Assembly: GCA_963932905.1 (NCBI GenBank) | Contig: CAWVRN010000012.1 | Location: forward strand, 1 to 64,000 | From: an uncultured Bdellovibrio sp. | GTDB lineage: Bacteria > Bdellovibrionota > Bdellovibrionia > Bdellovibrionales > Bdellovibrionaceae | Length of the DNA: 64,000 nt | Direction: 5' to 3' | In this document: in pieces, positions 1-64,000 of the stretch | How the letters are laid out: every line of letters starts with the position of its first letter | Position numbering within the stretch: position 1 is the stretch's first letter | Program-made: the position numbers and the translations under genes | The notes under the pieces: model-generated | What the model was told of the DNA's origin: nothing | The model's input: the letters and a program-made list of their open reading frames with translations, nothing else | The model's database searches: none

Positions 1-54
1 CGGGTGGTACACTATGATGGAAATTTACTGGTACATGATGGCGGAAATTCGACA
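1..54. mobile_element. Terminal end of an IS21-family-like insertion sequence (rest lies outside the window)
   Basis: Reverse complement begins TGTCGAATTTCC. Two related 22-nt units (tggtacactatgatggaaattt 5-26; tggtacatgatggcggaaattc 29-50) recur with 24-nt period, as in IS21-family ends. It supplies the last 9 codons of the helicase ORF. Confidence 0.6.
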
Positions 55-3000
55 ATCTAGTACCCTTTTTCTCAAAATTCCATTTTCCGGCGGGACTTGG
101 GGAAGATCATTATTTATCTGTTCTCGAAGATTCACCAACATCTTTTTTAACTCCTGTTTGAAGCTGGTTAGCTTTGAAAAATCGATACGTTCACTTATAT
201 TTATCGCCTTTTTCTCCTGATTTCCCAAGATCGATTCAATTTTTCTAATAACTGATTCGATTTCACGACGCTCGTTACGAAACCAATCCGTCGACCATAT
301 TCTGTGAATCTTCCAACCAAGCTTTTCGAGATTCTCTTGTCTCAGGCGATCTCGGTCTCTTGCTGATTTTGAAGAATGGTAGGTGGCTCCGTCGCATTCA
401 ATGCCCAAAATAAATTCTCCAGGCTTAGTAGGATTTTGAATTCCAATATCCAAGTAATAACCCGCAACCCCTACTTGTGCTTTTACCATATAGCCTCGGC
501 GCTCTAACGCATTAGCTACAGACATCTCAAATGGACTGTCGAAACTTCGTCCCGTTTCTAAGATGGACGTCTTCAGTTCGCCGGTCTCTGCAAACTCCAG
601 AAAATCGCGTAGTGCGTTTGCTCCCCTCGAACTATTCGCAGGAATTAGTCCGGGTTCAAATGAACAGAAGACTTCCATTCGCTCCTTAGCTCGCGAAAAG
701 AGTACATTCAGTCTTCTATATCCATTTTTGCTGTTTATGGGTCCGAACCTCAAGTGGAACGCTCCAACTTTGTCTCGACCGTAAGTTACGGAAATAAAAA
801 TAACGTCCTTCTCGTCCCCTTGAACACTTTCAAGATTTTTAACAAAGAATTCTTCTGAAGTTCCTTCATCTCCATTTACAAACCTGGAGAGAATTGGATC
901 AGATTTACATTCATTATAAAGTAGATCATCGATAAGTTCCTTTTGAGCAATATTCATCGTTACCACCCCAAGAGACCGTCGCGAATGTCGATGCGCATGA
1001 TCCTTAACTGCTGAAACAACCGCTTGTGCTTCTATAAGATTCTTTCCGCTTCCCTCATAAATCCCGCTCGGAATCTTTCTCAATTTAACACCAAGATCTT
1101 CGTGTTTAGCAGTGGCAGAAGGAAAAAGTACTAAATCGTTGTCATAAAATTGCGAATTTGAAAAAGCTATTAGCGATTCGTGTTTGCTTCGATAGTGCCA
1201 GCGCAATCTTCTGGCTGGACGGAACGTACCCGCGGCTTGCTCCAAAATGCTCTCAAATTCTTCCTCTACGTCTTCTGAGTCCTCCATGTTAGAATCAAAG
1301 AATGAAGTTGGCGGAAGCTGTTTTGTATCGCCAACCACCACTACCTGTTTAGCACGAGCGATTGCGCCAAAAGCGTCTTCCGGTTTAATTTGCGACGCCT
1401 CGTCTATTACGACGAGATCAAAGTCAATTACCCCTGGGGGCAGAAACTGAGCTACTGTAAGCGGACTCATCATAAAGCATGGTTTAAGGGCCTGTAAAGC
1501 ATCTCCAGATCGCTTAACAAGCTGTCGAAGCGGAATGTGTCTTTGAACTTTTTCAACTTCTCGTTCAATTAAAGCCAATTGGGTCCAAGTACCTCTCTTT
1601 CCGGTAGAGTTTCCTTTAGGTACAATCTGTCTTGACAGCTGATATGCGATTTCAGTCCGATTTAAATTTATCAGTTCTTTGTCCAAAGTTCTAAATTTTT
1701 CCCGAACTAACTCATGGCGACCGCTATCAAAGTAACTAAGAGAATTGTTTTTCGCTATGTGATTATGTAAAACTGACCTATAAAAAATAAACTCGCAGAG
1801 TGTTCTTAGGCCATTTGGATTAGTAGGTATCTTAGTAATTTTTGGTATTACACTAGCGTAGATCGTGGAGTTTAACTTCTCACGAATTTCGACATAATTT
1901 TCGTATTCATAAAGAGTTTCTTTATTTTCAAGAGCTCGTTCGATAGCTTCTGCAAACTTGCAAAACCCGACAGCTTCGATATCAAATCTTAAAATTCCTA
2001 AGTCGTTACAAAACTTGAAGACCTCAAGCCGCGCATTTTGAATATCCGTTAGCTCCAATTCGAAAGTATTCAGGAAGGAGATTGTTTTAGGCGAGAAGAA
2101 TTGATTCTCTTCGGTTTCATTTATTTCGAAACCCTTTATTTTTTCTACATAAGCAATTAACGAATTCAATTCAGACAATAGCTTAACCGGTTCTGTTGTG
2201 GAAAAATGGAATCTTTCATAGGACTCGCTAGCGGAATCCACTTTAGTTTTTAATTCGCCATACTGAACTACTATTTCCAACGGTTCGCGAATGTCTGAGA
2301 GGCGATATTCCATCAACTTCGCAGTCAAATTCCACTTGAAAAATTTCTCAAGTTTTTCTTTCGTAATCGCTAAGCTTGTTATTAAAGAATTAGTTTCCAC
2401 AAATTTCGGGCGAGCAATTTTAAGTTGGATCAAACTTTTTTCCGAAGCCACAACCAGCTCAACGAAGCTAGGTGATACCTTCTCACAAATACCAAGACGT
2501 TTTAGTGTTGAGGGTACTAAGTCCTCAGAGGCGCCCATTTTACCAAACAAATTATGAATCTCTTTCAAATCACTGATTCTAACTAGTAGGTCGTGTAAAT
2601 TGGCGGTACTTATTTCCGACTGATGCTGGGCAAGTTTAATGAAAATTGGCTTCTGCTCAATTTCTGACTTAAATATTAAATATTGTCTAAGTTTGTTTAA
2701 TGCGACTGAGTTTTTAGAATAAGATAAATCCGAACTGTCGATCAAGTTCCGCTTCAACCAATCTCTTGCTTCGCTATATTTCTTAATAAATAGACAATTG
2801 AACCAATTGGCGCTTTGCAAATTATTTAATTTCTCGATAACCTGGTCCATATTGTATTCGAAAGTAGTACTTAGAAAAACCCCTTCAATGGAGTTCTTTA
2901 AATCGATATTTCGGTGTACCAAGTCAGACAATTCACGAACTGATATAGAGTCGGGCAAAAATAGTAAAGATTGTTCTAATTTTTCAGGATAGTTCCTAAC

Positions 3001-5307
3001 GAAGTTTTTTGACCTATCAATTAATTCCTCAAATATTCGAATGTTCTCAGACCCAAATTCCGCTTGGTTTAAAATATCGCAGTCGATTCCCTGAACTAGA
3101 CTGCTAATAAAAATTAGATCTTTAGTTAGATTGTCGACAACTCTATTTAAGCCGGATAGGTCAGAAATTTTCATTTCTGAATATTCAGGCATTTCCGAAC
3201 TAATTTGCTCGGAAAATGCTATATCTCCAGCGCTTACGTTCATTGGTATCAATTCGTTAAGTTTTTTGCGATCAGCAGCATTTCCAATTTTAATGAAATC
3301 AGACAATTTTCCAGAGAAGTCCTTAATAGCGACGAATTCTATACTCTCCAAAACTGATATATTTTCGGTCAAAAAGCCAATTCGAACAGATTTCGTATCA
3401 AGGATTACCTGAAGGTATAAGTCCAAATTGCGATGAAATCTTTCGCCTGTAACGTCATATTTTGCGCAATTCAAAACTTCCACGGTGGCTTCTAACTCAC
3501 CTATTTTAATATTTATCTTTTCTATTTCTTTGACGAGTGATTGATTTTTTAATTTAGAATATGAGTAAAGACCCTTTAACGCCCAAGGATGACGTTTTGG
3601 TTCACCATACTTCAACGTAATCTCACCTAGAAGAAACGAAAAATCCCTAACATAGTCCAATTCTCGTACAAATTTCAACTCATCAAAAACTTCAGGGACT
3701 TCTACTCTAGCGTCGAAAGACTCCACATTATCAAATCCAATATCTTCGAGAGTAGATTTTAATGAGGAATATTTTCCGACACACTGTAAATAAGATTCTC
3801 TCACTCCGGTCGGAACTTTACCAATGGTAGATACATAGTCGTTTACTAGATCCTTCGATTCTTCGAAATTAGTTCTTACCAAATGTATTTGGCCGGGAGA
3901 TTTAAAATTTGTAGTAATTCGTCGTTTCAAGGAGTCTAGAACAGTTCGCTTTTGAATTTTCGTGCTATGAAGTTCTAAGCAAAACTCTCCAAGCCCTGCT
4001 TCATCGAGACGTTTCTTTACAACCTTAAGTGCAGCTAACTTTTCAGCGATAAAAAGGACGTGTTTTCCTTCGCCGATAGCCGCTGCGATGATATTAGTGA
4101 TGGTTTGGCTCTTCCCAGTACCGGGGGGGCCTTCGATAACAACGCTCTTTCTCGCGAACACATCAACCATGGCACTATGCTGAGAGGAGTCGGCATCAAA
4201 TATTAAGCGCGGAAGCAACTTCGGACTTACTTTGTCGATAGGATGGTCATCAGCAAACCCTCCAGTTGATTCACTCGAAACATCCCCGATGCCAGTGACT
4301 AAATTGCGAATTAGCGGATGGTCACTAATTTTAGTTCCAGCCCAATTGTCAGGATCTAAATCACGATGCAGAACTAGCTTTCCAAAATTTAAAATACAAA
4401 GATTTACTTCAGATTTTACTTTCCACAATGGCTTAGCCTTTTTTATAATTTCCTCGACTAAGCTGAGATAGTTTTCCAATGAGTCAACGACAATACCCTC
4501 TTCGTCGGAAGCATCAAAATTCACTGTCGGAAAGTTTATTCCAAAATCTGACTTCATCTTTTCAATCAAAGAAATATTGGGTGTAGGGCCTTCGCTAGAA
4601 GATGAGATTACAAAGGAGTAGAACGGATCGCCAGTCTTGGGCTTGGTTCTTACTATCTCAACCGGTACAACAACAAGCGGCGAAATTCGTTTTTCTTGGC
4701 TAGTATCCGAATCCGAATATTCCAGTGCTCCGAAAGTTGCATGGAGCAAATTATTTCCGGTTTCCTCGATAGCTGATTTAGCCAGGCCATAGATTCTTGT
4801 AAGTGTTCGCTCTAATTCATCAGGATAAAGCAAGGTTTGAATGTCATTATCAACAAATGCTTTTGCAGTTTTTCCTTCGTGAGATTTATCCAACTCGAAA
4901 CTGGGATTAATCCCTAACTTCTCTGCATATTCTTTGATGGGAGGTCTAATCTTTGAAGGTACTTCGGTTTCTCTTGAGGGGTCACTTTTGTCTTTTACTT
5001 TTACGACTCCATCAACAAATTCCTTATCCTTAGGCTCCGGAACCGCGACAAAAGTTAAACTCGTATCATTTCTTAATTTCTCGAATAGAAAATGCGGAAT
5101 CTCGTTTACTACCCGAAGAGTTGATTTAGTACTGTATTTAAAATTTAGAAGTCTATTTCTATAGGTTAAATCGAGCAGTTTATTTTGTAGAGTTTTTAGG
5201 TATTTAGAAGTGGTCATTTCCACTAAGTTCTCGGTTTTTAAGGTTACTTTCTTTAAAGGAAATATATCAAGTAAACCAGTTGAAACTTCTCCCTGGCCTT
5301 TCGGCAC
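25..5307 (-). CDS. DUF4011 - SF1 (AAA_11/AAA_12) helicase - Vsr-like/DUF559 nuclease, Hhe-type anti-phage protein; C-terminus probably truncated (ATG at 5217 is the likelier start)
   Basis: N-terminal KLLDLTYRNRLLNF; Walker A GPPGTGKS; DEASQ; HYRS; VQGDEKD; RRLNVLFSRAK; FDSPFE...GIECDGATYHSSKSARDRDRLRQ...W.IHRIWSTDWF. Confidence 0.9.
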   Translation of the reverse strand: MPKGQGEVSTGLLDIFPLKKVTLKTENLVEMTTSKYLKTLQNKLLDLTYRNRLLNFKYSTKSTLRVVNEIPHFLFEKLRNDTSLTFVAVPEPKDKEFVDGVVKVKDKSDPSRETEVPSKIRPPIKEYAEKLGINPSFELDKSHEGKTAKAFVDNDIQTLLYPDELERTLTRIYGLAKSAIEETGNNLLHATFGALEYSDSDTSQEKRISPLVVVPVEIVRTKPKTGDPFYSFVISSSSEGPTPNISLIEKMKSDFGINFPTVNFDASDEEGIVVDSLENYLSLVEEIIKKAKPLWKVKSEVNLCILNFGKLVLHRDLDPDNWAGTKISDHPLIRNLVTGIGDVSSESTGGFADDHPIDKVSPKLLPRLIFDADSSQHSAMVDVFARKSVVIEGPPGTGKSQTITNIIAAAIGEGKHVLFIAEKLAALKVVKKRLDEAGLGEFCLELHSTKIQKRTVLDSLKRRITTNFKSPGQIHLVRTNFEESKDLVNDYVSTIGKVPTGVRESYLQCVGKYSSLKSTLEDIGFDNVESFDARVEVPEVFDELKFVRELDYVRDFSFLLGEITLKYGEPKRHPWALKGLYSYSKLKNQSLVKEIEKINIKIGELEATVEVLNCAKYDVTGERFHRNLDLYLQVILDTKSVRIGFLTENISVLESIEFVAIKDFSGKLSDFIKIGNAADRKKLNELIPMNVSAGDIAFSEQISSEMPEYSEMKISDLSGLNRVVDNLTKDLIFISSLVQGIDCDILNQAEFGSENIRIFEELIDRSKNFVRNYPEKLEQSLLFLPDSISVRELSDLVHRNIDLKNSIEGVFLSTTFEYNMDQVIEKLNNLQSANWFNCLFIKKYSEARDWLKRNLIDSSDLSYSKNSVALNKLRQYLIFKSEIEQKPIFIKLAQHQSEISTANLHDLLVRISDLKEIHNLFGKMGASEDLVPSTLKRLGICEKVSPSFVELVVASEKSLIQLKIARPKFVETNSLITSLAITKEKLEKFFKWNLTAKLMEYRLSDIREPLEIVVQYGELKTKVDSASESYERFHFSTTEPVKLLSELNSLIAYVEKIKGFEINETEENQFFSPKTISFLNTFELELTDIQNARLEVFKFCNDLGILRFDIEAVGFCKFAEAIERALENKETLYEYENYVEIREKLNSTIYASVIPKITKIPTNPNGLRTLCEFIFYRSVLHNHIAKNNSLSYFDSGRHELVREKFRTLDKELINLNRTEIAYQLSRQIVPKGNSTGKRGTWTQLALIEREVEKVQRHIPLRQLVKRSGDALQALKPCFMMSPLTVAQFLPPGVIDFDLVVIDEASQIKPEDAFGAIARAKQVVVVGDTKQLPPTSFFDSNMEDSEDVEEEFESILEQAAGTFRPARRLRWHYRSKHESLIAFSNSQFYDNDLVLFPSATAKHEDLGVKLRKIPSGIYEGSGKNLIEAQAVVSAVKDHAHRHSRRSLGVVTMNIAQKELIDDLLYNECKSDPILSRFVNGDEGTSEEFFVKNLESVQGDEKDVIFISVTYGRDKVGAFHLRFGPINSKNGYRRLNVLFSRAKERMEVFCSFEPGLIPANSSRGANALRDFLEFAETGELKTSILETGRSFDSPFEMSVANALERRGYMVKAQVGVAGYYLDIGIQNPTKPGEFILGIECDGATYHSSKSARDRDRLRQENLEKLGWKIHRIWSTDWFRNERREIESVIRKIESILGNQEKKAINISERIDFSKLTSFKQELKKMLVNLREQINNDLPQVPPENGILRKRVLDCRISAIMYQ

Positions 5308-5681
5308 TGATCAGAACAATCACTTCTCAAATTCCATTTAATTGGAACAATAAAAACTCACAAGGCAGAGCTATTTAAGGGAAAAAATTATCAACTTGAT
5401 ACACACAAAGATAAAGGTATGGTTTAAAATTTCTGGAAGTCTTTCGAAATCAAAATAGGAATTTGAAATAATTAAAACGAATGCAATTAAGAAATTCTGC
5501 AAGAAATATTCGTTCAGAGGAGGAAGCTTGGCTACGCTTTTCGGTGAACTTGATTGTCTTGAACCTGTTCGTGGGTTAATGACATCTGAAAAATACACTT
5601 CTATTCCGCAGAGACTCTTCAAAAAAGTAAAATTGAACTTTTGATTTTCGCGATCTATTTGTGCTGCTATCGAAAGATATA

Positions 5682-5709
5682 AGTCCGAGGCAAACCAATA
5701 CCTCGGACT
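5682..5709 (-). terminator. Stem-loop, probable terminator of 5717-6292
   Basis: agtccgagg (5682-5690) / cctcggact (5701-5709), perfect 9-bp stem just after the stop codon; weak T tail. Confidence 0.55.
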
Positions 5710-5716
5710 CTGCATA

Positions 5717-6292
5717 TTAACCATTAAATGGATTCCAGAAACCACTCTTCATAAACAAATACTTAATACGGCGTTGAGAGCGACCAGCCTCAGTTCTATC
5801 AAAAGTCTGAGAAGCACTCTTGCTCCCCCCGATAGTTATTTCATTTTTTTCAGCATCTGTATTAAGCTCTAAAATAAGCCGACCTTCCATCTGAATCTCT
5901 TGGTCAAACGTTAATGAACACTCTGAAACTAAATTTCCAGATAAAGGGCTATCAGTTTTCGGATTAGCCCAAGTATACTCGTTGACTACTAACTTCGTTT
6001 TACGATCGAACGTAGCAAGAAAATCCAAAAGCTCCCCAACATCCTGAAACTTAGTAGCTATTGGCCGCTCTGTCAGTTCCCTGGTTGAAGTCCCATTTAC
6101 TTCTGAAATATCCTCAGCAGCACTCTGGCCCAAAGCAGAAGCTGTATTCCAATCTTTAAATCCGAATACTTTCGCAAGCACTTCAAGCGAATGCCCATGT
6201 GGCAATTCGATTTTATGCTTTTCGAGCAATATCTGCCGAAGGTATTTCGCACGTTCTTTAATTTGTTGTTTTGACGGTTCTTTCACAGTCAC
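5717..6292 (-). CDS. 'Glyoxalase superfamily protein' N-terminal domain protein
   Basis: KERAKYLR...IELPHGHSLEVLAKVFGFKDWNT is the family's N-terminal signature; SD gggag upstream. Confidence 0.7.
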   Translation of the reverse strand: MTVKEPSKQQIKERAKYLRQILLEKHKIELPHGHSLEVLAKVFGFKDWNTASALGQSAAEDISEVNGTSTRELTERPIATKFQDVGELLDFLATFDRKTKLVVNEYTWANPKTDSPLSGNLVSECSLTFDQEIQMEGRLILELNTDAEKNEITIGGSKSASQTFDRTEAGRSQRRIKYLFMKSGFWNPFNG

Positions 6293-6691
6293 TCCCTTTT
6301 TGCAGGACTATATTGTTCTAGTGGTCGCCTTAAAGCACAGCCCTTAAAAGTTAGTGTTGAAAAAACTTAAAAGATTGTTATGGAAAATTCACCGTAGCAT
6401 TTCAGCCGCGACCGGCAGGCTTTCCTGGGCCCTTAGAAGTGATTAGCAAATCTTCGTTTTATTCGTCAAACGGTTCTATAATTGAATTGCATGGCGTTAA
6501 AACAGATTACTAGAAGTGACCACAATCTTCGGCCAATTTTCATCACCGAAGCAATTTTATCAAAACTATCGCTAAACCAATTGAATAATTGAAAGATTTT
6601 AAATATGAAAATGTAGAAAAGCCAAAACCTTAGTCCAGTTTCCAGCAATTGAAAGTACTAAATCAATTAACTTTAGTGTTAAGGTTCAATT

Positions 6692-6985
6692 ATGAATACG
6701 GTAAAAAAACAAATTGCGGAAATTATTAGAAAAAGAAGAATCGAATTGAACATGACCCAAGCTCAGGTGTCAGAACTGTTGGGGTATGATAGTTGCCAGT
6801 TTGTGAGTTCGATTGAAAGAGGACTAGCAAAATGTCCACTTCAAACTCTAGGTTCGCTATCCATTATTTTGGATATTCCGAAAGAGCGCTTTGTTTCAAT
6901 CTTGGTGACTGATTACAAGGATCGCCTATTTGACAGTTTAAATACTGGATCGAAGATGGTCAAAGCCACTCGAAAAGCTGGGTAG
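6692..6985 (+). CDS. XRE-family helix-turn-helix regulator
   Basis: IRKRRIELNMTQAQVSELLGY..QFVSSIERG. Confidence 0.85.
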   Translation: MNTVKKQIAEIIRKRRIELNMTQAQVSELLGYDSCQFVSSIERGLAKCPLQTLGSLSIILDIPKERFVSILVTDYKDRLFDSLNTGSKMVKATRKAG

Positions 6986-7128
6986 AGTGCTCCTTCAAAA
7001 GAATCCAAATCTACTTACTTGCGGTCCAAATTCCATTGAATCCACAGTAGGATGTGATTCCAAAGACAGAGAGTGATTGTAATGAATATTGCTTTTCATT
7101 ATTTTCGTTTGAAAAGCGAATTTGGAAC

Positions 7129-8538
7129 CTACATTCCAACCTTAAATATGAAAGATCCAAAATCGTTGTCTTTACCAACAATCGCTAACTTGGAATCACT
7201 AGTTAAAAATAGGTTTGCATAATAGATACGGCCAGTTTTTAAGTTGTTGGAAATTCCGGAAACACCAAATTTCGAATCAATGGTCCCATCGATGTTATAT
7301 CTCGTCAAAAAAACGGTACTATTAGAGCTAGTTGGAGATTTAATTCCAGCTACTACTATTTTCCCATCTGGCTGGATCAGCATAGATAATGACTCGTTGT
7401 TATATTCTGAAACCTTGTCACCCGCTCCACCCAAAACAAAACCGCTGCCTCCGGCAAAGGTTGTATCAAAAGTTCCATTCGCCGCAAGTCGCACAATTTG
7501 TATGGACCTTCCCAATGTCGAATCCCCATAGCCAGCCACAACGATTTTTCCATCCGTCTGAGCTGCCACATGCTTGCAGAAAAAGCTGAATGTATCTGGG
7601 ATTTTTAGAAACATCTTTCCCGATTGCCCAAAAGTCGTATCAAGTGAACCGTCGCTTAAGTACCTTGCGACAATACATGGGCTAAATGACGGGCCATTAG
7701 AAGCACCGATCACTATAATTTTTCCGTCGGATTGAATAGTTGCATCCCGAGGATAATCGCGGGAGTTGGACGTAAATGAAGTGGTGACCATACTAGAGTT
7801 TCCAAAACTATAGTCAGGGGTACCATCATTTTTAAATCTAGTTAAAAAAAATGAAGATGTAGCGGAAAAACCTGAAAAATAAACATCTCCGACAACAACT
7901 GTTTTTTCATCAGGCTGAACTAATACTTTCGAAATAGACAAATAACTTGTCGAATAGTCGATTAATACTTTTCCTTGAGTCCCGTATGCGTTGTCGACAC
8001 TTCCGTCTTGGTTGTACCGAACCAAAGCAATCTTTCCAATCGGAACAAGTGGCGTAAAGCTACCGGCTGCAATTAGCTTTAAATCTGATTGTACTGCAAA
8101 ATTCGACACGTTAGACTGTCCAGCTCCAAAACTAGTTTGGACGGTACCATTTGTTGACCCAAAAGATGAATCGACGGTACCCGAAATTGAAAATTTGCCG
8201 ACGGAAAACAGAGTATTGTTTCCGCTATTTGAGTACCCACCTAAAAAAATGTTTTCACCAACTAGTATGTTGGCCGTAAAAAGCTCATTACCAACAAATT
8301 TTACCCCAAAAGTCGTATCTAAATAACCGGCCTTAATACCACTACCTGGGCTCAAAGGACTATCTGTCACCATTGGCAATTTTGTAGAGGCTATTTCGTT
8401 AGAAGGACTTGATTCACTACAACCAATAGTCAAAGTAAAACAAAAAATTGGAATCAAAATCAATAAATATGAATCGGGTTTTATTTTATCGACACTCAAT
8501 ATAGTTGTATCGGAATTATAGTAATTAACATCAATCAA
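7129..8538 (-). CDS. Delta-60-repeat beta-propeller lipoprotein
   Basis: Lipobox-like LTIGC; repeated (Q.DGKIVVAG...RY..DG.LD.TFG..G) units. Start uncertain. Confidence 0.85.
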   Translation of the reverse strand: MIDVNYYNSDTTILSVDKIKPDSYLLILIPIFCFTLTIGCSESSPSNEIASTKLPMVTDSPLSPGSGIKAGYLDTTFGVKFVGNELFTANILVGENIFLGGYSNSGNNTLFSVGKFSISGTVDSSFGSTNGTVQTSFGAGQSNVSNFAVQSDLKLIAAGSFTPLVPIGKIALVRYNQDGSVDNAYGTQGKVLIDYSTSYLSISKVLVQPDEKTVVVGDVYFSGFSATSSFFLTRFKNDGTPDYSFGNSSMVTTSFTSNSRDYPRDATIQSDGKIIVIGASNGPSFSPCIVARYLSDGSLDTTFGQSGKMFLKIPDTFSFFCKHVAAQTDGKIVVAGYGDSTLGRSIQIVRLAANGTFDTTFAGGSGFVLGGAGDKVSEYNNESLSMLIQPDGKIVVAGIKSPTSSNSTVFLTRYNIDGTIDSKFGVSGISNNLKTGRIYYANLFLTSDSKLAIVGKDNDFGSFIFKVGM

Positions 8539-8874
8539 ATCCCTTTAACATCCGATCCAACCCCGTCTACGAAATGGCGTCTCGTAATGATAAAACCTAT
8601 TCAAGTAACGTAAATTTGGCTGAATAACAATCCCATATTGAATATGTGCGCACCCTATTTTTGATCTTCTCTCTTACAATCTACTCTCATTTCTAATTTG
8701 GGTCTCTCACTGGTGAGAGCATCTTCCCCTAGCATCAAAAATCATCGAACAATCTAAATTTACATGTCATTCTGAACACTTGATATTTTTTTTAGATTCA
8801 ATCGCGTCCAAGCAAAGCTCCTGGCACAAGATTGCTTTCAGTCCCTTCTATGAAACACATACGAAAGGAGGAAT

Positions 8875-9129
8875 ATGAACGGCTATTTAATACCGAAATT
8901 TAAAAAAGAAAGAAAAGAGATTCACGGACTAAACTTAGAAGACTGTGATTTCGTTTCCGATGACGAAGAAAATCCAAATCCAGTTACTACAACTCGAAAA
9001 TATCGATGCCATCGATGTGGAGCCACTACTCACATACATGGGAACGCCCCTTATTGTTCGGACTGCAATTGGGACTCACTAACGGATCTCACTTTTAGGA
9101 AGAACAATTGGAAAAAAACGATCTTATAA
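8875..9129 (+). CDS. Small zinc-ribbon protein
   Basis: Strong SD aaggagga; CHRC...CSDC. Confidence 0.7.
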   Translation: MNGYLIPKFKKERKEIHGLNLEDCDFVSDDEENPNPVTTTRKYRCHRCGATTHIHGNAPYCSDCNWDSLTDLTFRKNNWKKTIL

Positions 9130-9299
9130 ACAAAGCAATCCTAACCTTACTTAAAATAAAACTTAAACAATTAAGCACATTTAAAATGAAAAGTCGAAAC
9201 AGTACAAAATGGATCGCACTTGAAGACATGATGAAAAAAAACAAAGAACGACATCTATATCAGAACTTATTAGGAGACTACAAATATGAACCCACTTAA
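9108..9299 (+). CDS. Small basic hypothetical protein
   Basis: Overlaps both neighbours in the operon; TTG start with agga SD. Confidence 0.4.
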   Translation: MEKNDLINKAILTLLKIKLKQLSTFKMKSRNSTKWIALEDMMKKNKERHLYQNLLGDYKYEPT

Positions 9300-9711
9300 A
9301 GAAATTTTAGAAACACACATGGATAAAATGAAACCAATAAAACTTTATCGGTTTCAAATATTCACAAAAGACAATGAAAAAAATAAAACGGTAGGTATGG
9401 CGTACTTAAAGGAAGGGCAAGGTATATACACCCTTCGCCTTTGGACATTTTTAGAGTACAAGTACTTTCTTCTTCCGAGCAAAGAAGATTCTTCAAAATT
9501 TTTGCTCATGACAAGAGAACTGAACAAATCAGCCTCAGCAAAAAACAAATACTTTTGGAATATCGTCGGAAATGCCCATGTCATTGTTGAAAAAAATGTA
9601 ATTGAACTAAATTTCGATCTTTTTGAAAAGAAAATATATATGAGCATTTTTCCCGAAGAGACAACGAATTCGTTAAGACAGCCATCTTTGAAAACAATGG
9701 ACGAGGCTTAA
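9286..9711 (+). CDS. Hypothetical protein heading the transfer operon (weakly DUF736-like)
   Basis: SD aggag; two VG.A motifs (KTVGMAYL, NIVGNAHV). Confidence 0.6.
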   Translation: MNPLKEILETHMDKMKPIKLYRFQIFTKDNEKNKTVGMAYLKEGQGIYTLRLWTFLEYKYFLLPSKEDSSKFLLMTRELNKSASAKNKYFWNIVGNAHVIVEKNVIELNFDLFEKKIYMSIFPEETTNSLRQPSLKTMDEA

Positions 9712-9731
9712 AAGGTAAGGAGGACATTTTT

Positions 9732-10019
9732 ATGAATAAAAAGAATATGGTACTGACGATTGCAATTGCAACAGCAGTTGGCCTAATGATGCCGGAATTA
9801 GCACATGCTGGGTTAGAATCAAGCTTAACAGGCATTAAATCAAAACTCACAGGGGTTATCCTCCCGTTATTATCTGTAATCGGAATCGCGATTGCTGGTA
9901 TTTCTTTTTTTACGGGAAATCCAAACGCAAAACAGCACATTTTCTATTCGATCATCGGCTGCATAATTGGTTTCGGGGCACAAGGCATCGTTGACTTTAT
10001 TGCACAAACGGTTCGCTAG
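9732..10019 (+). CDS. virB2: TrbC/VirB2-family conjugative pilin
   Basis: Signal peptide ending AHA, two hydrophobic helices, first gene before VirB3/VirB4. Confidence 0.85.
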   Translation: MNKKNMVLTIAIATAVGLMMPELAHAGLESSLTGIKSKLTGVILPLLSVIGIAIAGISFFTGNPNAKQHIFYSIIGCIIGFGAQGIVDFIAQTVR

Positions 10020-10027
10020 GAGAAAAA

Positions 10028-10360
10028 ATGGAAGAAGAAGGACTTATCACCACGCGAGTGCCACGGGCACTCGAAATCAAAAGTAAACTCTTTGGGTACG
10101 AACTTTCAGATCTGCTTCTAATATTTTTCAATCTTGCGATCACTAACCTTATGTTTGGTGGAACTTCATTCCGCTATCCACTTGTTTGGGGAACAACGCT
10201 TTTTTTAGTGTTGTTCCTCTATTTCGCAAAAAAGGGTCGACCCGACAATTACATTCAACACTTAGGTGAGTTTCTAGTGCGTCCTGCTTATTATGCGGCC
10301 GGCGGAGTAGATCACTTTTATCGAAAATTTAAAGGAAAAGTAAAATATGTTTCAAAATAA
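10028..10360 (+). CDS. virB3: VirB3/TraL-like inner-membrane protein
   Basis: Two TM segments, KKGRPDNY motif, sits between pilin and VirB4. Confidence 0.7.
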   Translation: MEEEGLITTRVPRALEIKSKLFGYELSDLLLIFFNLAITNLMFGGTSFRYPLVWGTTLFLVLFLYFAKKGRPDNYIQHLGEFLVRPAYYAAGGVDHFYRKFKGKVKYVSK

Positions 10361-12866
10361 AAAGTCAGAAGCTTCTCTTTGCGAGGAGATTCCATACTGG
10401 GAATTTCAGGACGGAAAACTTCCGCATTTGGTTTTAACCGACGGATCGCTAGTCGCCGGGTTAAAACTATCACTCATCGACATTGAATGTTTTGATGACC
10501 AACAAATCAATCAACTGGCAATTAGGCTGCGTGGCATTTTAAATTCAATTTCAGAAAATACCACTGTTCAATTTTGCCTATCGGTCGGTTCTGATTACTC
10601 CGAAATTTTACAAAAGCATTCTAAAAGTAAAATCGAATCGATTCATCCCCTCGTGGCAAGTATAGCTGAGTATCGCGAAAATAATTTGAAAACCTCTATT
10701 GATTCATCGGAGCTCTATAGACCAGAACTTTCTATTTATCTTAGAACGCAAATGGTTGTCGGTAAAAAGCTGAATTTTTTAAAAAAAGATGAAGAATTCT
10801 CTAACAATGCAGCCAAAAATTATGATGAAACGCTAGAGACACTTTTTCAGAATATAGAAACACTTGCCTCCTCGTTTTCGTCTATCAATCTTCAATCCAG
10901 GGTTTTGGAAGTAAATGAGGTGCAGACTCAAATTTACAGATCGCTCAATCCCAAACGCTCTAAAACTGAACCGGCACCGGCTGTCAATTCGCCACAAAAC
11001 GACAACCTTGAGCATCGGGTTCTAATGGACATGGATTGGCTTGCAGAGCAATCACCTCGTGAACAAATGGTTTTTGGAGATTTAATTTTAGGATTTGAGC
11101 AATTTACGCTTGATTCAACTCATCACAGAATAGTCACCCTTAAAACGCTACCAGAAGTCACGTTTGCGGGACAGCTTTCAACTTTTTTACGGATGCCGTT
11201 TCACTATGATTTAATGCTTTCGTTTGAAATTCCAAATCAAGCCGATGAAATGTCTAAACTTAAACAAACACGAAATAGGGCGCATTCTTTAGCGGCAACA
11301 ACTGGAAACAAGGCAAGCGATCTAGAAAGCGAATCAAAACTTGGCGCCACTGAAGAGCTGATCAGAGAGCTATTAAATACTGGGCAAAGGGTGTATGCGG
11401 CTCAGTTGAGTGTCATTCTTCGCGCGCCTGCGACTCAAGAAGGAAACAAAAGACTCAATCGCGAGGTCCGCGAAGTGCTTTCTCGCATTCGCTCCCTACA
11501 GGGAGCAGAAGGCCTTGAAGAAACGGTCGGTTCCTGGAAAATTTTTAAAGGGAATCTTCCAGCAGCCCCAGTAAAACTTGAAAGAGCTAAAAAGTTTAAA
11601 ACGAACAACTTGGTCGATTTTATACCCATCTATGGCCCACGCGAAGGTGACGACGATCCCGCTGTGATATTTAGGAACAGACTAAATGGACTTGTTAGTT
11701 TCAATCCTTTTGATTCTAAACTCACAAATTACAATGCCTTGGTGACTGGATCATCAGGAGCGGGAAAGAGTTTTTTGAACAATTGCATTCTTGCACAGGA
11801 ACTTGCTCGCGGACTTCGAGTTTTTATTATTGATATCGGTGGATCATATAAAAAACTAACCGAAGCACTTGGTGGACAGTACCTAGAAATGGATTTATCC
11901 GATAGGTACAGAATAAATCCGTTTGATATTCCCGACTACGCGCAGGAGCCAAGCAGTCAAAAAATTAAGTCACTTCTTGCCGTGATTGAATGCATGGTCG
12001 CCGAGGACGAGAAAAGTAAGCTTTCTAAGTTAGACCGCGTGCTCTTGGAAAAAGCCGTTATTGAACTCTATGAAGAAAAGAAAAAGCAAAAAACTATTCC
12101 TATTCTATCCGAGCTTGCCGATAAACTGGCAAAAAGCAAAGAATCATCAATGGTTGCAATTTCTAAACTCCTTTTCATGTGGACTGGAAACAGACCCTAC
12201 GGAAAGCTTCTTGATGGAATGGGTTCCCTAAGGACAAATGCTCCGATTTGCACCTTCGACCTGAAAGGGCTGTCAAGCTATCCCGATCTTCAAAGCGTGA
12301 TGATCTTGATCCTAACAGATTTCATTTTAAGTCAGGTGGAACAAGATAAGGTGAACAAAAAACGTATCATCTTGGACGAAGCTTGGCAGCTTTTGAAATC
12401 AAGTGCCGCAGCTGATTTTATGGAGTACTGCGCTCGAACCCTTCGAAAAACAGGATCAGGAATTACATTCATTACCCAAGGCATTGAAGAAATCGTCCAA
12501 AGTCCAATTGGCTCTGCAATTATGAATAATACTGCGACAAAGTTTATTCTTCTACAGCGTGGCGATGCCGAAGTTTTAAGAAATGCACTTAAGCTCAATA
12601 AACAAGAATTGAATCTAATTTCATCGCTTGAACAGCGCAAAGGTGAATTCTCTGAAGCCTTTTTAATTGAGGGCGATCATCGGCAGGTCATCCGAGTTTA
12701 TCCAAGTCCGTTCGAATATTGGCTATCAACGTCCGATGCTTCAGATAACCGGCATATTCAATCTTTACAGGAACAAGGAATGTCACTCGTAGCAGCCATT
12801 GAGAAAGCCGCTCGAACTTACCGCAATGGGATTGCTCAAGGAAAGACGGATTCGGAGACTACATGA
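10347..12866 (+). CDS. virB4: VirB4/TraC-family T4SS ATPase
   Basis: Walker A GSSGAGKS; IIDIGGSY; INPFD; Walker B ILDEAW; RTLRK.G...FITQ. Confidence 0.95.
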   Translation: MFQNKKSEASLCEEIPYWEFQDGKLPHLVLTDGSLVAGLKLSLIDIECFDDQQINQLAIRLRGILNSISENTTVQFCLSVGSDYSEILQKHSKSKIESIHPLVASIAEYRENNLKTSIDSSELYRPELSIYLRTQMVVGKKLNFLKKDEEFSNNAAKNYDETLETLFQNIETLASSFSSINLQSRVLEVNEVQTQIYRSLNPKRSKTEPAPAVNSPQNDNLEHRVLMDMDWLAEQSPREQMVFGDLILGFEQFTLDSTHHRIVTLKTLPEVTFAGQLSTFLRMPFHYDLMLSFEIPNQADEMSKLKQTRNRAHSLAATTGNKASDLESESKLGATEELIRELLNTGQRVYAAQLSVILRAPATQEGNKRLNREVREVLSRIRSLQGAEGLEETVGSWKIFKGNLPAAPVKLERAKKFKTNNLVDFIPIYGPREGDDDPAVIFRNRLNGLVSFNPFDSKLTNYNALVTGSSGAGKSFLNNCILAQELARGLRVFIIDIGGSYKKLTEALGGQYLEMDLSDRYRINPFDIPDYAQEPSSQKIKSLLAVIECMVAEDEKSKLSKLDRVLLEKAVIELYEEKKKQKTIPILSELADKLAKSKESSMVAISKLLFMWTGNRPYGKLLDGMGSLRTNAPICTFDLKGLSSYPDLQSVMILILTDFILSQVEQDKVNKKRIILDEAWQLLKSSAAADFMEYCARTLRKTGSGITFITQGIEEIVQSPIGSAIMNNTATKFILLQRGDAEVLRNALKLNKQELNLISSLEQRKGEFSEAFLIEGDHRQVIRVYPSPFEYWLSTSDASDNRHIQSLQEQGMSLVAAIEKAARTYRNGIAQGKTDSETT

Positions 12867-13573
12867 TTATAAAGAAAAAAATCGTAGCATTTACTTTCTG
12901 CTTACTTTTCCTTTTGCCAAAACCTGCGAAGGCAGATCTTTTCGGCGGTGATGTCACAGTCCTAGTCCAAATTTTAGCTCAATCGATCAAGCAGCTCTAT
13001 GAGCTTCAACGGATTGTTAGCACTGGACAGAATACACTTTCATTGATGCGCGATTTAAATCGTGGGATACGAGATGGACTAACGATAATACGAATTATTA
13101 ATCCGAAGTTCAATCCAGGTCTTTATGGCAGTTTAGAAACCGCAGATCAGGTTCAAAGAGCAATCGAAAACTTATATGGAGCGATTCCTCAAACGAGTGA
13201 ATATCGCCTGCAAGCAGCACAGGACAAATCAGTGGCTGAAAGTATTGCCATGAATGGCACTCTTTTTCAGTACGCAGATAGTGTTGACGCTGAAACGAAA
13301 AGAATAATTGATCATGCTCAAAAGGTAAGTCCACAGGGAGCAGGAAAACTCACAGCCGAGTCTATCGCGGTCTTAATTGGCGTTACCACGCAAGTCCTAC
13401 GGACGAACTCTATGATGCTAAAAATGATGGGTCAAAACATGGCCCTCTCAAACAGAAAAGAAAAACTCCAGGCGACCCAGTTTAAAACTCAATACGAAGG
13501 TATTTCCAATGCACTAGGAGCATTACCGAGGGAAACAACATTAAGCCCGCTTAACTCAGGTTTAGGGAGGTAG
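12863..13573 (+). CDS. VirB5/TrbJ-like secreted helical T4SS protein
   Basis: Signal peptide (AKA-DLFGGD), coiled-coil, position between VirB4 and VirB6. Confidence 0.6.
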   Translation: MIIKKKIVAFTFCLLFLLPKPAKADLFGGDVTVLVQILAQSIKQLYELQRIVSTGQNTLSLMRDLNRGIRDGLTIIRIINPKFNPGLYGSLETADQVQRAIENLYGAIPQTSEYRLQAAQDKSVAESIAMNGTLFQYADSVDAETKRIIDHAQKVSPQGAGKLTAESIAVLIGVTTQVLRTNSMMLKMMGQNMALSNRKEKLQATQFKTQYEGISNALGALPRETTLSPLNSGLGR

Positions 13574-13574
13574 T

Positions 13575-14465
13575 TTGCCACAATTTGAACTTCTAGGATC
13601 ACTTGCTCGTGACCTTCATCAAGAGTTTGTGAATATGTACTATCTATTTTTTCCTGTGTTCTTTGCACTTGCAGTTGTCGTGGCCTGGTTTCGTTCGCCT
13701 TCGGGAAGTCCAGAATTTATAGATATTGTGAAACGAGCAGTTATTGCAACCGTATTACTTGCTGCATTTCCTGATATTGCCAATGCGATTTTATTCGTTA
13801 CTGAAGGAGTGGTAGAGAAAATTGATAAACTAAATAGCCTCGACACACTGATAAGGATGGCTCAGGAAAAGTCTGAAGGCTATTCGGCATCTGCAACTAG
13901 CGTGATCTTGCAGTTTAATGACCTGATCGTTTCTACATTGTCATTTCTAAGTTACTTGATCCTGTATGTTGCCCGCTATTTGACGATAGCCATGTACCAC
14001 TTTTTTTGGGTGTTCTATTTGATTTCGGCTCCCCTACTCTTGTTGTTCAATCTTTTCGAGGGGACTCAGCAGATCACAGTTAATCTATTTAAAGGAATGA
14101 TTGAGGTCGCTTGCTGGAAAATTGTGTGGGCCATTCTAGGCGCTATGCTAGCAGCTCTTTCATTCGGGGATGCCTATCGAACTGAAGGAAGCTATCTCGT
14201 TTTAATTGTGATGAATCTTGTGATCGCTATTGCCATGCTGATGACTCCATCCATTGTGAAATCACTCGTCGGAAGCGGAATCCAGTCCATGTCCACAGCC
14301 ATTGGTGCTGCTAGTGTGGCTGCGATGGCAGCGGCGCCTGCAAGGGCCGCGACCGCGGCTTCGACATCAAGAAATGCGGTTAGCACCGCCGGAAATTTTG
14401 TTCAATCGCGAGTAAGGTCTTATCGAGAAAAACAAGAGCAAAAACGAAAAATGTACAATTACTAA
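13575..14465 (+). CDS. virB6: VirB6/TrbL-like polytopic membrane protein
   Basis: About 6 TM helices and an Ala-rich C-terminal tail; operon position. Confidence 0.7.
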   Translation: MPQFELLGSLARDLHQEFVNMYYLFFPVFFALAVVVAWFRSPSGSPEFIDIVKRAVIATVLLAAFPDIANAILFVTEGVVEKIDKLNSLDTLIRMAQEKSEGYSASATSVILQFNDLIVSTLSFLSYLILYVARYLTIAMYHFFWVFYLISAPLLLLFNLFEGTQQITVNLFKGMIEVACWKIVWAILGAMLAALSFGDAYRTEGSYLVLIVMNLVIAIAMLMTPSIVKSLVGSGIQSMSTAIGAASVAAMAAAPARAATAASTSRNAVSTAGNFVQSRVRSYREKQEQKRKMYNY

Positions 14466-14476
14466 ATAGGAAAAAT

Positions 14477-15067
14477 ATGGAAACTACGAAAATTACTAAG
14501 CTAACCACCTCTCCCATGCCAAAATTGTTTGGATACCTGATTCATTCAAACCAACTACTGAAAGTATTCTCACTTGTATTGCTTGGAGCCACCCAACTAA
14601 TGCTTGTCGCCGTGATTGTGATGGCCACAAGAGAACCAACAGTAGTCACCCTAAATGCCGAAGGAAAAGACTTCGAAAGAACCGCTCTGCCCAAAGCCGA
14701 AGATCAAATTCGAGAAGGTATAAGACGCTATCTCGAAAAACGTTACCAATGGCAGCCCGAAAATGTGACTAAAAAATTTAAAGAATCCGAGGAATTTATT
14801 TCTCCAAAATCTTTAAAGGCATTTCAGGGAGCCGTCGCAAATGTTGCGAAATTTTCTGTAGACAAAATAGTTTCTCAAAGAGTTTATCCCGAGAAAATTG
14901 AAATTGATTTAAAAAAACAAATAGCCACTATCACCGGAGACCGACTAACGACGATCCAAGGTTTGAAGGCGGCTGGAAATCTTAAAATCGAGCTGACTTT
15001 TGAATACGGCCCAAGAACATCAGCAAATCCTTGGGGACTATATATCTCAAAAGAACGCGAAGAATAG
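14477..15067 (+). CDS. VirB8/TraE-like bitopic protein
   Basis: One N-terminal TM; C-terminal RTSANPWGLYI resembles the VirB8 NP.GL motif. Confidence 0.7.
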   Translation: METTKITKLTTSPMPKLFGYLIHSNQLLKVFSLVLLGATQLMLVAVIVMATREPTVVTLNAEGKDFERTALPKAEDQIREGIRRYLEKRYQWQPENVTKKFKESEEFISPKSLKAFQGAVANVAKFSVDKIVSQRVYPEKIEIDLKKQIATITGDRLTTIQGLKAAGNLKIELTFEYGPRTSANPWGLYISKEREE

Positions 15068-15080
15068 GACAAAGGCAATT

Positions 15081-15818
15081 ATGAAGACCCTATTATTATC
15101 AATTTTAGCAATCTGTTTTGTAGCGATAGAACTTAAGGCGGCCCAGAGAGTCCGCCGAGTCCCTATTCAAACAGATCAAATTGCAACTGTAAGAACTAGT
15201 CTTGGTATTGCAACGATTATTCAAGTTCCAGATCGCCCCACCAGCGTGGTCGTTGGCGATCAGAATTCTTTTAAAGTTGAATACCTAGATCAAGCAATCA
15301 CAATAAAACCAACTGTAGGAGGAGCTAAAAGTAATCTCTACATTTATACCGATTGGAAACGATTTAACGTGGAACTTATTTCCGGACCGGAATCGGTTGC
15401 AGACTATGTAGTTTATCTCGACATCCCGAAGGACAAACCGCAGAAGACACGATCAAGCAAAGATGCGGACGTAAAATGGACCGAATTTAAAAATCAGGTT
15501 CGGAATGAAAACCTGACTTTCACCGTTACCCGTCTTGGACGAACAAGTGACAGAATTTTACTGATTGATTTTATGATCTCATCCACAAAAAAAGAAATAT
15601 TTAGGCCGGAAAGTATATGGTTAACTCAAAGTGGAAAAACGCGTCCGATTCACAACTTATTTCTATCTTCTGTCGAAGTGAGTCCTAGAAAACCGATTCC
15701 AGGTGTCCTGCAAATCAAGGAAGTCGACATTAAAACGAATGAGTCTTTTAAACTTGAAATAAGAAGAGCAAAAAAATCCTATCTTACCATTCACAAAGTA
15801 GCGGATTGGAAACTGTAA
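15081..15818 (+). CDS. virB9: VirB9/TrbG/TraK-like outer-membrane core protein
   Basis: Signal peptide from ATG 15081; TIIQVPDRPTSVVVGD...ITIKP...SNLYIYT. Confidence 0.75.
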   Translation: MKTLLLSILAICFVAIELKAAQRVRRVPIQTDQIATVRTSLGIATIIQVPDRPTSVVVGDQNSFKVEYLDQAITIKPTVGGAKSNLYIYTDWKRFNVELISGPESVADYVVYLDIPKDKPQKTRSSKDADVKWTEFKNQVRNENLTFTVTRLGRTSDRILLIDFMISSTKKEIFRPESIWLTQSGKTRPIHNLFLSSVEVSPRKPIPGVLQIKEVDIKTNESFKLEIRRAKKSYLTIHKVADWKL

Positions 15819-15835
15819 TAAAACGGGGAGTAAAT

Positions 15836-16792
15836 TTGGATATAAAAAACTATTTTCTTACTGAAGCTAAACCATTCACAACAAAACGTGAAGTTCATTG
15901 GAACAGAATTCAAACCTGGGCGATTATTTTTATTGCCCTCTCGGTTTTAGGCCTCCTTCTGATCCCGAGTTCAGATCCAGATCAAGAACGTTTTCATGAA
16001 AAAGCAGAGCGAGGAAGTTTGAATCAAATGAAACAAATCGAAAATGATCCTACTCAAGAGACAATTAGACAGCTTCAAGAATCACAAGTAAGCCTAAAGC
16101 AAGTTCACGAATCGATTGATTATCTTTATCGGCCAGATGCCTTTGATGGCGGTAACCCTGGAAAAAGTGGTCAGGATCGAAGCTCTTCAATGATTCTAAA
16201 TCGTGAAGGACCAGATGAACGCACTCAGCTTTTGGCTGGAACCAGAATATCGATTCGACTATCCGACAAAGTAACAATAGCAAATCACGGGATGCCGGTT
16301 ATTGGGATTATTTCTCAAAATGTTAATAATGATAATGAGATAGCTATTCCTATTGGATCTAAGGTTCTTGGAGATGCTTCATTTGATCCTGATTCTGAAA
16401 GAGCTACAATTATTTGGCGATCCATTGTTTTTCCTAACGGAAGGCAAAGACCATTTTCTGCCATCGGTGTTGGTCGAGACGGACAAGTTGGAGTGATTGG
16501 CCGGGTTCACTCCGACGGCGCAAAAAATATGGTTGGCCAAACCCTCACGCGATTTGTTGGCGCCTATGCAGCCGGTTCAATGACCACAGGTGCCTTAGGA
16601 GCAAATGAAGGCGGGAATGATAACGGTCTTCGTAATGCCGTCGCACAAACAGCTACTGATCGAGCCAATGCTATGGGCGAAGAACTCCAGAAGGAACGAA
16701 AGTGGATTGAACTAGAAAATGGAACCGAAACATACGCTGTCCTAAATCTACCATTTACTTTTAGAGATGCCGGAGTGACTAGTGGACAATGA
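15836..16792 (+). CDS. virB10: VirB10/TrbI-like core protein
   Basis: TTG with SD ggggag; TM; LLAGTRI...IPIGSKVLG...DGQVGVIG. Confidence 0.8.
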   Translation: MDIKNYFLTEAKPFTTKREVHWNRIQTWAIIFIALSVLGLLLIPSSDPDQERFHEKAERGSLNQMKQIENDPTQETIRQLQESQVSLKQVHESIDYLYRPDAFDGGNPGKSGQDRSSSMILNREGPDERTQLLAGTRISIRLSDKVTIANHGMPVIGIISQNVNNDNEIAIPIGSKVLGDASFDPDSERATIIWRSIVFPNGRQRPFSAIGVGRDGQVGVIGRVHSDGAKNMVGQTLTRFVGAYAAGSMTTGALGANEGGNDNGLRNAVAQTATDRANAMGEELQKERKWIELENGTETYAVLNLPFTFRDAGVTSGQ

Positions 16793-18398
16793 GAACAACC
16801 ATTCAGACCATGCCGACAAAATCATTTTCATCACAGCAGCGCTGTTGTTACTTGGAAAGTGGCTTGAGTTTTCTTGGTCATGGGTGATCAAGTCACCAAT
16901 TCATATGGCCATGGTTGCAGGTCCTTTGATTCTACTGACATTTTTTTCAGTTAAAATTGCTTGGAGCAAAATCAGAAAAAACATGGATAACCGCAAGTTC
17001 GAAAAAACGATCACATCAATAGACGCTGACTCAGCATTTTGTGGGACGACTGACAAAAATGAAGATATTTGGATTAAGCCGCGCCAACGGGCAATGCACA
17101 CTCAGGTTATCGGTACCACTAACGCCGGTAAAACTGAAAGTGTGATATTACCTTGGGCGATTCAGGATATACATTCCGGAAAAGGACTTCTCCTCATTGA
17201 TGGAAAAGCCGACAACTCATTAATTGACAAATTATGGGCCTATACCAAATTGGCCGGACGCGAAAAAGATTTCAAACTTTTTAGTTTGAGTCGTAGAGAA
17301 CAGTCGTTTCAGTTTAATCCCTTACTTGGTGGAACCGCCGAAGAAATCACAGAGAGAGTCTTCAACGCATTTGAATTTGAAAATCCATACTATCGAAGCC
17401 TGCAATATGAAGTGATGAACCAAGTTATGCGTATTTTCGAATCCGCAAATTGTGTTCCCACTTTTCAAAGACTCCACCAAGCAATTTCCCGTCCCAGAAT
17501 CATGGAGGAAATGGTTAAGTCATTCCAAGATCAAGAGGTGCGCCGCTGGTATCTATCATTTAGTGAGATGACACAAAAAGATCGAGAAGAACGCACAAGT
17601 GGTCTTTTGTCGGCTATCGGTCAATTTGCTTTCGGTGAAAATGCAAAACTTTTTAATCCCGAGACGGACGCAATTACAATTGATGAAGCGCTAGGTGCAA
17701 ACCAGATTGTTTACTTTCAGCTCCCTGTTTTGCTATCACCTTTCTTAGGCAAAGCAACAGGGAAACTAGTTCTTCAGTCACTACAGGCGGCCGTAGCCAA
17801 TAGACATAGATTGGCCCAAGGAAAAGAGAAGAAATTTTTTAGTGTTTTCTTAGATGATTTTTCTGAGTACCTCTATGAAGGATTTGTCTCGATTCTGAAC
17901 AAATCACGATCGGCCAATGTAGGAATTGTGTTCGCTCATCAAGCTTTAGGAGACATTACCGTTCTTGGAGATTCAGTCGCAAACTCGATTCTAACAAATG
18001 CTAACATCAAAGTATTAATGCGAGGTAATGATCCCGATTCGGCAGAATACTTTTCAAAAGTCATTGGGACATTGACTGCCACTAAGACTACCGAACGTCA
18101 GACCAAAAGCCTATTTGGAACTAGAAAAAGCGGTGAAATGTCAGCGAGAGAGGCTGAGGAGTTCGCCATTCACCCCAATGTCTTCAAAAAAGATTTGGGT
18201 GTTGGCGAAGCTATAATGATTGTGCCCCATGAAAGGGGATCAAAAACTGTGCGAATCAAATTTAGTAAAACTGATGATCTAGACGTACAAACTCTACCCA
18301 TAATCAGGAAAACATTGATGCCATTGCTTGATGAAAAAGACGATCTACAAAAACAAACAACCAAAAACAGAAATAGTGACCTCGACAATGCAACTTAA
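16782..18398 (+). CDS. virD4: Type IV coupling protein (TraD/VirD4/TraG family)
   Basis: Two N-terminal TMs; HTQVIGTTNAGKT; IDGKAD; FNPL; FLDDF; KSRSANV. Confidence 0.9.
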   Translation: MDNENNHSDHADKIIFITAALLLLGKWLEFSWSWVIKSPIHMAMVAGPLILLTFFSVKIAWSKIRKNMDNRKFEKTITSIDADSAFCGTTDKNEDIWIKPRQRAMHTQVIGTTNAGKTESVILPWAIQDIHSGKGLLLIDGKADNSLIDKLWAYTKLAGREKDFKLFSLSRREQSFQFNPLLGGTAEEITERVFNAFEFENPYYRSLQYEVMNQVMRIFESANCVPTFQRLHQAISRPRIMEEMVKSFQDQEVRRWYLSFSEMTQKDREERTSGLLSAIGQFAFGENAKLFNPETDAITIDEALGANQIVYFQLPVLLSPFLGKATGKLVLQSLQAAVANRHRLAQGKEKKFFSVFLDDFSEYLYEGFVSILNKSRSANVGIVFAHQALGDITVLGDSVANSILTNANIKVLMRGNDPDSAEYFSKVIGTLTATKTTERQTKSLFGTRKSGEMSAREAEEFAIHPNVFKKDLGVGEAIMIVPHERGSKTVRIKFSKTDDLDVQTLPIIRKTLMPLLDEKDDLQKQTTKNRNSDLDNAT

Positions 18399-18414
18399 AC
18401 TTTAAGGAATAAAA

Positions 18415-18867
18415 ATGAACTTTATTAAATTTAGGAAAAACGTTATTTTGATTTTATGGATACTTGCCCCTGCTATTCAAGTCGGCTGCGCATCAAAGAG
18501 TAAATCGGCAGGGCTTGGATCAGCAATTGGCGCCAGTAGTGGAGCCGCACTGGGTGGAATCGTCGACCCGGGAAACAATGGTCAATATCGAACCCGAAAT
18601 GTGATTATCGGTGCAGGCCTCGGCGCGATAGCTGGGGGCCTTACAGGTGCTTCAATCTACGAAAACAATGAGCGAGACAAAGAGCTTTCATACCTAAAAG
18701 GAAAAGAAGCTGGAAGAAAGTCTTCACAGTCTAAGGCTACTCCTTTATTGCAAGAACCAAAAATTGAAGCCATTTGGGTGGAAAGTAAAGTTTTAGGTAA
18801 CCGATATATCGAAGGGCACTTTGAATATATAATTTCTGAACCTACCCGTTGGGAAGCGCCTCAATGA
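18415..18867 (+). CDS. Glycine-zipper lipoprotein with TraV-like C-terminus (VirB7 equivalent)
   Basis: Lipobox QVGC; two GxxxG zipper segments; PKIEAIWV...GHFEYII.EP.RW. Confidence 0.6.
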   Translation: MNFIKFRKNVILILWILAPAIQVGCASKSKSAGLGSAIGASSGAALGGIVDPGNNGQYRTRNVIIGAGLGAIAGGLTGASIYENNERDKELSYLKGKEAGRKSSQSKATPLLQEPKIEAIWVESKVLGNRYIEGHFEYIISEPTRWEAPQ

Positions 18868-19613
18868 AGTATCCACACGGCCGCAAATTATCTAAAAATG
18901 CAGCTGAGGCTGTAAGATTTGTCGCAAAGGTCGGATCACTGGAACGAGAAATATGGTACAAACTTTTTGGCCAAGGAACACTCAGGTGGAAACAAATGCA
19001 ACTTCAGCATTTAATAAATCGAAAGATTTTTAAATACAATACAAGCAAGCATGGTCATGACGCCGTTGTAATTGATCGTTTTGGCGTTGAGTTAATTAAA
19101 AGCATGGGATGGCAGCACGTTAATACTATTTATCCGCACGAAATTGAACATGACGTAACAATCGGCGCTGGCGCCTGGGAAATTGAAAAAGCGGGGTTCT
19201 GCCAAAAATGGATGACAGAACGAGAGTTAAAATCTCAAAAACTGGACAACTTCAAATTGGATCTAAAAAATGATGGCATCAAATATCCAGATATCGTTTG
19301 TCGAATTCACGGAAAAACAACATCGCCGATAGTAGCCTTTGAATATGAAAAAACATCCAAAACAAATTGGAGATATAACAAAACCATAAAAGCCTATAGT
19401 GAAGGATTCAACTTTTCGTACATATTTTTTGTTGTCGCCAATGCAAGCATTGAACAGACAATAAAAAAAGCTATGCAATACATTCAGGATGGACAACTGA
19501 ATTCAAAGATAGGCTTTATTTCCGTAGAAGATTGGAAAAGAAACCCACTAAATGCGAAAATTAGAGGCTTGAAGATTGCGGAAAATCTAACTGAACTCGC
19601 GTCTAAAATTTAA
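18864..19613 (+). CDS. MOB_C / replication-relaxation family relaxase (PD-(D/E)xK fold)
   Basis: HEIEHD; YPD-x14-FEYEKTSKTNWRY fits the MOB_C motif D..ExE..K...RY; ATGA overlap with the previous gene; near the coupling protein. Confidence 0.7.
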   Translation: MKYPHGRKLSKNAAEAVRFVAKVGSLEREIWYKLFGQGTLRWKQMQLQHLINRKIFKYNTSKHGHDAVVIDRFGVELIKSMGWQHVNTIYPHEIEHDVTIGAGAWEIEKAGFCQKWMTERELKSQKLDNFKLDLKNDGIKYPDIVCRIHGKTTSPIVAFEYEKTSKTNWRYNKTIKAYSEGFNFSYIFFVVANASIEQTIKKAMQYIQDGQLNSKIGFISVEDWKRNPLNAKIRGLKIAENLTELASKI

Positions 19614-19712
19614 TTTTAGAAGTCTTCGTCGAATACTTCGTGTAGCGAAGCATCTGACTAACTGAAAACAAAATTAAAACTATGTCTAACTATTTAAAAC
19701 AACAGAGATCTG

Positions 19713-19821
19713 CCGCCGCCGCCTCGTTCTTAACGTCCCTTTCTTCGCTACTGACCCCTCCCACCCAACGATGTTGATTGGAAGGGGTCAGTAGCAAGGG
19801 ACTAAACATCGGTGGCGGCGG
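19713..19821. other. Long GC-rich rod-shaped inverted repeat (oriT / single-strand origin / structured RNA candidate)
   Basis: ccgccgccgcc/ggtggcggcgg, gtccctt/aagggac, gctactgacccct/aggggtcagtagc (13 bp perfect) and caac/gttg nested around a 3-nt loop. Confidence 0.65.
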
Positions 19822-19842
19822 GGTAATGGGAGATGAAAAATA

Positions 19843-20235
19843 ATGAATAGTGAAAATAAAATAGAGAAAGAAGAAGATAAGATAGAGGGAACAAAGGCAG
19901 GCGGAGGCAAAGATCTGCAAAGAATTACCGTATCGAAAGACGCACAAAGTGCCTTAGAAATTATTAAAGATCGCGTCAATGATGGATTCAATGGCGGTCG
20001 CGTCAATCTAACTCAAATGGCAAACTGGATTCTACTTCGTTTCCAAAATGAACTTGATGAATCTTATATCAAAGAAATAAGAGCCGACCATTTTGACGAA
20101 CTAGCTATGCTTGAAAGCGTTTTAAAACAAGCTAAGGAGTCTGGAAAAGTACCAACGGAATTCAAGTACTTGCTTCAAAAGCAACTTGGGATAGACGAAC
20201 CAACAAAACGTAAATCTAAGGTCACATTGACATAG
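19843..20235 (+). CDS. Hypothetical protein (possible ribbon-helix-helix-like accessory protein)
   Basis: SD gggag; RITVSKDA strand followed by helices; next to the hairpin. Confidence 0.65.
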   Translation: MNSENKIEKEEDKIEGTKAGGGKDLQRITVSKDAQSALEIIKDRVNDGFNGGRVNLTQMANWILLRFQNELDESYIKEIRADHFDELAMLESVLKQAKESGKVPTEFKYLLQKQLGIDEPTKRKSKVTLT

Positions 20236-20263
20236 AATAATCTCTATGTCATCATTGATGACA
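20227..20263 (+). promoter_or_regulatory. Overlapping palindromic operators on a TTGACA -35 box
   Basis: tgacataga-N6-tctatgtca (20228-20251) and tgtcatca-t-tgatgaca (20247-20263); TTGACA at 20227-20232. Confidence 0.5.
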
Positions 20264-20305
20264 CGACCTAGGAGAAATGAATGACGATAACTGAATGGCA
20301 AAATA

Positions 20306-20530
20306 ATGAAGGGTAACGAAATAAAAGCAATTCGCGAAAAGTTGGGTTTCGACAGACACCAATTTGCCGAGTGTCTTTGCCTTTCTGGATATCGTTCAAT
20401 GATGAACATTGAACACGATTTTCGTAAATCGAGTAAACTGACAATTCGCTTTCTTCGTTACCTTGAAAGCCTTCCAAAGAAGAAGGCATTGCAATTTCTT
20501 GAGGAGTTTTCTACCCATGAATCTACTTAG
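20306..20530 (+). CDS. Small Cro/XRE-like HTH protein
   Basis: EIKAIREKLGFDRHQFAECL.LSGYRSMMNIE. Confidence 0.8.
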   Translation: MKGNEIKAIREKLGFDRHQFAECLCLSGYRSMMNIEHDFRKSSKLTIRFLRYLESLPKKKALQFLEEFSTHEST

Positions 20531-20555
20531 TTTTTTTCTAAATTGGAGCTTTAAA

Positions 20556-20759
20556 ATGGCCAATCAAAGCGCTAAAAACAACAAAGCGCAACATGACCAT
20601 TTGCCAAAAATTATTTTGATTCCTTCTCAAAACAGTAAAATTGACGGTCATAAAAAGTCGGAAGAAATCCTATACTACCTCACGCAGATAATTCTTCTTT
20701 CAGACAAAAAAGGCAGACCATCAAAAAATCAATTTCCAGAGGTGCAAGATGCCATTTAA
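20556..20759 (+). CDS. Small protein overlapping the recombinase start (directionality-factor candidate)
   Basis: ATG 20556 with SD ggag; 67 aa; KKGRP motif. Confidence 0.55.
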   Translation: MANQSAKNNKAQHDHLPKIILIPSQNSKIDGHKKSEEILYYLTQIILLSDKKGRPSKNQFPEVQDAI

Positions 20760-22554
20760 AATAGGTGCCTATGTGCGAGTCAGCACAGAAGAACAAGCCA
20801 ACATTGCCGACGGATCAATTGATTCTCAACAGCACAGATTAAAAGCCTATCTTGATCTTAAAAACCACCAAGAAAAAAATTGGGGAAGGATAGTCGATTT
20901 CTATATCGATGACGGCTATTCAGCAAAAGATACAAAACGTCCCGCGTATCAAAAAATGACCCGAGATTTGAGGACTGGAAAAATCAATTTGATTCTTGTG
21001 ACAGATTTATCACGCCTATCAAGAAATATTGCGGACTTCTGTCGGCTACAAGACGAACTCGCTTCATTCAAAGCTAAGTTTCACTCAATAAAAGAGCAAT
21101 TTGATTCAACCTCTCCGTCTGGTGAGATGATGCTTTTCAACCTGATAAATCTAGCCCAATTCGAGCGGAAACAAACATCAGAAAGAGTATCACTTAATTT
21201 TCACTCAAGAGCATTAAGAGGACTATCTAACGGTGGCTGCAATATCCTTGGTTACGATCGCGACCCAGAAAATTCAGGTAAATTTATTGTCAATGAATCA
21301 GAAGCGATAGTTGTTCGTAGAGCATTTGAATTGTATCTAGATTCAAGGAGTCTTGCCGAAACTGCAAGACGACTTCAGGATGAAGGACATCACCCAAAAG
21401 TTCATTCTTTAAAGCGAGCACGGTTGGCGAGGGACGGAAAGTGGACTTTATACTCTGTTCGCACAGTGCTTAAGAATATGGCCTACATTGGCATTCGTGA
21501 GATCAACAAAGACAATAAAAATGTCGATCAAAATGACCTTAAGCCTTGGCAAAGATACGAAATGGTTAAAGCAGCATGGCCAGCCATTGTTTCCAAAGTA
21601 GTTTTCGATGACGCCCAAAAGTCTTTAGATGATGGACTTCGCCTTGAGAAGCAAAGACTAAGCACCGCTGAGACAAGATTTTTCTTACTGTCAGGAATTA
21701 TTCGCTGCGGGGAATGTGGCAAAGCCTTAGTTGGACAAAGTGCACACGGAAAAAGCCAAGTCCATCGTTACTATGGTCATTCTAAAATAGACAAAGGTAA
21801 CAGTAAGCCATGTGCAATTAAGAATCTTAGAGCTGATGCTGTTGAAACAGCACTCTTAAATTATCTGGATGAAATCATAGTCAAATCTGGTCACCTAAAC
21901 CGAATCGAAAAGAATATGAAATCCCACCTGATGACCACTAGTGAAGATTTACGACTAGAAAAGGAAATCAAGGAAAAGGCTTTGCATGATTTAGAAAACG
22001 AAATTGATTCCGTCTTGAAAATTCAATTTTCAATGGAGTCTAAGACTCAGGTTACAAACCTTTTGGCAGAGAAGCTGGAAACCATGGCCGAACAAAGAAA
22101 ACTTTTAAAACTATCTTTGCTCAACATTAAGAACCGACTTGATAGCTCCAACGATGCTAGAGCCTCGAGACTAAACCTTGAAGAAAATCTAGAGAAGTTT
22201 AGGAACGGTTGGAAGAAATCCAACCCAACCGTTCAAAAACGGTTTTTAAGACGTATGATTGATTGTCTCGTTTATACATCTGAAGGGATAAAGACTTTTT
22301 ACCATTTGGATGTTTCTTCGAACTCAGAAAGCCAAAAGAACCAGAAAAAATCGCCAGAATATTTGAACCCGCCGTCCGGATCATTTACGGGGGTAAACCA
22401 ATCGCTTCGGCGATTGGTGGTATCCTCGAACCAGTTGATTAAAAGTTCGTCTGATTTTAAGGATGGTGCGCCCGGAGAGATTCGAACTCCCGACCAATCG
22501 GTTCGAAGCCGATTACTCTATCCAGCTGAGCTACGGACGCGTACAAGCCGATGA
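20749..22554 (+). CDS. Large serine recombinase (resolvase + recombinase + Zn-ribbon + coiled coil)
   Basis: YVRVSTEEQ (catalytic Ser); DDGYSAKDTKRP; DLSRLSR; AQFER; LLSGIIRCGECG. Confidence 0.95.
   Translation: MPFKIGAYVRVSTEEQANIADGSIDSQQHRLKAYLDLKNHQEKNWGRIVDFYIDDGYSAKDTKRPAYQKMTRDLRTGKINLILVTDLSRLSRNIADFCRLQDELASFKAKFHSIKEQFDSTSPSGEMMLFNLINLAQFERKQTSERVSLNFHSRALRGLSNGGCNILGYDRDPENSGKFIVNESEAIVVRRAFELYLDSRSLAETARRLQDEGHHPKVHSLKRARLARDGKWTLYSVRTVLKNMAYIGIREINKDNKNVDQNDLKPWQRYEMVKAAWPAIVSKVVFDDAQKSLDDGLRLEKQRLSTAETRFFLLSGIIRCGECGKALVGQSAHGKSQVHRYYGHSKIDKGNSKPCAIKNLRADAVETALLNYLDEIIVKSGHLNRIEKNMKSHLMTTSEDLRLEKEIKEKALHDLENEIDSVLKIQFSMESKTQVTNLLAEKLETMAEQRKLLKLSLLNIKNRLDSSNDARASRLNLEENLEKFRNGWKKSNPTVQKRFLRRMIDCLVYTSEGIKTFYHLDVSSNSESQKNQKKSPEYLNPPSGSFTGVNQSLRRLVVSSNQLIKSSSDFKDGAPGEIRTPDQSVRSRLLYPAELRTRTSR
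22464..22540 (-). tRNA. tRNA-Arg (anticodon TCG)
   Basis: GCGTCCGTAGCTCAGCTGGATAGAGTAATCGGCTTCGAACCGATTGGTCGGGAGTTCGAATCTCTCCGGGCGCACCA: 77-nt cloverleaf with encoded CCA. Confidence 0.98.
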
Positions 22555-22560
22555 AGGGTC

Positions 22561-22589
22561 AATATACTTCCTTAAAATTCGGGTGTAAA
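22561..22589 (-). promoter_or_regulatory. sigma70-type promoter of tRNA-Arg
   Basis: TTTACA-N17-TATATT on the minus strand, 20 nt upstream of the tRNA. Confidence 0.65.
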
Positions 22590-22720
22590 CCCTAAAAACC
22601 TCTTCCAGTTAAAAATATTGTAAAGGAAATGTTGCGCAAAAATTGGGATACTTGGTGGGTGTTCTACCATAGCGGGCGCAAAGAGGGGGCTAATGGACGT
22701 TGTTCCTGACCAAGCAGTTT

Positions 22721-22987
22721 TTACGCCAAAGGTCGTCGCTTTCTCATCCAATTTGTAAAAAAGATTTTAATTACATTTACATGAGTTTTGCGATGGCTCC
22801 GCTTTTTACGAAAAGACAAAGCCGCCACAGATAACTGATCTGGGTTCATATTGATAAGTCCCAGCTTTTCATCTTGAGTTAGGTCTAAGTCGGCCAATGC
22901 CGCTTGCGCATCAATTTGAAAAAGATCTAGATACGTTTTATCTGTAAGCAATCGGGCGATCGTGTTTTCAAATACGGAATAACTCAT
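22721..22987 (-). CDS. Small helical MNIO-partner protein (NHLP/LigA-like helical pattern)
   Basis: ARLLTDKTYLDLFQIDAQAALADLDLTQDE; overlaps the MNIO stop; SD aagga before ATG 22987. Confidence 0.7.
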   Translation of the reverse strand: MSYSVFENTIARLLTDKTYLDLFQIDAQAALADLDLTQDEKLGLINMNPDQLSVAALSFRKKRSHRKTHVNVIKIFFTNWMRKRRPLA

Positions 22988-23837
22988 TTGAAGTATCCTT
23001 TTCATTGATCAGTTGGTGAATACGCAGCAGTTGTTGTTTCAAAACCGAGCTTGCCGGATAGTTGCCATCGCGTTCTATAATAATAGAAACCGGTTGAGAC
23101 AGTTTTGATAGCGCGTATTTAAGCATTTGAAAACCAATCTCGGGGATGTCTTGTTTGTGATCGTCGAGCATATGGCGAGTGTGTGCGGATTGAATCCATT
23201 TTCCGCCGCTCATGTGAATCTGTTTTACGCGATTAAATGGATAGCGAGCGAGTTCGTGCATGGGGTCCATTTTGAAATTCATGGCGTTGCAGTAAATGTT
23301 GTTAATATCTAATAGCATCTCTTGCTGAGTGGTCGATAGGATATGTTTCATCCAATCTATTTCCGAATAGGTGCTTAATGGTGGGTGCAACAAAGTCGAT
23401 ATGTTTTCAAGAGCAGGCAGGTGACCCAATTCGTTTTTGATATGCCTTAGATTTTTTAATGTTATCGAAATAGTTTCATCGTTCCAAGGCGGCGCCGCTA
23501 AGTGCCCCAATTCGATTCCGCCAGAGCGAACAAAGCTAAAATGATCCGACCAGGATTCGATAGAAAACATATTGAAAAACTTTTTATATTTTTTTAATTC
23601 GTTTTTTGGCAGTGGTTCGCTGCCGCAAATACCAAGACCAACGCTATGAAAATGTAAATTGTAAAGGGTGTTTAAGAACCTTAGAGTTCTTATATCTTTC
23701 GCGGATAAATTATAAAAGTTTTCGACTAGGATTTCTATGTCGTCTATCAAATCTGAATTTTCTAAAATAAAGGCAGCGATTTGCGGTCGCCATCCAATAC
23801 CAACTGTATGTTTAGGCTTAGCTGCCGCAACCACCAC
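22968..23837 (-). CDS. DUF692-family multinuclear non-heme iron oxidative enzyme (MNIO)
   Basis: GIGWR; EILVEN; HSVGL; WSDH; ALEN; LLDINN; QIHMSGG; DDH; IERD. Likely GTG start at 23837 or 23834. Confidence 0.92.
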   Translation of the reverse strand: MVVAAAKPKHTVGIGWRPQIAAFILENSDLIDDIEILVENFYNLSAKDIRTLRFLNTLYNLHFHSVGLGICGSEPLPKNELKKYKKFFNMFSIESWSDHFSFVRSGGIELGHLAAPPWNDETISITLKNLRHIKNELGHLPALENISTLLHPPLSTYSEIDWMKHILSTTQQEMLLDINNIYCNAMNFKMDPMHELARYPFNRVKQIHMSGGKWIQSAHTRHMLDDHKQDIPEIGFQMLKYALSKLSQPVSIIIERDGNYPASSVLKQQLLRIHQLINEKDTSNELFRI

Positions 23838-24699
23838 AGCCCCCTCCGCATCCGCCTCCACAGCCACTACTGCTACAGGAACTGCCGCACGATGACCCGC
23901 ATGACGAGTTCGCGCTGCCAGATTTCAAAGATCTTGCAAATAAGTCTTTAGCATATCCATACGTTTCAACAGGTAAAATCGAAATTCCATGGACAGCTAC
24001 AATCAGTGCCAATTCGTTGGATTCACCTTTGGTTAAATTGCGAAGTCTATACGTAGCATCCTTTAGCAATAATTGCATATTGTCCAGGAACGCAGATCCT
24101 GCGCTTGTGATTTTTTTTGGTGTTAAAAAGTTCATGAAAGCGACCATGATCACTGAAAATATAACAAGAAAACCGACGTTGGTTTTACCACGGTTTAATG
24201 CAATTAAAATTTTTGTTATTGGGATAAAAAGCAAAACACCGTAGCCAACAAATAAAAGCGTATTCTTGGTGGATTTGGCTTTGCCTGCATAGAAATAGTC
24301 CTTGGCCTCTAACACGTCTATATAGGGACGTGTGCAGGCGTACACTTGACTGTCTTCAATAATATCTTCGATCCGTTTTGGTTCTTGAGTGCTGCGTATG
24401 ATTTCTACTTCGAGCGGCTTTTTAACAAAATCCTTGGCATTTTCTGTGGATTTTAAATACTCACCATCACTGACAATCAAAAGGCCGCGCTCGATGAGCG
24501 AAATGATGGCAACCCGAATGACTTCGGGTTCTTCACCTCGAAGGCAAGCAATTGTATAAGGGTCTTTTAACATTTCATGCCCAGATATTTTTGATGGACT
24601 GACGGCGCGCAAAAGAATGCGGACTGTGATTATCCAGCACAAGCCAAAGAAACCATAAAACACTAAAAATTCAGGACCTTTCCAATCAAACGGGTTCAT
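23818..24699 (-). CDS. TIGR04222-like integral membrane protein with Cys/Gly/Ser-rich C-terminal tail
   Basis: MNPFDWKGPEFLVFY; DPY.IA.LRG; RGK.NVGFL; ends SSCGSSCGSSCSSSGCGGGCGGGCGGCGS. Confidence 0.88.
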   Translation of the reverse strand: MNPFDWKGPEFLVFYGFFGLCWIITVRILLRAVSPSKISGHEMLKDPYTIACLRGEEPEVIRVAIISLIERGLLIVSDGEYLKSTENAKDFVKKPLEVEIIRSTQEPKRIEDIIEDSQVYACTRPYIDVLEAKDYFYAGKAKSTKNTLLFVGYGVLLFIPITKILIALNRGKTNVGFLVIFSVIMVAFMNFLTPKKITSAGSAFLDNMQLLLKDATYRLRNLTKGESNELALIVAVHGISILPVETYGYAKDLFARSLKSGSANSSCGSSCGSSCSSSGCGGGCGGGCGGCGS

Positions 24700-24700
24700 T

Positions 24701-25405
24701 TTAAGTTCCTAGTACGTTTTGCATTTTTTTTAATATCTCTAAGTAAGCTTGATACGTAGGTTCGATCTGATTCTTAGATAACGTCGATGACTCTCGGATA
24801 GTAGAAATTGTTTCGCTTAATTGTTCAGCGCGGTCGGGAAAATATTTCTTCAAAAAGATGTTTAACGCCTCTTTTGGGTTTTTGGCAGATTCGCCTTGAA
24901 GGCTAACAAGTGAAAACGCATTTGTGCGTAGAGGGCCAGAAAATTCGTTCATAATATGTACAAGTTGTTCTTCGCGAAGACTTACGAAGGTATATCGTTC
25001 ACGCAGTCGCATCGTTAAATTCATTAGAGATTGCTTCAACTGGAATTTTAAATTCGCTGGATCGATTTTTATTTCAGGAATTATGTTGGCCCCGGCAACG
25101 ATCTGGTTACGTTTAGAAATATCGTAAAACTTTAATGGAAACGTTTGGCAGACTTGATCCAGCTCACTGCGCTCAATAAACAGACAAGATAAATGAATTA
25201 AATTGTGGTGATCGCGATATTCTGATTTGATTTTATCCAGAGTCGCCAGTGAACTTGAGTTCAGTACAACCAATAAATTTATATCTGAATTAGCACGAAT
25301 TCTATTTTCAGCAGCCGAGCCAAATAGAACGGCCGAATACAATTCGGTGCTAAGTTTGTTTTTTAAAAAATCGATAAACGAATTAAGCAGTTCTGTTTTT
25401 TCCAT
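24701..25405 (-). CDS. Pol-beta-type nucleotidyltransferase domain protein
   Basis: VLFGSAA...SDINLLVV motif and a helical C-terminal half. Confidence 0.8.
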   Translation of the reverse strand: MEKTELLNSFIDFLKNKLSTELYSAVLFGSAAENRIRANSDINLLVVLNSSSLATLDKIKSEYRDHHNLIHLSCLFIERSELDQVCQTFPLKFYDISKRNQIVAGANIIPEIKIDPANLKFQLKQSLMNLTMRLRERYTFVSLREEQLVHIMNEFSGPLRTNAFSLVSLQGESAKNPKEALNIFLKKYFPDRAEQLSETISTIRESSTLSKNQIEPTYQAYLEILKKMQNVLGT

Positions 25406-25420
25406 GCTTGTATACTAATA

Positions 25421-25452
25421 ATGAAACTAGTTTCTGCCCAACTAGTTTTCAT
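25421..25452. promoter_or_regulatory. Tandem AACTAGTT palindromes upstream of the MNIO operon
   Basis: gaaactagtttc (25423-25434, perfect 12-bp palindrome) and aactagtt (25440-25447). Confidence 0.45.
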
Positions 25453-25478
25453 GGAACAGGCTCAAGGGCCAGAATTGC

Positions 25479-26051
25479 TTATTTTAACCAAACACTGCGA
25501 AAATTATCTCGATCCACGGGCCAACTTTGCCAAGCCATTTTGATATCTAAAGCCAAGACGAAGTTTCCTAATATAGTGTCTAAATCCTCTAGATCCCAGA
25601 AATCTTTTTGATGTTTAGAATTCTTATTAGTTTTTGCTAATTGGGAAACGAGCGACAATACCATGCCGGTCATCGGAGGAATCAAAAAACCTAAAGTGGA
25701 AAGGACACCTTGCATACGTGATAGAATTCCTTTGCCGCCCACCGAGTGCATCAAAACAAAAACGGCGCAAGGTTTACCTATAAATACATCGGTGCCTTCA
25801 TAATCCGTTAAATCTTCAAACATGGCCTGCAGAGGGCTGCCCCATGAATCCCAATACGTTCCCGTCACAAATACGACTCCGTTTGACTTTTTTAAATCAT
25901 TCACAAGGCTTTTATTCGTTTTAAGCTTGGCAAGATGAACGATGCGGACATGGGCGGTACCTTTTAATAACTTTTCAAGTTTTGTAATCAATTTTGCACA
26001 GTTACCAGAATTACCGTTGGGGCTACCATTAAGAATCAAAATTTGCTTCAT
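25479..26051 (-). CDS. Flavodoxin-fold NAD(P)H-dependent FMN reductase-like protein
   Basis: ILILNGSP..NSGNC; VFVTGTYWDSWGSPL. Confidence 0.8.
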   Translation of the reverse strand: MKQILILNGSPNGNSGNCAKLITKLEKLLKGTAHVRIVHLAKLKTNKSLVNDLKKSNGVVFVTGTYWDSWGSPLQAMFEDLTDYEGTDVFIGKPCAVFVLMHSVGGKGILSRMQGVLSTLGFLIPPMTGMVLSLVSQLAKTNKNSKHQKDFWDLEDLDTILGNFVLALDIKMAWQSWPVDRDNFRSVWLK

Positions 26052-26146
26052 TTTTTTAAACCTCGCGTGTTTATAATAAATGTGAATTTTCAGGCGGGCT
26101 AGCAGTTTCGCCTGACTTTAAGTTTTTTAGGTGGTTCAATATTTAA

Positions 26147-26653
26147 ATGAAGATTTTAAGTCTATGCGGCAGTCTAAGATCCAATTCAACCAACGGTCAT
26201 TTGCTTGCGGCGGCAAAGACTGTTCGCACGCAAGATACTTGGATGGATTTTAAAATCAGCGACTTGCCTTATTTTGATCCCGACAATCAGTATTCAGAAC
26301 AAACTCCTAAAATAGTTTTGGAGTTGCGTAAACAAGGTGCCACTGCCGAAGCTATTTTTATAGCCACACCCGAATATGCTCACGGAGTACCTGGAATTTT
26401 AAAAAATGCACTGGAATGGTTGTTTCACGAAGGAACAATGAATAAACCAGTCTTTGTTGTCATCGGGACAGCGCAAGGCGAGCATACCCGGGATCAACTT
26501 GTCGAAATCATGAAGACTATGGATTTTAAAATCGAGTTGAATCAGGTTCTGGTGATTAAGGGAGCGCGATCAAAAATTAGCTCAGCGGGAATATTTACCG
26601 ACGAAAAAGTTAAAAAGTCATTTCAGGAATTTTGTCAGAGAATAGGAAATTAA
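26147..26653 (+). CDS. NADPH-dependent FMN reductase
   Basis: GSLRSNSTN; TPEYAHGVPGILKNALEW. Confidence 0.9.
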   Translation: MKILSLCGSLRSNSTNGHLLAAAKTVRTQDTWMDFKISDLPYFDPDNQYSEQTPKIVLELRKQGATAEAIFIATPEYAHGVPGILKNALEWLFHEGTMNKPVFVVIGTAQGEHTRDQLVEIMKTMDFKIELNQVLVIKGARSKISSAGIFTDEKVKKSFQEFCQRIGN

Positions 26654-26654
26654 T

Positions 26655-27668
26655 ATGAATGGTCGAACTATTTTAGCAGTCTCATCAGTTTTAATTTTGT
26701 CTACTCAGCCCAGCTGTGCTGGATTTTTCAAAGATCGAATCAAGCAGCGTATTGTGAGTAAACTAGAAGCTGAACCGGCACCAGAAGCGAGTGCTGATGT
26801 AGCGGCCAAGATCGAAAAATCTGGGGATTATACGTTTACGTTTTCGCATGGAAATATAGATCGCTATTACCGTGTTCATGTCCCCAAATCGTATGATTCA
26901 AAAATTCCAGTACCATTGATTATTTCCATGCACGGTGGCGGTGGGGATATGATGATTCAATCCTCTGACGAGTATTACAAATTAAATCTGAAATCGGACG
27001 CAAGCGGATTTGTCGTCGTATATCCCAATGGTTACAGCAAATTTAAATCGGGCAAGTTAAGCACGTGGAACGCCGGGAACTGCTGTGCTTGGGCCCGCGA
27101 TGAAAAGATTGATGATGTCGGGTTTATCAAGGAAGTTTTGAAAAAAGTCTCGGGACAGTTGAATATTGATAGTGCCCGGGTATTTGCTATAGGAATGTCT
27201 AATGGCGGGATGATGGCGTATCGTTTAGCCTGTGAAGCGGGCTCATTGTTTAAAGGTATTGCTGCCGTTGCTGGTACCGACAATACGAACGGTTGTGCAT
27301 CGCCTACGCCCATTTCAGTTTTACATATTCACGCTAAGAATGATGACCATGTGTTGTTTAACGGAGGTGCAGGAAAAACATTCCGCGATGAATCCAAAGT
27401 TACCAATTTTACCTCGGTCCCGAATACCATTCAGAAATGGACTGCTATTGACAAATGTGAAGGTGCACCTGTCAGAATAGTCGATAAAAAAGGTGCGTAT
27501 TGCGAACTCTATTCAAAATGCCAAAGCACCAAGCATGTTCAACTGTGCGTAACCGAAGATGGTGCGCATTCTTGGCCGGGAGGCAAGAAGGTCCGCGGCG
27601 GGGAAGCTGGTTCTAAAGCGTTATATGCAAACGACGTTATTTGGGACTTTTTTCAAACTCTTCAGTAG
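26655..27668 (+). CDS. Secreted PHB-depolymerase/LpqC-type esterase
   Basis: HGGGG; WNAGNCC; GMSNGG; HSWPGG. Confidence 0.9.
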   Translation: MNGRTILAVSSVLILSTQPSCAGFFKDRIKQRIVSKLEAEPAPEASADVAAKIEKSGDYTFTFSHGNIDRYYRVHVPKSYDSKIPVPLIISMHGGGGDMMIQSSDEYYKLNLKSDASGFVVVYPNGYSKFKSGKLSTWNAGNCCAWARDEKIDDVGFIKEVLKKVSGQLNIDSARVFAIGMSNGGMMAYRLACEAGSLFKGIAAVAGTDNTNGCASPTPISVLHIHAKNDDHVLFNGGAGKTFRDESKVTNFTSVPNTIQKWTAIDKCEGAPVRIVDKKGAYCELYSKCQSTKHVQLCVTEDGAHSWPGGKKVRGGEAGSKALYANDVIWDFFQTLQ

Positions 27669-27723
27669 AAAGTTTTATATTCGCTATTGACGATGGATCG
27701 GCGTCATTTATATACCTTCGTTC

Positions 27724-28494
27724 ATGACTGGGAATGTTTTCTTAACTTCGGCTATCGATGAAAAAATTGGCTTATTAGAAGCTCAAGTTCATCGCACTTT
27801 GCTCGGAGACACTTTTGCTATTCCTAAAACTCCGGATCGTGATATCCAAATTTTAGAACGTGGCCGCCATCCTGGGAAAAAAGGTTTAAGCTATGTAGAA
27901 GGCCAAGCCCGGTTGCTACATGATATGGCTAATATTGAATTGCAAGCGATGGAACTGGCACTTCGAACATTGTGCGAATACCCCGAAGCTGACAAAACAT
28001 TTCGGCAGCAACTAGCCGATTTAACATTGTCTGAAGGCCGCCACTTAAAAATGTGCGTGGATGGGTTGCGTGAACTTGGTTATAAATGGGGACACTGGCC
28101 GATCCATTTGGTTTTGTGGAACGCGGTCGATGCGTCCGACAGTTTAATTGATCGTATTTTTATTGTTCATCGATATTTAGAGGGCAGCGGCCTGGATGCG
28201 GGACAGAGTTTGATTGAACGATTCAAAGCAATTCCTCCGAATAAAGCCGTCGACATTATGAATGTAATTTCAAATGAAGAATTGGATCATGTTCAGTTCG
28301 GCAGCGAATGGTACCGTCATTTTTGTAGAAAATCTAAATTAGATGCTGATCATAAATTTAAAAGCTTGCTAACGGATTTACTGCCCCGATTACCTAAGCG
28401 AATGGAACCTGTGAATGTTGAACTTCGCAAAAAGGCATTGTTCAGTGAAAGTGAAATCAAAGATCTGGTTCATTTACGCGAATCGCAGCTTTAG
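27724..28494 (+). CDS. DUF455 ferritin-like di-iron protein
   Basis: LHDMANIELQA; EGRH; LEGSGLDA; EELDHVQFG. Confidence 0.85.
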   Translation: MTGNVFLTSAIDEKIGLLEAQVHRTLLGDTFAIPKTPDRDIQILERGRHPGKKGLSYVEGQARLLHDMANIELQAMELALRTLCEYPEADKTFRQQLADLTLSEGRHLKMCVDGLRELGYKWGHWPIHLVLWNAVDASDSLIDRIFIVHRYLEGSGLDAGQSLIERFKAIPPNKAVDIMNVISNEELDHVQFGSEWYRHFCRKSKLDADHKFKSLLTDLLPRLPKRMEPVNVELRKKALFSESEIKDLVHLRESQL

Positions 28495-28622
28495 AAATGA
28501 TATCGCACCGATAATCCAGACGAAACATAGAACTGTAACAATGTCTGAAAAAGTTTGAATGATTTTACAATTCAAACATGTTATTCAATGACCGCTACAT
28601 TTCGAGATGGTAAATTTAGGAT

Positions 28623-29213
28623 ATGGAAGCATTTTTAAAATCATTTATTTCATTGTTTGTTGCCATTGATGTGGTCGGAGCATTGCCATTTCTAGTAGGA
28701 TTAACCAAAGCTCTATCGGAGAAAGATAGAAAAAATCTGATCTATCGAGCCACCATTTCGGCGTTGGTGATTGGAATTGTTTTTATCGTGGCGGGACGAA
28801 AAATATTTGAATTCTTGGGAATTACGGAAAGTGATTTCAAAGTCGCGGGCGGTTTGTTGCTGTTGATTTTTGCCATCCGAGATTTACTTGTCACCGCCAG
28901 CCATCAAGGCGCACCGACTCCAACGAAAGTGGGGTTAGTTCCTATTGCTATTCCGTTGATGATGGGGCCCGCGGCTTTAACAACACTTATGGTAGGTTCC
29001 GATCAATTTGGAATGCTGACGATTGTGGCCAGCCTTGTGTTGAATCTTTTGATTGTTTTAGTTTTGTTCTTGCGAGCGAATATTATTTTGCGCTGGTTAG
29101 GTGATGATGCCAGTGATGCGTTTAATAAAGTGTTTTCATTATTGATGGCTGCGATCGGCGTGATGTTCGTACGTTCTGGAATAATAGAAATGCTGGCTAT
29201 CGTTGCTAAGTAA
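28623..29213 (+). CDS. marC: MarC-family membrane protein
   Basis: F.VAGGLLLL; VPIAIPLMMGP; six TMs. Confidence 0.9.
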   Translation: MEAFLKSFISLFVAIDVVGALPFLVGLTKALSEKDRKNLIYRATISALVIGIVFIVAGRKIFEFLGITESDFKVAGGLLLLIFAIRDLLVTASHQGAPTPTKVGLVPIAIPLMMGPAALTTLMVGSDQFGMLTIVASLVLNLLIVLVLFLRANIILRWLGDDASDAFNKVFSLLMAAIGVMFVRSGIIEMLAIVAK

Positions 29214-29300
29214 GGGTTTAAGAATGGGTTGTGATCTGTTTTTATTCCACACGGCAAAGTATGAAATAATGCATTTGTCGGAACTGCAGAGGTTAATAGA

Positions 29301-29999
29301 ATGAGCAAAATTCCTGCGGCAATTAAAGCTGTCGATAAAAATGGGGCCTTATTAGTATTTCCACATAATAACAAACCGACTCCGAAATCAATTTGGTCAG
29401 AGTTCTACCCACGAACAAAATTGAAGTGGGAATGGGATGATCACGGTGATCAGAAAGTTTTTAAAATGTGGCAGCTGATGAAAGAACTTTCAACCAACAA
29501 AGACGTTGTTTATTCAAAATGGCTCGGCGGTAGGGCGACTTTTTTTTCGCGTGATTTATTTGTAGCGATGCTTGCTCTGTATAAAAATACCGGCGGTTTA
29601 ACTTTTAAGTTATCTGCAGAAGCAAAGGCACTATTAAGCGAACTGGAAAGTGATTCACCGTTATCGACTCGAGATTTGAAAAAATTGACGGGATTGCAGG
29701 GTAAGGATAACGAAAGTGCCTACAGTCGTGGGATGAAAGAGTTATTCGCAAGATTGCTTATCGTTGGTTTTGGTGAAGTCGAAGATGGTGCGTTCCCGTC
29801 GTTGGCGGTGGGAGCGACTCGGCATATTTACGAAGACCTGTGGCTGGAATCGGGTGAACTTGACGTAAAAATAGCGCAAAAACGCGTTGATCAATGGATT
29901 CCTAAAGGCACCGAGTTTCGCAAATATTTCGATCGCATCATGACTGGCTTGCAAAATCAAACTTCAGTATCTGTCCGATCAAAGTTATCGGAAGACTAA
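29301..29999 (+). CDS. Winged-helix hypothetical protein (AlkZ-related-like)
   Basis: VVYSKWLGGRATFFS; SPLSTRDLKK. Confidence 0.55.
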   Translation: MSKIPAAIKAVDKNGALLVFPHNNKPTPKSIWSEFYPRTKLKWEWDDHGDQKVFKMWQLMKELSTNKDVVYSKWLGGRATFFSRDLFVAMLALYKNTGGLTFKLSAEAKALLSELESDSPLSTRDLKKLTGLQGKDNESAYSRGMKELFARLLIVGFGEVEDGAFPSLAVGATRHIYEDLWLESGELDVKIAQKRVDQWIPKGTEFRKYFDRIMTGLQNQTSVSVRSKLSED

Positions 30000-30822
30000 G
30001 GTGGCCCTGGTTTTTAACTAAAGTCATTTTTCCGTTTGGAAATAGTGGCGCCATAGATTCAGAAATTTTATAAGAAATTACATTGTCCATGTCACCGTGC
30101 CAGAAATGGACAGGTATTTTCAGGTTTCCAGCGCCTGCCGACCAATTGGCAAGAAATGCAATAGTATCTTGTTTCGGACCAAGAAAACCATGCTCCAATG
30201 CTTCGCTTAAGCTTTGGTTTAATGAGTCACGAACGTGCTTGTTAAGTCCCAGTTCATAATCGGCTTTTGAAGGTGGCAGAAAGAAATCGATGACGGGATT
30301 TCGTTTGCCTGATTTTATCTGAAGTGCATTTTTGATAACTTTCGCCGGAACAAAAGGTAAAACTTTAAGGCCGAAAATGGATACGATGGGAAAGTTTTTG
30401 CGAACCGAGTTCACTGTTAAATCACCTAATCCAGAAATGATTCTTATGCCCGTTACAGTTTTTGGGTATTGTGTAGCCAATGCCACTCCAAAAGGGGTCC
30501 CTCCGCTGACTGTGACTATTTCAAACTGATTCCAAGATAACGCAGAAATTATTTCCATAGCGATCTTCACGGTGACATCCAATGAGTCGACTGTTTTTAT
30601 TTCTGTATGGTGATAGCCTGGGCGATCAAAACAAACCACGTCTAAATCTTGTGATTGTAGTTCTGGTTTAAAAATATCGATTTGGCAGCTGGAGCCTGGA
30701 AAACCGTGAAAGAACAAGATCTTTCTTTGGCCATATCCCGTGCGCCGATAAGAGACGTTACCGTAAGATGTCTTTGCTACTTGATAGGGCATGTGTGAAA
30801 TCGTCGGATCAATTGGAAGCAA
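29938..30822 (-). CDS. Alpha/beta hydrolase
   Basis: FHGFPGS; DRPGY; VSGG; WHGDMD; GHLS. Start may be the ATG at 30792. Confidence 0.9.
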   Translation of the reverse strand: MLPIDPTISHMPYQVAKTSYGNVSYRRTGYGQRKILFFHGFPGSSCQIDIFKPELQSQDLDVVCFDRPGYHHTEIKTVDSLDVTVKIAMEIISALSWNQFEIVTVSGGTPFGVALATQYPKTVTGIRIISGLGDLTVNSVRKNFPIVSIFGLKVLPFVPAKVIKNALQIKSGKRNPVIDFFLPPSKADYELGLNKHVRDSLNQSLSEALEHGFLGPKQDTIAFLANWSAGAGNLKIPVHFWHGDMDNVISYKISESMAPLFPNGKMTLVKNQGHLSLPITLIGQILKFDFASQS

Positions 30823-30958
30823 TGTCCAGTTATGACTTGGTCCTCAAAATAAAATTCGGTCAAAAACACCTCTTAAGCGTATCAATATGGTTATTTTTAC
30901 CTGTATTTTGTTTGTAGTGCGCAGCTGTTTATGTCGAAACATTATTGAGAGAGGTTTT

Positions 30959-31345
30959 ATGAAAAAATACAATTCTTGTATGCTCGTAGATGACGAGGTT
31001 GATTTACTAGAGACCATGAAACTCAGTCTAGAGTGCTTTTTCGAAAAAGTGGATACATGCAGCGATGGTAAAGAAGCATTTGAAATTATTGCTTCACAAA
31101 AATACGATTTCATTGTTTCCGATGTTCAGATGCCTAATATGAAAGGCGATGAATTACTTAAAAATTTGCGCACGATTGGAATCTCGACACCGTTTATCTG
31201 CATCAGCGGAAATGGCAGCAAAGCTCAAGTGTTGGATGCCCAGCGGCAAGGTGGTGCCGACTATATGGATAAGCCATTTGATTTTGATTTACTGATAGAG
31301 AAAATCCAGTCGATGATTGAAGCGCATGCCAAAAAAAAATCATGA
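30959..31345 (+). CDS. Stand-alone response regulator receiver
   Basis: LVDDE; SDVQMP; ISG; KPF. Confidence 0.9.
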   Translation: MKKYNSCMLVDDEVDLLETMKLSLECFFEKVDTCSDGKEAFEIIASQKYDFIVSDVQMPNMKGDELLKNLRTIGISTPFICISGNGSKAQVLDAQRQGGADYMDKPFDFDLLIEKIQSMIEAHAKKKS

Positions 31346-31388
31346 AATATGATTTCATATTCGACCTGATTCTGATAGCGTCCATACT

Positions 31389-32654
31389 ATGTCAGACACA
31401 AATATTCAATATTTAGCGACCTTCTTTTTTGCCGTTTCTATTTTGCATACATTTGCAGTTTCCGTATTTCATAAATTATCTGCGAAGTATCCAAAAGGAT
31501 CGGCACCGGCGGTCTTTTTCCATTTAATGAGTGAGGTCGAAGTCGTCTTTGGCTTTTGGGCGATCATTTTTGTCTTTGGTTATGTTATTTTAAAGGGTTA
31601 TGAATCGGCGTTTGAGTATGCAGCTACGCGTTCCTACAATGAGCCGCTGTTTGTATTTGTGATCATGGTTGTGTGTTCATCAAAGCCAGTTCGTGATTTT
31701 GTAAATCATTTGATTTCTAGTTTGATAAAACTACCATTGCTAAAACCACAGATTATTTTTTTCTATACAGCGTTTGCGATTGCACCGTTATTAGGAAGTT
31801 TTATTACCGAGCCAGCAGCGATGACGATTATTGCGACGCTTGTTTTAAACGCTTTGTTCGAGAGAAATGAAATATCAGAAAAATTCAAGTACGCGATTTT
31901 AGGTTTGTTGTTTGTGAATATTTCTATCGGTGGAACATTGACGCCTTATGCAGCTCCTCCTGTTTTGATGGTTACTGAAAAGTGGGGGTGGGACATGTCA
32001 TTTATGCTGACTCACTTTGGATGGAAAGCGGCCCTTGCGTGTTTTGTTTCAACAATGATTTGTTTTTATCAGTATAGAAAATCTATATTGGCATTGAAAA
32101 TTGGAACGTCGTCAGCACACAAATCGCCAATGTGGGTTCAATTGATATCACTTGTTTTCATTGGCGTTATCGTTCTGTGGCATAAACTACCGATGATTTT
32201 TATTGGTATATTTCTGGCATTCTTGGTTTTTGCGCAGTTCACCCGACGATATCAAGATAGATTGAAAATGAAAGAATCGGGTTTAGTGGGATTCTTCTTG
32301 GCCGGTCTGGTTGTGCTGGGCGGACTGCAAAGTTGGTGGCTAGAGCCAATTATCAGCCGATTAAGTTCGTTATTTTTATATATGAGTGCGATCGCGCTGA
32401 CGGCTGTGACTGACAATGCGGCAATTACCTATTTAGGAACATTAGTTAGTCATCTACCCGACGAATCAAAATATGCGTTAGTCGCAGGTGCTGTGGTAGG
32501 CGGGGGGTTAACCGTGATTGCGAACGCGCCAAATCCAGCTGGTTATGGAATATTGAATTCAAGTTTTGGAGTGACAGGGATTAAGGCTTCAAAGCTGTTC
32601 GTGGCGGCACTGATGCCGACGCTTGTCGCGGCGGCCATATTCTGGTTTCTTTAA
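31389..32654 (+). CDS. Putative Na+/H+ antiporter (DUF1504-like)
   Basis: GSFITEPAAMT; NISIGGTLTPYAAPP; TDNAA; GGGLTVIANAPNPAG. Confidence 0.85.
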   Translation: MSDTNIQYLATFFFAVSILHTFAVSVFHKLSAKYPKGSAPAVFFHLMSEVEVVFGFWAIIFVFGYVILKGYESAFEYAATRSYNEPLFVFVIMVVCSSKPVRDFVNHLISSLIKLPLLKPQIIFFYTAFAIAPLLGSFITEPAAMTIIATLVLNALFERNEISEKFKYAILGLLFVNISIGGTLTPYAAPPVLMVTEKWGWDMSFMLTHFGWKAALACFVSTMICFYQYRKSILALKIGTSSAHKSPMWVQLISLVFIGVIVLWHKLPMIFIGIFLAFLVFAQFTRRYQDRLKMKESGLVGFFLAGLVVLGGLQSWWLEPIISRLSSLFLYMSAIALTAVTDNAAITYLGTLVSHLPDESKYALVAGAVVGGGLTVIANAPNPAGYGILNSSFGVTGIKASKLFVAALMPTLVAAAIFWFL

Positions 32655-33418
32655 TCTAAAGTCAGAATTTCTTTTTCCATCGAATAGATGGATTCTTGTA
32701 AGCGAGTTTTGTTGTTGTTAAGACTTCTAATTTCATTATCCGATTGATTGATTTTTGTACGTAAATCACGTTTTTTATCTTCTGTTGGGTCCGTTTGATT
32801 CGCGTTGGCTGGAGTTGGGCGAACCAATTGAATCGCTTCAACCACTTTTAATTCACCTTCTAAATTTGATTTGCGCAAACTGGATGCATTGATATCTGAA
32901 TTTATTTTTTGAATACGATTTTGGTTCTCTGCCACTGACGCCGTTAGGTATTTCTTGCGGCCTTTGCGATATTCTTTCATGAAGGCTTCTTCTTTTTCTT
33001 TAGGGCAAATTTGATTGTAAGTTCCACCTCCAGATCCAAAAGTAAATCCACTGGATGGTTCGCAGAATGCTTGTACACCTTCATTGTGCTTGGCAGTTAA
33101 AAGTTTAACTTGTCCAGGGTCGCAAAATTCTGAATTGAAAAACTGACCTTTCTTGCCGCTGGCATAAACGATTTCTGGTTTGCAGTAATTTGACATTCCA
33201 GATTTAAAACCAAGGTCAAGTTGTGATTCTTGGATTTCTGCTTCGACTTTACGGCACTCATTCAGGTAATTATCGCTGTTCAGACGTTTGCCAGTCATCG
33301 CGATTTGGTAGCCGTAATCAAACCAATTTTTCCTCTCGCAATCTTTGCGAGTGAAATAGGAAGCACACGAACATAAAACAAAAGAAACAGACAAAAGAAT
33401 AGTAAATTTCAAATTCAT
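32651..33418 (-). CDS. DUF2799-like lipoprotein with C-terminal coiled coil
   Basis: Lipobox CSC; C...W..YG...A..G and G...YC repeats. Confidence 0.75.
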   Translation of the reverse strand: MNLKFTILLSVSFVLCSCASYFTRKDCERKNWFDYGYQIAMTGKRLNSDNYLNECRKVEAEIQESQLDLGFKSGMSNYCKPEIVYASGKKGQFFNSEFCDPGQVKLLTAKHNEGVQAFCEPSSGFTFGSGGGTYNQICPKEKEEAFMKEYRKGRKKYLTASVAENQNRIQKINSDINASSLRKSNLEGELKVVEAIQLVRPTPANANQTDPTEDKKRDLRTKINQSDNEIRSLNNNKTRLQESIYSMEKEILTLD

Positions 33419-33590
33419 AAGCTCACTTCTTTGCGAAATAAAGTACAGTTTGCTTATAAGTGTATTCTAGAATTGATTGAAAGGAACACGATTAACTTTC
33501 AGCATTACGAACGGTGTGAAATAATTTAACTCCGACAGAAATCTCACCCTAAGTCTGGGTCTTAATTTTCAGGTTTTGGGCTAATTAGAC

Positions 33591-33618
33591 TAGAACTGTG
33601 TCCGTCGTCCGCCGATAA
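33591..33618 (+). promoter_or_regulatory. sigma28 (FliA)-like promoter
   Basis: TAGA (33591-94)-N16-GCCGATAA (33611-18); perfect -10, imperfect -35 and spacing. Confidence 0.5.
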
Positions 33619-33622
33619 TAAA

Positions 33623-34714
33623 ATGATGCGTCTATATTTCATATTGCCTGTTCTATTTTTTAATATCTCGCTACTGGCTGAGGGCAATCAATGTCTAGAT
33701 GGTTCTCCGAATAATCAAAAATTTAGACGCATTTTAGAATCTTCAAACTACTTCTTGGTTAAAGAATTTCGAGCCAAAGGTTTGTTCAAACCAACGGAAG
33801 GTGGAATCGGTTGTAGGGACTGTTCTACCGTTGCTCAACGTCTGGGATTGCCTGAAAAATTAACGGAAATTCCCAAAGAGTGTATTCAGGCTTCATTGAA
33901 ACGCAAAGTCGCGCAGAGTAGTATCGAGTGCAATCGTACGCCGGCTGGAAATTGGACGTACACGTCGCATTCAGCACGTTCTAAAAATACACCGTGCATT
34001 GATGATTCCAGCGTGGATTATATTCATTTTGTGACGAATAAGGTAATTTCATGTTTCCAAGGTCTGCCCATGAAAAACGGAGTTAAAGAATCCATTGATC
34101 CCAAAGTTTTGTATTCTAAACTAAACAACGAAAGTAGTTTCAATTTCACCTATTCGTATAGTGGCGGTGTGGGTGCGGGACAATTAACAGGCTGGGCCGT
34201 TCAAGAGATGAACGTGCTTGATCCGCGTCGCACGGGTGGAAAAACGGTTAAGGGTAACGGCCGTTTTATCTTGGATGAAATTTTAAATTCATCCAACCCA
34301 GAGTGTGGTGGATTGAAACCGGTCATCGAGAATGATTTAAAATTTAAATATCATTCGCCTAGAAAAATTAACTGCGAGTGGGTCTCAATGGAAAATGGGT
34401 TAGCTAGAAATCTAATTTATTCCATTGGCTATTTTTCTTATTTAAAGCATCAGATCATTGGCAAAGAATTAAAAAAACGTGCGCCTAATGCGTATAATGA
34501 TCCTGAATTGCTAAATTTGTTAACTTTAGTTGGATACGGGCCTAAAGGTGCTAATCGCGCGTTAACGTTGATTCGTACGCTACGAATTGGGGCGCCTCCA
34601 TTTTCTAACGAATATTTCAAACAACAACTAAGAAAAGAAGCTTATTTGTCAAACACAGCCTCGAAAATGGCAGAAGTGAAAAAAATCGCGGGGGGCCAAT
34701 GTCGACTTTTATAA
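33623..34714 (+). CDS. Secreted Cys-rich protein with lytic-transglycosylase-like motif
   Basis: Signal peptide; NNESSFN...GVGAGQLT; later GYG.KG. Confidence 0.6.
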   Translation: MMRLYFILPVLFFNISLLAEGNQCLDGSPNNQKFRRILESSNYFLVKEFRAKGLFKPTEGGIGCRDCSTVAQRLGLPEKLTEIPKECIQASLKRKVAQSSIECNRTPAGNWTYTSHSARSKNTPCIDDSSVDYIHFVTNKVISCFQGLPMKNGVKESIDPKVLYSKLNNESSFNFTYSYSGGVGAGQLTGWAVQEMNVLDPRRTGGKTVKGNGRFILDEILNSSNPECGGLKPVIENDLKFKYHSPRKINCEWVSMENGLARNLIYSIGYFSYLKHQIIGKELKKRAPNAYNDPELLNLLTLVGYGPKGANRALTLIRTLRIGAPPFSNEYFKQQLRKEAYLSNTASKMAEVKKIAGGQCRLL

Positions 34715-35097
34715 AGACTTTTATTTTGGCGGTGTTCGCTATTTCTGCGGTGTTCGCAAATTCGATGGAAGGCAAGCTTGATCTTGTGGCGGCTGAAAAA
34801 GCGCAGCTGGCAAAGTTAGCAGAGCGTACAGATTTGACGGTAAAAGAATGGCTTCAATTTGTTGATCAAGTTGATGCAAAATGCACAGCGGAACAGAACC
34901 CAGAAAAACAAACACAAATGTGTTCATTCTATTATCAAATTTATAAAATTGGTGAATTATTCAGCGAAACTCAGCCATCTGGTCCTAATTGGGAACAGTG
35001 TCTACGGGCGGGTGTTACATCCGATAGTTTGTCGACGAACGAATCAGTCAGAACTCATGTGAACAGGATTGCGAATAAGTTATGTCCAAAAAAATAA
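34699..35097 (+). CDS. Small secreted four-Cys hypothetical protein
   Basis: Signal peptide (VFA); overlaps both neighbours. Confidence 0.7.
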   Translation: MSTFIKTFILAVFAISAVFANSMEGKLDLVAAEKAQLAKLAERTDLTVKEWLQFVDQVDAKCTAEQNPEKQTQMCSFYYQIYKIGELFSETQPSGPNWEQCLRAGVTSDSLSTNESVRTHVNRIANKLCPKK

Positions 35098-36272
35098 TTC
35101 AATCGCTTCTTGCGATCACTCTTTTTATGACCGTGTCGTGTTCGCAAAATGCGATGCATACGTTAGGAGCCAACGATACTGATACGTCAAAATTGGCTCC
35201 GCCAGAAGAGGACGGCGATTCAGAATTTCATCCGCCACCCGAAGACGATGGCCCGAGTCAAGCGACTCCGGTAATTGTCAGTCCGACTCCAAATTTTTGT
35301 TCAAAGTTAGATCTAGCTGGCGTGACGTGGCCAATCGAATTAGCCTCCGCAGGGCAGGCCCATTTAGCTTTAGCTTTAAATATCACCGGCAGTTTCGAAG
35401 GCCGCAGTGGTTGGGCGAACTTAAGCAATAACTTTGATGGGATGGGTTTTAGTATCGGTTTATTGCAACAAAACTTGGGCATGGGGTCGATGCAGCCTTT
35501 ATTGAATGAATTGATCACAGCTAAGGGACAAGGTGCCAACGTTGGTATGGATGAGGCCCACTATGTGGCTTTAAAATCCATGGTCAGTCAGTGGAACAAA
35601 GATCAAGCAGCCAAAGCCTCATCGGCTTCATTTATCTCGGAATCAGCTGGCAGCGAGGATTCTCCGTTTTTAAATGATAACGTGAATATTTCTCGGTACG
35701 ATGTGGATTATGACGCACCAGTTTCAGAAGTATCTAATGAAATCATACCTCTAAGCGACACGCTTTCGGCGAAGAGCGTCGCTACCGCGAATAAAAACTC
35801 GGTGAGTTGGGCGTTAAAAAATATTTATTCTGATCGTGGTAAGACATTTAAATCGGATTGGAACGAAAACTTAACGAACATGGCGCAATCAAAGCCCTAT
35901 GTAAGTTTGCAATTAAAGTACGCGATGAAGCTATACAATCAGGCATTTCGATACTTTCAATCCTTTAAATTAGGCACTTTAAGCAGTTTCCTGCTGATGT
36001 TCGATTTCGTAGTACAAAATGGTGGTTTTAAGCAGCGTGTATTTGATGATTATGCGTTGAAATTAAAGGCGCAACCGAATATGAGTGAGCAAGACAAAGC
36101 ACTTCTGATATTACAACTACGTCTTCGTGATGTTTCAGTCCGGTGGCAAAATGACGTCAGTGCCAGAAAAAAAACGATTATTTTTTCTGAAGGCACTGTA
36201 CATGGGGCCAAAAGGAATCTGAAATCGGAGTATTGTTATACGCCGAGCTCACCTGTCCTAACGCAACCTTAA
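35082..36272 (+). CDS. Lipoprotein with lysozyme/chitosanase-like domain
   Basis: Lipobox VSC; ITGSFEG...NFDGMGFSIGLLQ; FDFVVQNGG. Confidence 0.65.
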   Translation: MSKKIIQSLLAITLFMTVSCSQNAMHTLGANDTDTSKLAPPEEDGDSEFHPPPEDDGPSQATPVIVSPTPNFCSKLDLAGVTWPIELASAGQAHLALALNITGSFEGRSGWANLSNNFDGMGFSIGLLQQNLGMGSMQPLLNELITAKGQGANVGMDEAHYVALKSMVSQWNKDQAAKASSASFISESAGSEDSPFLNDNVNISRYDVDYDAPVSEVSNEIIPLSDTLSAKSVATANKNSVSWALKNIYSDRGKTFKSDWNENLTNMAQSKPYVSLQLKYAMKLYNQAFRYFQSFKLGTLSSFLLMFDFVVQNGGFKQRVFDDYALKLKAQPNMSEQDKALLILQLRLRDVSVRWQNDVSARKKTIIFSEGTVHGAKRNLKSEYCYTPSSPVLTQP

Positions 36273-36432
36273 CATACTCACACAGTCGATAAATTTTTTT
36301 CAGTTATTAAATTAATTTCGTTCTCTTTTAAAATCTTTTCGGTATAACCATCTCAACTTTTCAAAGCACATGCGAATTGTGACGTGCATACTTCATCGAA
36401 GTGGCAACGTTGCAGGGACCAAGGGGGAACGA

Positions 36433-37620
36433 ATGTACTTTAACCATCGAGCGACTTATTTGGCTCTAACTCTGACACTGTTTTTGTCAGCAGTTTTTCA
36501 AGCCAAAGCTCAAAGCTCTTCGACACTTTCTGTGTCGCCAAATCTTTCAGCTCCGAAAGATGAAGAAGAAAAACCATATAAACCAACAGGCAAAGTTGCG
36601 TTTACTTTGTATAGCCGGCAAACGGAAGACTCTTTTTCTCGCAGTCATCAAGGCACAATTATAATTAACCCTGATTTTTCTGCCAAGTATGGTGATTATA
36701 TTTCATTGAATCTTGAATTGGCGGGGTTATTCGGTTCCGGAAATGCGAGTAATTTTTGGACAGATGATGGGAAGGCGCCGAACTCAATTTTGCTCCACGA
36801 AGCTGCAGCAAAATTAAATTTACACAAAAATGTTTATATTAAAGCTGGCGCATTGAAAGCGACGTTGAATCCGTTAGTGTCCATCATGCCTGTTACTTTT
36901 GGTGGCGCATTCATGGCGACACAGGAAGAATGGAAAATCGGGGCCGATGACTCGAACATTTCTATAAGTGCCTTTCAAGGGATTCCTTCGTCAGGTACAG
37001 TCACAAAACGTATTTATGATGACGGTACTCAAGCTTATTTTCTGACCCAAACTTTAGCCGGAATGTTAAAGGTGAACACCGGGACGGAATTGAAAGTTGC
37101 AGCGACACGTTTTCAATTTGAAAACCTATCAACAAACGTAGCCACGGATTCTTATTTCTTGGGAAACTCGCTGTCTTCATTTGAAGGCAGTTCGAAATCA
37201 TTCCGTTTCCGCAATGGTTTTATGGGAACAGAGTCGGGCGCAACGGTAAAACAAGAAATTGGTAAACACGAAGTGTTCGCGTTCGTTTCAACAATCATCA
37301 ATGATCAAGCCGCTGAAGGTAAAAACAAAGGTAGGATGGTTGGCGGCAGCGTTAAAGCTGTATTCGGTAATTACATCGTTCGTCCTTCTTACACTCGATT
37401 TAACTACGATGCGGATGTGACTCCGGCAGTATACACAACAATGACTAGTCGTTTTCAAAATCGTGATGGTTACCGCGTGGGTATCGATATCGAATTGAAA
37501 AAAGAAAGACTCGCTTTAAAAAATTACTACATCAAAATGGATTTAAAAGATGCAAATCCATACCTTGCTGATCGTGAAATCTACAACATAGCTGTGGAGG
37601 CTAAGTATGACATTTTCTAA
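36433..37620 (+). CDS. Outer-membrane beta-barrel (porin-like) protein
   Basis: SD aggggg; signal peptide; amphipathic strands; C-terminal AKYDIF beta-signal. Confidence 0.7.
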   Translation: MYFNHRATYLALTLTLFLSAVFQAKAQSSSTLSVSPNLSAPKDEEEKPYKPTGKVAFTLYSRQTEDSFSRSHQGTIIINPDFSAKYGDYISLNLELAGLFGSGNASNFWTDDGKAPNSILLHEAAAKLNLHKNVYIKAGALKATLNPLVSIMPVTFGGAFMATQEEWKIGADDSNISISAFQGIPSSGTVTKRIYDDGTQAYFLTQTLAGMLKVNTGTELKVAATRFQFENLSTNVATDSYFLGNSLSSFEGSSKSFRFRNGFMGTESGATVKQEIGKHEVFAFVSTIINDQAAEGKNKGRMVGGSVKAVFGNYIVRPSYTRFNYDADVTPAVYTTMTSRFQNRDGYRVGIDIELKKERLALKNYYIKMDLKDANPYLADREIYNIAVEAKYDIF

Positions 37621-40015
37621 ACAAGCATTAACATTCGCTTTGGCCCTAGTATTGGGTGCCGTAGTTAGTTGTGGAAAACGTGATGATCATATGCGTACTT
37701 CTGATCCGGATTCAGATGCGACTTTCTACGTAGATAAAGACGTAAAAATTTGGGGCAAAGTGATCGTTACTCGTGACGTTCAACAAAAACCCAATCAAAA
37801 AGATTATAAAATCCAAGCATGTATCAAAGATAACGCGTTACTTGCGATTGTGCAGTTCCAAGACTTCAAAGTGATTGCAGCTGACGGACAAGAGATGGTG
37901 AAAACAACGGACAAATTTGGTTGCATCATTTGGGACGAACAAATTCGTTACGATGCTTTAGCAAACGAAGCAGAATTATTGGTGCATCGTAAAGTGCAAG
38001 CCATCAGTGGTCATGCCGGCACAGTGACTTTGGATTTAGCAATCAATCCTTGGGCATCTGAAGACTCTTTGACCGTGACTGATTTACGTTATGATGAAGC
38101 CTTAAAAGCAAAAACTACAGCGGATGCAGTTTCTTATTCGATGACCCAGTTTCAATCGGATGAAACTCATTCAAGCCCAGCGTTTTCGATGGAAGTTAAC
38201 AAAACGCGCGTAGCGGAAGCGATCGCAAGTCAAAAGAACAAGAAATCGACTGCCGTTGGTCCTGAAACAAGAATGCGTTTAGACGCGATCCAAATGCAAT
38301 TCTTAGGTCATGATTACAGTCAGTACGAAATCACTCCGACATTGAATTTGAAAGTGGCTCATAAATACAGAATTCGTATCAGTCCTCAGTTCATTCGTGA
38401 GAATTTCAATGGAAAGCAAATCTTTGAAACTATTGCCAGCGGTAATGTTAAATTCCACGTAGCGATCTTGAAAGACACAGTAAATCCTAAAGCAGGAACG
38501 ACTTACCAAATGGGTGACGTTCTTTCGACATCAGAATTTGTCGGTGAAATGATCGACGGCGTGATGGTGGCCGACGTGACTTTGAAATTCCAAGACTTGG
38601 CTCCGTTAACTGGACGAACGATCTTGTTAATGACGGCGTCGTCATTACCTGGCTACATTCAATTCCGCGATGGCAGCTATATTTCTCCGGTGGGTCCATT
38701 AGTGGCGGCGTCTTCAATTTCGTTTGTTCCAAGTAACTGGAGCGCCGAAGTGATTCACGAAAATAACGTGAAGTACCTAGCTCAAAAAGAAAATCGATCT
38801 AAATCTGTTTCTAATTATGACTACTTCAAACAAAAAACTGGTTTCGTAGAAGTGCCACGCAAAATTGATTTAGCTTATGTTGGACGTTCTACATCGTCTT
38901 TCACGGCTCACTATACAGAAATGATGACGTCGCTTGAAAAGAACGACATGAAGTTATCACAAGCGACTCAAGCCGCGATTTGTTCATACTTGACTCAAGA
39001 GCGGGCTCGCGGCGTTCGTGTGTGCGATTCTAAAGCGATTGATTTGATGAACTTCCGTATGCGTGAAATCGTTGAAGAGATCACAAATCCCGTTCCTCAG
39101 CGCGAAGGTATCACGTTAAATGAAGATCTAACGATCAATATGAATTACTTGATCTCTCAAGAGCAAATCAAAGGTAAAGCTCAATCGGCACGAGCGGGTT
39201 GGAATGCGGGCTTAACGGCTGGTATGACTGCCGGTTTAAATGCCGGTTTAGATTTAGATTTGTTGAACAAGTTACAAGATGGTCAAGTTCCTGGATTTAA
39301 ATTGCTGTCGTGGATTTCAAAAATGCTTGGTAACACGGCTCCAGGTAAACCAATCCCAGTAGATCCTAAAGATCCAAATGGTCCAACAATACCAGGCGAC
39401 CCAGTTGTTGTTCCGCCAAAAAGCACATTCGGTACGAAATTAGGAGCGAACTTAGGTGGTAACATCGGCGGCATGGCGACGTACAATAACGATTTGTTCA
39501 CTTGGAATTTAAGTGATTCAAGACGCGAAACAGGTTCGATCACAACGTCTGTGAAATTTGGAGCGAATGCCGAAATGAAAATTTTCAGTTTCCAAGGCAA
39601 ATTCCGCAAATGCTGGCTTGCTAACTTAAGCGCTCCTCTGAAAGACCAAATTGCGAAACAAGCAGGCAAAGACTTTGCGGCACTTAATTTACCAAAAGGT
39701 GTAGTGGCGTGCTTGCCGAAAATCTCTGAAGGCAAACGCAACGAAATGTTCGTATTAGTGAATTCGATCACAGGTATCGCCAATTCGCCGCTAACAGACT
39801 CATTGGCTAGCAGTGAAGCCCCACTACGAATGTTCTTCCGTGGTCCAATGGGCTACCCAGTTTTCAAACACCTAGTCATGGAAAAGAAAATGGAAGTCAG
39901 CTTCAACAAATTCCCGGTTGAAAAACTAGTCAGCGAAGTTCAATCACTGAAAAACGAAGGCGATATGTTCTTGAATCAGGAATTTCCTGGTGTGTTGAAC
40001 AACGTGATTCAATAG
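37607..40015 (+). CDS. Large beta-rich lipoprotein of unknown function
   Basis: Lipobox VSC; 802 aa; Gly-rich repeat segment and Pro-rich loop. Confidence 0.8.
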   Translation: MTFSKQALTFALALVLGAVVSCGKRDDHMRTSDPDSDATFYVDKDVKIWGKVIVTRDVQQKPNQKDYKIQACIKDNALLAIVQFQDFKVIAADGQEMVKTTDKFGCIIWDEQIRYDALANEAELLVHRKVQAISGHAGTVTLDLAINPWASEDSLTVTDLRYDEALKAKTTADAVSYSMTQFQSDETHSSPAFSMEVNKTRVAEAIASQKNKKSTAVGPETRMRLDAIQMQFLGHDYSQYEITPTLNLKVAHKYRIRISPQFIRENFNGKQIFETIASGNVKFHVAILKDTVNPKAGTTYQMGDVLSTSEFVGEMIDGVMVADVTLKFQDLAPLTGRTILLMTASSLPGYIQFRDGSYISPVGPLVAASSISFVPSNWSAEVIHENNVKYLAQKENRSKSVSNYDYFKQKTGFVEVPRKIDLAYVGRSTSSFTAHYTEMMTSLEKNDMKLSQATQAAICSYLTQERARGVRVCDSKAIDLMNFRMREIVEEITNPVPQREGITLNEDLTINMNYLISQEQIKGKAQSARAGWNAGLTAGMTAGLNAGLDLDLLNKLQDGQVPGFKLLSWISKMLGNTAPGKPIPVDPKDPNGPTIPGDPVVVPPKSTFGTKLGANLGGNIGGMATYNNDLFTWNLSDSRRETGSITTSVKFGANAEMKIFSFQGKFRKCWLANLSAPLKDQIAKQAGKDFAALNLPKGVVACLPKISEGKRNEMFVLVNSITGIANSPLTDSLASSEAPLRMFFRGPMGYPVFKHLVMEKKMEVSFNKFPVEKLVSEVQSLKNEGDMFLNQEFPGVLNNVIQ

Positions 40016-40049
40016 TTCTTTGTTTATCCTTCAATTATGATTACGCGGA

Positions 40050-40079
40050 AAGGGCTCTAGAAATAGAGCCCTTTTTTTT
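40050..40079 (+). terminator. Rho-independent terminator
   Basis: aagggctcta-gaaa-tagagccctt then a T run. Confidence 0.9.
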
Positions 40080-40081
40080 GG

Positions 40082-40171
40082 GGTGCCAGCCTACTTTTCC
40101 GGACGCGCCGCAAACGGTGCCAGGCTACTTTTACGTAAGCACTGTGTCCGGAATAGTAGCCTGGCACCGTT
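40082..40171. repeat. REP-like cluster: two direct and one inverted copy of ggtgccaggctactttt
   Basis: Units at 40082-40104 and 40113-40132, inverted unit at 40146-40171. Confidence 0.75.
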
Positions 40172-40274
40172 CTCCCATAAAGAAGAGTTTAACTTTCTCA
40201 AAATAGTTCACTAAGATTTCCCTAACTCGTTCGTATTACATATAGAGAGTGTTGCTAAGGCCATAGGAGATCTG

Positions 40275-40820
40275 ATGGGTTTTGGTTCTGCGCCGGAATG
40301 GTTTGAAGGGTTTTATAGGGAGTTTTATCCAAAGCTCTTTCGTTATGCTTTGCGCTTTGTTGAAGTGTCTAAGGCTAGTGAAATTGTTCAGGATTGCTTT
40401 TTAAAGCTTTTAAATGAGCCGGATAAGGAGCCAGACCATTTAGCCTCGTGGCTGTATGTGACCTGTCGTAATCAATGTATTGATGAAATACGAAGGAGAA
40501 AGAAGATGAAGTCGTCGGACGAAATGGATGAAGACCAGCTTGTCGATCAAAGCGACCATTTGGATGATCAAATATATCAGTCTCAGATCAATCAACAATT
40601 AACGGTGGCCTTGGCGGCGTTGTCGTTCAAGGAAAAGGAAGTCATTCGACTAAAGTTTCAAGACGGACTTAGTTACCAGCAAATCAGTGATATCACTGGG
40701 CATAACGTAAATTATGTGGGTGTTCTGATTCATGAAAGCGTTCAGAAAATTAAAGGCAGTGTATTGAAGATCGGTCCTGCAACTCTTAATAAGAAAGGAG
40801 TTCAAAATGGAAAAAAGTAA
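40275..40820 (+). CDS. ECF sigma-70 factor
   Basis: EIVQDCFLKL; SWLY..CRN.CID; region 4 LSYQQIS. Confidence 0.92.
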   Translation: MGFGSAPEWFEGFYREFYPKLFRYALRFVEVSKASEIVQDCFLKLLNEPDKEPDHLASWLYVTCRNQCIDEIRRRKKMKSSDEMDEDQLVDQSDHLDDQIYQSQINQQLTVALAALSFKEKEVIRLKFQDGLSYQQISDITGHNVNYVGVLIHESVQKIKGSVLKIGPATLNKKGVQNGKK

Positions 40821-42936
40821 ATTAACGGCGTATGCATTAAATGAAGTCTCTGAAGCCGAAAGAGCAGAAATCGAAGCGTATTTAAATTCTCATCCGATGG
40901 AAAAAGCGGAAGTGGAAGAAATAAAATTAGTGTCATCAATTTTGAAAGCGGAAATGGCGACAGATTTGGTTGTGACGCCGCCACCATTGCCGAAGAAAAA
41001 AATGTCGTTCTGGGGCAAGCTGATGCAGCCAAAAGTTTTGGTGCCGGCGTTGGGCTTTGCGATTATTGGTATCGTTGCATTGCCGACTCTTTGGGATCGT
41101 TTCGTATGGCAGATGACGACTCGACCAGAACAAACTGCTATGTCTCCTGAACCCGATACCATCAACACTGTAGGCAACGGCAGACTCGTTGAAACTCGTG
41201 GTGTTCGTCCGCAAACAACAGCGATGGCGGAAAGAAAACAGATCGGCGGAATTTCTGCTGAAGGGGCTCGCTCGACTAAAGATGATTTAGCATCTCGGGA
41301 ATATGAAGACGCTCAGCCGATGACTACGACCTCTGGTCAATCGCCAACCGGTGCACCTATCGACGGTATGGATTCAAGTGCAAAAGGTCGTGCTAATTCC
41401 TTTGGCGGTCTTGGTGATCCAGCGGCTCCTCAGATGATGGCAAAAAAATCATTAGTCGAACCAGGTCGCATGCCGATGCCGGCGACGCCAGCTCCAGAAA
41501 TTAAGGAAGACACGAACTCGGGTGAAGAGTATAAGCAAAACGCCGAAAATGATTTCGTCCAAGTTTCTAAAGAAGCATTGTCGACATTCTCGATTGATGT
41601 GGATACGGCGTCCTACGCGAATGCGCGTCGATACTTGACGAATTACACTCAGATTCCGCCAGTGGATTCGATCCGCACGGAAGAATTTGTGAATTACTTC
41701 GACTATGATTACAAAGCACCGACGTCAGGACATCCGATCGCTGTTCACTTGGAAGCTACCAAGTCGCCTTGGAATTCAAATCGTGCGATTGTTCGCATTG
41801 GCTTGAAAGGTAAAGAGATCGAAGTGAAAGATCGTCCGAAATCAAACTTGGTATTCTTGATCGACGTATCGGGTTCGATGGAAGATGAAAATAAGTTGCC
41901 TTTGGTGAAGTCCGCTTTGAAAACGTTGACGGAGCAATTGACCGAGAAAGACCGTATCTCGATGGTGGTGTACGCGGGAAGTTCGGGCGTAGTGTTAGAA
42001 AGTACGCCGGGTGATAAGAAAGATAAAATTTTGACCGCGATTCAGAACCTGTCAGCGGGGGGGGGGACGAATGGTGAAGGTGGTATTCGCAAAGCCTACG
42101 AAATTGCGATGAAGAACTATGTGTCGGGTGGTAACAACCGCGTGATATTGGCTTCGGATGGTGATTTCAATGTGGGTGTGACGTCGCCGAAAGAATTACT
42201 GGATATTATCAAAGAGAAATCAGAAGGCGGTGTGTTCCTGACTGTGCTTGGTTTTGGAATGGGTAACTACAAAGATGCGCGTTTGGAAGAAATTTCGAAC
42301 AAAGGCCAAGGTAACTATTTCTACATCGACACAGCGAAAGAAGCGAATAAAGTATTTGTGAATCAATTATCGGGAACTCTGTTCACGATTGCGAAAGACG
42401 TGAAAGTGCAAGTGGAGTTTAATCCTAAGGTTGTTCACTCATATCGCCTCGTGGGCTACGAAAATCGCATGCTGAACAAAGAAGATTTTGCTAACGATAA
42501 AGTGGATGCGGGCGAAATGGGTGCTGGACATAGCGTGACGGCCTTGTATGAAATCGAATGGAAGGGAAATGCGCCGTCGGATATTAAGCTAAAATATCAA
42601 ACGGAAGAAAAAGTTAAGGATACTCCGGGAGCAACGGATGAAATCTTAACAGCGAAAATTCGTTATAAAAAACCAACGAATTCGACCAGCGAGTATTTCG
42701 AACAAGCGTTGGCTAACAAGGTGGCGCCATTATCAGAAACATCATGCTCGACTCGATTCGCAGTGGCCGTAGCCAGCTTCTCACTGTGGATGCGCAAATC
42801 AGCCCAACTAAAAGATTTTGATTCAAACAAAATCCTAGAAATCAGCGAAGGCTGTTTAAAGACCAAGGACAAAAAAGACTCGTTCAAAGAAGAATTCGTC
42901 GACCTAGTAAAAAAAGCCAGAGAGATCAGAAAATAG
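40807..42936 (+). CDS. Anti-sigma-like N-terminus + TM + YfbK-type von Willebrand A domain protein
   Basis: LTAYALNEVSEAERAEIEAYL; TM; STFSIDVDTASY; MIDAS DVSGS; SDGDFNVG; YRLVGYENR. Confidence 0.88.
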   Translation: MEKSKLTAYALNEVSEAERAEIEAYLNSHPMEKAEVEEIKLVSSILKAEMATDLVVTPPPLPKKKMSFWGKLMQPKVLVPALGFAIIGIVALPTLWDRFVWQMTTRPEQTAMSPEPDTINTVGNGRLVETRGVRPQTTAMAERKQIGGISAEGARSTKDDLASREYEDAQPMTTTSGQSPTGAPIDGMDSSAKGRANSFGGLGDPAAPQMMAKKSLVEPGRMPMPATPAPEIKEDTNSGEEYKQNAENDFVQVSKEALSTFSIDVDTASYANARRYLTNYTQIPPVDSIRTEEFVNYFDYDYKAPTSGHPIAVHLEATKSPWNSNRAIVRIGLKGKEIEVKDRPKSNLVFLIDVSGSMEDENKLPLVKSALKTLTEQLTEKDRISMVVYAGSSGVVLESTPGDKKDKILTAIQNLSAGGGTNGEGGIRKAYEIAMKNYVSGGNNRVILASDGDFNVGVTSPKELLDIIKEKSEGGVFLTVLGFGMGNYKDARLEEISNKGQGNYFYIDTAKEANKVFVNQLSGTLFTIAKDVKVQVEFNPKVVHSYRLVGYENRMLNKEDFANDKVDAGEMGAGHSVTALYEIEWKGNAPSDIKLKYQTEEKVKDTPGATDEILTAKIRYKKPTNSTSEYFEQALANKVAPLSETSCSTRFAVAVASFSLWMRKSAQLKDFDSNKILEISEGCLKTKDKKDSFKEEFVDLVKKAREIRK

Positions 42937-42941
42937 AAACA

Positions 42942-43008
42942 GGTACCTCCTAACATTCTGGTACCCGTAGCGTTAGACACGCCGGGTACCAGAATGTTAG
43001 GAGGTACC
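42942..43008. repeat. Perfect 26-bp inverted repeat between convergent genes
   Basis: ggtacctcctaacattctggtacccg (42942-42967) and its exact reverse complement (42983-43008). Confidence 0.9.
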
Positions 43009-43815
43009 CTATTTTAGGGCGTCTAGTAGGTATTTTCTGTAGGTGCCGTTTTTTATGAAGTAGGAGTTTGAGTGGGAGCCGCCTTCGAAGACTTTCCAGT
43101 GTTTGGGGTCTTTTGTTTTTTGGAAGACTTGCTCGCCTTGATCGATGGTGACGACGTTATCTTGGTTGCCATGCATGACGTAGACTGGGATTGGTGAAAT
43201 TAATCCTGGATCGCCGACCCAATTGTCACTCATCAGTAGCCACGCTAGAGGTTGGAAAACCCAAGTGACCCAGCTTCTTGAGGCGACACTTCTGGCCACG
43301 CTTCGGTAGGATGCGAAAGAGGCTTCGATGAAGACCGCTTTGTAGTTTTTCTTTTCATACAGATTCAAGCTCTTCAGCATGATCTGCCCACCCAAGCTCT
43401 GCCCGTAAACAAACAGCGGTAAATCGGGATTAATACCTTCGATTTTTTTCAGCGCTTCGACGCCAGATTTAGCCGTGCTTTCGGGAGTTGGGGATCCCGT
43501 TGATTTGCCATAGCCGGGATAGTCGAAAATCATCATGTCGTAATTATGATCGACCAACCACGACAGCATCGCAAAGTGGGCCGTTAAATTTTGAGCATTG
43601 CCGTGAAAAAAAAGAATTTTAGCTTTTGGGTTTTTGGCGTGAAAATACCAAGCATTAATTTGGTTTCCTTCAGGATCGGGGAAGTTGAGTTCCTCGATAT
43701 CATACAAAAGATCCTGTTTTTGAGTGAATTCTTGTTGCGATGGGTAGTATAGCAAGGAAGAACAACTGCTTAAAAAAAGTACAAATGGTAGAATAAGTAA
43801 AAATCGAAAGTTCAC
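43009..43815 (-). CDS. Alpha/beta hydrolase lipoprotein
   Basis: Lipobox SSC; FFHGNAQN; GQSLGG; HG.QD; H. Confidence 0.9.
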   Translation of the reverse strand: MNFRFLLILPFVLFLSSCSSLLYYPSQQEFTQKQDLLYDIEELNFPDPEGNQINAWYFHAKNPKAKILFFHGNAQNLTAHFAMLSWLVDHNYDMMIFDYPGYGKSTGSPTPESTAKSGVEALKKIEGINPDLPLFVYGQSLGGQIMLKSLNLYEKKNYKAVFIEASFASYRSVARSVASRSWVTWVFQPLAWLLMSDNWVGDPGLISPIPVYVMHGNQDNVVTIDQGEQVFQKTKDPKHWKVFEGGSHSNSYFIKNGTYRKYLLDALK

Positions 43816-43923
43816 CTATGAATCTTAGATTTAATTAAAATTGAAAGTCACCCTAATTTAGCTTGAATTTATATGGGGCAAACGATTGAATAATACGTAT
43901 CGTTTCAAACTATAGGAGGAAAT

Positions 43924-44376
43924 GTGTTAAAAAAACTAGTTGTGTTAGTAGCTCTAGTGTCGATTCAATCGATGGCTGCTAATTATGGTATGGCCGGTTG
44001 TGGATTGGGCGCTTTAGTATTCCAAGATCAACCAGGAAAAATTCAAATTTTGGCTGCGACTGTGAACAACATCGTATCACCACAAACATTCGCGATCACG
44101 TCTGGAACTTCAAACTGCTTTGAAGAATCACGTTCAGAAGTCAGCATCCGTTACATCGAGAACAACAAAATCGCGTTAAAAGAAGACGTGGCTCGTGGTA
44201 ATGGCGAAACGATCGATGGTTTAATGACTCTTTGGAATTGCTCTGACAAATCTTCGGTCACTCAAGATTTGAAACGTAATTACAATTCAATCTTTAAATC
44301 AAACGAAACTCTTCAGATTATGAATGACCTTAAATCTAATTCTGAAATCCAAAAATCTTGCAACTCTTTAACATAA
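43924..44376 (+). CDS. DUF3015-family secreted protein
   Basis: YGMAGCGLG; TFAITSGTSNC; D.ARGNGE. Confidence 0.85.
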   Translation: MLKKLVVLVALVSIQSMAANYGMAGCGLGALVFQDQPGKIQILAATVNNIVSPQTFAITSGTSNCFEESRSEVSIRYIENNKIALKEDVARGNGETIDGLMTLWNCSDKSSVTQDLKRNYNSIFKSNETLQIMNDLKSNSEIQKSCNSLT

Positions 44377-44393
44377 TATTTGGGATATAATAT

Positions 44394-44969
44394 ATGAAAT
44401 TACTTTTATTATTATTAACTGCTGTTTCTGTATCATTCGCGCAGGCCAAAAAACCAATGAAGCCAGCTCCAAAAGCGGCTCCAGCGCAACAACAACAAGC
44501 TCCAATGCACATGGCTCCGGCTCATGCTGCTCATAAATCAGGCGCTTATTCACGTCCATACGGTATGGCTGGTTGTGGATTAGGTAGCGTGGTTATGGAC
44601 AAGCGTAGCTCACAAGTTCTAGTGGCAACAACTAATGGAACTTCAGGCAATCAAACGTTTGCGATCACTACAGGTACATTGAACTGCCTTGATGATGCAT
44701 CATCACAAGTGGCTGACAAAATGGATAAATACATCCAAATCAACAAAACTCAATTAGCTGGCGATGCCGCTAAAGGTAACGGCGAAACAATCGTAGCCTT
44801 GAGCGAAGTTATGGGCTGCCAATCAAGCCAAAACTTGGGTTCTGCTTTGAAAGCTAACTACCGTGATGTGTTCACTAATGACACCACAAACGAAGTTACT
44901 GACAGCATCATCACTGTGATCCAAAGAGACTCCCAATTATCTCAAGAATGCTCATTCGCTCAGATCTAA
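44394..44969 (+). CDS. DUF3015-family secreted protein (paralog with Pro/Ala/His linker)
   Basis: YGMAGCGLG; TTNGTSGNQTFAITTGTLNC; D.AKGNGE. Confidence 0.85.
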   Translation: MKLLLLLLTAVSVSFAQAKKPMKPAPKAAPAQQQQAPMHMAPAHAAHKSGAYSRPYGMAGCGLGSVVMDKRSSQVLVATTNGTSGNQTFAITTGTLNCLDDASSQVADKMDKYIQINKTQLAGDAAKGNGETIVALSEVMGCQSSQNLGSALKANYRDVFTNDTTNEVTDSIITVIQRDSQLSQECSFAQI

Positions 44970-44995
44970 TTCTGGCTTAAGGAACATTTCTATTC

Positions 44996-45021
44996 AGTGG
45001 GCGATTTTGTCGCCCACTTTT
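44996..45021 (+). terminator. Rho-independent terminator
   Basis: agtgggcga-ttttg-tcgcccact-ttt. Confidence 0.75.
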
Positions 45022-45064
45022 ATCTTGCTTCATCCTTCGAAGCCTCTGTAAATTAGCTCCATTC

Positions 45065-47041
45065 ATGAAAATAGCATTCTGTAAAACTCACATACTGTGT
45101 TTGGGATTTGTTTTGTTATGTACGCTGGTTTCCGCCGCGGGCGTACCTTCATTTGTAAAAAAGCCCGCTGTGGTTGGCGACGTCGCGGCCATCCAAAGTT
45201 TAGTCGATGCCGCCCAGGCCGCGAAATTATCTGAAACCCGCACATGGCGCAAATTGATGCATTACGAACGTAACGTTTTTGGTTTGCTAAGAAGCCAAGT
45301 GAAATCGCCGACATTTTTTCTGTCTGCTGAGGGTGATAGTCAGCTGGATCAAGAGCTGCAGGCCACACTGTGGTCCTTCTTTGGACCGACCGACGTAAAA
45401 GACGAACATGCGATTTGCCGATTTCCAGCGCGCTTGGCGTGGTTGCAGTCTAAATTAAAAGATCATCCGGCATGGACCCTATTGCCAAAACCGACGTGTT
45501 ATTTTTTTGATGTATTCATTAGAAATTTAAATGCGGAATCGGTGTCATTTGTGTTTTCCAGTTACTATGCGAACAATCCGGGGTCGGCCTTTGGTCACAC
45601 ATTTTTTCGTGTGAATAAAAAAATCAAAGAAGGTCGCAGCAAACAAGAACTTTTGGATTACGGTATCAGTTATGCGGCGAATGTAACGACAGGCAATCCT
45701 GTGCTGTATATGATCAATGGTTTGATGGGTGGATTCACAGGCACCTACGTTAGCGTTCCGTATTACTATAAAGTTCGGGAATACAATGACTATGAATCAC
45801 GTGATTTGTGGTCTTATGAACTGGATTTAACCGAAGCCGAAGTGAAGCAATTGCTGAATCACATTTGGGAAGTCGGCCCGCAATATTTTGATTATTATTT
45901 TTTCACTCAAAATTGTTCCTACCACATGTTGACTCTAATGGAAGCGGTTTCCGAGCGTATTGAGCTGTCGAACAAAGTGCCTTTGTATGTCATTCCATCG
46001 GATTCCGTGAAAGCCCTGTTCACTATGCCTGGCTTTGTTCGTAAAGTAGAATTCCGTCCGTCACTGCGAAGAAATTTTGAAGATAAATGGAATAAATTTA
46101 CCGAGTCAGAGAAGCACGAATTCATGGCTATTTTGACGACGTATTCAGACGCGAAATTTAAGACGATCCAGTTTGAAAGCATTCAAAGAAAAGCCTTATT
46201 TCTGGATGGGCTAATTGATTACATCGATATGAAAGATCCAAACGGCATCGCTAAACACGAAGGTCCTTGGTATCAAATGAAAGAAAAAGTTCTGATGAGT
46301 CGCGCGGACGTTGATGTGATATCTGAACCTGTCGCGATCCCAGTGCCAAATGATGAACGACCCGATATTTCACATCCATCATCGCGCGTGAGCTTGGGAT
46401 TTGGTGAACGATCGATAACGGGCACGTTGAAACAGTCATTGGGATTTTTGAATTTCCGTTTTGCCTTTCATGAATTATTAGATGATTCGCACGGATTGCC
46501 GGCGCGTTCGCAATTGGAATTTGGAAATTTTAAATTTCAATATTTTGAAAATGATTTGAATCTGGAGAGTTTCTCGTTCTTTAATATTATGCAACTGAAT
46601 CCCTTAAGAAAATTAGATCCCAAGTTATCTTGGGGGATCGATGTGGGCGTACGCAATATGCCACTGTGTGATGGCGAACGATCGTGCCTTGGCTCTGGTT
46701 TACAAGTCTTTGGGGGCTATGCGGTGGATTGGGGCCGCCACATGGCTTGGGTGCTGCCGTTTGTACACTATCGCTATGGAAATTCGTACGCGATCACTCG
46801 CAACTATGCTGCTGTTGGATACCAAGCGGGCTATCTGTTAGAGATTTCTCAGGCGTATAAATTGATGGCGAAATATTCGAAAGAAATTCCTGATCGCTAC
46901 GCGACTGTAGATTCCGCTTCGGTGACGGGACGATTTAATTTCAAAATGAATCAAGCGGTAGAAGTCGAATGGTTGAATCCAAAATTGAATGCGCCCGTTG
47001 AGACGCAAAACACGAAATTACTATTTCACTACTTTTTTTAG
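45065..47041 (+). CDS. DUF4105 (Lnb-like N-terminal domain) protein with C-terminal beta-barrel
   Basis: W..L.HY; CRFPAR; SAFGHTF; Y...ESRDLW; YYFFTQNCSY; ends LLFHYFF. Confidence 0.85.
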   Translation: MKIAFCKTHILCLGFVLLCTLVSAAGVPSFVKKPAVVGDVAAIQSLVDAAQAAKLSETRTWRKLMHYERNVFGLLRSQVKSPTFFLSAEGDSQLDQELQATLWSFFGPTDVKDEHAICRFPARLAWLQSKLKDHPAWTLLPKPTCYFFDVFIRNLNAESVSFVFSSYYANNPGSAFGHTFFRVNKKIKEGRSKQELLDYGISYAANVTTGNPVLYMINGLMGGFTGTYVSVPYYYKVREYNDYESRDLWSYELDLTEAEVKQLLNHIWEVGPQYFDYYFFTQNCSYHMLTLMEAVSERIELSNKVPLYVIPSDSVKALFTMPGFVRKVEFRPSLRRNFEDKWNKFTESEKHEFMAILTTYSDAKFKTIQFESIQRKALFLDGLIDYIDMKDPNGIAKHEGPWYQMKEKVLMSRADVDVISEPVAIPVPNDERPDISHPSSRVSLGFGERSITGTLKQSLGFLNFRFAFHELLDDSHGLPARSQLEFGNFKFQYFENDLNLESFSFFNIMQLNPLRKLDPKLSWGIDVGVRNMPLCDGERSCLGSGLQVFGGYAVDWGRHMAWVLPFVHYRYGNSYAITRNYAAVGYQAGYLLEISQAYKLMAKYSKEIPDRYATVDSASVTGRFNFKMNQAVEVEWLNPKLNAPVETQNTKLLFHYFF

Positions 47042-47083
47042 AGATCGCCTGTTTAGGAAACGACGGCTCTATCCAATGGGAGC

Positions 47084-48565
47084 TTAACTTTTACAATTCG
47101 ACAACACATGCAAAGGCGCCCGGCGGATGTTGTTTTTCTTGTTGAACTTGTAGGCGAAGCTTTCGATCAAATTCACGTTAAATGTGTCGACGATGTGGTA
47201 ATCCTTTAGGGATTCTTTTTCTTGAGTCCAAATGAAATCATTCACGATGATGGCGGCTTGGCAGTTGTTGGCGGGTTGGTCCTTCACCGCTGACAGGGAT
47301 AGGTCTACGATATTATAGCCACGATTCAAGAAAATAAATTTCTCGGGTAGCCATTCGATTGTTTTTTCTAGATTGTAGACGGTCTTGATGCTGTTGTGTT
47401 TATCGATAAACAGGGCCGCGTTGATGATGTTTTTCTGTGACGGAAAAAAGCTGGCGTTGATTAAGATGAATACATTTAAAATTCCCATCGTGATCAACTG
47501 CCATTTTTTCACGGGCCACATCAACACCAGTCTTGCAAAAAATGGTGTCATCAGGACAATCAGTAACGGCACAATGGAAACCATAAAGCGTTCAAATTTT
47601 TGCGGGAAGTAGGAATGTAGCGCCACGAACAAGAGAATAAACACCCAGGCGTAGTTGAGTTTCTTGAACACTGGGCCGGCAATACCTTTGCCTGTGTTGT
47701 TGAACCACAGGAACGGGAAGAATGTTAAGCCCAGCAATAATCCAGGATAGAACAAGATAGATCCATTTCCATATTCGTGGCCATGTTCCACGTTGTAAGT
47801 CAGCACAGCCACCAGCGAATGGTGAAATCCACCGCGCAAGAAAATATCGGGAATGCCTGCCAGCACAAAGCACCCAAGGCCCACGGCCGAACTGACGATG
47901 ACTCCTTTGAAATCTTTTGCAAATAGCAACAACAACGGAATCGTAACGGCGCCAATACCGGCCTGCTGGCGCAGAACGAAAGCCATGCTGACAGTGATGG
48001 TAGCCCAAACAACATCCCACATTTTGCCTTCGGATTTATAGCGATAGAAAAAAGCCATTGAAAATAAAATCCACGGCGCCGCCAAAGATTCAAACATCGG
48101 GCGAGTTAAAGTAAATGAAGATGCAAAATAGAACGTAAACAGAAACAAGAAAACTTTCTGACACAAATCTTGCCAGCGCTGGGAATTGACGTTGCCGGGT
48201 ATTTTAAAATCAGAACCAAAATCCCATAAACGAACTGATTGAATAATTTGAAACGACAAAAGGTAGATCAGTAAATTAAAAATCGTGATCAGTAAAATAG
48301 TAAATCGATATTGATCGTAGGGATGAAAAATTCCTAGTTTCAGTGCAGCCTGCGCACCTAAATGCATTGGCATTACTTGCAACGGTGATTTTACGTCGGT
48401 TTGATCGACCAGATCTGTGTAGGTAGATGTCTGAGCGGGCAGATATTTAACCATGGCGTTCCAGTACTCGTCCGTACCCATGAAACCATCATTAACGAAA
48501 GCCACTAACAAAAAGAAACCAAGAAAAATTACGGTCGGATTTAGTTTTTTAAATAAAGTACTCAT
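47084..48565 (-). CDS. GT-C fold membrane glycosyltransferase (PIG-B/Alg9-like)
   Basis: TDEYW after first TM; multiple TMs; QKFERFM. Confidence 0.7.
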   Translation of the reverse strand: MSTLFKKLNPTVIFLGFFLLVAFVNDGFMGTDEYWNAMVKYLPAQTSTYTDLVDQTDVKSPLQVMPMHLGAQAALKLGIFHPYDQYRFTILLITIFNLLIYLLSFQIIQSVRLWDFGSDFKIPGNVNSQRWQDLCQKVFLFLFTFYFASSFTLTRPMFESLAAPWILFSMAFFYRYKSEGKMWDVVWATITVSMAFVLRQQAGIGAVTIPLLLLFAKDFKGVIVSSAVGLGCFVLAGIPDIFLRGGFHHSLVAVLTYNVEHGHEYGNGSILFYPGLLLGLTFFPFLWFNNTGKGIAGPVFKKLNYAWVFILLFVALHSYFPQKFERFMVSIVPLLIVLMTPFFARLVLMWPVKKWQLITMGILNVFILINASFFPSQKNIINAALFIDKHNSIKTVYNLEKTIEWLPEKFIFLNRGYNIVDLSLSAVKDQPANNCQAAIIVNDFIWTQEKESLKDYHIVDTFNVNLIESFAYKFNKKNNIRRAPLHVLSNCKS

Positions 48566-49488
48566 TATTGCAGCTGTTCTTGTATCCAATCCCAATACGC
48601 TGGGATGTAGGTATAAAATATCTGTCCTTGTTCACACAGCTTTGATTCCGTTGTACTTTCAATATACGAAGCGACACCCATAATTTTATAAGAGCCATTT
48701 TGCGCAACTAAAAGTGGCCCACCTGAATCGCCACTGCAACCACCATGGGCGTCCAATTGATTAACGCTGACCAAACCCGAACGATCGATTAAATTCACCG
48801 AGTCTTTCACTAGCATCAATTGATCCCAATTCTTAGTTACATAACGAAGTTCTGGTAAAGAGTCATCCGTTGTATGTGTGCGTCCGTAACCAATCATAAC
48901 CATTTGGCTGGCGGGATTGTTCATTTCTTGGAGAATATCGACAGGAACCAATGGCAAAGGCGAATAATCGGCAGGCAATAGGCCTTCAAATTTTACTGTG
49001 GCGATATCAAAATCAGGTGACTTGCTAGACGGAGACGTTTTATGGCGATACTGAGGATGAATATTCACGTTATTGGCGGAAAACACCAATCGTTTGTTGA
49101 ACCCACTAGAGCAAAACAAGTTAATCGAAGCAATGATCTGAGTCGATATTGTATTCTTTGGAAAACAGTGCGCCGCTGTTAGTACTGTCTTTTCATCAAT
49201 CAATGTACCTGTACATAATGTTGATAAAACTTCGGAACTGAAATCATCTTTTTGAAATCGCGATAGAACCATCACCATATGATTTCTAAGCGGATTTGTT
49301 TTATCCGCTATGTAGCCATTGACGATGCCGTCAGCGTAACAACCGCGAGAGGCATCAAAAGGATATACCTTTTTTGGGGGTTCTACGGGTTCGGTCTTAG
49401 AAACCGTTTCTTTCTTTTGGCAGCTGACTATTGCTAGGGCGGCCACAACCATCATGAGTATTTTGCGAGGACGATCCATATCCATCAT
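48565..49488 (-). CDS. Trypsin-like serine protease lipoprotein
   Basis: Lipobox VSC; LTAAHC; DIA; GDSGGP. Confidence 0.92.
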   Translation of the reverse strand: MMDMDRPRKILMMVVAALAIVSCQKKETVSKTEPVEPPKKVYPFDASRGCYADGIVNGYIADKTNPLRNHMVMVLSRFQKDDFSSEVLSTLCTGTLIDEKTVLTAAHCFPKNTISTQIIASINLFCSSGFNKRLVFSANNVNIHPQYRHKTSPSSKSPDFDIATVKFEGLLPADYSPLPLVPVDILQEMNNPASQMVMIGYGRTHTTDDSLPELRYVTKNWDQLMLVKDSVNLIDRSGLVSVNQLDAHGGCSGDSGGPLLVAQNGSYKIMGVASYIESTTESKLCEQGQIFYTYIPAYWDWIQEQLQ

Positions 49489-49633
49489 ATATTAAGGATA
49501 GGCAGTATCAGATAACGCTGTCAAAAGATTAGACAGCTGTCGGGCGTATAATTTTGGAACGGTATAGAAATGGCATCTAATGATGATTCAGAATGGCATG
49601 AAAGGCGCAATAACGTTTGGCAAGGAGCTTTAT

Positions 49634-50557
49634 ATGAAACGTGCTTTTTTAGTGTCTATTGCAGTGTTCACTTTTGTGGTTGCGTGTGGAAAAAAAGATA
49701 AAAAGATGGGACAGGCAGGAAAAGCAGGCGGTCAAGCGCAAACTGATTGTTCTGGCAAAAAAGCAGAAACCGATGAGTGCAAAAAAATCGCGGCAGAGGC
49801 AGCAGCTAAAGCTCAGCTCGGTACACCAATTGACAATGGTGAAGACTTAGCCGCATCGGGTGCTGACATAGCCAAAGACGTGGTCGAAACGATTCCAAAT
49901 GTGAATGACAAAGTTTTAAATGAACAATCGAAAATGAGCATCACATTAAGTGATAAAACAGCGTTAGTAGCTGATTTACGAATCAGTGCTGATTCTAGTG
50001 ATATGATAGCGACTAAAGTTTTATGCGCCGATATCAAAGATCCAAATGATTTGAAAGAAGTCAACGTAGCCAATCCAGATGATAAAAAGGATATTGGTGC
50101 GCATATCTTATTGTTTAATAACTCATCGATCGCAGCGGATCTAACTGTGAATAACGGTGACAAAACAGTAAAGCCAAAAACGTATTTATTAACATGCAAT
50201 AGCAGTTCAAGTGCGAAAGCGTCTGATTACCTAGATGAAAAAGGAAACTCGAAAGTTAAAGAAGTCGAAGTAAAACAATTAAAAGTCGGTCAGCAGGCTT
50301 TTGAAATTATCCAAAAAGGTACAAGCGCTGATACCGGAGTGTTAGCTTCGTTCGAATGCACTTCCGATAGCGACGTGCTAAAAAGCAAAGTCAAAATGAT
50401 CGGCAAAAAAGCCGCTAATAGAATCCATTTAAGACAAGGTTCATCCGTAATGGTTTTCCGCGCTATCGATGTTAAAGAAGGCGACAAGAAAATCAAAGAA
50501 CTAGGTTCAGACGCTCAGAAAGAAGTGAAAAGTACAGTCGTTACTTGTAACGGTTAG
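49634..50557 (+). CDS. Lys-rich hypothetical lipoprotein
   Basis: SD aaggag; lipobox VAC. Confidence 0.8.
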   Translation: MKRAFLVSIAVFTFVVACGKKDKKMGQAGKAGGQAQTDCSGKKAETDECKKIAAEAAAKAQLGTPIDNGEDLAASGADIAKDVVETIPNVNDKVLNEQSKMSITLSDKTALVADLRISADSSDMIATKVLCADIKDPNDLKEVNVANPDDKKDIGAHILLFNNSSIAADLTVNNGDKTVKPKTYLLTCNSSSSAKASDYLDEKGNSKVKEVEVKQLKVGQQAFEIIQKGTSADTGVLASFECTSDSDVLKSKVKMIGKKAANRIHLRQGSSVMVFRAIDVKEGDKKIKELGSDAQKEVKSTVVTCNG

Positions 50558-50584
50558 TTGGAAATTGAAATAGAATTTGAAGAC

Positions 50585-50618
50585 AAGGCGATGCTTGGAT
50601 AAGCGTCGCTTTTTTTTT
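50585..50618 (+). terminator. Rho-independent terminator
   Basis: gcgatgctt-ggat-aagcgtcgc followed by T9. Confidence 0.85.
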
Positions 50619-50746
50619 GGATATGCTTAGATGTAGAAGTTAGGACTTGATCTGAAAGTCCCTGCAATTAGTTTATATATCGTCTGACGGTCATTGAAGT
50701 AATGGCACATATTGTACCGAGGCGCTGCTAGTGGTACGCTCATAAT

Positions 50747-51736
50747 ATGAGCGACAGAAAACTGATTTTTAAAAATGATCGTGCCGCCGCGGCGTTTGGC
50801 AAATTTCGGGATCGTATTTACTTCGAAATTTCAGCACAGAAAGGGAGCCGCTTCGCGAGCCATTCTACCTGGCTGAAAGCCATTTTCCTCTTTACGGGTT
50901 CGGTCGTAAGTTACTCTGAATTATTAGTAGGTGCTTCTAATCCTAAAACGTCGTTACTTTTGGGTTTGGTATCCGGGGTCTCGATTCTCCTTTTCGCACT
51001 GAATGCCTCTCACGATGCCGCTCACGGTGCATTCTCGCGGCATCCTTGGATTAATACCATCGTGCTCTACATCCCTTTTAGCATCCTTGGTGTTGATCCC
51101 GAAATGTGGCGGATAAGACATCTGAAATCGCTTCATAAATTCCCGAATATCGACCACTGCGATGCCGACATTGATGAAAATCCGTTTGTTCGCCTTTGAC
51201 CCAATCAGCCCAAAAAATGGTGGCACCGATTCCAGCACTGGTACGCGTGGTTTTTGTACTTGGTAGTCGCATTTCATGCCGCATGGATTTAAGACCTCAA
51301 TTATATGAAACGCGAAAGTCTTGCCAACATGGATGACTGGCACGAAAAAACACCCTCATGGATGCGATTCCTTACCCTCAAAGTTCCGCACGTTTTCGTC
51401 TTTTATGTTCTTCCACTCATTGGAACTCACTTTTCTAGCGAGGCCGTGTTTCCTAAGATCGTTAATGGTCACGTCGGCTGCAGCTACGTCTCTCATCAGT
51501 TAATCACAAGTGTGGACTGGTACCCTTTTTCACAATTTTGGTGTGGAATTATCGGTGGACTTAATGCTCATGCCGCTCATCACCTCTTTCCGAAAGTAAG
51601 TCACCGTCACTATTTTTGGATTTCCGGAGCCATCGGTGAGTTTTGCCGAGAAAATGATCTAGTTCACAATCATGTCGGCTTACTAAAGGCGATTCGCAGT
51701 CATTTCAATTTTTTGAAACACCTTTCGCGCAATTGA
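50747..51736 (+). pseudogene. Fatty-acid desaturase pseudogene
   Basis: His boxes HDAAH and HAAHHLFP lie in one frame broken by TGA 51197-99 and TAA 51290-92; middle box degenerate (HLKSLH). Confidence 0.85.
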
Positions 51737-52058
51737 TTGAGGCAAAGAACCATACATTCTGACTTCGATGCCGCCCGCACTTGCCTAGCTTTCTCGGCCA
51801 GACTATGGCGTTTACACGCCGCTTGGCCATCTCTACTTAGCTTTTTGAAGCCCCGGTATCGGAAAGAACGGCGAAGTTCCAGACCTCGCCCATCGCGGAT
51901 CGAAGTGCCATTCTCGGTTTCGTTTCTAGATCACTGACAATGAAATTCAATAGCCAATGTTTCATAGAACCGATTGGCATGGGCTCCGTGATTATTTCGA
52001 CACTGTCCAGTCATTAGAGCTCAGGTAAGCATATCCAGGCTGCGATAATTAAGTAGGG

Positions 52059-52397
52059 CTAGTAATCACACCAGCCATTGTAACTGTGATCATCAGAAAG
52101 TGCGCCAGTTTTCAGACTATAGCAGAACGACCTATAGGCAGCGAAACAATTTGGAGCACTGGGGTGTGGTTCGGCATTATAGTCTATACAACATGTGTAA
52201 GGATCAAGAGATCTAGTCTGACTATTATAGGCTGAAATAGCTTTAACAAAAGGACGAGGCTTTCGTAGAATTTCGTTTCTAGTGACTAAGAGAACTCTGT
52301 TTTTTACAGCGGGAGCTTTGCAAAACTCGTTTGCCCTGCAAATATTAACCCCTAAAATCACTAACATGATGTTTGCCAATAAGATTTCTTTTTTCAT
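52059..52397 (-). CDS. Small secreted Cys-rich hypothetical protein
   Basis: Signal peptide, several Cys, co-oriented after the ABM gene. Confidence 0.6.
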   Translation of the reverse strand: MKKEILLANIMLVILGVNICRANEFCKAPAVKNRVLLVTRNEILRKPRPFVKAISAYNSQTRSLDPYTCCIDYNAEPHPSAPNCFAAYRSFCYSLKTGALSDDHSYNGWCDY

Positions 52398-52416
52398 TTT
52401 TCGTCCTAATAGGTTT

Positions 52417-52809
52417 TTAATTAATAATCTGAACGGTTTGGCCTTTTACCTCGAAAGAGTCCAAAAACGAGTCTGCTGAGTTGGCTTTAATTTCGTTAAA
52501 AAATTTCCGCATATGTTCCGATTTTTCTTTATGCTCAATAAGCATAGCTTCTTTGCTTTTCCAAATTTCATGAAATTCAAATCGATTAGTTGCTTTCCCG
52601 TGTTCATCTATAATTTGGTACCCATAGTAGGAAATACAGCTGGCTTCCTTACGAGTGGGTTCGATGATTTTGGATACCGCTCTTTTAAATTCTTTTAGTT
52701 TTTCTGGCTTTACGACTAAAATTGCTGAGCCTTGCCATACCGTCTCCGCATGAGAGATGTTTGTCGTCATCACCCCAAATATTATTAGTAAAATATTCAC
52801 TACTTTCAT
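52417..52809 (-). CDS. ABM-family (quinol monooxygenase-like) protein with signal peptide
   Basis: VKPEK..EF; TRKEASCISY; FHEIWKSKEA..EH. Confidence 0.85.
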   Translation of the reverse strand: MKVVNILLIIFGVMTTNISHAETVWQGSAILVVKPEKLKEFKRAVSKIIEPTRKEASCISYYGYQIIDEHGKATNRFEFHEIWKSKEAMLIEHKEKSEHMRKFFNEIKANSADSFLDSFEVKGQTVQIIN

Positions 52810-52899
52810 TTTCACTCCTTGTTAGAAAATCCATTTACATTTACCTGAATGGTCTGTAAATCAGTATAAATAGAACAAAGTTATAAGGAAATTTCGAAT

Positions 52900-53790
52900 A
52901 TGATCACTTTTGATAGACTCCGTTATTTTGTTGAAGTAGCGACCACCGAGCACGTAGGTAATGCTGCCAAGATATTAGCAATAAGTCCGAGCGTAATTAG
53001 TTCGGCGATTCGCGAACTAGAGGAAGAGTTTGAATGCCAATTATTTGCTCGCCAGAAGCAACGAATTAAATTAACGGAACGAGGTCAAGTTCTTCTCGAA
53101 AAGGCTAGAGGCATTTTGAAAGAAACAAATCAGCTCTACAATGATATCTCGGCTGAAAATTTTAAATTTAAAGGACACTATAAAGTTGGAGCGAGTCACT
53201 TCCTCATGCAGGAGTATTTAATTCCAGTCTTTCTTGAAATTCAGCGAGATCATCCACAGCTCACAATTGAATTCATTTCACTTGATGCTGGAGTCGCCGT
53301 GTCTCATTTGCTTTCAGGAGAACTGGATGCCGCACTTATTTTTAGATCTTCATACTATAATGAGCTAGAAGAGACAGTTCTCTATAATGGGCAGTTCCAA
53401 ATTGCCTTAAGGAAAAACCATCCTATTTTTAAATTACCTAGCAGTATGATCAGCAAAAGCCTAAATGAATTACCAGCAATTACATTTAGAACTTTTGCAG
53501 GTCCTAATTTTTGGGAAAATCATCCTGCATTTAAAGATATTGGACTTACCCCAAGGCATGCTTATTTTTATGGCGATACGCAAGCAGCCCTTCAGCTTTT
53601 AAAGTCGACTGATGGGTGGGCCTTTTTGCCTGATAAGATTATCAATAAGCATAAGAGTATTCGTAAAGTGAGTCTAACCCGCGTATTAAAGGCGCCAGTC
53701 AATATCTCATTTGTAACAAAGAAGGAGCGCGCTAATAAATTCATCGATCATTTAAAAGGCGTTCTGCAATCAAAGATTAAAAAGTACTAA
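52900..53790 (+). CDS. LysR-family transcriptional regulator
   Basis: LRYFVEVA..EHV..AA..L.ISPS.IS..IRELEEE...LF.R; divergent from the ABM gene. Confidence 0.95.
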   Translation: MITFDRLRYFVEVATTEHVGNAAKILAISPSVISSAIRELEEEFECQLFARQKQRIKLTERGQVLLEKARGILKETNQLYNDISAENFKFKGHYKVGASHFLMQEYLIPVFLEIQRDHPQLTIEFISLDAGVAVSHLLSGELDAALIFRSSYYNELEETVLYNGQFQIALRKNHPIFKLPSSMISKSLNELPAITFRTFAGPNFWENHPAFKDIGLTPRHAYFYGDTQAALQLLKSTDGWAFLPDKIINKHKSIRKVSLTRVLKAPVNISFVTKKERANKFIDHLKGVLQSKIKKY

Positions 53791-53993
53791 TTAAAATGCG
53801 TTTCAATTCATCCAGGTCGAACCTTGCTGACCAGGCCAAAGTGAAATAACGTCACTCTGCCAGACCTGGCTGACCTTACAAATATGTGCCATTCTATCGT
53901 TTTGAGATTTGAGGTAAATGGCGGGATAATTTCCGCCATCGTCCAGTTATGAATGCCCAATCAAATTGTTCGACTAGTGAGAAATAGGTAGAA

Positions 53994-54410
53994 TTATTGG
54001 ACCTGACATGAGAGTGATGTTGAGACGAGGTAGTTGCTTTTATCTTCTAATTTATTAAAGAACTGTGCGGCACCGGTTTGTTTGTCAATTTTTAGTGCCC
54101 GGATGGCTTTTGAACAAGAAGGATTTATGGGCGTATGTTTGGGACACCATACATATGTTAATTCTAGAGTGGAAGGAGTCTCAACTTCCGCTATTTTTTG
54201 TAAATCCATATAGACCGGAGTTTTAAAGGGCGGATTAGCTATAGTTACATAAAGATCTGCCTCTAATCCATAGGTTTTAAATATCTCTGGTTGTACATTG
54301 GTGATTTCAGTCTTTTCGTTATAAACAATACCCTTACAATGAAGTGAATTAATGCTCGCATAACTTATTCCAGCACTAATAAATACGATAATACCTAAAA
54401 TTGATTTCAT
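53994..54410 (-). CDS. Secreted hypothetical protein
   Basis: SD ggagga; signal peptide SYA; four Cys. Confidence 0.7.
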   Translation of the reverse strand: MKSILGIIVFISAGISYASINSLHCKGIVYNEKTEITNVQPEIFKTYGLEADLYVTIANPPFKTPVYMDLQKIAEVETPSTLELTYVWCPKHTPINPSCSKAIRALKIDKQTGAAQFFNKLEDKSNYLVSTSLSCQVQ

Positions 54411-54717
54411 ACATCCTCCAAGTATAAATTGTTCCTGTGCAAGGGTTACTGGTCAACGAAAGAATGATTAACACGAAATTAATGTCATCTCGCCTAAGCT
54501 TTCCTGATCACCTTTATGCGAAATAAGCGGGAAACTACTTAACTGGGCGTTCTATTCAACAAGTGCCTTATTATTTCCGATTGCTCGATGAAATCGAAAC
54601 CTCGTATAAGAAGTGTCAGATCAAGTCCTAACTTCTACAGCTTAGATGATACAATCCCAGTCTACATGACCGAACCAAATCCATCAGCCTCACTCCCGCA
54701 AGACCAACCATCATTCC

Positions 54718-55263
54718 CTAATGATGTTTCTTATGCAACAAATTTTCCGTATAAGCCAGCATCACCGAGCTCAGTAGAAAAACCACATGTATGATCACTT
54801 GCCACATGATTTGATCTTGGGATTTGTCTTTAATATTGATGAAAGATTTTAATAGGTGAATACCGGAAATTCCGACTAGGGCAGTTGCTAGTTTTACCTT
54901 CAGGGCACCGGCGTCGATTTTATCTAGCCAGTCGGGTTTGTCGGCGTGGCCTTGCAGATCGATACGACTGACAAATGTGGCGTATCCGCCGATGATGACC
55001 ATCACCAAAAGGTTTGCGACCATTGTGATATCTACCAATGTCAGCACGCCTAACATCAGTACTTCTTCGGTGATTGTGTTTACCGTGGAAACCAAATGAA
55101 TCAATTCGATCAAAAATTTATAGGCATACAGCACGCCGGCGACGATTAGTCCAACATACAGGGGAGCTTGAAACCAGCGGCTGGAAAAAATTAGGTTTTC
55201 TAATGCGGATTCGAATTGTTTTTTCATGGGTCTATACAAATCTAATTCGGTGTCGTTTGTCAA
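54718..55263 (-). CDS. UPF0114/TIGR00645 (YqhA-like) membrane protein
   Basis: IFSSRWFQAPLYVGL; LVDI.MVANLL.MV..GGY.TFVS. Confidence 0.9.
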   Translation of the reverse strand: MTNDTELDLYRPMKKQFESALENLIFSSRWFQAPLYVGLIVAGVLYAYKFLIELIHLVSTVNTITEEVLMLGVLTLVDITMVANLLVMVIIGGYATFVSRIDLQGHADKPDWLDKIDAGALKVKLATALVGISGIHLLKSFINIKDKSQDQIMWQVIIHVVFLLSSVMLAYTENLLHKKHH

Positions 55264-55272
55264 AATAATATT

Positions 55273-56796
55273 TTATTTCGTGATTGTGCTTTTTAATTTT
55301 TCTGCGGCAGCGAAAATGGTTTTCTTTTTCTTTGAATCCATTTTTTCAACTGTGCGGGCCATCATCGACAGGCGTGGATTCTTTAAAAAGAAAGCCTTAT
55401 GTTTTTCTATAAATCCCCAATACAAACCGTCCACACCATCACACCATGGCTCACTGGCTTTATAACCACCCATTTTACGATAGTAGTTGGAACCACAGAA
55501 ATAAGGTTTTGTCGCAAATATCCCTCCGTCAGCGAATAAGGCCATGCCATAAACATTCGGTCCCATCACCCAATCAGAACTATCGATAAACATTTCCATA
55601 AACCATTTGTGAGCCTCTGTTGGGTCAACCTCTAAAAGTAACATAAGGCTTCCGATGATCATCAATCGTTCGATATGGTGAGCATAACCATAGCGAACAG
55701 TTTTTCGAATCGCGTGATCCAGCGGCGCCACCCCCGTGTTTCCCTTGTACCAATGATCCGTTAGTTTTCTGTTGTGCTTGAAGAAATTAGTGGACTCTTG
55801 TTTTTCAGAATAATTTTGATAGATGCCTCGGATGAATTCACGCCATCCAATCACTTGGCGAATGAATCCTTCGGTTGATGCGATTGGTATTTTGTTGTCT
55901 TTGGCATACGCTAGTGTTTCCTGCACCACTTCCGATGGTGTCAGCAGCCCTGTGTTTAAAAAAGGCGTTAACACCGAATGAAAAACAAAATCGCTGTGTT
56001 GGGGGATCGCATCTTCGTACGGGCCAAATTGCAGCAAACGATCGTCTAAGAATCGTTTTAGCCAAGCCTTGGCCCCTTTACGATCCACGGGTAGCCAAAA
56101 ATTTTGCGACTGTCCCGGGTGTTTAGAAAATAACTCGTCCGTGATTTTGATCACATCCCAAGTGATATCGCTGGTCCTTACCAAAGGTACATCTGGTGGC
56201 ACTATTTTATCTGGCAGAGCCAATCGGTTGTCGACGTCAAAACTCCATTGTCCACCGACGGGTTGGTCATTTTTATCCACCAATATTTTCAAACGTTTTC
56301 TTTGTTGTTCATAAAACGTTTTCATAAACGGCTTTTTAGTTTTGCCGAGATAGTTTTTAAATTCAGTCCGTCCCGTTAGAAACATAGGACTAGGTAAAAC
56401 GGTTACATTCAATTTTAATCGGCTAAAGAGTTTCATCAGTCGTGTTTCGAAAAACTTGTCCTCTATTTCAAAGATAGAAACCGAGGTGATTTTTTTTGAC
56501 GTTATGAATGTCTCGAGTGATTTTTCATAAGATCCAGAATCTGGTGCGAGTTTTTCATAGTGAACGGCGATTTTTTTTGAAGTCAGCTCTTGGGCAAAGG
56601 TTCTCATCGCCGCAAGGAAAAAAATAATTTTGTGCTTATGAAACTTGTAATAGGTGCACAGTTCTTGATCTTCGCGCATAAACACATAATCAATATTTTC
56701 CAAATCGGTTTGGGCTGCTTTTAAGTCAAACAATTGGTTTCCTAGAATGACCAAAAGTGATTTTGATTTCGACGTGTCAGTTGAAAGTGTTTTCAT
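55273..56796 (-). CDS. Bacterial cryptochrome/(6-4) photolyase (PhrB/CryB-related)
   Basis: ILGNQL; HKHKI; EGFIRQVIGWREF; YAHHIERLM; WVMGPNVYGM; ADGG..ATKPY. Confidence 0.9.
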   Translation of the reverse strand: MKTLSTDTSKSKSLLVILGNQLFDLKAAQTDLENIDYVFMREDQELCTYYKFHKHKIIFFLAAMRTFAQELTSKKIAVHYEKLAPDSGSYEKSLETFITSKKITSVSIFEIEDKFFETRLMKLFSRLKLNVTVLPSPMFLTGRTEFKNYLGKTKKPFMKTFYEQQRKRLKILVDKNDQPVGGQWSFDVDNRLALPDKIVPPDVPLVRTSDITWDVIKITDELFSKHPGQSQNFWLPVDRKGAKAWLKRFLDDRLLQFGPYEDAIPQHSDFVFHSVLTPFLNTGLLTPSEVVQETLAYAKDNKIPIASTEGFIRQVIGWREFIRGIYQNYSEKQESTNFFKHNRKLTDHWYKGNTGVAPLDHAIRKTVRYGYAHHIERLMIIGSLMLLLEVDPTEAHKWFMEMFIDSSDWVMGPNVYGMALFADGGIFATKPYFCGSNYYRKMGGYKASEPWCDGVDGLYWGFIEKHKAFFLKNPRLSMMARTVEKMDSKKKKTIFAAAEKLKSTITK

Positions 56797-56902
56797 AAGA
56801 AATTTGTCCTTTGCCAGGGATCAGACTATACTAGCAGAGCAGAAAAGATGACAATTCTCTAATCAAATTGTGATATAGCAAACCGGATCTGGATTGGCTC
56901 AC

Positions 56903-57835
56903 TTAACGATAAAAATTCACACATGAATTGTTTTGTTTTAAAACTTTCTCAAAACGTTTCATGAAAATCGAGGGATGATCGGTTGTAATTCCAGCCACGC
57001 CCATCGCAATTAGTTTATCGGCAGCTTCGGGATCATTCACTGTCCAAGGATTCACATCGATATTTCGGGCTCGAAGATAGGCGATCGAGTCCGAAGTCAG
57101 GTCTTGCCAATTCGGTGCAAATGCAATCGGCTGAAAGTCTTTGATGGCTGATTGAAAATCAATTTTTGTCCAGTCGCCGCGATCGACAAGAAGAATGCGG
57201 GGAATAGCCGGTTGGTGTTTTCGAAACTCAGTTAAAACGTCCCAATTGAAAGCCCGAGCGATGATGGGTGTTTTGATTTTAACTTTGTTAATCACGTCAG
57301 AGGTCGCTTTGGCTAGTTCGGCCATGGGAGCTGATTCGTGAAGAAATTCTTTTTCACTTTTGATTTCAAGATGCAGAGGAATGGCAGGTAGGCCTTGTGA
57401 TTCACGGGCTTGGACAGCTAGAAGAAATTCTTCAAAGGTAATAACCTTCGTGTCGCCCGGTTTTGTAACTAAGTGGTCCGAGTAGGGGATCTGTTTAATT
57501 TGAGTCAGGGTCAAGTCTTTGATCAATACAGGCTCAGTCAGTCCCAAAAAGTCTTCGGGATTTAATTTATAATCATGATAAATTACGGGAACGCCGTCTT
57601 TGGTCAGGTGAACATCGAATTCCACACTAGACGCCTTGATATCCATCGCGTGGATCAATGCCGACATGGAATTTTCACGGTAGGTAAGCCGATCGCCTCG
57701 ATGCGCTGAAATTTCCCAAAAATGTGGGCTGCTATGAGCAGGGGTAGTCAGCCCAAGCCACAACAAGATAGAAATTAATTTGTGCACAATCTTCCTCAAG
57801 GGAATTACTATAGCAAATTTGGATTTGTCTTTCAT
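56903..57835 (-). CDS. Glycerophosphodiester phosphodiesterase
   Basis: AHRG; EN; EFDVHLTKDG.PV.YHD; WTVND; ITTD.P. Confidence 0.92.
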   Translation of the reverse strand: MKDKSKFAIVIPLRKIVHKLISILLWLGLTTPAHSSPHFWEISAHRGDRLTYRENSMSALIHAMDIKASSVEFDVHLTKDGVPVIYHDYKLNPEDFLGLTEPVLIKDLTLTQIKQIPYSDHLVTKPGDTKVITFEEFLLAVQARESQGLPAIPLHLEIKSEKEFLHESAPMAELAKATSDVINKVKIKTPIIARAFNWDVLTEFRKHQPAIPRILLVDRGDWTKIDFQSAIKDFQPIAFAPNWQDLTSDSIAYLRARNIDVNPWTVNDPEAADKLIAMGVAGITTDHPSIFMKRFEKVLKQNNSCVNFYR

Positions 57836-58042
57836 CTGTAGTAATTTAGACGAAATGACAAAAATGGCTCGGTTATATTGTCTTTGAAGAAGTTTAAATT
57901 ACATTATCTAGAAAAAGGAATTCATGACGACGCTTGTTGCTTATGTAGTGAATGAATCCCTATACGATATCAATGGGCGTCGATTTTTTGCTGCCTTCAG
58001 TTATGGGTTCTAAGAACATGCTAAATCAATCATACTGCGTTC

Positions 58043-58876
58043 ATGACTGATAGACCCGATGACCTGATCGGCTTTGCCGATTTTAAAATTCCCATTATGA
58101 AGATTCCGAAATTAAAATCACTTCGGGATCCATTCAACGAGCCCATTTACTATCGGATAATGGATGGCACAACCGATACAGCCATTGTGTTAGTGCACGG
58201 CATGGGCGGTGATTCACGCTACTTGACTCAGCTGGCGTTGCAATTATCGCAAGCGACTCAGCACACGATATTACTTCCGGATTTAAAATCCCATGGCGAA
58301 ATGAACCAAGATCGCGCGGTAAAACTGCTGCCTCATCAAGACGTCATCACGGAATTGCAATTTCTTTTAGATAACTGGAAACAAAATCACTTAATGATAA
58401 AAAACATCGTTCTTGTGGGGCACTCGTTAGGTGGCGCTGTAGTTTTAAAATGGCTTATGAGTCAACCGATTGGAACATTTCAAAAGATTGGCTTAATCGC
58501 GCCGTATCTACCAGAACCTTACAATGTGGAATCGTCGCGTTTTGGTTTTTGGGTGAAACGCACAGATGAGAAACTACTTCTAAGATTCCCAGAGCAGGCC
58601 AAGTGGGGATCTGAAGTGGAAGAGTACGATGCCTCTTACATCAAATCCTGCGTGCTGGAAAACCTCGATTGGCAGCAATGCCACGAACGATGTCCCGATT
58701 TGAATTTATTTGTCAGCGATGCCGATTTAATTCTTGATGTAAAAAAATATCAGAATCACTTTGCCAGCAAAAGCGAAATTAATTTTCGCGTATTCAATGG
58801 ATTTTCTCATATAGGCCTTGTGACCAGTCCGAAGAGTGGTCAGCAGATTGCCTCTGAATTATTTCCTAAAAATTAA
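58043..58876 (+). CDS. Alpha/beta hydrolase
   Basis: LVHGMGG; GHSLGG; D; H. Confidence 0.88.
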   Translation: MTDRPDDLIGFADFKIPIMKIPKLKSLRDPFNEPIYYRIMDGTTDTAIVLVHGMGGDSRYLTQLALQLSQATQHTILLPDLKSHGEMNQDRAVKLLPHQDVITELQFLLDNWKQNHLMIKNIVLVGHSLGGAVVLKWLMSQPIGTFQKIGLIAPYLPEPYNVESSRFGFWVKRTDEKLLLRFPEQAKWGSEVEEYDASYIKSCVLENLDWQQCHERCPDLNLFVSDADLILDVKKYQNHFASKSEINFRVFNGFSHIGLVTSPKSGQQIASELFPKN

Positions 58877-60330
58877 GGACACCAAGGGGCCGTGTCCATT
58901 TGTTCTAACGATTCTTCATAAAAGTAAAAGTTAGATGGCTTTGCTCGTGAAACAGAACCAACTTGGTTGCCGATGATGGTGAATACAAAATGTCCTTCTG
59001 TCGTAGTGTGCGTTAGGCGTTTTGAAGTTTGCACCAAATTCGAATCAAACTTAACGTCAACTTGAGGCTCGATAAATAGTGCACGTTTTACCGAACGTAC
59101 ATTTTTATTGGCGCCCGAAACGGTAGAGCCGGAGGACAGTTCACCTTGATTCCATTTTTTAGGATTCGTAATACATTTAGGGACAACAGAATAGCGATGG
59201 TAGTCCTTGTCCTTAACGATATCTAAAATAAACAGTGAAGATTGAAACGCGGACGAATTTTTTAACATCTGTATGTATTCGTCCACATTTTTAGCATTAT
59301 CAAATCCAGTCGTGGCTTCCTCTTGGTCGCTGATTGAAGCAGGGATTTTTTGTGCACACGTGGTATTTTCAGCATTGATATCGCGCGGATTCCGGACACA
59401 CAACGCCTGAGTGTACTGAAAATGATCTGGCAAATAATTTGGCAAATCTAGATTCACATTAATTTTAACACTTTTATTAAACGCATCTTTAAACGCGCTA
59501 GATTTCAATATAGTTAAAAATTCAGGTGTCGCATATGACTGAGCAAATCCAATCACTTCGTTGCGAGCGTTCAATACCGGGCTGCCCGAATTGCCTTGTA
59601 TAATACTGCATGGGCTGTATGAATTTTCCGGCTTCACGGCCAGGCCTGTTTCGGCCCATTGGTTGTAATACTTTGAATTTAATAAACTGCCCGTCAGTGT
59701 TTGGCAGCGAGCATAGTCTAAATAGCCATCCAATGTTTTTGAATTCGGAGGAGGATTAACCTTACGAACAGAAACCAGTTGCTTTCCGTCAGTAGGAGAT
59801 GTTGCTAGTGGCAAGACCACACGATTCACCGGTTTGATTCGAAAAAACGCATAGTCAGCGTTGATAGCAAAAACACTGGCCTCTTTAATATTACTTCTGT
59901 AAATAATTTCCGTACATGAACGAATCTCTGTTGGATGTCCGGGCGTTTCAGGAAATCGAATGGCAAGAGTTTCGCCACATGACGAGCGATTTTCCCACAT
60001 TGCGTCCGTAATACAGTGTGAATTCAAAGCCACGATATCATTCGATCCATATAGGAATCCCGTACATCGACCCATTTTATATGAGCTATTTTTGGGAACG
60101 TAGCCATCTCGAGCAAATGCGACTAATCCAATAGATTCGAAATCAGTTTTATTCGATTCGCACTCACTATTTGCGCATTTTAGAATTGCCGCACTTAATT
60201 CTTTGCCGAGCGGACTATTCGCATCGTAAGTTGGAAACGGATCATGCGTTTCCGTGTCGTTGTTTTTAGCGCAACTGATAGTCAGTAAAGCGGCAGATAA
60301 TAATGTGATAGAAAGAAATTTAAACCCCAT
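58873..60330 (-). CDS. Trypsin-like serine protease lipoprotein
   Basis: Lipobox ISC; CTGF..ALNSHC; ADYA; GNSGSP. Confidence 0.85.
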   Translation of the reverse strand: MGFKFLSITLLSAALLTISCAKNNDTETHDPFPTYDANSPLGKELSAAILKCANSECESNKTDFESIGLVAFARDGYVPKNSSYKMGRCTGFLYGSNDIVALNSHCITDAMWENRSSCGETLAIRFPETPGHPTEIRSCTEIIYRSNIKEASVFAINADYAFFRIKPVNRVVLPLATSPTDGKQLVSVRKVNPPPNSKTLDGYLDYARCQTLTGSLLNSKYYNQWAETGLAVKPENSYSPCSIIQGNSGSPVLNARNEVIGFAQSYATPEFLTILKSSAFKDAFNKSVKINVNLDLPNYLPDHFQYTQALCVRNPRDINAENTTCAQKIPASISDQEEATTGFDNAKNVDEYIQMLKNSSAFQSSLFILDIVKDKDYHRYSVVPKCITNPKKWNQGELSSGSTVSGANKNVRSVKRALFIEPQVDVKFDSNLVQTSKRLTHTTTEGHFVFTIIGNQVGSVSRAKPSNFYFYEESLEQMDTAPWCP

Positions 60331-60456
60331 GTCCCGTCCCCAATTTAAGATGGGTCCGAGCCTAACATAGTCTGTTTAATTTTTCTGAAAAAAGTGGAAA
60401 GATGAAAGGATTTCTGTTTCAAAGGAATTTTTTCAAATGAAACAGTCATTTAAATC

Positions 60457-60480
60457 AACCCCTAGTTTGCCTAGGGGTTT
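60457..60480 (-). terminator. Stem-loop terminator downstream of the DHS-like gene
   Basis: aacccctag-tttgc-ctaggggtt. Confidence 0.65.
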
Positions 60481-60496
60481 CAATAAGATAGAAATA

Positions 60497-61468
60497 CTAT
60501 TGGCCTAAAACGTACGCAAAAATCAACGGCGCTACGATAGAAGCGTCTGATTCAATGACAAACTTAGGTGTATCAACAGCTAATTTACCCCACGTAATTT
60601 TCTCGTTAGGGATAGCGCCGCTGTAGGACCCGTATGATGTCGTAGAATCACTGATTTGAGCAAAGTAGCTCCACAAAGGAACTTCCGTGTACTGTAAATC
60701 TTGAGCTAACATAGGAACTACGCAGATTGGGAAATCGCCCGCGATACCGCCGCCGATTTGGAAGAAACCAACTGGGTTTTTAGTCGCAGTGGCCATGTAC
60801 CATTCAGAGAACGCCATCATGTACTCAATGCCGCCTTTAACTAAGTTAGGGCTCTTTAGATCGCCTTTAAGAAGGTGACCAGTAAAGATGTTACCAACAG
60901 TTGAATCTTCCCATCCAGGAACAACCATCGGAAGATTTTTTTCAGCAGCAGCCAACAACCAAGAATCTTTCGGATCGATTTGGTAATACTGCTTTAATTT
61001 TCCAGACAATAAAATTTTGTACATGAATTCATGAGGGAAGAAACGTTGACCTGCTTTTTCAGCCGCAACCCATTCTTCAAGAACCGCTTTTTCGATACGA
61101 CGAATCGCTTCTTCTTCAGGGATGCATGTGTCAGTTACGCGATTTAAATGGCGCTCAAGCAATGCTTGTTCATCTTGTGGAGTTAAGTCGCGGTAGTTAG
61201 GGATCACTTCGTAATGATCATGCGCTACCAAGTTAAATACGTCTTCTTCAAGGTTCGCACCAGTACAAGAAATCGCGTGGATTTTACCTTGGCGAATCAT
61301 TTCAGCTACGCTGATACCCAGTTCAGCCGAGCTCATCGCTCCAGCCATAGTTAGAAGAACTTTACCATTATTGTTGATCAAAGTTTTGTAACCTTGAGCC
61401 GCATCTTTCAACGCACGAGCATTGAAATGGCGATAGTGGTGATCGATAAAATTAGAAATTGTAGACAT
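60497..61468 (-). CDS. Deoxyhypusine synthase-family protein
   Basis: AGAMS; TGANLEED; GGGIAGDF; GSYSGA..NEKITWGK; SDASIV. Confidence 0.93.
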   Translation of the reverse strand: MSTISNFIDHHYRHFNARALKDAAQGYKTLINNNGKVLLTMAGAMSSAELGISVAEMIRQGKIHAISCTGANLEEDVFNLVAHDHYEVIPNYRDLTPQDEQALLERHLNRVTDTCIPEEEAIRRIEKAVLEEWVAAEKAGQRFFPHEFMYKILLSGKLKQYYQIDPKDSWLLAAAEKNLPMVVPGWEDSTVGNIFTGHLLKGDLKSPNLVKGGIEYMMAFSEWYMATATKNPVGFFQIGGGIAGDFPICVVPMLAQDLQYTEVPLWSYFAQISDSTTSYGSYSGAIPNEKITWGKLAVDTPKFVIESDASIVAPLIFAYVLGQ

Positions 61469-61527
61469 ACGAAACTCCTCGAATTTTCTAGAGGGAATCG
61501 GATATCACAGTTTCTAGTGCGATACTA

Positions 61528-62652
61528 CTAGTTTTGTAGCGATCCGTCCGTAGGCGGCGTCGGTGTGCCGGCGTAGTCTTTCTTAGCTAAAACTGCTTTC
61601 GATAAGAATCCAAAAATCCGCTCGATAACGTGCATATTGTTTTCTTGAACCATGCCTTCGATAGGATGTTGGGTGTAATTTTTATAGAAGGGTTCGTGAA
61701 AGTCTTTAGGGAATATATCTAAAGCCCAATCCAAATCCTGATCATCTTGATTCTGAAGGGAATCCACGAAACCCCACAGTCCCGCGGGTTTTAAAACACG
61801 CTGACTTTCATTTAACGTTTGCTTGCGCACACCTTCGGGCAATTCGTGATACAGGTAACATGAATAAACCAGATCAAACGTTTCGTTTTTAAATGGCAAG
61901 TCTTCCGCATGCGCCTGAATAAAATTAATGCCTTGTAAATCAGCTAAATTTTCCTGCGTCTTTTTCAAATACGATGAGCTCATGTCAGAGGCGGTTATTT
62001 TGGCTTTGGGAAACGTCAGTTTCATAAATCGAGTCAGGATGCCTGTGCCGCAGCCCAGTTCTAGGAACTGCATGCCTTCACCGTCATTCGGGATTTGTTT
62101 CTTCAATAGTGGCAGGATCAAGCGGCGCATAGCGTGTGAAGAACCGCCAAACAGGATTTCTACTTGATGGTCGTAAAGTTCAGCTGATTCCGGTGAAAAA
62201 TAGCCATTAGTTTGAAAATGATAATTGCGTTTCGAGTAGTCGGGTGCCGATTGAATATCCGCATCCGCTTTGTCATCAAATTCATGGGCGATTTTATTAG
62301 TGCGACGCCTTGAAATTTTAACGGCGTCAGTGAATACATTCACTAACGATTTAAAATGCTGCAACGGACTTTCCAAATTTAAAACTGAGTAGGGGTAAAC
62401 ACCCGACGCCATGTTTTCTGCATCTTGTTTCAAAAGTTCAAAAACTTTGGCATAGGTTAACGAGACTTTTTCGCGATCCAAGTTTTTATACGGTTTGTTT
62501 TTTCGATTAACGGCGAATTCGATCCAAGGAATCGCCCATTGTTCAGCCGCGTAACTGGCCGAGCGACCTAACGAGTACAGCAGGGCTGCATTCTTTTTAA
62601 CTTCGGGTAATTCGGAATCCAGTCGTTGTTTAAGCTGATCAAAAACCATCAT
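61528..62652 (-). CDS. Class I SAM-dependent methyltransferase
   Basis: NYHFQTNGY; LELGCGTG; AEDLPF..ETFD; FHEPFY. Confidence 0.9.
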   Translation of the reverse strand: MMVFDQLKQRLDSELPEVKKNAALLYSLGRSASYAAEQWAIPWIEFAVNRKNKPYKNLDREKVSLTYAKVFELLKQDAENMASGVYPYSVLNLESPLQHFKSLVNVFTDAVKISRRRTNKIAHEFDDKADADIQSAPDYSKRNYHFQTNGYFSPESAELYDHQVEILFGGSSHAMRRLILPLLKKQIPNDGEGMQFLELGCGTGILTRFMKLTFPKAKITASDMSSSYLKKTQENLADLQGINFIQAHAEDLPFKNETFDLVYSCYLYHELPEGVRKQTLNESQRVLKPAGLWGFVDSLQNQDDQDLDWALDIFPKDFHEPFYKNYTQHPIEGMVQENNMHVIERIFGFLSKAVLAKKDYAGTPTPPTDGSLQN

Positions 62653-62868
62653 AAATCCTCCGTAGGTATGCGCTCTGAAAGATCATAATGGAATATAGGG
62701 GAAATTTAAAGTTTAAGTCTTGAGAGTTTCTAATTTTAACTGTTTTTCTTGCTTTTTCTTGTCAATTTTCAGTTTTAACCATTGGCGGAAGACTAAAAAT
62801 AAAATCGTGAAACCTAATGTTAGGATTCCGAGGAAAAATAAAGACATTAATGTAATACCGATCATTGT

Positions 62869-63747
62869 TTACTCCGCCAGTTTTTGAGAATCAGAATTAA
62901 TAACTTGTTTCACTATCCAAGACGCCGCCGCTAAACCAAATGCACCGGTGACAAACGAAGCTGAACCATTAATTAAATTTTTATTGTCGCAAGTATTAAA
63001 TCCATTTTGCCCTTGAGGACAAACGCATTTAAACCCTTGTCCGTTATCATACGCCAGATCCACTGGCATGGTCGGGTGTTCAGGTGACCAAACACATGTA
63101 ATGCCGAAATCGCCCGAGATTTTTGGAAAGCCATACTCTTGGCGCAAGATACGACGAACAGCGACGCACATGGGGTCGACTTCAGTGGAAGCTAGGTCCG
63201 TAATTTTGATGCAGGTTGGGTCCATTTTCGCTGCGGAACCGCCCGATGTGATTGTTTTAATTTTTTTCTCTTTCAACGTCGCCAGCAAGTGGCATTTCGC
63301 AGTCATATTGTCCGAAGCATCGAAAACATAGTCTGGATTTTTAGCTAAGATTTCTTCGCTGGTGTCCTTGTTGTAAAATATCGGCATGGCTTCCACTTGA
63401 ATTTGTGGATTAATTTTTTGAATACGTTCCGCCATCACAACGGCTTTCTTTTTACCGATCATCCCGGAAATTGAATGCAGCTGACGGTTAGTATTCGTAA
63501 TGCAAACTTCGTCGTAATCAACCAAAGTCATTTTGCCAACGCCTGAACGCGCTAACGATTCTGCGGCCCATGAACCCACGCCGCCAAGACCAATAATCAT
63601 CACGTGCGTGTGCGCTAGTTTTTCCATATTCGCATCGCCAATCAAGCGACCCATACGATCAAAGCGACGGTGCATCACGTATGGTGATTCCTGTATTTGC
63701 GTAGGAGAGGGTGGTGCTTGAGTTGGTTGTGTCTGGTCCGTTTGCAT
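62869..63747 (-). CDS. tcdA: tRNA threonylcarbamoyladenosine dehydratase (ThiF family)
   Basis: GLGGVGSW; D.D.VCITNTNRQ; K.DPT; SFVTGAFG. Confidence 0.88.
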   Translation of the reverse strand: MQTDQTQPTQAPPSPTQIQESPYVMHRRFDRMGRLIGDANMEKLAHTHVMIIGLGGVGSWAAESLARSGVGKMTLVDYDEVCITNTNRQLHSISGMIGKKKAVVMAERIQKINPQIQVEAMPIFYNKDTSEEILAKNPDYVFDASDNMTAKCHLLATLKEKKIKTITSGGSAAKMDPTCIKITDLASTEVDPMCVAVRRILRQEYGFPKISGDFGITCVWSPEHPTMPVDLAYDNGQGFKCVCPQGQNGFNTCDNKNLINGSASFVTGAFGLAAASWIVKQVINSDSQKLAE

Positions 63748-63786
63748 TCTAAACCTTTCCGTTCTTTTCCGGGGGTGTCTTTTGAT

Positions 63787-64000
63787 TCATCTTCGACAAA
63801 AGACTCTTAAAAAGTTTCTGCTACTTATATCAAGAATTTCCTCGGCGTCCATATTTCTTAGCTCACCTATAGTTTTTGCAACATCTAATAGGGTTTTAGG
63901 CGGGTTTTCGCCCTTATTATAAGCAGGAGGAGGCTGGTCAGGGGAATCTGTTTCTAAACATAGGAATTCTAACGGCAAATTCTGAGCTAACTTACGGGCT
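63787..64000 (-). CDS. tatD: TatD-family hydrolase, C-terminal part (partial)
   Basis: PLE.LCLETDSPDQ...N.P..L..VA; runs off the window. Confidence 0.85.
   Translation of the reverse strand, partial: ARKLAQNLPLEFLCLETDSPDQPPPAYNKGENPPKTLLDVAKTIGELRNMDAEEILDISSRNFLRVFCRR

Follow-up and report, generated by a model that had tools for sequence, protein, structure and literature searches.

Gene content and anatomy of the integrase locus

The window, meaning the whole 64,000-nt stretch of DNA analysed from an uncultured Bdellovibrio sp., carries type IV secretion genes, a coupling protein, and an integrase gene (starting at 20749) together in one island. The features of the locus are summarized in Table 1. 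Pfam scanning of 27 ORFs revealed no relaxase family, and the island extends past the contig start. The catalytic domain of the integrase matched PF00239 (Resolvase, residues 7–157, E 2e-30) and was followed by PF07508 (Recombinase, residues 184–294) and the zinc ribbon PF13408 (Zn_ribbon_recom, residues 313–373). Pfam detected serine recombinase domains only, with no tyrosine-type match, and by this domain content the ORF at 20749–22554 is a large serine recombinase (LSR).

Homology to paralogues and orthologues, with identities of mostly 42–50% (lowest, 33%), stopped at codons 516–519 in most matches, and homology to a 615-aa protein of the relative G003 broke off at the same codons. The tail past codon 519 is of low complexity and little conserved between subfamilies. 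In the window (locus L027), the tail region up to the tRNA contained no stop codons in the integrase frame and three in each of the other two frames. Metagenome contigs included a variant of the tail with an in-frame loss of 75 nt (22347–22421).

The tRNA-Arg(TCG) gene is the sole tRNA gene with a TCG anticodon in the assembly according to ARAGORN. The original prediction, that the integrase ORF reads antisense through this entire tRNA gene, was confirmed: codon 572 has base 22464 as its third position, so the tRNA-antisense residues are 573–601, and these last 29 codons correspond to the complete 77-base tRNA, read in antisense, together with 11 nt of its leader. All of the approximately 29 tail residues that it had assigned to the host are thus tRNA or leader antisense, but only the 27 past the crossover (see below) are host-derived. 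The stop codon (TGA, 22552–22554) lies beside a putative tRNA promoter, as also predicted; this sigma-70-like site, a consensus match only, has its −35 element at 22589–22584 and its −10 element at 22566–22561 on the minus strand, and would start tRNA transcription beside the integrase stop. Such convergent transcription might silence the integrase, as the original prediction suggested. A stem-loop lies within the integrase tail, 47 nt downstream of the tRNA 3' end, and the fold of 22380–22470 (minus strand) had a z-score of −4.8 relative to shuffled sequences. It was missed by the terminator scan because its T-run is weak, and is a possible element-supplied terminator for the tRNA.

Table 1. 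Features of the integrase end of the island, in window coordinates
Feature	Coordinates	Strand	Basis
Conjugation genes of the element	9286..18398	+	Pfam
TraC/VirB4-like	10347-12866	+	Pfam
TraE-like	14477-15067	+	Pfam
CagX/VirB9-like	15000-15818	+	Pfam
TrbI/VirB10-like	15806-16792	+	Pfam
Coupling protein (T4CP)	16782-18398	+	Pfam
Integrase ORF in the integrated state ("Int-short", 601 aa)	20749..22554	+	ORF list, Pfam
Conserved LSR body, codons 1-519	20749..22305	+	Homology to paralogues/orthologues
Linker/tail coding region, codons 520-572, doubling as att-site P arm	22306..22463	+	Frame count
Stem-loop within the integrase tail (8-bp stem, 4-nt loop)	22398..22417	.	Sequence, fold versus shuffles
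P-arm half-site motif GTTCGTCTG	22445..22453	.	Contains family motif (A/G)GTTCG
tRNA-Arg(TCG), attB	22464..22540	-	ARAGORN
Core TGGTGC, common to attL and candidate attR	22464..22469	.	Identity block
Putative host-encoded end of Int-short (residues 575-601 and third base of codon 574)	22470..22551	+	tRNA/leader antisense
Promoter-like site 5' of the tRNA	22561..22589	-	Sigma-70-like consensus match only, 10/12
Synteny breakpoint	22600..22601	.	Comparison with five relatives

Conservation of the open tail frame in relatives

The integrase family is present in multiple copies: nine of the ten genomes examined from the genus together gave 50 matches. Of 20 loci fetched, 13 carried an intact convergent tRNA or tmRNA gene directly downstream of the integrase (Arg, Met, Val, Leu, and tmRNA); two others had truncated tRNA remnants, two ran straight into the ORF designated X below, and three lay at contig ends. 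Three further loci (L018, L090, and L099) raised the number with an intact gene to 16, and the integrase ORF ran into the tRNA or tmRNA in every one of them. Homologues stopping before the tRNA would have spoken against the original prediction, and none of the 16 did so.

In the stretch that separates the conserved body from the tRNA, the integrase frame of 15 loci contained 0 stops in 1029 codons, versus 55 and 90 stops in the other two frames of the same tails, so that the openness of the frame between codon 519 (nt 22305) and the tRNA is not put down to chance. Beyond this point, the ORF read through the whole tRNA or tmRNA at five of the 16 loci, stopped 70 nt inside at two, and at the remaining nine ended at a T-loop TGA, 22 nt inside. 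Because of these nine homologues, reading through the whole tRNA looks incidental, and its extent appears to be set by the tRNA sequence. The 615-aa LSR of G003 occupies the same tRNA without an accompanying X, and its rebuilt ORF ends two codons past the core; splitting of the integrase is therefore not universal among tRNA-targeting LSRs.

X, a conserved ORF at the far end of the islands

X is a conserved ORF of approximately 170 codons at the far end of the islands, with an HTH and a recombinase-like fold. An alignment of 26 sequences revealed invariant and near-invariant columns, and the Pfam matches covered an HTH and, of the Recombinase domain, the N-terminal half. The structure model of X (pLDDT 74) had LSR–DNA complexes and serine integrases as its top Foldseek matches; their E-values were weak (0.02–0.1) and were taken only as agreeing with the Pfam half-domain match. 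As modelled, X resembles the recombinase domain of canonical large serine integrases. Within the overall explanation given below, X is likely to be an extra C-terminal DNA-binding module of about 130 aa, consisting of the HTH and the recombinase-domain-like fold.

Among 32 separate, near-complete X ORFs, only six had an ATG by profile position ~20 (in one case at codon 0), and 15 had no ATG, GTG, or TTG up to this position. Of 301 genomes sampled from the phylum, 123 contained X, and X was also present in three of five complete genomes with no integrase homologue passing E 1e-30. Given these genomes and the six early ATGs, X may sometimes be expressed alone or partner other recombinases. The genome of the window contains at least seven X copies and nine integrase matches.

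Rebuilt att sites and predicted joining of the integrase to X

To rebuild the excised forms, attL and attR were joined in silico at their shared core, and frame continuity was read across the junction. A continuous integrase–X frame was obtained in all seven credible attL–attR pairs (C12×C17, C1, and C22 of the window's genome, G000; C153 and C81 of G003; C33 of G007; and G198), six of which lie on single contigs. The frame relative to the tRNA varied among pairs (xxT-GGT or xTG-GTG) and was identical within each pair; the chance of seven in-frame pairs out of seven is about (1/3)^7. The cross-contig pair C43×C4 was also in frame, with an 11-nt core, and was left out of this count, its arms not being symmetric. 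A contiguous 782-aa integrase–X ORF was found in G001 at the junction of two tandem islands at tRNA-Met, so that at least one natural tandem array carries the fused ORF. Elsewhere, open frames were 750, 744, 758, and 738 aa long. These joins agree with the earlier proposal that the integrated and excised forms have different C-termini, with a predicted gap larger than had been proposed: rather than a short alternative tail, about 159 additional residues with the conserved DNA-binding module are expected in the excised form.

The rebuilt attP arms are inverted repeats about tRNA position 5.5, with arm lengths of 9 bp (C12×C17), 12 bp (C1), 9 bp (C22), and 13 bp (C33 of G007), and the core lengths of the family pairs are 6–11 bp. 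In the matrix of symmetry scores, the expected pair was the row maximum in six of seven cases, one of them tied, and the score failed for the expected pair of G003 C81 (14). Discrimination was only moderate, as background scores were 13–18 and expected pairs scored 17–21, with two non-partner pairs at 20–21. The P-arm motif (A/G)GTTCG lies at −20 to −15 from the tRNA end, and at the same distance in most of 14 aligned loci. CGAAC occurs at +25 to +29 in the P' arms versus +20 to +24 in the tRNA, i.e., 5 bp further out in attP than in attB. Structural work on the LI integrase reportedly found attP motif spacing 5 bp further out than in attB.

The blocks of identity common to attL and attR, together with the mirror symmetry of the attP arms as rebuilt, put the crossover within the 6 nt at the tRNA 3' end, at 22464–22469 (codons 572–574). 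The att site thus lies inside the 3' end of the integrase gene, as the original prediction held, rather than outside the ORF, and on this reconstruction the element now provides the last 4–6 nt of tRNA-Arg(TCG). With the centre of symmetry between 22468 and 22469, the predicted central dinucleotide is GC. A palindromic central dinucleotide such as GC is unusual for serine-integrase sites and should lose orientation control, which weighs against the split-gene explanation.

The far end of the island

Within the window, no direct repeat of at least 14 nt, nor even one of at least 12 nt, of the region around the tRNA 3' end (22250–22650) was found. X homology led to a candidate attR/X on another contig (C17:78146–78691) with the core TGGTGC and symmetric 9-bp arms. 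With attP rebuilt and the circular form translated, as the original prediction had suggested, the predicted excised integrase–X form that joins this candidate to C12, the contig of the window, is 733 aa long; the first ATG, GTG, or TTG of the candidate X is codon 144. The junction itself is unassembled; the pairing had to be inferred because the island ends lie on different contigs, whose ends showed no overlap.

Several observations point to C17 as the partner. Its candidate P' arm carries CAGACGAAC, a perfect 9-bp inverted copy of the P-arm motif, at the exact mirror position, whereas this P' arm mirrors the other TGGTGC-ended tRNA junction, on C9, over only 5 bp. The symmetry score of C12×C17 (19) was the highest of both its row (others ≤17) and its column (others ≤18). 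At the same tRNA, the relative G006 retains a remnant of the same island type, in which 67 nt of the P arm are left together with a truncated X sharing 90% identity with the X of C17. In five relatives, the sequence past 22600 contains a 541-aa RluD/methyltransferase gene as a conserved 5' neighbour of the tRNA; in the genome of the window this gene is found at C17:69800–71488, 6.7 kb from the candidate attR.

Other candidate sites and routes were examined. C9, which holds the best match to the tRNA 3' end in the genome (13 nt), was rejected as the far junction, as this match represents another tRNA with the same acceptor end; a P-arm-like motif lies beside that tRNA, at the contig end. A genome-wide palindrome scan for a P' arm mirroring the window P arm returned nothing above background other than that very site. 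Insertion into a protein gene (a histidine kinase gene lies beside the G006 tRNA) was also rejected, with no orthologue in the genome (best match 51%, partial). C40-like genes flank the tRNA in G009, G014, and G024, and C40 itself contained no junction. Gene order around the tRNA is too rearranged for an empty site to be defined by synteny.

Metagenome contigs contained the same attL in other samples. One sludge-metagenome contig matched the window P arm exactly up to 22469 and then diverged into sequence that is not the P' arm of C17 and whose first 16 nt occurred neither in the collected loci nor in the genome. Among the metagenome contigs, none showed a circle junction that fits C17; such contigs are blind to rare excision products, to strand, and to RNA levels.

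It is conceivable, and in our estimate unlikely, that the split-gene family is real and C17 is not the far end, the true attR being unassembled or lost, or the island stranded. This alternative draws on the multiple X and integrase copies in the genome, the lack of contig overlap, the same P arm being joined to different sequence in the metagenome contig, a displaced tRNA fragment of just 6 nt at the candidate attR (the intact tRNA being at the other end), which is the whole shared core, and the large inversion that must be assumed to align C17 and C12. The mirror repeat at symmetric distance, the leading symmetry score, the X remnant in G006, and the nearby tRNA neighbour gene speak against it, and C17:78146–78691 is probably the far end of the island.

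Discussion

On the computed anatomy, frames, conservation, and att-site symmetry, we consider it likely that the window holds the integrase end (attL) of an integrative conjugative element (ICE) inserted at the 3' end of tRNA-Arg(TCG), and that attP lies within the integrase ORF, so that integration splits the gene. The attP would be situated in a flexible-linker part between X and the canonical recombinase of codons 1–519, which comprises the catalytic, recombinase, and zinc-ribbon domains. As the P arm would bring in the last tRNA bases and the downstream stem-loop, the tRNA would be kept whole. After integration, the first 574 codons would remain at attL and continue into tRNA antisense up to a chance stop, here adding 27 residues, and the X part, in most cases lacking a start codon, would be left at attR. 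Both parts would be rejoined in frame by excision or in a tandem array, here into the predicted 733-aa protein.

Translation of the long form would then be confined to the excised circle or to a new host. X may alter the action of the enzyme; its most probable roles would be to promote or license integration or to bind the DNA of the element. The short form would perform excision. We offer only tentatively, and with some doubt, the broader proposal that direction is set by topology: a long form made only from the circle would, through its extra bipartite DNA-binding module, license integration or block re-excision, the short form, the only one that the integrated element could make, would excise, and the integrases would represent a widespread clade using the T-arm of tRNA and tmRNA genes as a half-site.

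Chance read-through, in which the integrase truly ends at about codons 520–575, has lost its stop, and is followed at the other island end by an unrelated neighbour, X, is a very improbable alternative. The low-complexity, poorly conserved tail, the dependence of the ORF past the crossover on tRNA sequence with its frequent T-loop TGA, the X-less 615-aa type in G003, and the early ATG in 6 of 32 X ORFs would fit it. Against these stand the tail frame free of stops, the matched frames of all seven credible pairs, the naturally fused ORF in a tandem array, and the 26 X ORFs with no early ATG. Insertion near 22397, downstream of the tRNA, with the ORF merely crossing host DNA, is scarcely credible: G006, with no integrase at the tRNA, matches 22397 to 22600 at 91% and differs leftward, but its truncated X 3 kb away marks this site as a decayed island rather than an empty site, the sequences of G008 and G009 part from the window no further than about 20 nt from the tRNA 3' end, breaks at 22462–22464 or 22469 occur in several metagenome contigs and a break at 22397 in none, and the family P-arm motif keeps a fixed distance from the tRNA end at most loci.

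The LSR of the window shares its domain order with the integrases of phiC31, Bxb1, A118/LI, and TP901-1, whose short att sites with inverted-repeat half-sites the predicted sites of the present family may resemble. To our knowledge, known large serine integrases have attP outside the integrase gene and target protein-coding or intergenic sites. In the fuselloviruses SSV1 and SSV2, the att site also lies inside the integrase gene, which is interrupted upon integration into a tRNA target and restored by excision; the relevant part of one source terms this arrangement unique to the SSV-type family (PMC5861418). SSV-type integrases are tyrosine recombinases of archaeal viruses, whereas the present one is an LSR of bacterial conjugative elements. 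Unlike in the SSV type, the canonical recombinase would stay whole at attL, only an extra C-terminal DNA-binding module would be detached, and the detached part mostly lacks a start codon.

For the mycobacteriophages BPs, Brujita, and Charlie, the pertinent section of another source describes an attP in the 3' coding part that overlaps a tRNA attB, integration changing the C-terminus of the protein and thereby its behaviour (PMC9262239). This integration-dependent immunity resembles the case proposed here in these respects. In the BPs type, the gene split is the repressor, the integrase is of the tyrosine type, the core is about 35 bp long, and a degradation tag is removed; here, by contrast, the serine integrase itself would be split, at a core of 6–11 bp, with about 159 residues including a folded module lost or gained. 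Neither predicted integrase C-terminus has an LAA-like tag at its end.

In mycobacteriophages, tRNA sites are used by tyrosine integrases, as that section states (PMC9262239), and serine integrases were not known to target tRNA genes in the corresponding part of a 2014 source (PMC4383910). If true, the proposed mechanism would overturn the working rule, as worded there, that only tyrosine integrases target tRNA genes (PMC4383910). This rule is built into island finders that limit tRNA searches to tyrosine integrases, and Islander-type islands carry a tyrosine-family integrase, whereas the island of the window carries one of the serine family. No description of such an LSR family was found in open-access literature text, and a published report may exist. 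The mechanism would also account for gene-called integrases with odd tRNA-antisense tails and, at the ends of islands, for orphan "recombinase-like" ORFs that lack a start codon.

The insertion of large DNA relies mainly on serine integrases as tools, and how to control the direction in which they act is a central unsolved problem. In engineered integrase–RDF fusions, a C-terminal module on a serine integrase sets the direction of recombination. Those fusions are artificial, whereas here, by analogy, recombination itself would make and break the fusion. If true, a serine integrase would switch its own isoform through the reaction that it catalyses, and a C-terminal module attached and detached by recombination itself would constitute a new mode of direction control.

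Integrase gene and tRNA-Arg in the window

The integrase gene (int) encodes a protein (Int) in which Pfam recognises all three domains of a large serine recombinase. Codon 572 ends at base 22464, so residues 573-601 are antisense to the entire tRNA-Arg(TCG) plus 11 nt of its leader, and the stop codon lies at 22552-22554. The original observation that the ORF runs antisense through the whole tRNA was correct as written, according to the ORF, ARAGORN and codon coordinates. The assembly held no other tRNA with this anticodon. Homology of Int did not extend past codon 519 (nt 22305), whether the comparison was with closer paralogues or with a distant 615-aa relative. The type IV secretion genes beside int indicate an integrative conjugative element, and since the window begins at base 1 of contig C12, the other island end lies outside it.

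Elsewhere in the window, 25-5307 (-) encodes a 1760-aa protein with DUF4011, Upf1-like helicase domains (AAA_11, AAA_12) and a C-terminal MTES_1575/DUF559 nuclease, which looks like defence-type cargo close to the start of the contig. At 22968-24699 (-), an MbnB/TglH/ChrH-type RiPP-modifying enzyme gene (22968-23867) adjoins the gene for a 293-aa membrane protein with Cys, Gly and Ser repeats running along its C-terminus.

Features of the integrase-tRNA locus and of far island ends in the same genome (C, contig; X, far-end module)
Feature	Location	Strand	Remarks
int ORF	20749-22554	+	601 residues; ORF listing
Resolvase domain of Int	residues 7-157		Pfam
Recombinase domain of Int	residues 184-294		Pfam
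Zinc beta-ribbon of Int	residues 313-373		Pfam
P-arm half-site GTTCGTCTG	22445-22453		
tRNA-Arg(TCG)	22464-22540	-	ARAGORN; sole tRNA of the window
Promoter-like site for tRNA-Arg(TCG)	-35 22589-22584, -10 22566-22561	-	just past int stop
TraC/VirB4, TraE, CagX, TrbI, coupling protein	10347-18398		type IV secretion; left of int
Candidate attR/X partner of the window	C17:78146-78691		
X copy	C1:568591-569097		tblastn; integrase of same island C1:523941-525482
X copy	C22:126-542		tblastn; integrase of same island C22:32634-34175
X copy	C17:78233-78679		among several further tblastn matches

Integrase family and its approach to tRNA genes

The Int family is multi-copy, with 50 matches in nine of the 10 genomes of the genus. 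Among 20 fetched loci, the window's own included, 13 had an intact convergent tRNA or tmRNA gene downstream of int (Arg-TCG, Arg-TCT, Arg-CCT, Met, Val, Leu, tmRNA), two had a truncated tRNA remnant, two had an int frame that went on into a further domain, and at three the contig ended. The int frame entered the tRNA or tmRNA at all 13 intact-gene loci and at three loci examined later (L018, L090, and L099); nine of these 16 frames stopped 22 nt inside, at the T-loop TGA, two stopped 70 nt inside, and five, including that of the window, crossed the whole gene. From the point where homology ends up to the tRNA, no stop occurred in 1029 int-frame codons (15 of these loci), against 55 and 90 stops in the other two frames of the same stretch. 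Together with the variable depth of penetration, this indicates that the frame is constrained to reach the tRNA but not to cross all of it; arrival at the tRNA is thus not a matter of chance, whereas the complete crossing is incidental.

Alignment of 14 junctions anchored on the tRNA 3' end revealed (A/G)GTTCG at -20 to -15 in most of them, mirroring the T-arm CGAAC or TGAAC at +20 to +24. At loci L033 (G009:C73) and L038 (G009:C119), int tails were followed by truncated tRNAs, one retaining just 20 nt of a tRNA-Met 3' end and the other being a tRNA-Val without its first 6 nt; these may be displaced or decayed junctions.

A conserved module at the far ends of the islands

Int homologues at loci L030 and L041 had tails of 234-238 residues, compared with the usual 50-90, and the surplus part corresponded to X, an ORF of about 170 codons at the far end of other islands. 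X comprises an HTH and the N-terminal half of the Recombinase domain (Pfam) and is well conserved across 26 aligned copies. Its AlphaFold model (pLDDT 74) showed 34 disordered residues, a three-helix HTH, a beta-hairpin and then helices; the top Foldseek matches were serine integrase-DNA complexes, with probabilities of 0.99-1.0 and E-values of just 0.02-0.1. A tblastn search of the window's own genome located X copies at the far ends of islands with already known integrases. X was always on the int strand, which places it directly downstream of int in the circular form.

A stop codon usually came immediately before the X frame, whose first few bases were those of the 3' end of the partner tRNA; a CGAAC-type motif came next, at +25 to +29. 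Among 32 separate X ORFs that were near-complete and came from several genera, only six had an early ATG (up to profile position ~20), and 15 had no ATG, GTG or TTG by that position; in the copy on C17, a codon of this kind first occurred at codon 144. Only four X-bearing database proteins of 430-1369 aa were found, which fits int-X fusions being rare in assembled chromosomes. The X profile matched 123 of 301 sampled genomes of the phylum (87 of 169 genera), and X was present in three of the five complete genomes where no family integrase passed E 1e-30. The X at L093 (G135:C1:2990500-2994500), from a complete genome of another genus without a family integrase at E 1e-30, has an ATG opening its frame 8 codons before the core and may be expressed independently.

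Reconstructed attP sites

In seven pairs, joining the int-side (attL) and X-side (attR) junctions at their shared core yielded a single unbroken int-X frame. The int frame at the tRNA end varied among pairs and was identical on both sides within each pair. The element-side flanks (P and P' arms) were mirror images, with their centre of symmetry between tRNA positions 5 and 6. For the window's site this predicts GC, a palindromic dinucleotide, at the centre. When all attL and attR combinations were scored for symmetry, the expected partner was the row maximum in six of seven cases, with one tied; the margin over background was modest, and G003 C81 was the failing case. The proposal that the att site lies in the integrase 3' end is supported and extended. 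An eighth pair, C43 and C4, joined in frame but had asymmetric arms and was excluded from the count.

Reconstructed int-X pairs (G000, the window's own genome; G198, a complete genome of another genus)
Pair	tRNA	Core	Perfect arm repeat	Contigs
G000 C12 x C17	Arg-TCG	6 nt	9 bp	separate
G000 C1	Met	6 nt	12 bp	one
G000 C22	Gln	6 nt	9 bp	one
G003 C153	Val	9 nt		one
G003 C81	Arg-TCT	6 nt		one
G007 C33	Arg-TCT	8 nt	13 bp	one
G198	Met	8 nt		one

The attR flanks of G003 C153 and G198 hold clean terminator hairpins, as expected of original DNA 3' of a tRNA. The chromosome of G001 carries a fused int-X ORF (782 aa) where two tandem islands meet at tRNA-Met; the integrase of the first island reaches 22 nt into the tRNA, and the X of that first island is fused to the integrase of the second.

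A 615-aa relative at the window's tRNA in genome G003 lacks X, and its rebuilt ORF stops two codons past the core, so its 22-residue tRNA-antisense tail is a pure by-product of integration. In the same genome, L017 (G003:C116) 2212-2365 is a remnant close to window 22307-22380 plus 22412-22475 (int tail and 12 nt of tRNA end). Unrelated DNA that includes a HigB/HigA-like gene pair comes next, and the remnant resembles the far junction of the 615-aa-integrase island superimposed on an older window-type island.

Candidate partner of the window on contig C17

The C17 junction shares with window 22464-22469 the core TGGTGC and the frame xxT-GGT-GC, its P' arm has CAGACGAAC exactly at the mirror position of the window's half-site, and the C12-C17 symmetry score was the best of both its row and its column. 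In G003, G005, G006, G008, and G009, the 5' neighbour of the tRNA is a 541-aa RluD/methyltransferase gene; similarity of the window to these genomes stops at 22600, 60 nt upstream of the tRNA, and in G000 this gene lies on C17 (to 71488), 6.7 kb from the junction. In G006, the right flank of the window (from 22798) is found 9 kb downstream of the tRNA. The breakpoint and the C17 neighbour are consistent with a single inversion of a block holding the tRNA and the island. At the same tRNA, G006 holds a decayed island of this type, with 67 nt of P arm (91% identical to window 22397-22463) and a truncated X (90% identical to the C17 copy), separated by a histidine kinase and a SnoaL gene. Similarity to G006 begins at 22397 because of this decayed island, and a junction was accordingly not placed there.

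The circular ORF predicted by rebuilding attP through C17 would have 733 codons; the link to C17 is inferential, as the core is short and the ends of C12 and C17 do not overlap. The anticipated difference in C-termini between the integrated and excised forms is supported computationally: the predicted proteins share residues 1-574, followed by 27 host-encoded residues or by 159, respectively.

The end of C9 and the start of C22 terminate in the same ~54-nt sequence, which suggests an assembly-breaking repeat. On C9 it adjoins a tRNA-Leu(GAG) that has a P-arm-like AGTTCG motif beside it, probably marking another island of the family.

Metagenome contigs

The metagenome material consists of contigs, which do not capture rare circles or strand-specific RNA. 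The int-tRNA junction recurred in sludge and wastewater contigs, several of which break at 22462-22464. One contig is identical to the P arm as far as 22469, where a divergent stretch of 23 nt ending in AAGAAC begins; this P'-arm-like sequence differs from the C17 P' arm and is absent from the stored loci. In two sludge runs of one study, 22347-22421 (75 nt, 25 codons of int linker) is missing with the frame kept.

Comparison with known systems and proposed mechanism

In logic, the closest known system is the SSV-type tyrosine integrase: there too, the integrase gene is interrupted by its own att site, an arrangement called unique where PMC5861418 discusses it. Next comes integration-dependent immunity, in which an attP for a tRNA site lies within a repressor gene (described in PMC9262239). 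By enzyme family, the window's Int is an ordinary large serine recombinase, a group presented in the relevant passage of PMC4383910 as without known tRNA-gene targeting. Literature searches covering open-access text found no description of a self-split serine integrase that targets tRNA genes.

By computation, attP lies where a long integrase gene encodes its linker, and the crossover falls inside the last 6 nt of the tRNA gene, whose end is restored by the P arm. Integration parts a complete canonical recombinase from a conserved, mostly start-codon-less DNA-binding module, and int and X rejoin in frame. Only the circle, a tandem array or entry into a new host would allow the long Int to be produced, and the short form would carry out excision. 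As originally proposed, the tRNA could also silence int. The stem-loop at 22398-22417 may terminate tRNA transcripts, and X would change the activity or direction of Int.

Follow-up and report, generated by a model that had tools for sequence, protein, structure and literature searches.

A four-gene module that may modify the cysteine-rich tail of a TIGR04222 membrane protein in an uncultured Bdellovibrio sp.

In a 64,000-nt stretch of DNA from an uncultured Bdellovibrio sp. (hereafter the window), four closely packed minus-strand genes at 22721-25405, delimited by the ORF listing and family profiles, encode a module whose probable task is to mature the tail at the C-terminus of a full-size membrane protein. 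The MNIO (DUF692) enzyme of the module would oxidize the cysteines of the tail, an 88-aa protein would serve as its docking partner, and a nucleotidyltransferase (NTase)-fold protein would act as an accessory. The known contexts of MNIOs are small peptides that are secreted or exported, methanobactins and bufferins among them. The features of the region are as follows.

24701-25405, minus strand: NTase-fold protein of 234 aa, with an AadA/ANT(3'')(9)-like two-domain size (Pfam Polbeta, NTP_transf_2)
23818-24699, minus strand: TIGR04222 membrane protein of 293 aa (NCBIfam TIGR04222, AF2 model)
23821-23907, minus strand: codons of the 29-residue Ser/Gly/Cys tail with seven cysteines, the proposed substrate (translation)
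22968-23834, minus strand: MNIO (DUF692) of 288 aa from GTG 23834, in an ORF open from GTG 23867 (PF05114)
22721-22987, minus strand: 88-aa protein with NHLP/LigA-like profile and fold matches
22464-22540, minus strand: tRNA-Arg(TCG), the downstream boundary, outside the module (ARAGORN)

The four-gene operon is real and its arrangement is not due to chance, confirming the tight coupling that had been described in a preliminary description of this DNA. The stop codon of the NTase gene is separated from the ATG of the membrane-protein gene by 1 nt. The start of the MNIO gene was chosen at GTG 23834, which is preceded by GGAGGGG with a 6-nt spacer, and from this likely start the gene shares 17 nt with the end of the membrane-protein gene; its 3' end in turn overlaps the start of the small gene by 20 nt. 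The whole module spans less than 2.7 kb. As the preliminary description had also noted, no short precursor peptide is evident nearby: among the ORFs of 20-120 aa in 22000-26600, only four have three or more cysteines, and none of them is free-standing, since each is nested within a larger ORF (three antisense within module genes, one within the gene at 26147-26653). A promoter scan of 22300-26300 gave fewer promoter-like sites than shuffled sequences, and a terminator scan of the same region gave none that was useful. We also considered whether the module belongs to the adjoining serine-recombinase element. This was rejected because in a genome of the same genus (G206) the module is flanked on the right by the same genes, in one contiguous stretch of 76% identity, and the element has no match there.

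The 293-aa protein matches the NCBIfam model TIGR04222 with 59.2 bits against a cut-off of 43, over model positions 16-229 of 229. Its AF2 model (pLDDT 88.4) shows the tail as disordered and has three long hydrophobic helices, in agreement with the three TM segments read earlier from the sequence. The modelled protein consists of TM1 (residues 8-33), a soluble domain (47-132), TM2 (139-169), TM3 (176-192), a helical region (199-265), and the tail (266-293), whose pLDDT below 50 fits disorder. The tail string quoted in the preliminary description is exactly the last 29 residues, including all seven cysteines. Across 40 homologues, the most conserved parts of the protein are an N-terminal motif and the end of the Cys/Gly tail, with the terminus ...C-GGGC-GGGCGGCG[GS] being invariant or nearly so. 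Of the 8000 candidates scored in a word-based search, 3658 were homologues at E ≤ 1e-3. Nothing clear emerged from fold searches with the model: the best Foldseek match was GOLPH3/Vps74 (E 0.2), and in the VIA-wide search generic three-helix bundles ranked first (ribosome recycling factor, Z 10.5) and GOLPH3 (3kn1) reached Z 7.3 over 162 residues. The modelled likeness to GOLPH3 may serve as a weak lead. A single truncated sequence (P0140) is a TIGR04222-MNIO fusion, which was given no weight because a frame error in the repetitive tail-coding region could explain it.

To describe the conservation of the module, we used 41 metagenome loci retrieved via the membrane protein, with all counts given per assessable loci. 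An NTase gene immediately precedes the membrane-protein gene in 29 of 34 loci, an MNIO gene comes after the tail-coding end in 30 of 33, and 19 of 22 have the small-protein domain directly behind the MNIO. Gene order and strand are the same in dozens of unrelated contigs, the flanking genes in 11 long loci are mutually unrelated, and the stop-to-stop ORFs of the membrane protein and the MNIO overlap in most loci. All 14 assessable loci with the small partner have the NTase. Where the NTase is missing (L020, L043, and the near-identical pair L033/L038), the MNIO is followed by a longer protein of 171-204 aa. Within the genus, the whole module is present in three of nine other genomes (G204, G205, and G206). 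A search of genome contigs with the single membrane protein returned one distant locus (L001).

The exceptions to the MNIO linkage are informative about the tail. Two of the three MNIO-less loci (3/33) have a radical SAM/SPASM enzyme nearby, whose gene in L039 comes straight after the membrane-protein gene; the enzyme in L048 reaches 487.6 bits against a cut-off of 350 on TIGR04082, the model for the thio(seleno)oxazole maturase SbtM. In the radical SAM-bearing loci, neither an MNIO nor the small domain was found, and the NTase stays with the membrane protein. Because a radical SAM/SPASM enzyme, in one case scoring as SbtM, replaces the MNIO in two loci, both the tail as substrate and thiooxazole as product gain support. 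In a same-order sample of 201 genomes, the only close MNIO outside this genome (G154, 198 bits) belongs to the same module, whereas none of the remaining MNIOs exceeds 113 bits; ten of their loci were inspected, and most carry secreted Cys-rich bufferin-type precursors. A point on the other side is that two genomes of the sample (G064 and G092) have weak TIGR04222 matches on contigs other than that of their MNIO. The proposal that the MNIO acts on the Cys tail is supported by these comparisons, namely the near-invariant tail, the MNIO linkage, the order sample, and the maturase swap.

The MNIO matches PF05114 almost end to end (positions 2-261 of 263; E 8.8e-61, 205.9 bits against a cut-off of 25), and the best solved structure for it is 3bww (E 2.6e-24). 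An alignment of 22 MNIOs, including two bufferin-type paralogues, has invariant columns at H63, H98, E143, D176, N179, H207, D224, H226, and E254, bearing out the His/Asp/Glu motifs recognized earlier; every invariant His, Asp, Glu, and Asn column common to the two paralogues is kept. From the MbnB and TglH structures, we take these columns to be the iron ligands. The nearest NCBIfam models are BufB (NF050167) and HvfB (NF003818), with scores of 170.7 bits against a cut-off of 310 and 142.6 bits against a cut-off of 360, respectively. Because both scores fall below the equivalog cut-offs, the chemistry of the enzyme could differ from that of either family.

The 88-aa protein has an acidic four-helix NHLP/LigA-like N-domain of about 63 aa followed by a polybasic and aromatic tail of 25 aa. 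The helical partner recorded in the preliminary description is indeed all-helical in the AF2 model (pLDDT 85.6); calling it merely helical undersells it, since by both profile and fold it resembles a leader domain. The small-protein family profile matches SonA (7ltc, E 8e-4) and Os1348 (6lk7, E 2.8e-3). With the AF2 model as query, 6lk7 is the top match in both Foldseek (E 0.027, TM 0.56/0.72) and VIA (rmsd 4.0 over 73 of 78 residues, with Z 7.5, a value within the range possible for a common helical arrangement). Profile and fold searches agree on Os1348, SonA, the OphMA clasp, and LigA. On the Os1348 NHLP-clan model NF038399 (cut-off 40), the 88-aa protein scores 30.7 bits and its relatives P0130, L043, and P0129 score 49.8, 39.3, and 37.5, respectively, so the family straddles the cut-off. 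The C-terminal tails of the family average 6.2 Lys/Arg versus 0.5 Asp/Glu over 22 residues and have no conserved cysteine.

The suggestion that this partner is unlike the usual DUF2063/RRE type holds as far as similarity could be detected. A Pfam scan of the 88-aa protein matched no family, DUF2063 included, and neither 3dee (NGO1945) nor 8hi7 (TglI) is in the Foldseek and VIA lists for the small-protein model. Compared by hhalign with the partner-position proteins of bufferin-type loci, a set chosen by position and with DUF2063 identity not confirmed by a Pfam scan, the small family gave E 0.51. In L020, L022, and L043, the N-domain heads longer proteins (153-204 aa) at the same position, and residues 71-137 of these longer forms align weakly with the partner-position set (E 0.034, probability 1.5%). 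In L023, the small-protein domain is in frame with the MNIO.

The nucleotidyltransferase assignment was upheld by Pfam, with Polbeta and NTP_transf_2 both above their cut-offs (Polbeta PF18765, 27.6 bits against 26.9); 20 of 21 family members match Polbeta. The protein has the hG[GS] motif at G29-S30, with G29 invariant and S30 nearly so, followed further on by D41-I-N43. Pol-beta-type NTases have a [DE]-x-[DE] metal-binding pair. Here the position of the second carboxylate is an Asn: D-x-N replaces D-x-[DE] in 23 of 23 aligned sequences, N43 is invariant in a 21-sequence alignment, and AadA has D-I-D at this place. The best match of the family profile is AadA (7uy4, E 2.4e-6), where D-V-N of the family aligns with D-I-D. 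AadA and ANT(3'')(9) are thus the best solved relatives, with the N-terminal motif and overall size in common, although only the first ~60 residues align. The NTase scores far below the cut-offs of resistance families, and therefore nothing suggests a resistance function. ESM Atlas returned only unnamed or 'nucleotidyltransferase domain' clusters. Judging from the motif, the protein may transfer a nucleotide or may only bind one. Fusions between the NTase and the membrane protein occur in P0137, P0138 (the same type as L022), and P0139.

On which side of the membrane the tail lies, the sequence evidence is split, with points in support of both sides. The fusion of the NTase directly before TM1 and the conserved basic short loop between TM2 and TM3 favour a tail outside the cytoplasm. 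Long family members, which have an N-terminal domain without a signal peptide and one extra TM segment before the conserved core, favour a cytoplasmic tail, as do the basic flanks of the long loops. Charge counts alone are ambiguous. If the tail lies outside the cytoplasm, its modification must precede translocation.

The pairing of TIGR04222 proteins with MNIOs has been predicted from genomes, in silico and without biochemistry, in PMC12452194 (Microb Genom 2025). The present module falls into this class: a TIGR04222 gene with C-proximal cysteines in a Ser/Gly region lies directly before the MNIO gene, the DUF2063 Pfam signature is absent, and the enzyme is close to the bufferin type, all as given in the text of that study. 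The preliminary description had stated that no biochemistry was known for such a class. This stands, as PMC12452194 reports none, but the novelty it implied is reduced because the pairing was already in print in 2025. The authors propose the tail as substrate, according to the study's text, and place it in the periplasm, whereas our topology evidence is divided. Also by its text, one in three genomes with TIGR04222 genes lacks an MNIO, and PME-type 2 partners (related to NGO1945/TglI) occur in at least 10% of clusters with many others seemingly partnerless, in contrast to the small NHLP/LigA-like protein found after the MNIO in 19 of our 22 assessable loci. The words 'nucleotidyltransferase' and 'NHLP' do not occur in its main text or two supplementary text files. 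Among the texts examined on TIGR04222, MNIOs, and thiooxazole, none reports biochemistry on a TIGR04222 tail, and a search for an MNIO combined with a membrane protein and a nucleotidyltransferase found nothing.

Bufferin systems (Buf1/Buf2, BufB, and the DUF2063 partner BufC) provide the nearest enzyme model in BufB, and their targets are cysteines, as proposed for the module. Two classical bufferin-type clusters, each with a secreted Cys-rich precursor, an MNIO, and a 218-256-aa protein at the partner position, are found elsewhere in the same genome. In contrast to these systems, the module has no bufferin precursor (DUF2282 or Buf_6/12_Cys, with a Sec signal and a DUF2063 partner). Its candidate substrate is the tail of a 293-aa polytopic protein rather than a small secreted peptide bearing a signal peptide, its partner has no detectable similarity to the partner-position proteins, its MNIO stays below the BufB cut-off, and an NTase-fold gene is added. 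SbtM, which adjoins the pair of NTase and Cys-tailed membrane protein in L048, is from an unrelated enzyme family and is absent from the window. As far as the text of PMC12538549 goes, bufferins and the SbtMa peptide are the two thiooxazole RiPPs reported, so that SbtM and bufferin MNIOs are reported to yield the same type of product.

For the module, we propose that the MNIO, using its multi-iron centre and O2, would oxidize the seven tail cysteines, most likely to 5-thiooxazole rings by analogy with bufferins. The membrane would thereby gain an anchored string of ligands for soft metals of the copper type, for which a role as metal chelator or sensor may be supposed by the same analogy. The 88-aa protein would be the docking subunit of the MNIO, binding through its leader-peptide-like NHLP/LigA fold as in borosin systems, and its polybasic tail could hold the complex at the inner membrane face. 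In structure titles and passages on solved complexes, leader domains of this type sit on their modifying enzyme. In contrast to NHLP, Os1348, and SonA proteins, whose leader domains its N-domain matches by profile and fold, the 88-aa protein has no recognizable core peptide; it seems to work alongside a separate substrate protein. The NTase-fold protein would be a dedicated third accessory of the membrane protein and not of the MNIO.

A more specific version, which we put forward tentatively, is a split RiPP system acting on a whole membrane protein, with recognition moved off the substrate to the NHLP/LigA domain and the NTase. The free-standing leader-like domain would dock on and activate the maturase in trans, its basic tail would bring the maturase to the membrane, and the NTase-fold protein, with a degenerate active site, would recognize the membrane protein. 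Since the NTase-less loci have a longer protein after the MNIO, the NTase may stand in for a missing recognition part. As either maturase, an MNIO or a radical SAM enzyme of the SbtM type, can serve the NTase-membrane-protein pair, a poly-thiooxazole tethered to the membrane would be the product.

The resemblance of the small protein to genuine RiPP precursors means that it could be a substrate rather than a partner. The 88-aa protein would then be the true precursor, with an NHLP/Os1348-type leader and a basic core carrying a non-Cys modification by the MNIO; the Cys/Gly tail would be untouched and the membrane protein would be an exporter, anchor, or immunity component. Its match to the Os1348 (PosA), SonA, and NHLP models and its conserved N-domain followed by a variable C-terminal stretch, a pattern typical of leader plus core, fit this reading. 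So do published accounts of PosA/Os1348 as a proven precursor whose cluster also includes an MNIO fusion, and of the PflD MNIO domain, which hydroxylates Asp in the related PflA. However, the C-terminal stretch varies from 6 to 34 aa and has no conserved residue, and four family members end 6-11 residues past the domain. The N-domain at the head of the 153-204-aa proteins, which look like enzyme partners, and in frame with the MNIO in L023 argues against a precursor as well. Because neither the near-invariant Cys tail nor the swap to a Cys-modifying radical SAM enzyme, where the small domain was not found, would be explained, we consider this reading improbable.

We regard it as equally improbable that the tail works unmodified, through direct metal or Fe-S binding or redox sensing, with the MNIO substrate elsewhere and the linkage reflecting shared regulation. 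Free-thiol runs can bind metals unaided, and the MNIO is absent from three of the 33 assessable loci. The text of PMC12452194 adds that many TIGR04222 genes occur without an MNIO gene and over a quarter lack C-proximal cysteines. Against this stand the overlap of the MNIO start with the tail-coding end, repeated as overlapping stop-to-stop ORFs in most loci, the confinement of the close MNIO subfamily to the module within the order sample, the radical SAM/SPASM peptide maturases near two of the three MNIO-less loci, and the lack of any other Cys-rich candidate substrate in 22000-26600. Slightly less remote, yet still unlikely, is that the MNIO does act on the tail and yields a product other than thiooxazole (an oxazolone-thioamide, β-carbon excision, or cross-links) with a function other than copper binding. 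The score of the MNIO below the BufB cut-off leaves room for this; according to abstracts, thiooxazole and oxazolone-thioamide are hard to distinguish, and closely related MNIOs have been assigned either. The nearest MNIO models are nevertheless BufB and HvfB, and L048 carries instead an SbtM equivalog, an enzyme whose name refers to the formation of thio(seleno)oxazole.

If the tail of a polytopic protein is indeed rewritten by an MNIO, RiPP-type chemistry extends to ordinary proteins, and the product would be a membrane-anchored metal-binding polymer with possible roles in copper buffering, sensing, or redox processes. The D-x-N NTase and the leader-like small protein raise the question of how a maturase recognizes a leaderless substrate. 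The module is compact and widespread, and it is suited to heterologous co-expression.

The stretch 25405-22721 is occupied by four minus-strand ORFs in the ORF listing of the window. These genes and the features that border them are as follows.

25479-26051, minus strand: flavodoxin-like FMN_red gene, upstream of the nucleotidyltransferase (NTase) gene
25405..24701, minus strand: NTase-fold protein, 234 aa (Pfam Polbeta and NTP_transf_2, both above cut-off)
24699..23818, minus strand: membrane protein, 293 aa (NCBIfam TIGR04222, 59.2 bits, cut-off 43)
from a likely GTG start at 23834, minus strand: MNIO (PF05114, E 8.8e-61)
ATG at 22987, ending at 22721, minus strand: ORF for a small protein, 88 aa
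22464-22540, minus strand: tRNA-Arg, the downstream border of the unit

By sequence reading, a single base lies between the NTase gene and the membrane-protein gene. GTG 23834, preceded by GGAGGGG at a distance of six bases, is most likely the MNIO start, which would give the MNIO gene a 17-base overlap with the end of the membrane-protein gene, and the small gene overlaps the end of the MNIO gene by 20 bases. The 29-residue Ser/Gly/Cys string with seven Cys that the preliminary description had singled out was found in the translation as the C-terminus of the membrane protein, and its statement that no short precursor is encoded nearby was borne out by an ORF scan between 22000 and 26600, which gave no free-standing small Cys-rich ORF. 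In G206, a genome of the genus, the FMN_red gene likewise immediately precedes the NTase gene, and it was not found alongside the module in two others, G204 and G205; it may be an addition to the operon that is specific to the lineage. A 168-aa ORF (26147-26653, plus strand) beside the module is divergent from it. On the other side, 20749-22554 (plus strand) encodes a large serine recombinase of 601 aa with Resolvase, Recombinase, and Zn_ribbon_recom domains. This ORF runs antisense through the tRNA-Arg gene, so that its last ~30 codons are tRNA sequence. In genomes of the genus, the DNA on the left of the recombinase gene (window about 16000-22400) has matches at many dispersed sites. The arrangement resembles a mobile element that inserted at or next to the tRNA-Arg gene and is distinct from the MNIO module.

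A 2025 article based on sequence analysis only (PMC12452194) already pairs TIGR04222 proteins with MNIOs and proposes a modification of the Cys tail; the terms "nucleotidyltransferase" and "NHLP" are absent from its main text and two supplementary text files. Metagenome contigs were scanned once with an alignment of 40 membrane-protein homologues, yielding 41 loci, in which stop-to-stop ORFs were searched with the window proteins and then with family profiles; because these profiles were built partly from the same loci, the matches of those members are by construction. Every component match among the 41 loci has the same order and the same strand. The NTase is present in 29 of 34 loci that extend 250 bp or more upstream of the membrane-protein gene (7 not assessable; lacking in L020, L033, L037, L038, and L043), and the MNIO in 30 of 33 with at least 90 bp downstream of that gene (8 not assessable; lacking in L019, L039, and L048). 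The small-protein domain is present in 19 of 22 loci with sequence past the MNIO match, the exceptions being L033, L038, and L013, in which the MNIO match ends at profile position 178. A one-base overlap between the ATG of the small gene and the MNIO stop recurs in many loci. The genes outside these four differ among the 11 long loci examined, indicating that the module is self-contained. A TIR-domain protein is encoded at L033:598-1506, ~1.5 kb upstream of an NTase-less variant of the module.

Within the order of the window, TIGR04222 is rare (5/201 genomes, the window's own included), and in two genomes, G064 and G092, a weak TIGR04222 hit and an MNIO are on separate contigs. The complete module was found within the genus in G206, G204, and G205, that of G206 sharing ~76% nucleotide identity and the right-hand neighbours with the window, and was unmatched in six other genus genomes compared. 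The module in the window is therefore a genuine and intact representative of a class published from sequence alone, with a patchy occurrence in this lineage.

Among NCBIfam models, BufB (170.7 bits) and HvfB (142.6 bits) come closest to the MNIO, which stays under the equivalog cut-off of each; among solved structures, the DUF692 protein 3bww ranks best, with TglH and MbnB next. Nine His/Glu/Asp/Asn columns are invariant across 22 aligned MNIOs, two others from the same genome included, with a spacing that we take to be that of the iron-ligand set in the MbnB and TglH structures. These two further MNIO loci (L002, C41:16457-17254; L003, C22:3153-3923) are of the classical bufferin type, with a secreted Cys-rich precursor followed by the MNIO and by a protein of 218-256 aa that occupies the DUF2063-partner slot; genes upstream encode secreted proteins of 139-205 aa. 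MNIO hits at E<=1e-10 occur in 80 of the 201 genomes sampled from the order, and bufferin-type secreted Cys-rich precursors adjoin the MNIO in most of ten further loci inspected. The preliminary description had held that the MNIO acts on the membrane-protein tail, an idea that would suffer if close MNIOs commonly lacked a Cys-tailed neighbour. Such a pattern was not seen in the order sample: the only close MNIO outside the window's genome, in G154 (198 bits; next best 113 bits), sits in the same four-gene module (locus L052, the same place as L006).

A word-based search with 8000 candidates scored gave 3658 homologues of the membrane protein at E<=1e-3, nearly all 290-300 aa long and with a top identity of 45%; many carry the name TIGR04222, and the source names are from Acidobacteriota MAGs. 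In the 40-sequence alignment, conservation is highest in the opening dozen residues (MNPFD..GPEFL), the stretch DPY..A.LRGG, the basic loop joining the second and third hydrophobic helices, and the exact C-terminus (...C-GGGC-GGGCGGCG[GS]). The AlphaFold2 model made from this alignment (pLDDT 88.4) consists of TM1 (8-33), a mixed alpha/beta soluble domain (47-132), a TM2-TM3 hairpin (139-192), a helical region (199-265), and a disordered tail (266-293), and fold searches with it returned no convincing relative. Longer TIGR04222 proteins (P0141-P0162, 515-560 aa) also end in Cys/Gly tails and have an N-terminal domain, PF27765 by precomputed annotation (18 of the 26 longer proteins found), with a conserved WHLHL...HH.P.KGG stretch. 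In P0140, a single C-terminally truncated sequence of 529 aa, the Cys/Gly tail continues straight into an MNIO domain, which reflects a genuine fusion of substrate and enzyme or else an error of reading frame.

Over the first ~60 residues, AadA-type adenylyltransferases are the best match to the profile of the NTase family (21 members). At the place of D-I-D in AadA, the family has D-V/I/L-N, with N43 invariant and D-x-N in 23/23 sequences, which makes NTase activity uncertain. Three points link this protein with the membrane protein and not with the MNIO. The two remain together in loci where the MNIO is replaced, and the NTase is fused N-terminal to the MNPFD helix in P0137, P0138 (the type of locus L022), and P0139, the linker of which looks frame-shifted. 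The NTase is found in all 14 assessable loci having the small partner. In the NTase-less L020, L043, and near-identical pair L033/L038, the MNIO is followed by a longer protein (171-204 aa); in this small sample, the co-occurrence pattern is only a lead.

For the 88-aa protein, the word-based search gave one relative and a full HMMER scan gave 14 at E<=1e-3. The family alignment (28 members, locus copies included) displays an acidic N-domain of ~63 residues ending in ...SF..KR, followed by a stretch of 6-34 residues with a mean of 6.2 K/R and 0.5 D/E, aromatics, and no conserved Cys. The window protein scores 30.7 on the Os1348 NHLP-clan model, below the cut-off of 40, and its relative P0130 passes with 49.8; sub-threshold Pfam matches of family members are Frankia_peptide, LigA, NHase_alpha, and Nif11. 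Against the PDB, the family profile ranks SonA, a borosin precursor, at the top (E 8e-4), then Os1348 (2.8e-3), and then nitrile hydratase alpha, DesB, and OphMA. The AlphaFold2 model (pLDDT 85.6) best matches Os1348 6lk7 (Foldseek E 0.027, VIA Z 7.5), the next VIA matches being SonA, a borosin methyltransferase, and LigA (Z 5.6-5.8). The scores are modest, and the predicted resemblance of the N-domain is consistent in that sequence and modelled structure point to the same relatives.

The N-domain is also found at the start of longer proteins (153-204 aa) encoded at the same position in L020, L022, and L043, and in L023 it is in frame with the MNIO. When compared with bufferin-type partner-position proteins, a set picked by gene position and not by DUF2063 Pfam match, the middle part of the long forms matches weakly (E 0.034, probability 1.5%) and the small family does not match (E 0.51). 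We read the small protein as a probable enzyme-docking piece of a partner. That it is itself the RiPP precursor is kept as a rival explanation, because PosA of strain Os17, a leader-like protein of the same fold type, is shown to be a true precursor in an MNIO-fusion cluster (preprint 10.1101/2025.10.30.685615).

The topology evidence is split. Direct modification of the tail would be simple on the cytoplasmic side, and a tail on the outside would have to be modified ahead of its translocation. According to PMC12452194, the tails of the TIGR04222 members modelled there face the periplasm. In the present analysis, an outside tail is favoured by the NTase being joined directly onto TM1 in the fusion proteins and by the short, conserved, basic TM2-TM3 loop (1.85 K/R per 7 residues). 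On the other hand, most of the longer TIGR04222 proteins appear to follow one plan; the four inspected (P0141, P0144, P0150, and P0159) have a ~200-aa N-terminal domain that lacks a signal peptide and is followed by one additional hydrophobic helix ahead of the conserved core, placing the soluble domain and the tail inside. A cytoplasmic tail is also favoured by the flanks of the long loops, with 9.0 K/R vs 2.3 on the opposite side, and by the translations of all three accessory proteins, from which signal peptides are absent. We lean slightly toward a cytoplasmic tail.

The three loci without an MNIO (L019, L039, and L048) retain the NTase along with the Cys-tailed protein. Directly after the gene of the latter, L039 has a radical SAM/SPASM gene; in L048, a gene of TrkA-N/potassium-channel type (5761-7671) lies between the membrane-protein gene and a radical SAM gene, and L019 has the same TrkA-like gene (1820-2419) before the contig ends. 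With TIGR04082 (thio(seleno)oxazole modification radical SAM maturase SbtM; cut-off 350), the L048 radical SAM protein reaches 487.6 bits, and it is related to that of L039 (27% identity, E 5e-27). PMC12538549 names bufferins and the SbtMa peptide as the two RiPPs for which thiooxazoles have been reported, and a preprint (10.1101/2025.11.18.689057) groups them by their absorbance at ~305 nm. Enzymes of two unrelated families, for which one product type is reported, are encoded next to the same kind of tail, which is the best indirect evidence, from two loci, for both substrate and chemistry. This analogy suggests that the Cys tail of the membrane protein is the substrate of the module and would carry a thiooxazole-type product.

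Follow-up and report, generated by a model that had tools for sequence, protein, structure and literature searches.

Why should five genes unrelated to transposition lie between perfect inverted repeats in a Bdellovibrio-like bacterium, and how could such a block move? The locus lies in the window, the whole 64,000-nt stretch of DNA that was analyzed (contig CAWVRN010000012.1 of an uncultured Bdellovibrio sp.). The original prediction described a transposase-free cargo transposon mobilized in trans, with perfect 24-bp terminal inverted repeats (TIRs) and a 7-bp target duplication, inserted just after a terminator. It pointed to an autonomous insertion sequence (IS) with the same ends, sibling cassettes with other cargo, and the empty site as the things to look for, and to a decayed transposase inside the element as evidence against it. 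The borders of the element are formed by the following features.

50585..50612, plus strand: terminator-like hairpin of the upstream gene, 12 pairs and then a T-run, conserved in the relatives G003 and G006
50625..50631, no strand: left target-site duplication GCTTAGA, seen in the sequence and fitting the pattern NNTNANN
50632..50655, plus strand: left TIR, 24 bp, beginning with TGT, TGTAGAAGTTAGGACTTGATCTGA; the IS at G000:C3:190772 has the same 24 bp at its left end
54616..54639, minus strand: right TIR, 24 bp, ending with ACA, TCAGATCAAGTCCTAACTTCTACA, sharing 97% identity over 32 nt with the end of the IS at G000:C3:190772-190803
54640..54646, no strand: right target-site duplication GCTTAGA, corresponding to the single copy in the empty-site contig from metagenome run X2

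The element thus comprises 4008 bp (50632-54639) flanked on both sides by the direct repeat GCTTAGA. The two TIR arms are complementary at 24 of 24 positions, as predicted, and can be extended to 68-nt arms at 71% identity. When up to three mismatches were allowed, the 24-bp repeat matched the window twice and none of 100 shuffled versions. Since TG follows both copies of GCTTAGA, any length from 7 to 9 bp can be assigned to the direct repeat. The predicted terminator is the hairpin directly upstream, and the insertion point lies 13 nt past its T-run. With TGT…ACA termini and a duplication in the range of 2–15 bp, the element has the ends that the available text of PMC10045372 gives for the IS481 family.

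The resemblance to IS481-family ends, noted in the original prediction, was borne out by a search for the autonomous partner. The genome of the window (G000) contains the repeat eight times at up to three mismatches (zero for a reversed control), and four of these matches are the ends of two intact 1224-bp IS481-family IS (G000:C3:27890-29113 and C3:190772-191995). Their 348-aa transposase scores 279.3 bits against NF033577, “IS481 family transposase” (cutoff of 224), and the proteins of the two copies are 92% identical. The repeat matches the left end of C3:190772 at 24 of 24 positions and differs from the other three IS ends by one to three mismatches; the match between each element tip and the IS is confined to 24–32 nt. 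No remnant of the resident transposase was detected in the 4008-bp element by tblastn (best E = 2.0). A Pfam scan confined to ORFs of 50 aa or longer, which covered seven ORFs of the element (six of at least 112 aa and one of 66 aa), likewise revealed no transposase family. The element is therefore free of transposase, decayed or intact, as far as these searches reach. It lacks a DDE transposase of its own, whereas the partner IS does encode one, and should be regarded as an IS derivative and not as a member IS.

To characterize the target sites of this IS, we surveyed 26 full-length relatives of the resident IS from named genomes of several phyla. Exact 7-bp duplications flanked 15 of them, one had a 6-bp duplication, and 10 had none. 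In all 15 exact duplications the third base is T and the fifth is A (NNTNANN), a pattern to which GCTTAGA conforms; the duplication at the element thus also has the length made by its parent IS. Inspection of the flanks of both resident IS copies and of the sibling on contig C7 (see below) showed no duplication, nor was one present at two other two-ended members of the family, G007:C7 (2068 bp) and G006:C225 (757 bp). An inversion between the two C3 copies was considered as the cause of the missing duplications and rejected, as the swapped flanks also mismatch. Flanks resembling CT(T/A)AG also occur beside unrelated ends (gcttaga at G000:C9 and gctaaga at G002:C144). Such a strong target preference makes identical flanks somewhat less telling.

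We conclude that 50632-54639, which has no transposase of its own, is very probably a mobile insertion cassette (MIC) that belongs to an IS481-family IS and would be mobilized in trans. Direct support comes from its ends and duplication, the lack of a transposase, the partner IS, the 7-bp rule, the siblings, and one empty-site contig; the transposase responsible and the chemistry of transposition are inferred. The resident IS copies would supply their 348-aa DDE transposase, which would bind the 24-bp ends and move the whole block, presumably by a copy-and-paste route as in other members of the IS481 and IS3 families. Integration would involve cuts staggered by 7 bp in an NNTNANN target; the target used here, GCTTAGA, lies 13 nt past the terminator.

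The empty site was found in a groundwater metagenome (run X2), which belongs to a study distinct from that of the best holder of the element, X1. In contig record 14 of X2 (646 nt, depth of 5.97), the flanks are joined without the element: window positions 50588-50617 are followed by 11 other letters ending in GATAT and then by 54640-55244, with one GCTTAGA. This single contig documents an insertion polymorphism with a single target copy, though its left side comprises only 30 letters, one below the 31-letter rule of the search, and it contains four extra letters (GAGGGG for TG) compared to a perfectly precise empty site. The flanks of the two alleles are 99–100% identical: left-flank contigs of X2 show 0 differences in 2148 nt, and right-flank contigs show 5 in 605, 8 in 1023, and 3 in 848. 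X2 also contains pieces identical to the element (records 11–13), so both forms may coexist there. A second run, X4, was rejected as evidence of an empty site; the flanks are present, cover of the element is almost nil, and the sequence diverges at 50619 and 54710, with no joining contig.

A search of 41 genomes and of fetched junctions of relatives yielded no clean empty site. The element is absent from the locus in all eight species-level relatives examined. In G003 and G006, the terminator leads directly to window position ~56907, and in G005, G009, G001, and G002 it leads to ~58000 or farther. Relatives thus lack the window from 50617 to ~56900 or more, and the whole stretch is therefore variable.

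The cargo consists of four open ORFs and one pseudogene.

50747..51736, plus strand: fatty-acid desaturase pseudogene; PF00487 on both fragments, stops at 51197-51199 and 51290-51292, 87-bp in-frame deletion near 51409
52059..52397, minus strand: Cys-rich ORF, 112 aa, open, with a hydrophobic N terminus; from the ORF list, no Pfam match
52417..52815, minus strand: ABM-domain protein, 132 aa, with a hydrophobic N terminus; PF03992, E = 1.5e-8
52900..53790, plus strand: LysR-type regulator, 296 aa; PF00126 and PF03466, divergent from the ABM/Cys-rich pair
53994..54410, minus strand: 138-aa ORF with a hydrophobic N terminus, its start separated from the right end module by 32 nt; no Pfam match

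This is the set of passengers originally listed, with the domain matches expected for the desaturase, ABM, and LysR genes; the Pfam scan returned no match for the 112- and 138-aa ORFs. As in other MICs, the passengers, which include two orphan ORFs, are not related to transposition. The cargo proteins described as secreted are putatively so, judging by N-terminal hydrophobic stretches seen by eye. The description of the cargo as decayed has to be corrected: it holds only for the desaturase, and the other four ORFs are open. At E ≤ 1e-5, none of 40 other genomes of the family gave a match to the ABM protein; the 138-aa ORF has a 71% DNA match in G001:C9.

Compared to an intact 358-aa homologue in G003, the desaturase carries the two in-frame stops and a deletion of 29 codons, and it is 83% identical to that copy at the amino acid level and 91–93% identical at the DNA level, whereas the chromosomal flanks are just 80% identical to those of G003. 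The intact G003 gene adjoins an end of the element family. Filled and empty alleles differ by no more than 1%, whereas the desaturase is 7–9% away from its nearest intact copy. Judged from these sequence comparisons, the cargo appears to be mobile and to have been old already when it arrived, and it probably arrived assembled, with the desaturase already dead.

The interior of the element contains parts that resemble its ends.

51811..51914, minus strand: internal copy of the “M” module, a leader-like part of the end without TIR; E = 3e-14 over profile positions 66-170, 98% identical to G000:C20:41088-41191
51915..52046, minus strand: “U” unit (CCTGAGCTC...), which precedes the internal M module on its upstream side and holds the 12-mer TGGATATGCTTA; similar units are found in G000:C9, G000:C2, and G006:C191
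53791..53898, minus strand: weak second internal M-like module, E = 1.2e-3 with the end profile and 7e-5 with the end model

The GC content is ~0.46 up to ~52050 and ~0.37 past that point, and the 12-mer TGGATATGCTTA is present twice, once at the left junction and once, inverted, at 52037 next to the U unit. The GC step and the two internal end-like modules imply that the element may not always have been one unit; it is a mosaic of at least two parts joined at internal end-adjacent modules. Landing of the element inside a chromosomal U unit was tested as well and rejected: when the right flank was compared to four U units, 80–155 of 300 shuffles reached the observed score.

The mosaic structure raises the possibility that the element grew in place, i.e., that a small one-gene cassette inserted and duplicated the target, and recombination between family modules, or one-ended events between them, added the rest later, so that the 4-kb block never transposed as such. 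Such a history would account for the M and U modules found inside the element (51811-52046 and 53791-53898), which are all oriented like the right end, for the GC step near 52050, and for the inverted repetition of the junction 12-mer; most siblings, moreover, are 0.75–2 kb long with one ORF. However, the near identity of the flanks of filled and empty alleles leaves little time for several acquisitions, two stops, the 87-bp deletion, and the divergence of the desaturase. In addition, no intermediate allele was seen, and neither an internal TIR pair nor an internal duplication was found in the element. We therefore consider growth in place unlikely. More probably, parts of different composition would have been fused at the end-adjacent modules of the family before the block arrived whole.

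It is also conceivable that the element is ancestral at the site and that the X2 form arose by secondary precise loss through recombination between the 7-bp repeats. The bridging contig is compatible with gain and loss alike, and coexistence of both forms in X2 would fit as well. But all eight relatives examined lack the element at the locus, the perfect repeats and the duplication point to a young insertion, and repeats of only 7 bp seldom recombine to delete the 4 kb between them, which makes loss very unlikely. Finally, the ends could be what remains of a composite transposon, or of a complete IS whose transposase was lost in place. Although an 86-nt IS end fragment adjoining the C7 sibling demonstrates that IS decay happens in this genome, such an origin is scarcely credible given that the IS match at the tips gives way to ~170 nt of a separate conserved family absent from the resident IS, that the element has no trace of a transposase, and that its two ends share one type of IS end.

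The element has one end module of each of two types.

50632..50725, plus strand: type-A end module, cut short, joined at ~50713 to the upstream region of the desaturase; an 82-nt match to the C7 sibling's left end has 84% identity
54442..54639, minus strand: type-B end module of ~200 bp including the right TIR; end profile E = 4e-41, −35-like TTGACC at 54456

The anticipated siblings were found, the clearest example being the 1.5-kb G000:C7:98559-100071, whose different cargo is a 366-aa orphan ORF; it shares its ends with the element over 82 nt (84%) and 60 nt (83%). The end profile gave 23 non-IS matches in the same genome, and the end model matched 8 of 10 genomes of the genus. The element thus belongs to a genus-wide non-autonomous family with conserved ends of ~200 bp. 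Among loci with an exact TIR in named genomes, the 200-bp module was found at 1 of 79, a figure that says little since the scan demanded an exact TIR. The end module was also considered as a structured RNA, and this reading was rejected: Rfam gave no matches at E ≤ 1, and a consensus of 15 ends computed with RNAalifold had −1.35 kcal/mol, with only a 6-pair hairpin. A promoter scan detected 11 sites compared to 10.1 ± 3.3 in shuffles; because promoter sites are no more common than in shuffles, the −35-like TTGACC is just a hint. The end modules may supply expression signals to the adjacent cargo gene.

MICs, to which MIC231 of Bacillus cereus also belongs, are an already named but rarely documented kind of element, and the element described here is a further case, of IS481 type. 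In the available parts of reports on MICs with ISPfr11 termini in Propionibacterium freudenreichii (PMC2909200) and on mic elements around qnrD in Proteeae (PMC3913671), MICs, like our element, lack a transposase, carry at least one passenger gene between inverted repeats of IS type, are flanked by a target duplication, and have a matching autonomous IS available in trans. Unlike the MICs in those portions of the reports, it has an IS481-family parent with a 7-bp NNTNANN target, 4 kb of mosaic structure with five genes, and genus-wide family ends sharing ~200 bp that are absent from the parent IS. IS481-family elements with cargo between their inverted repeats, including regulators, are represented by TnRErm46/ISRe46 of Rhodococcus equi (PMC6794481), ISArsp12 (PMC6305408), and ISPfr21 (PMC2909200); as far as the accessible text of these sources goes, they are autonomous, with the transposase inside, whereas the element has none and must borrow one. 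Our literature search found MICs of other IS and IS481 elements with both cargo and transposase in print, but no description of a transposase-less cargo cassette of the IS481 family.

Miniature inverted-repeat elements (MITEs) are likewise non-autonomous, with IS-derived ends and mobilization in trans, as we infer for the element; they are short (a few hundred base pairs) and non-coding, in contrast to its 4008 bp and five genes. Very small relatives are nevertheless present in the genus: a 757-bp copy in G006:C225 and a 72-bp TIR-hairpin-TIR unit at G001:C19:37314-37385. Composite transposons are bounded by two whole or partial IS copies, which differs from tips of 24–32 nt followed by another subterminal family.

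Elements of this kind are overlooked by gene callers and IS finders keyed to transposases. Here, one of them would move five genes, a regulator included, between strains 99–100% identical at the locus. The partner IS, the 7-bp rule, and the empty site provide natural evidence that an IS481-family transposase may serve transposase-less cargo cassettes in trans, and NNTNANN with a 7-bp duplication emerges as the target rule for a widespread IS481 subgroup. The end-module family may shape the accessory gene content of the genus.

A broader reading, which we put forward tentatively and consider possible rather than probable, is that Bdellovibrio-like bacteria have a genus-wide system of transposase-less expression cassettes, with the element as one large member. 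Each cassette would consist of a ~200-bp end (IS481-type TIR, terminator-like hairpin, and −35-like TTGACC) immediately preceding one gene, in most cases an orphan and often with a hydrophobic N terminus, and head-to-tail fusion at U/M units would yield multi-gene shuttles. Arrays of integron gene cassettes are loosely alike in having short, promoterless-looking single-gene units in one orientation with a recurring structured junction. The element, however, yielded neither an integrase nor an attC-like site, and movement is explained here by transposase ends and a 7-bp duplication, unlike in integrons. The resemblance is only a lead. If the reading is true, accessory genes would be collected and moved in an integron-like manner by a borrowed transposase, with no integrase.

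The 4008-bp element at window positions 50632–54639 is very probably a mobile insertion cassette (MIC) of IS481 type that was mobilised in trans and inserted as a unit. Its left end reads gcttaga followed by TGTAGAAGTTAGGACTTGATCTGA (50625–50655), and its right end reads TCAGATCAAGTCCTAACTTCTACA followed by gcttaga (54616–54646). The perfect 24-bp terminal inverted repeats (TIRs) and 7-bp duplication described in the original prediction were confirmed: the arms are complementary at 24/24 positions, with gcttaga on both sides. The insertion just after a terminator was borne out by a hairpin of 12 pairs, followed by a T-run, at 50585–50612, upstream of the element. When up to three mismatches were allowed, the TIR occurred twice in the 64-kb window and was absent from each of 100 shuffles. 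According to a repeat finder, the inverted arms stretch to 68 nt at 71%. The gcttaga copies agree at 7/7 positions as direct repeats and at only 4/7 as inverted ones; since TG follows both, the direct repeat is formally 7 to 9 bp long. CT(T/A)AG-like flanks turn up again at unrelated ends, which counts against the reading to some extent, because part of the agreement between the two flanks then reflects target preference.

A resident IS with matching ends was found in the genome containing the window (G000), which bears out the resemblance to IS481-type ends noted in the original prediction. The TIR occurs eight times in G000 at up to three mismatches (reversed control, 0), and four of these occurrences bound two 1224-bp elements on contig C3 (27890–29113 and 190772–191995), 85% identical in DNA and 92% in protein. 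The 348-aa protein that they encode reaches 279.3 bits on the NF033577 “IS481 family transposase” profile (cutoff, 224), covers profile positions 2–284 of 284, and contains HTH and rve domains. The left end of the IS at C3:190772 is exactly the window TIR, and its identity with the right end of the window element reaches 31/32 nt.

A search of one genome per species for exact matches to a slightly degenerate form of the TIR yielded 79 loci. Their titles include Bdellovibrio, Bdellovibrionaceae or Pseudobdellovibrionaceae MAGs, Chitinophagaceae (Terrimonas, Puia, Niabella), Planctomycetaceae, Rickettsia, Legionella, and others. At 26 loci, a partner end lies 1192–1293 bp off and a transposase reading frame is enclosed, with the longest tblastn segment 59–73% identical to the G000 transposase. 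An exact 7-bp direct repeat flanks 15 of these full IS loci; one has a 6-bp repeat and 10 have none (0–2 bp). All 15 exact duplications, ACTTAGA among them, fit NNTNANN, with T third and A fifth. GCTTAGA fits this group in both length and pattern. According to PMC10045372, elements of the IS481 family end in TGT..ACA and make duplications of 2–15 bp, mostly 6. Against the reading, the duplication is absent at the other two-ended copies (both C3 IS, the sibling on C7 of G000, G007:C7, and G006:C225); in two further candidates in relatives, G003:C13 and G002:C255, the ends have degenerated too far for a verdict.

The element encloses the following cargo:

50747–51199 and 51305–51736, desaturase fragments, both matching PF00487
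52059–52397, minus strand, 112-aa Cys-rich ORF without a Pfam match
52417–52815, minus strand, 132-aa ABM protein (PF03992)
52900–53790, plus strand, 296-aa LysR regulator (PF00126 and PF03466)
53994–54410, minus strand, 138-aa ORF without a Pfam match

The three small cargo proteins have hydrophobic N-termini, as judged by eye. No transposase remnant was detected in the element by tblastn with the resident transposase (best E, 2.0). This result, together with the partner IS and the siblings considered below, supports the original reading of a non-autonomous cassette. In PMC2909200 and PMC3913671, MICs are described as IS ends around passenger genes without a transposase, the same arrangement as in the window element. 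IS481-family elements with cargo are also known; those in PMC6794481 and PMC6305408 carry their own transposase along with the cargo, whereas the window element has none. Neither a transposase-less IS481-family cassette nor a comparable cassette in Bdellovibrio-like bacteria was found in the open-access literature searched.

The empty site that the original prediction sought in related strains was found in one metagenomic contig and not, in clean form, in the species-level genomes G001, G002, G003, G005, G006, and G009. In the closest of these, G003 and G006, the left flank is 80% identical to the window and the terminator is joined directly to window ~56907; in G005, G009, G001, and G002, window sequence resumes at ~58000 or later. 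Thus, two neighboring genes are missing there too:

54718–55263, UPF0114 gene (PF03350)
55273–56796, photolyase-related DPRP gene (PF04244)

The whole of window 50617–56900, element and both genes, is absent from all species-level relatives examined, which marks the locus as a hot spot for changes in gene content.

We compared contigs of four public runs with window 48500–57500. One run, X2, is a groundwater metagenome from a study distinct from that of X1, the best holder of the element. Its record 14 (646 nt; depth, 5.97) consists of 30 letters of 50588–50617, the 11 letters GAGGGGGATAT, and then 54640–55244. Window 50620–50624 being GATAT, the order along the contig is T-run, GAGGGG, GATAT, a single GCTTAGA, and TGATAC…. 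This is the unoccupied site with a slightly different spacer (GAGGGG for TG); the 30-letter left side is one below the tool’s threshold for counting a bridge. The remaining X2 contigs are identical to window 48500–50617, and right-flank differences number 5 in 605 letters, 8 in 1023, and 3 in 848, which places the element-free form within the same species-level population. X2 record 10 ends exactly at 50617, where filled and empty forms diverge. Records 11–13, three pieces identical to the element, have lower word depth, which would fit the presence of both forms, contig depth being no measure of their shares.

Past the first 24–32 nt, the window ends are unlike the IS but like other loci. Sibling cassettes with other cargo, as anticipated, do exist: a 1.5-kb element in the same genome (G000:C7:98559–100071) has 82 nt (84%) and 60 nt (83%) in common with the window ends and carries a 366-aa orphan ORF. 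Its right TIR adjoins the final 86 nt of an IS copy (G000:C7:100071–100157; L006/L051), 94% identical to the C3 IS, so that two right ends stand in tandem. Single ends of the family lie on G000 contigs C20, C9, C14, and C4. A family end is a ~200-bp module composed of the TIR, ~45 nt of type A (window left end) or type B (window right end), GAAATAATGGC, and M, a part of ~110 nt. An eight-sequence end profile gave 28 matches on G000, five of them bare IS tips. A 15-sequence model found matches in 8/10 genomes (G000, 25; G006, 20; G002, 11; G003, 9; G007, 3; G005, 3; G001, 1; G008, 1; G009, 0; G004, 0). A bolder but rather unlikely reading is that these cassettes make up a system spanning the genus, in which units would fuse at the end modules of the system itself.

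A same-direction ORF of at least 60 aa begins within 45 nt downstream of 7/21 module copies examined, and 5/7 of these ORFs have a hydrophobic start by eye. Among six sibling cargo ORFs, five lack a Pfam match and one encodes a trypsin-like protease. M holds a terminator-like hairpin (51890–51870), and several copies of M end with TTGACC. The promoter scan as a whole did no better than chance, the end modules yielded no consensus RNA fold, and Rfam gave no match for the module; therefore, we can only infer that it may supply expression signals. G006:C78:7939–12797 packs five end or M modules into 5 kb, three plus then two minus, possibly a multi-cassette array.

The interior contains two further M-like modules, both in the orientation of the right end:

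51811–51914, minus strand, 98% identical to the C20 copy
53791–53898, minus strand, weak match

Ahead of the first lies a “U” unit (CCTGAGC…), also present on G000 C9 and C2 and in G006:C191. GC content is ~0.46 left of ~52050 and ~0.37 right of it (flanks, ~0.40–0.43). In G003:C141 (L024; 2357–4739), an intact 358-aa desaturase gene stands directly behind a degenerate family end, with another module and a SAM-methyltransferase gene after it, all in one direction, looking like two cassettes in a row. This desaturase is 91–93% identical to the window pseudogene, compared with 80% for the chromosomal flanks of both genomes, and this is far above the overall similarity of the two genomes; the desaturase part has therefore moved between species. 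The modules, the GC step, and a desaturase identity above that of the flanks show the element to be a fusion whose parts have separate histories.

Aligned with the G003 homologue, the desaturase fragments form one reading frame with two in-frame stops (51197 and 51290) and 29 codons lost in frame. Two similar short repeats, CTTCCACT and CTCCCACT in the intact copy, bracket the 87-bp deletion (window 51380–51440), as would be expected of slippage or microhomology deletion. Since the flanks of filled and empty alleles differ by at most 1%, desaturase decay and mosaic assembly must predate arrival here, which argues for the 4-kb block having come in one piece.

A point that weighs against the MIC reading is the 12-mer TGGATATGCTTA, of which G000 has three copies. 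Two are in the window: one at 50618–50629 (plus), just outside the left TIR, and the other, 1.4 kb away and inverted, at 52026–52037 (minus), next to the U unit. The 12-mer falls within the conserved sequence of the U unit, which G006:C191 shares, and the right flank of the element shows no likeness to U. The pair may have been left by an inversion or may mark a shared landing site.

Several other arrangements of IS tips were observed. Minimal elements of 57–114 bp consist of two TIRs around a short hairpin derived from the left end of the IS (G001:C19:37314–37385, L030; L067, L085, and L117), with no visible duplication. In OZ250161.1 (~4933–5291; L109), seven TIR-like matches in one orientation form a tandem array of IS tips over ~360 bp. 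The relative G007 has 15 TIR matches over many contigs, 13 of them ~100 bp from a contig end, a pattern pointing to an IS of this group that is high in copy number, was recently active, and breaks the assembly.
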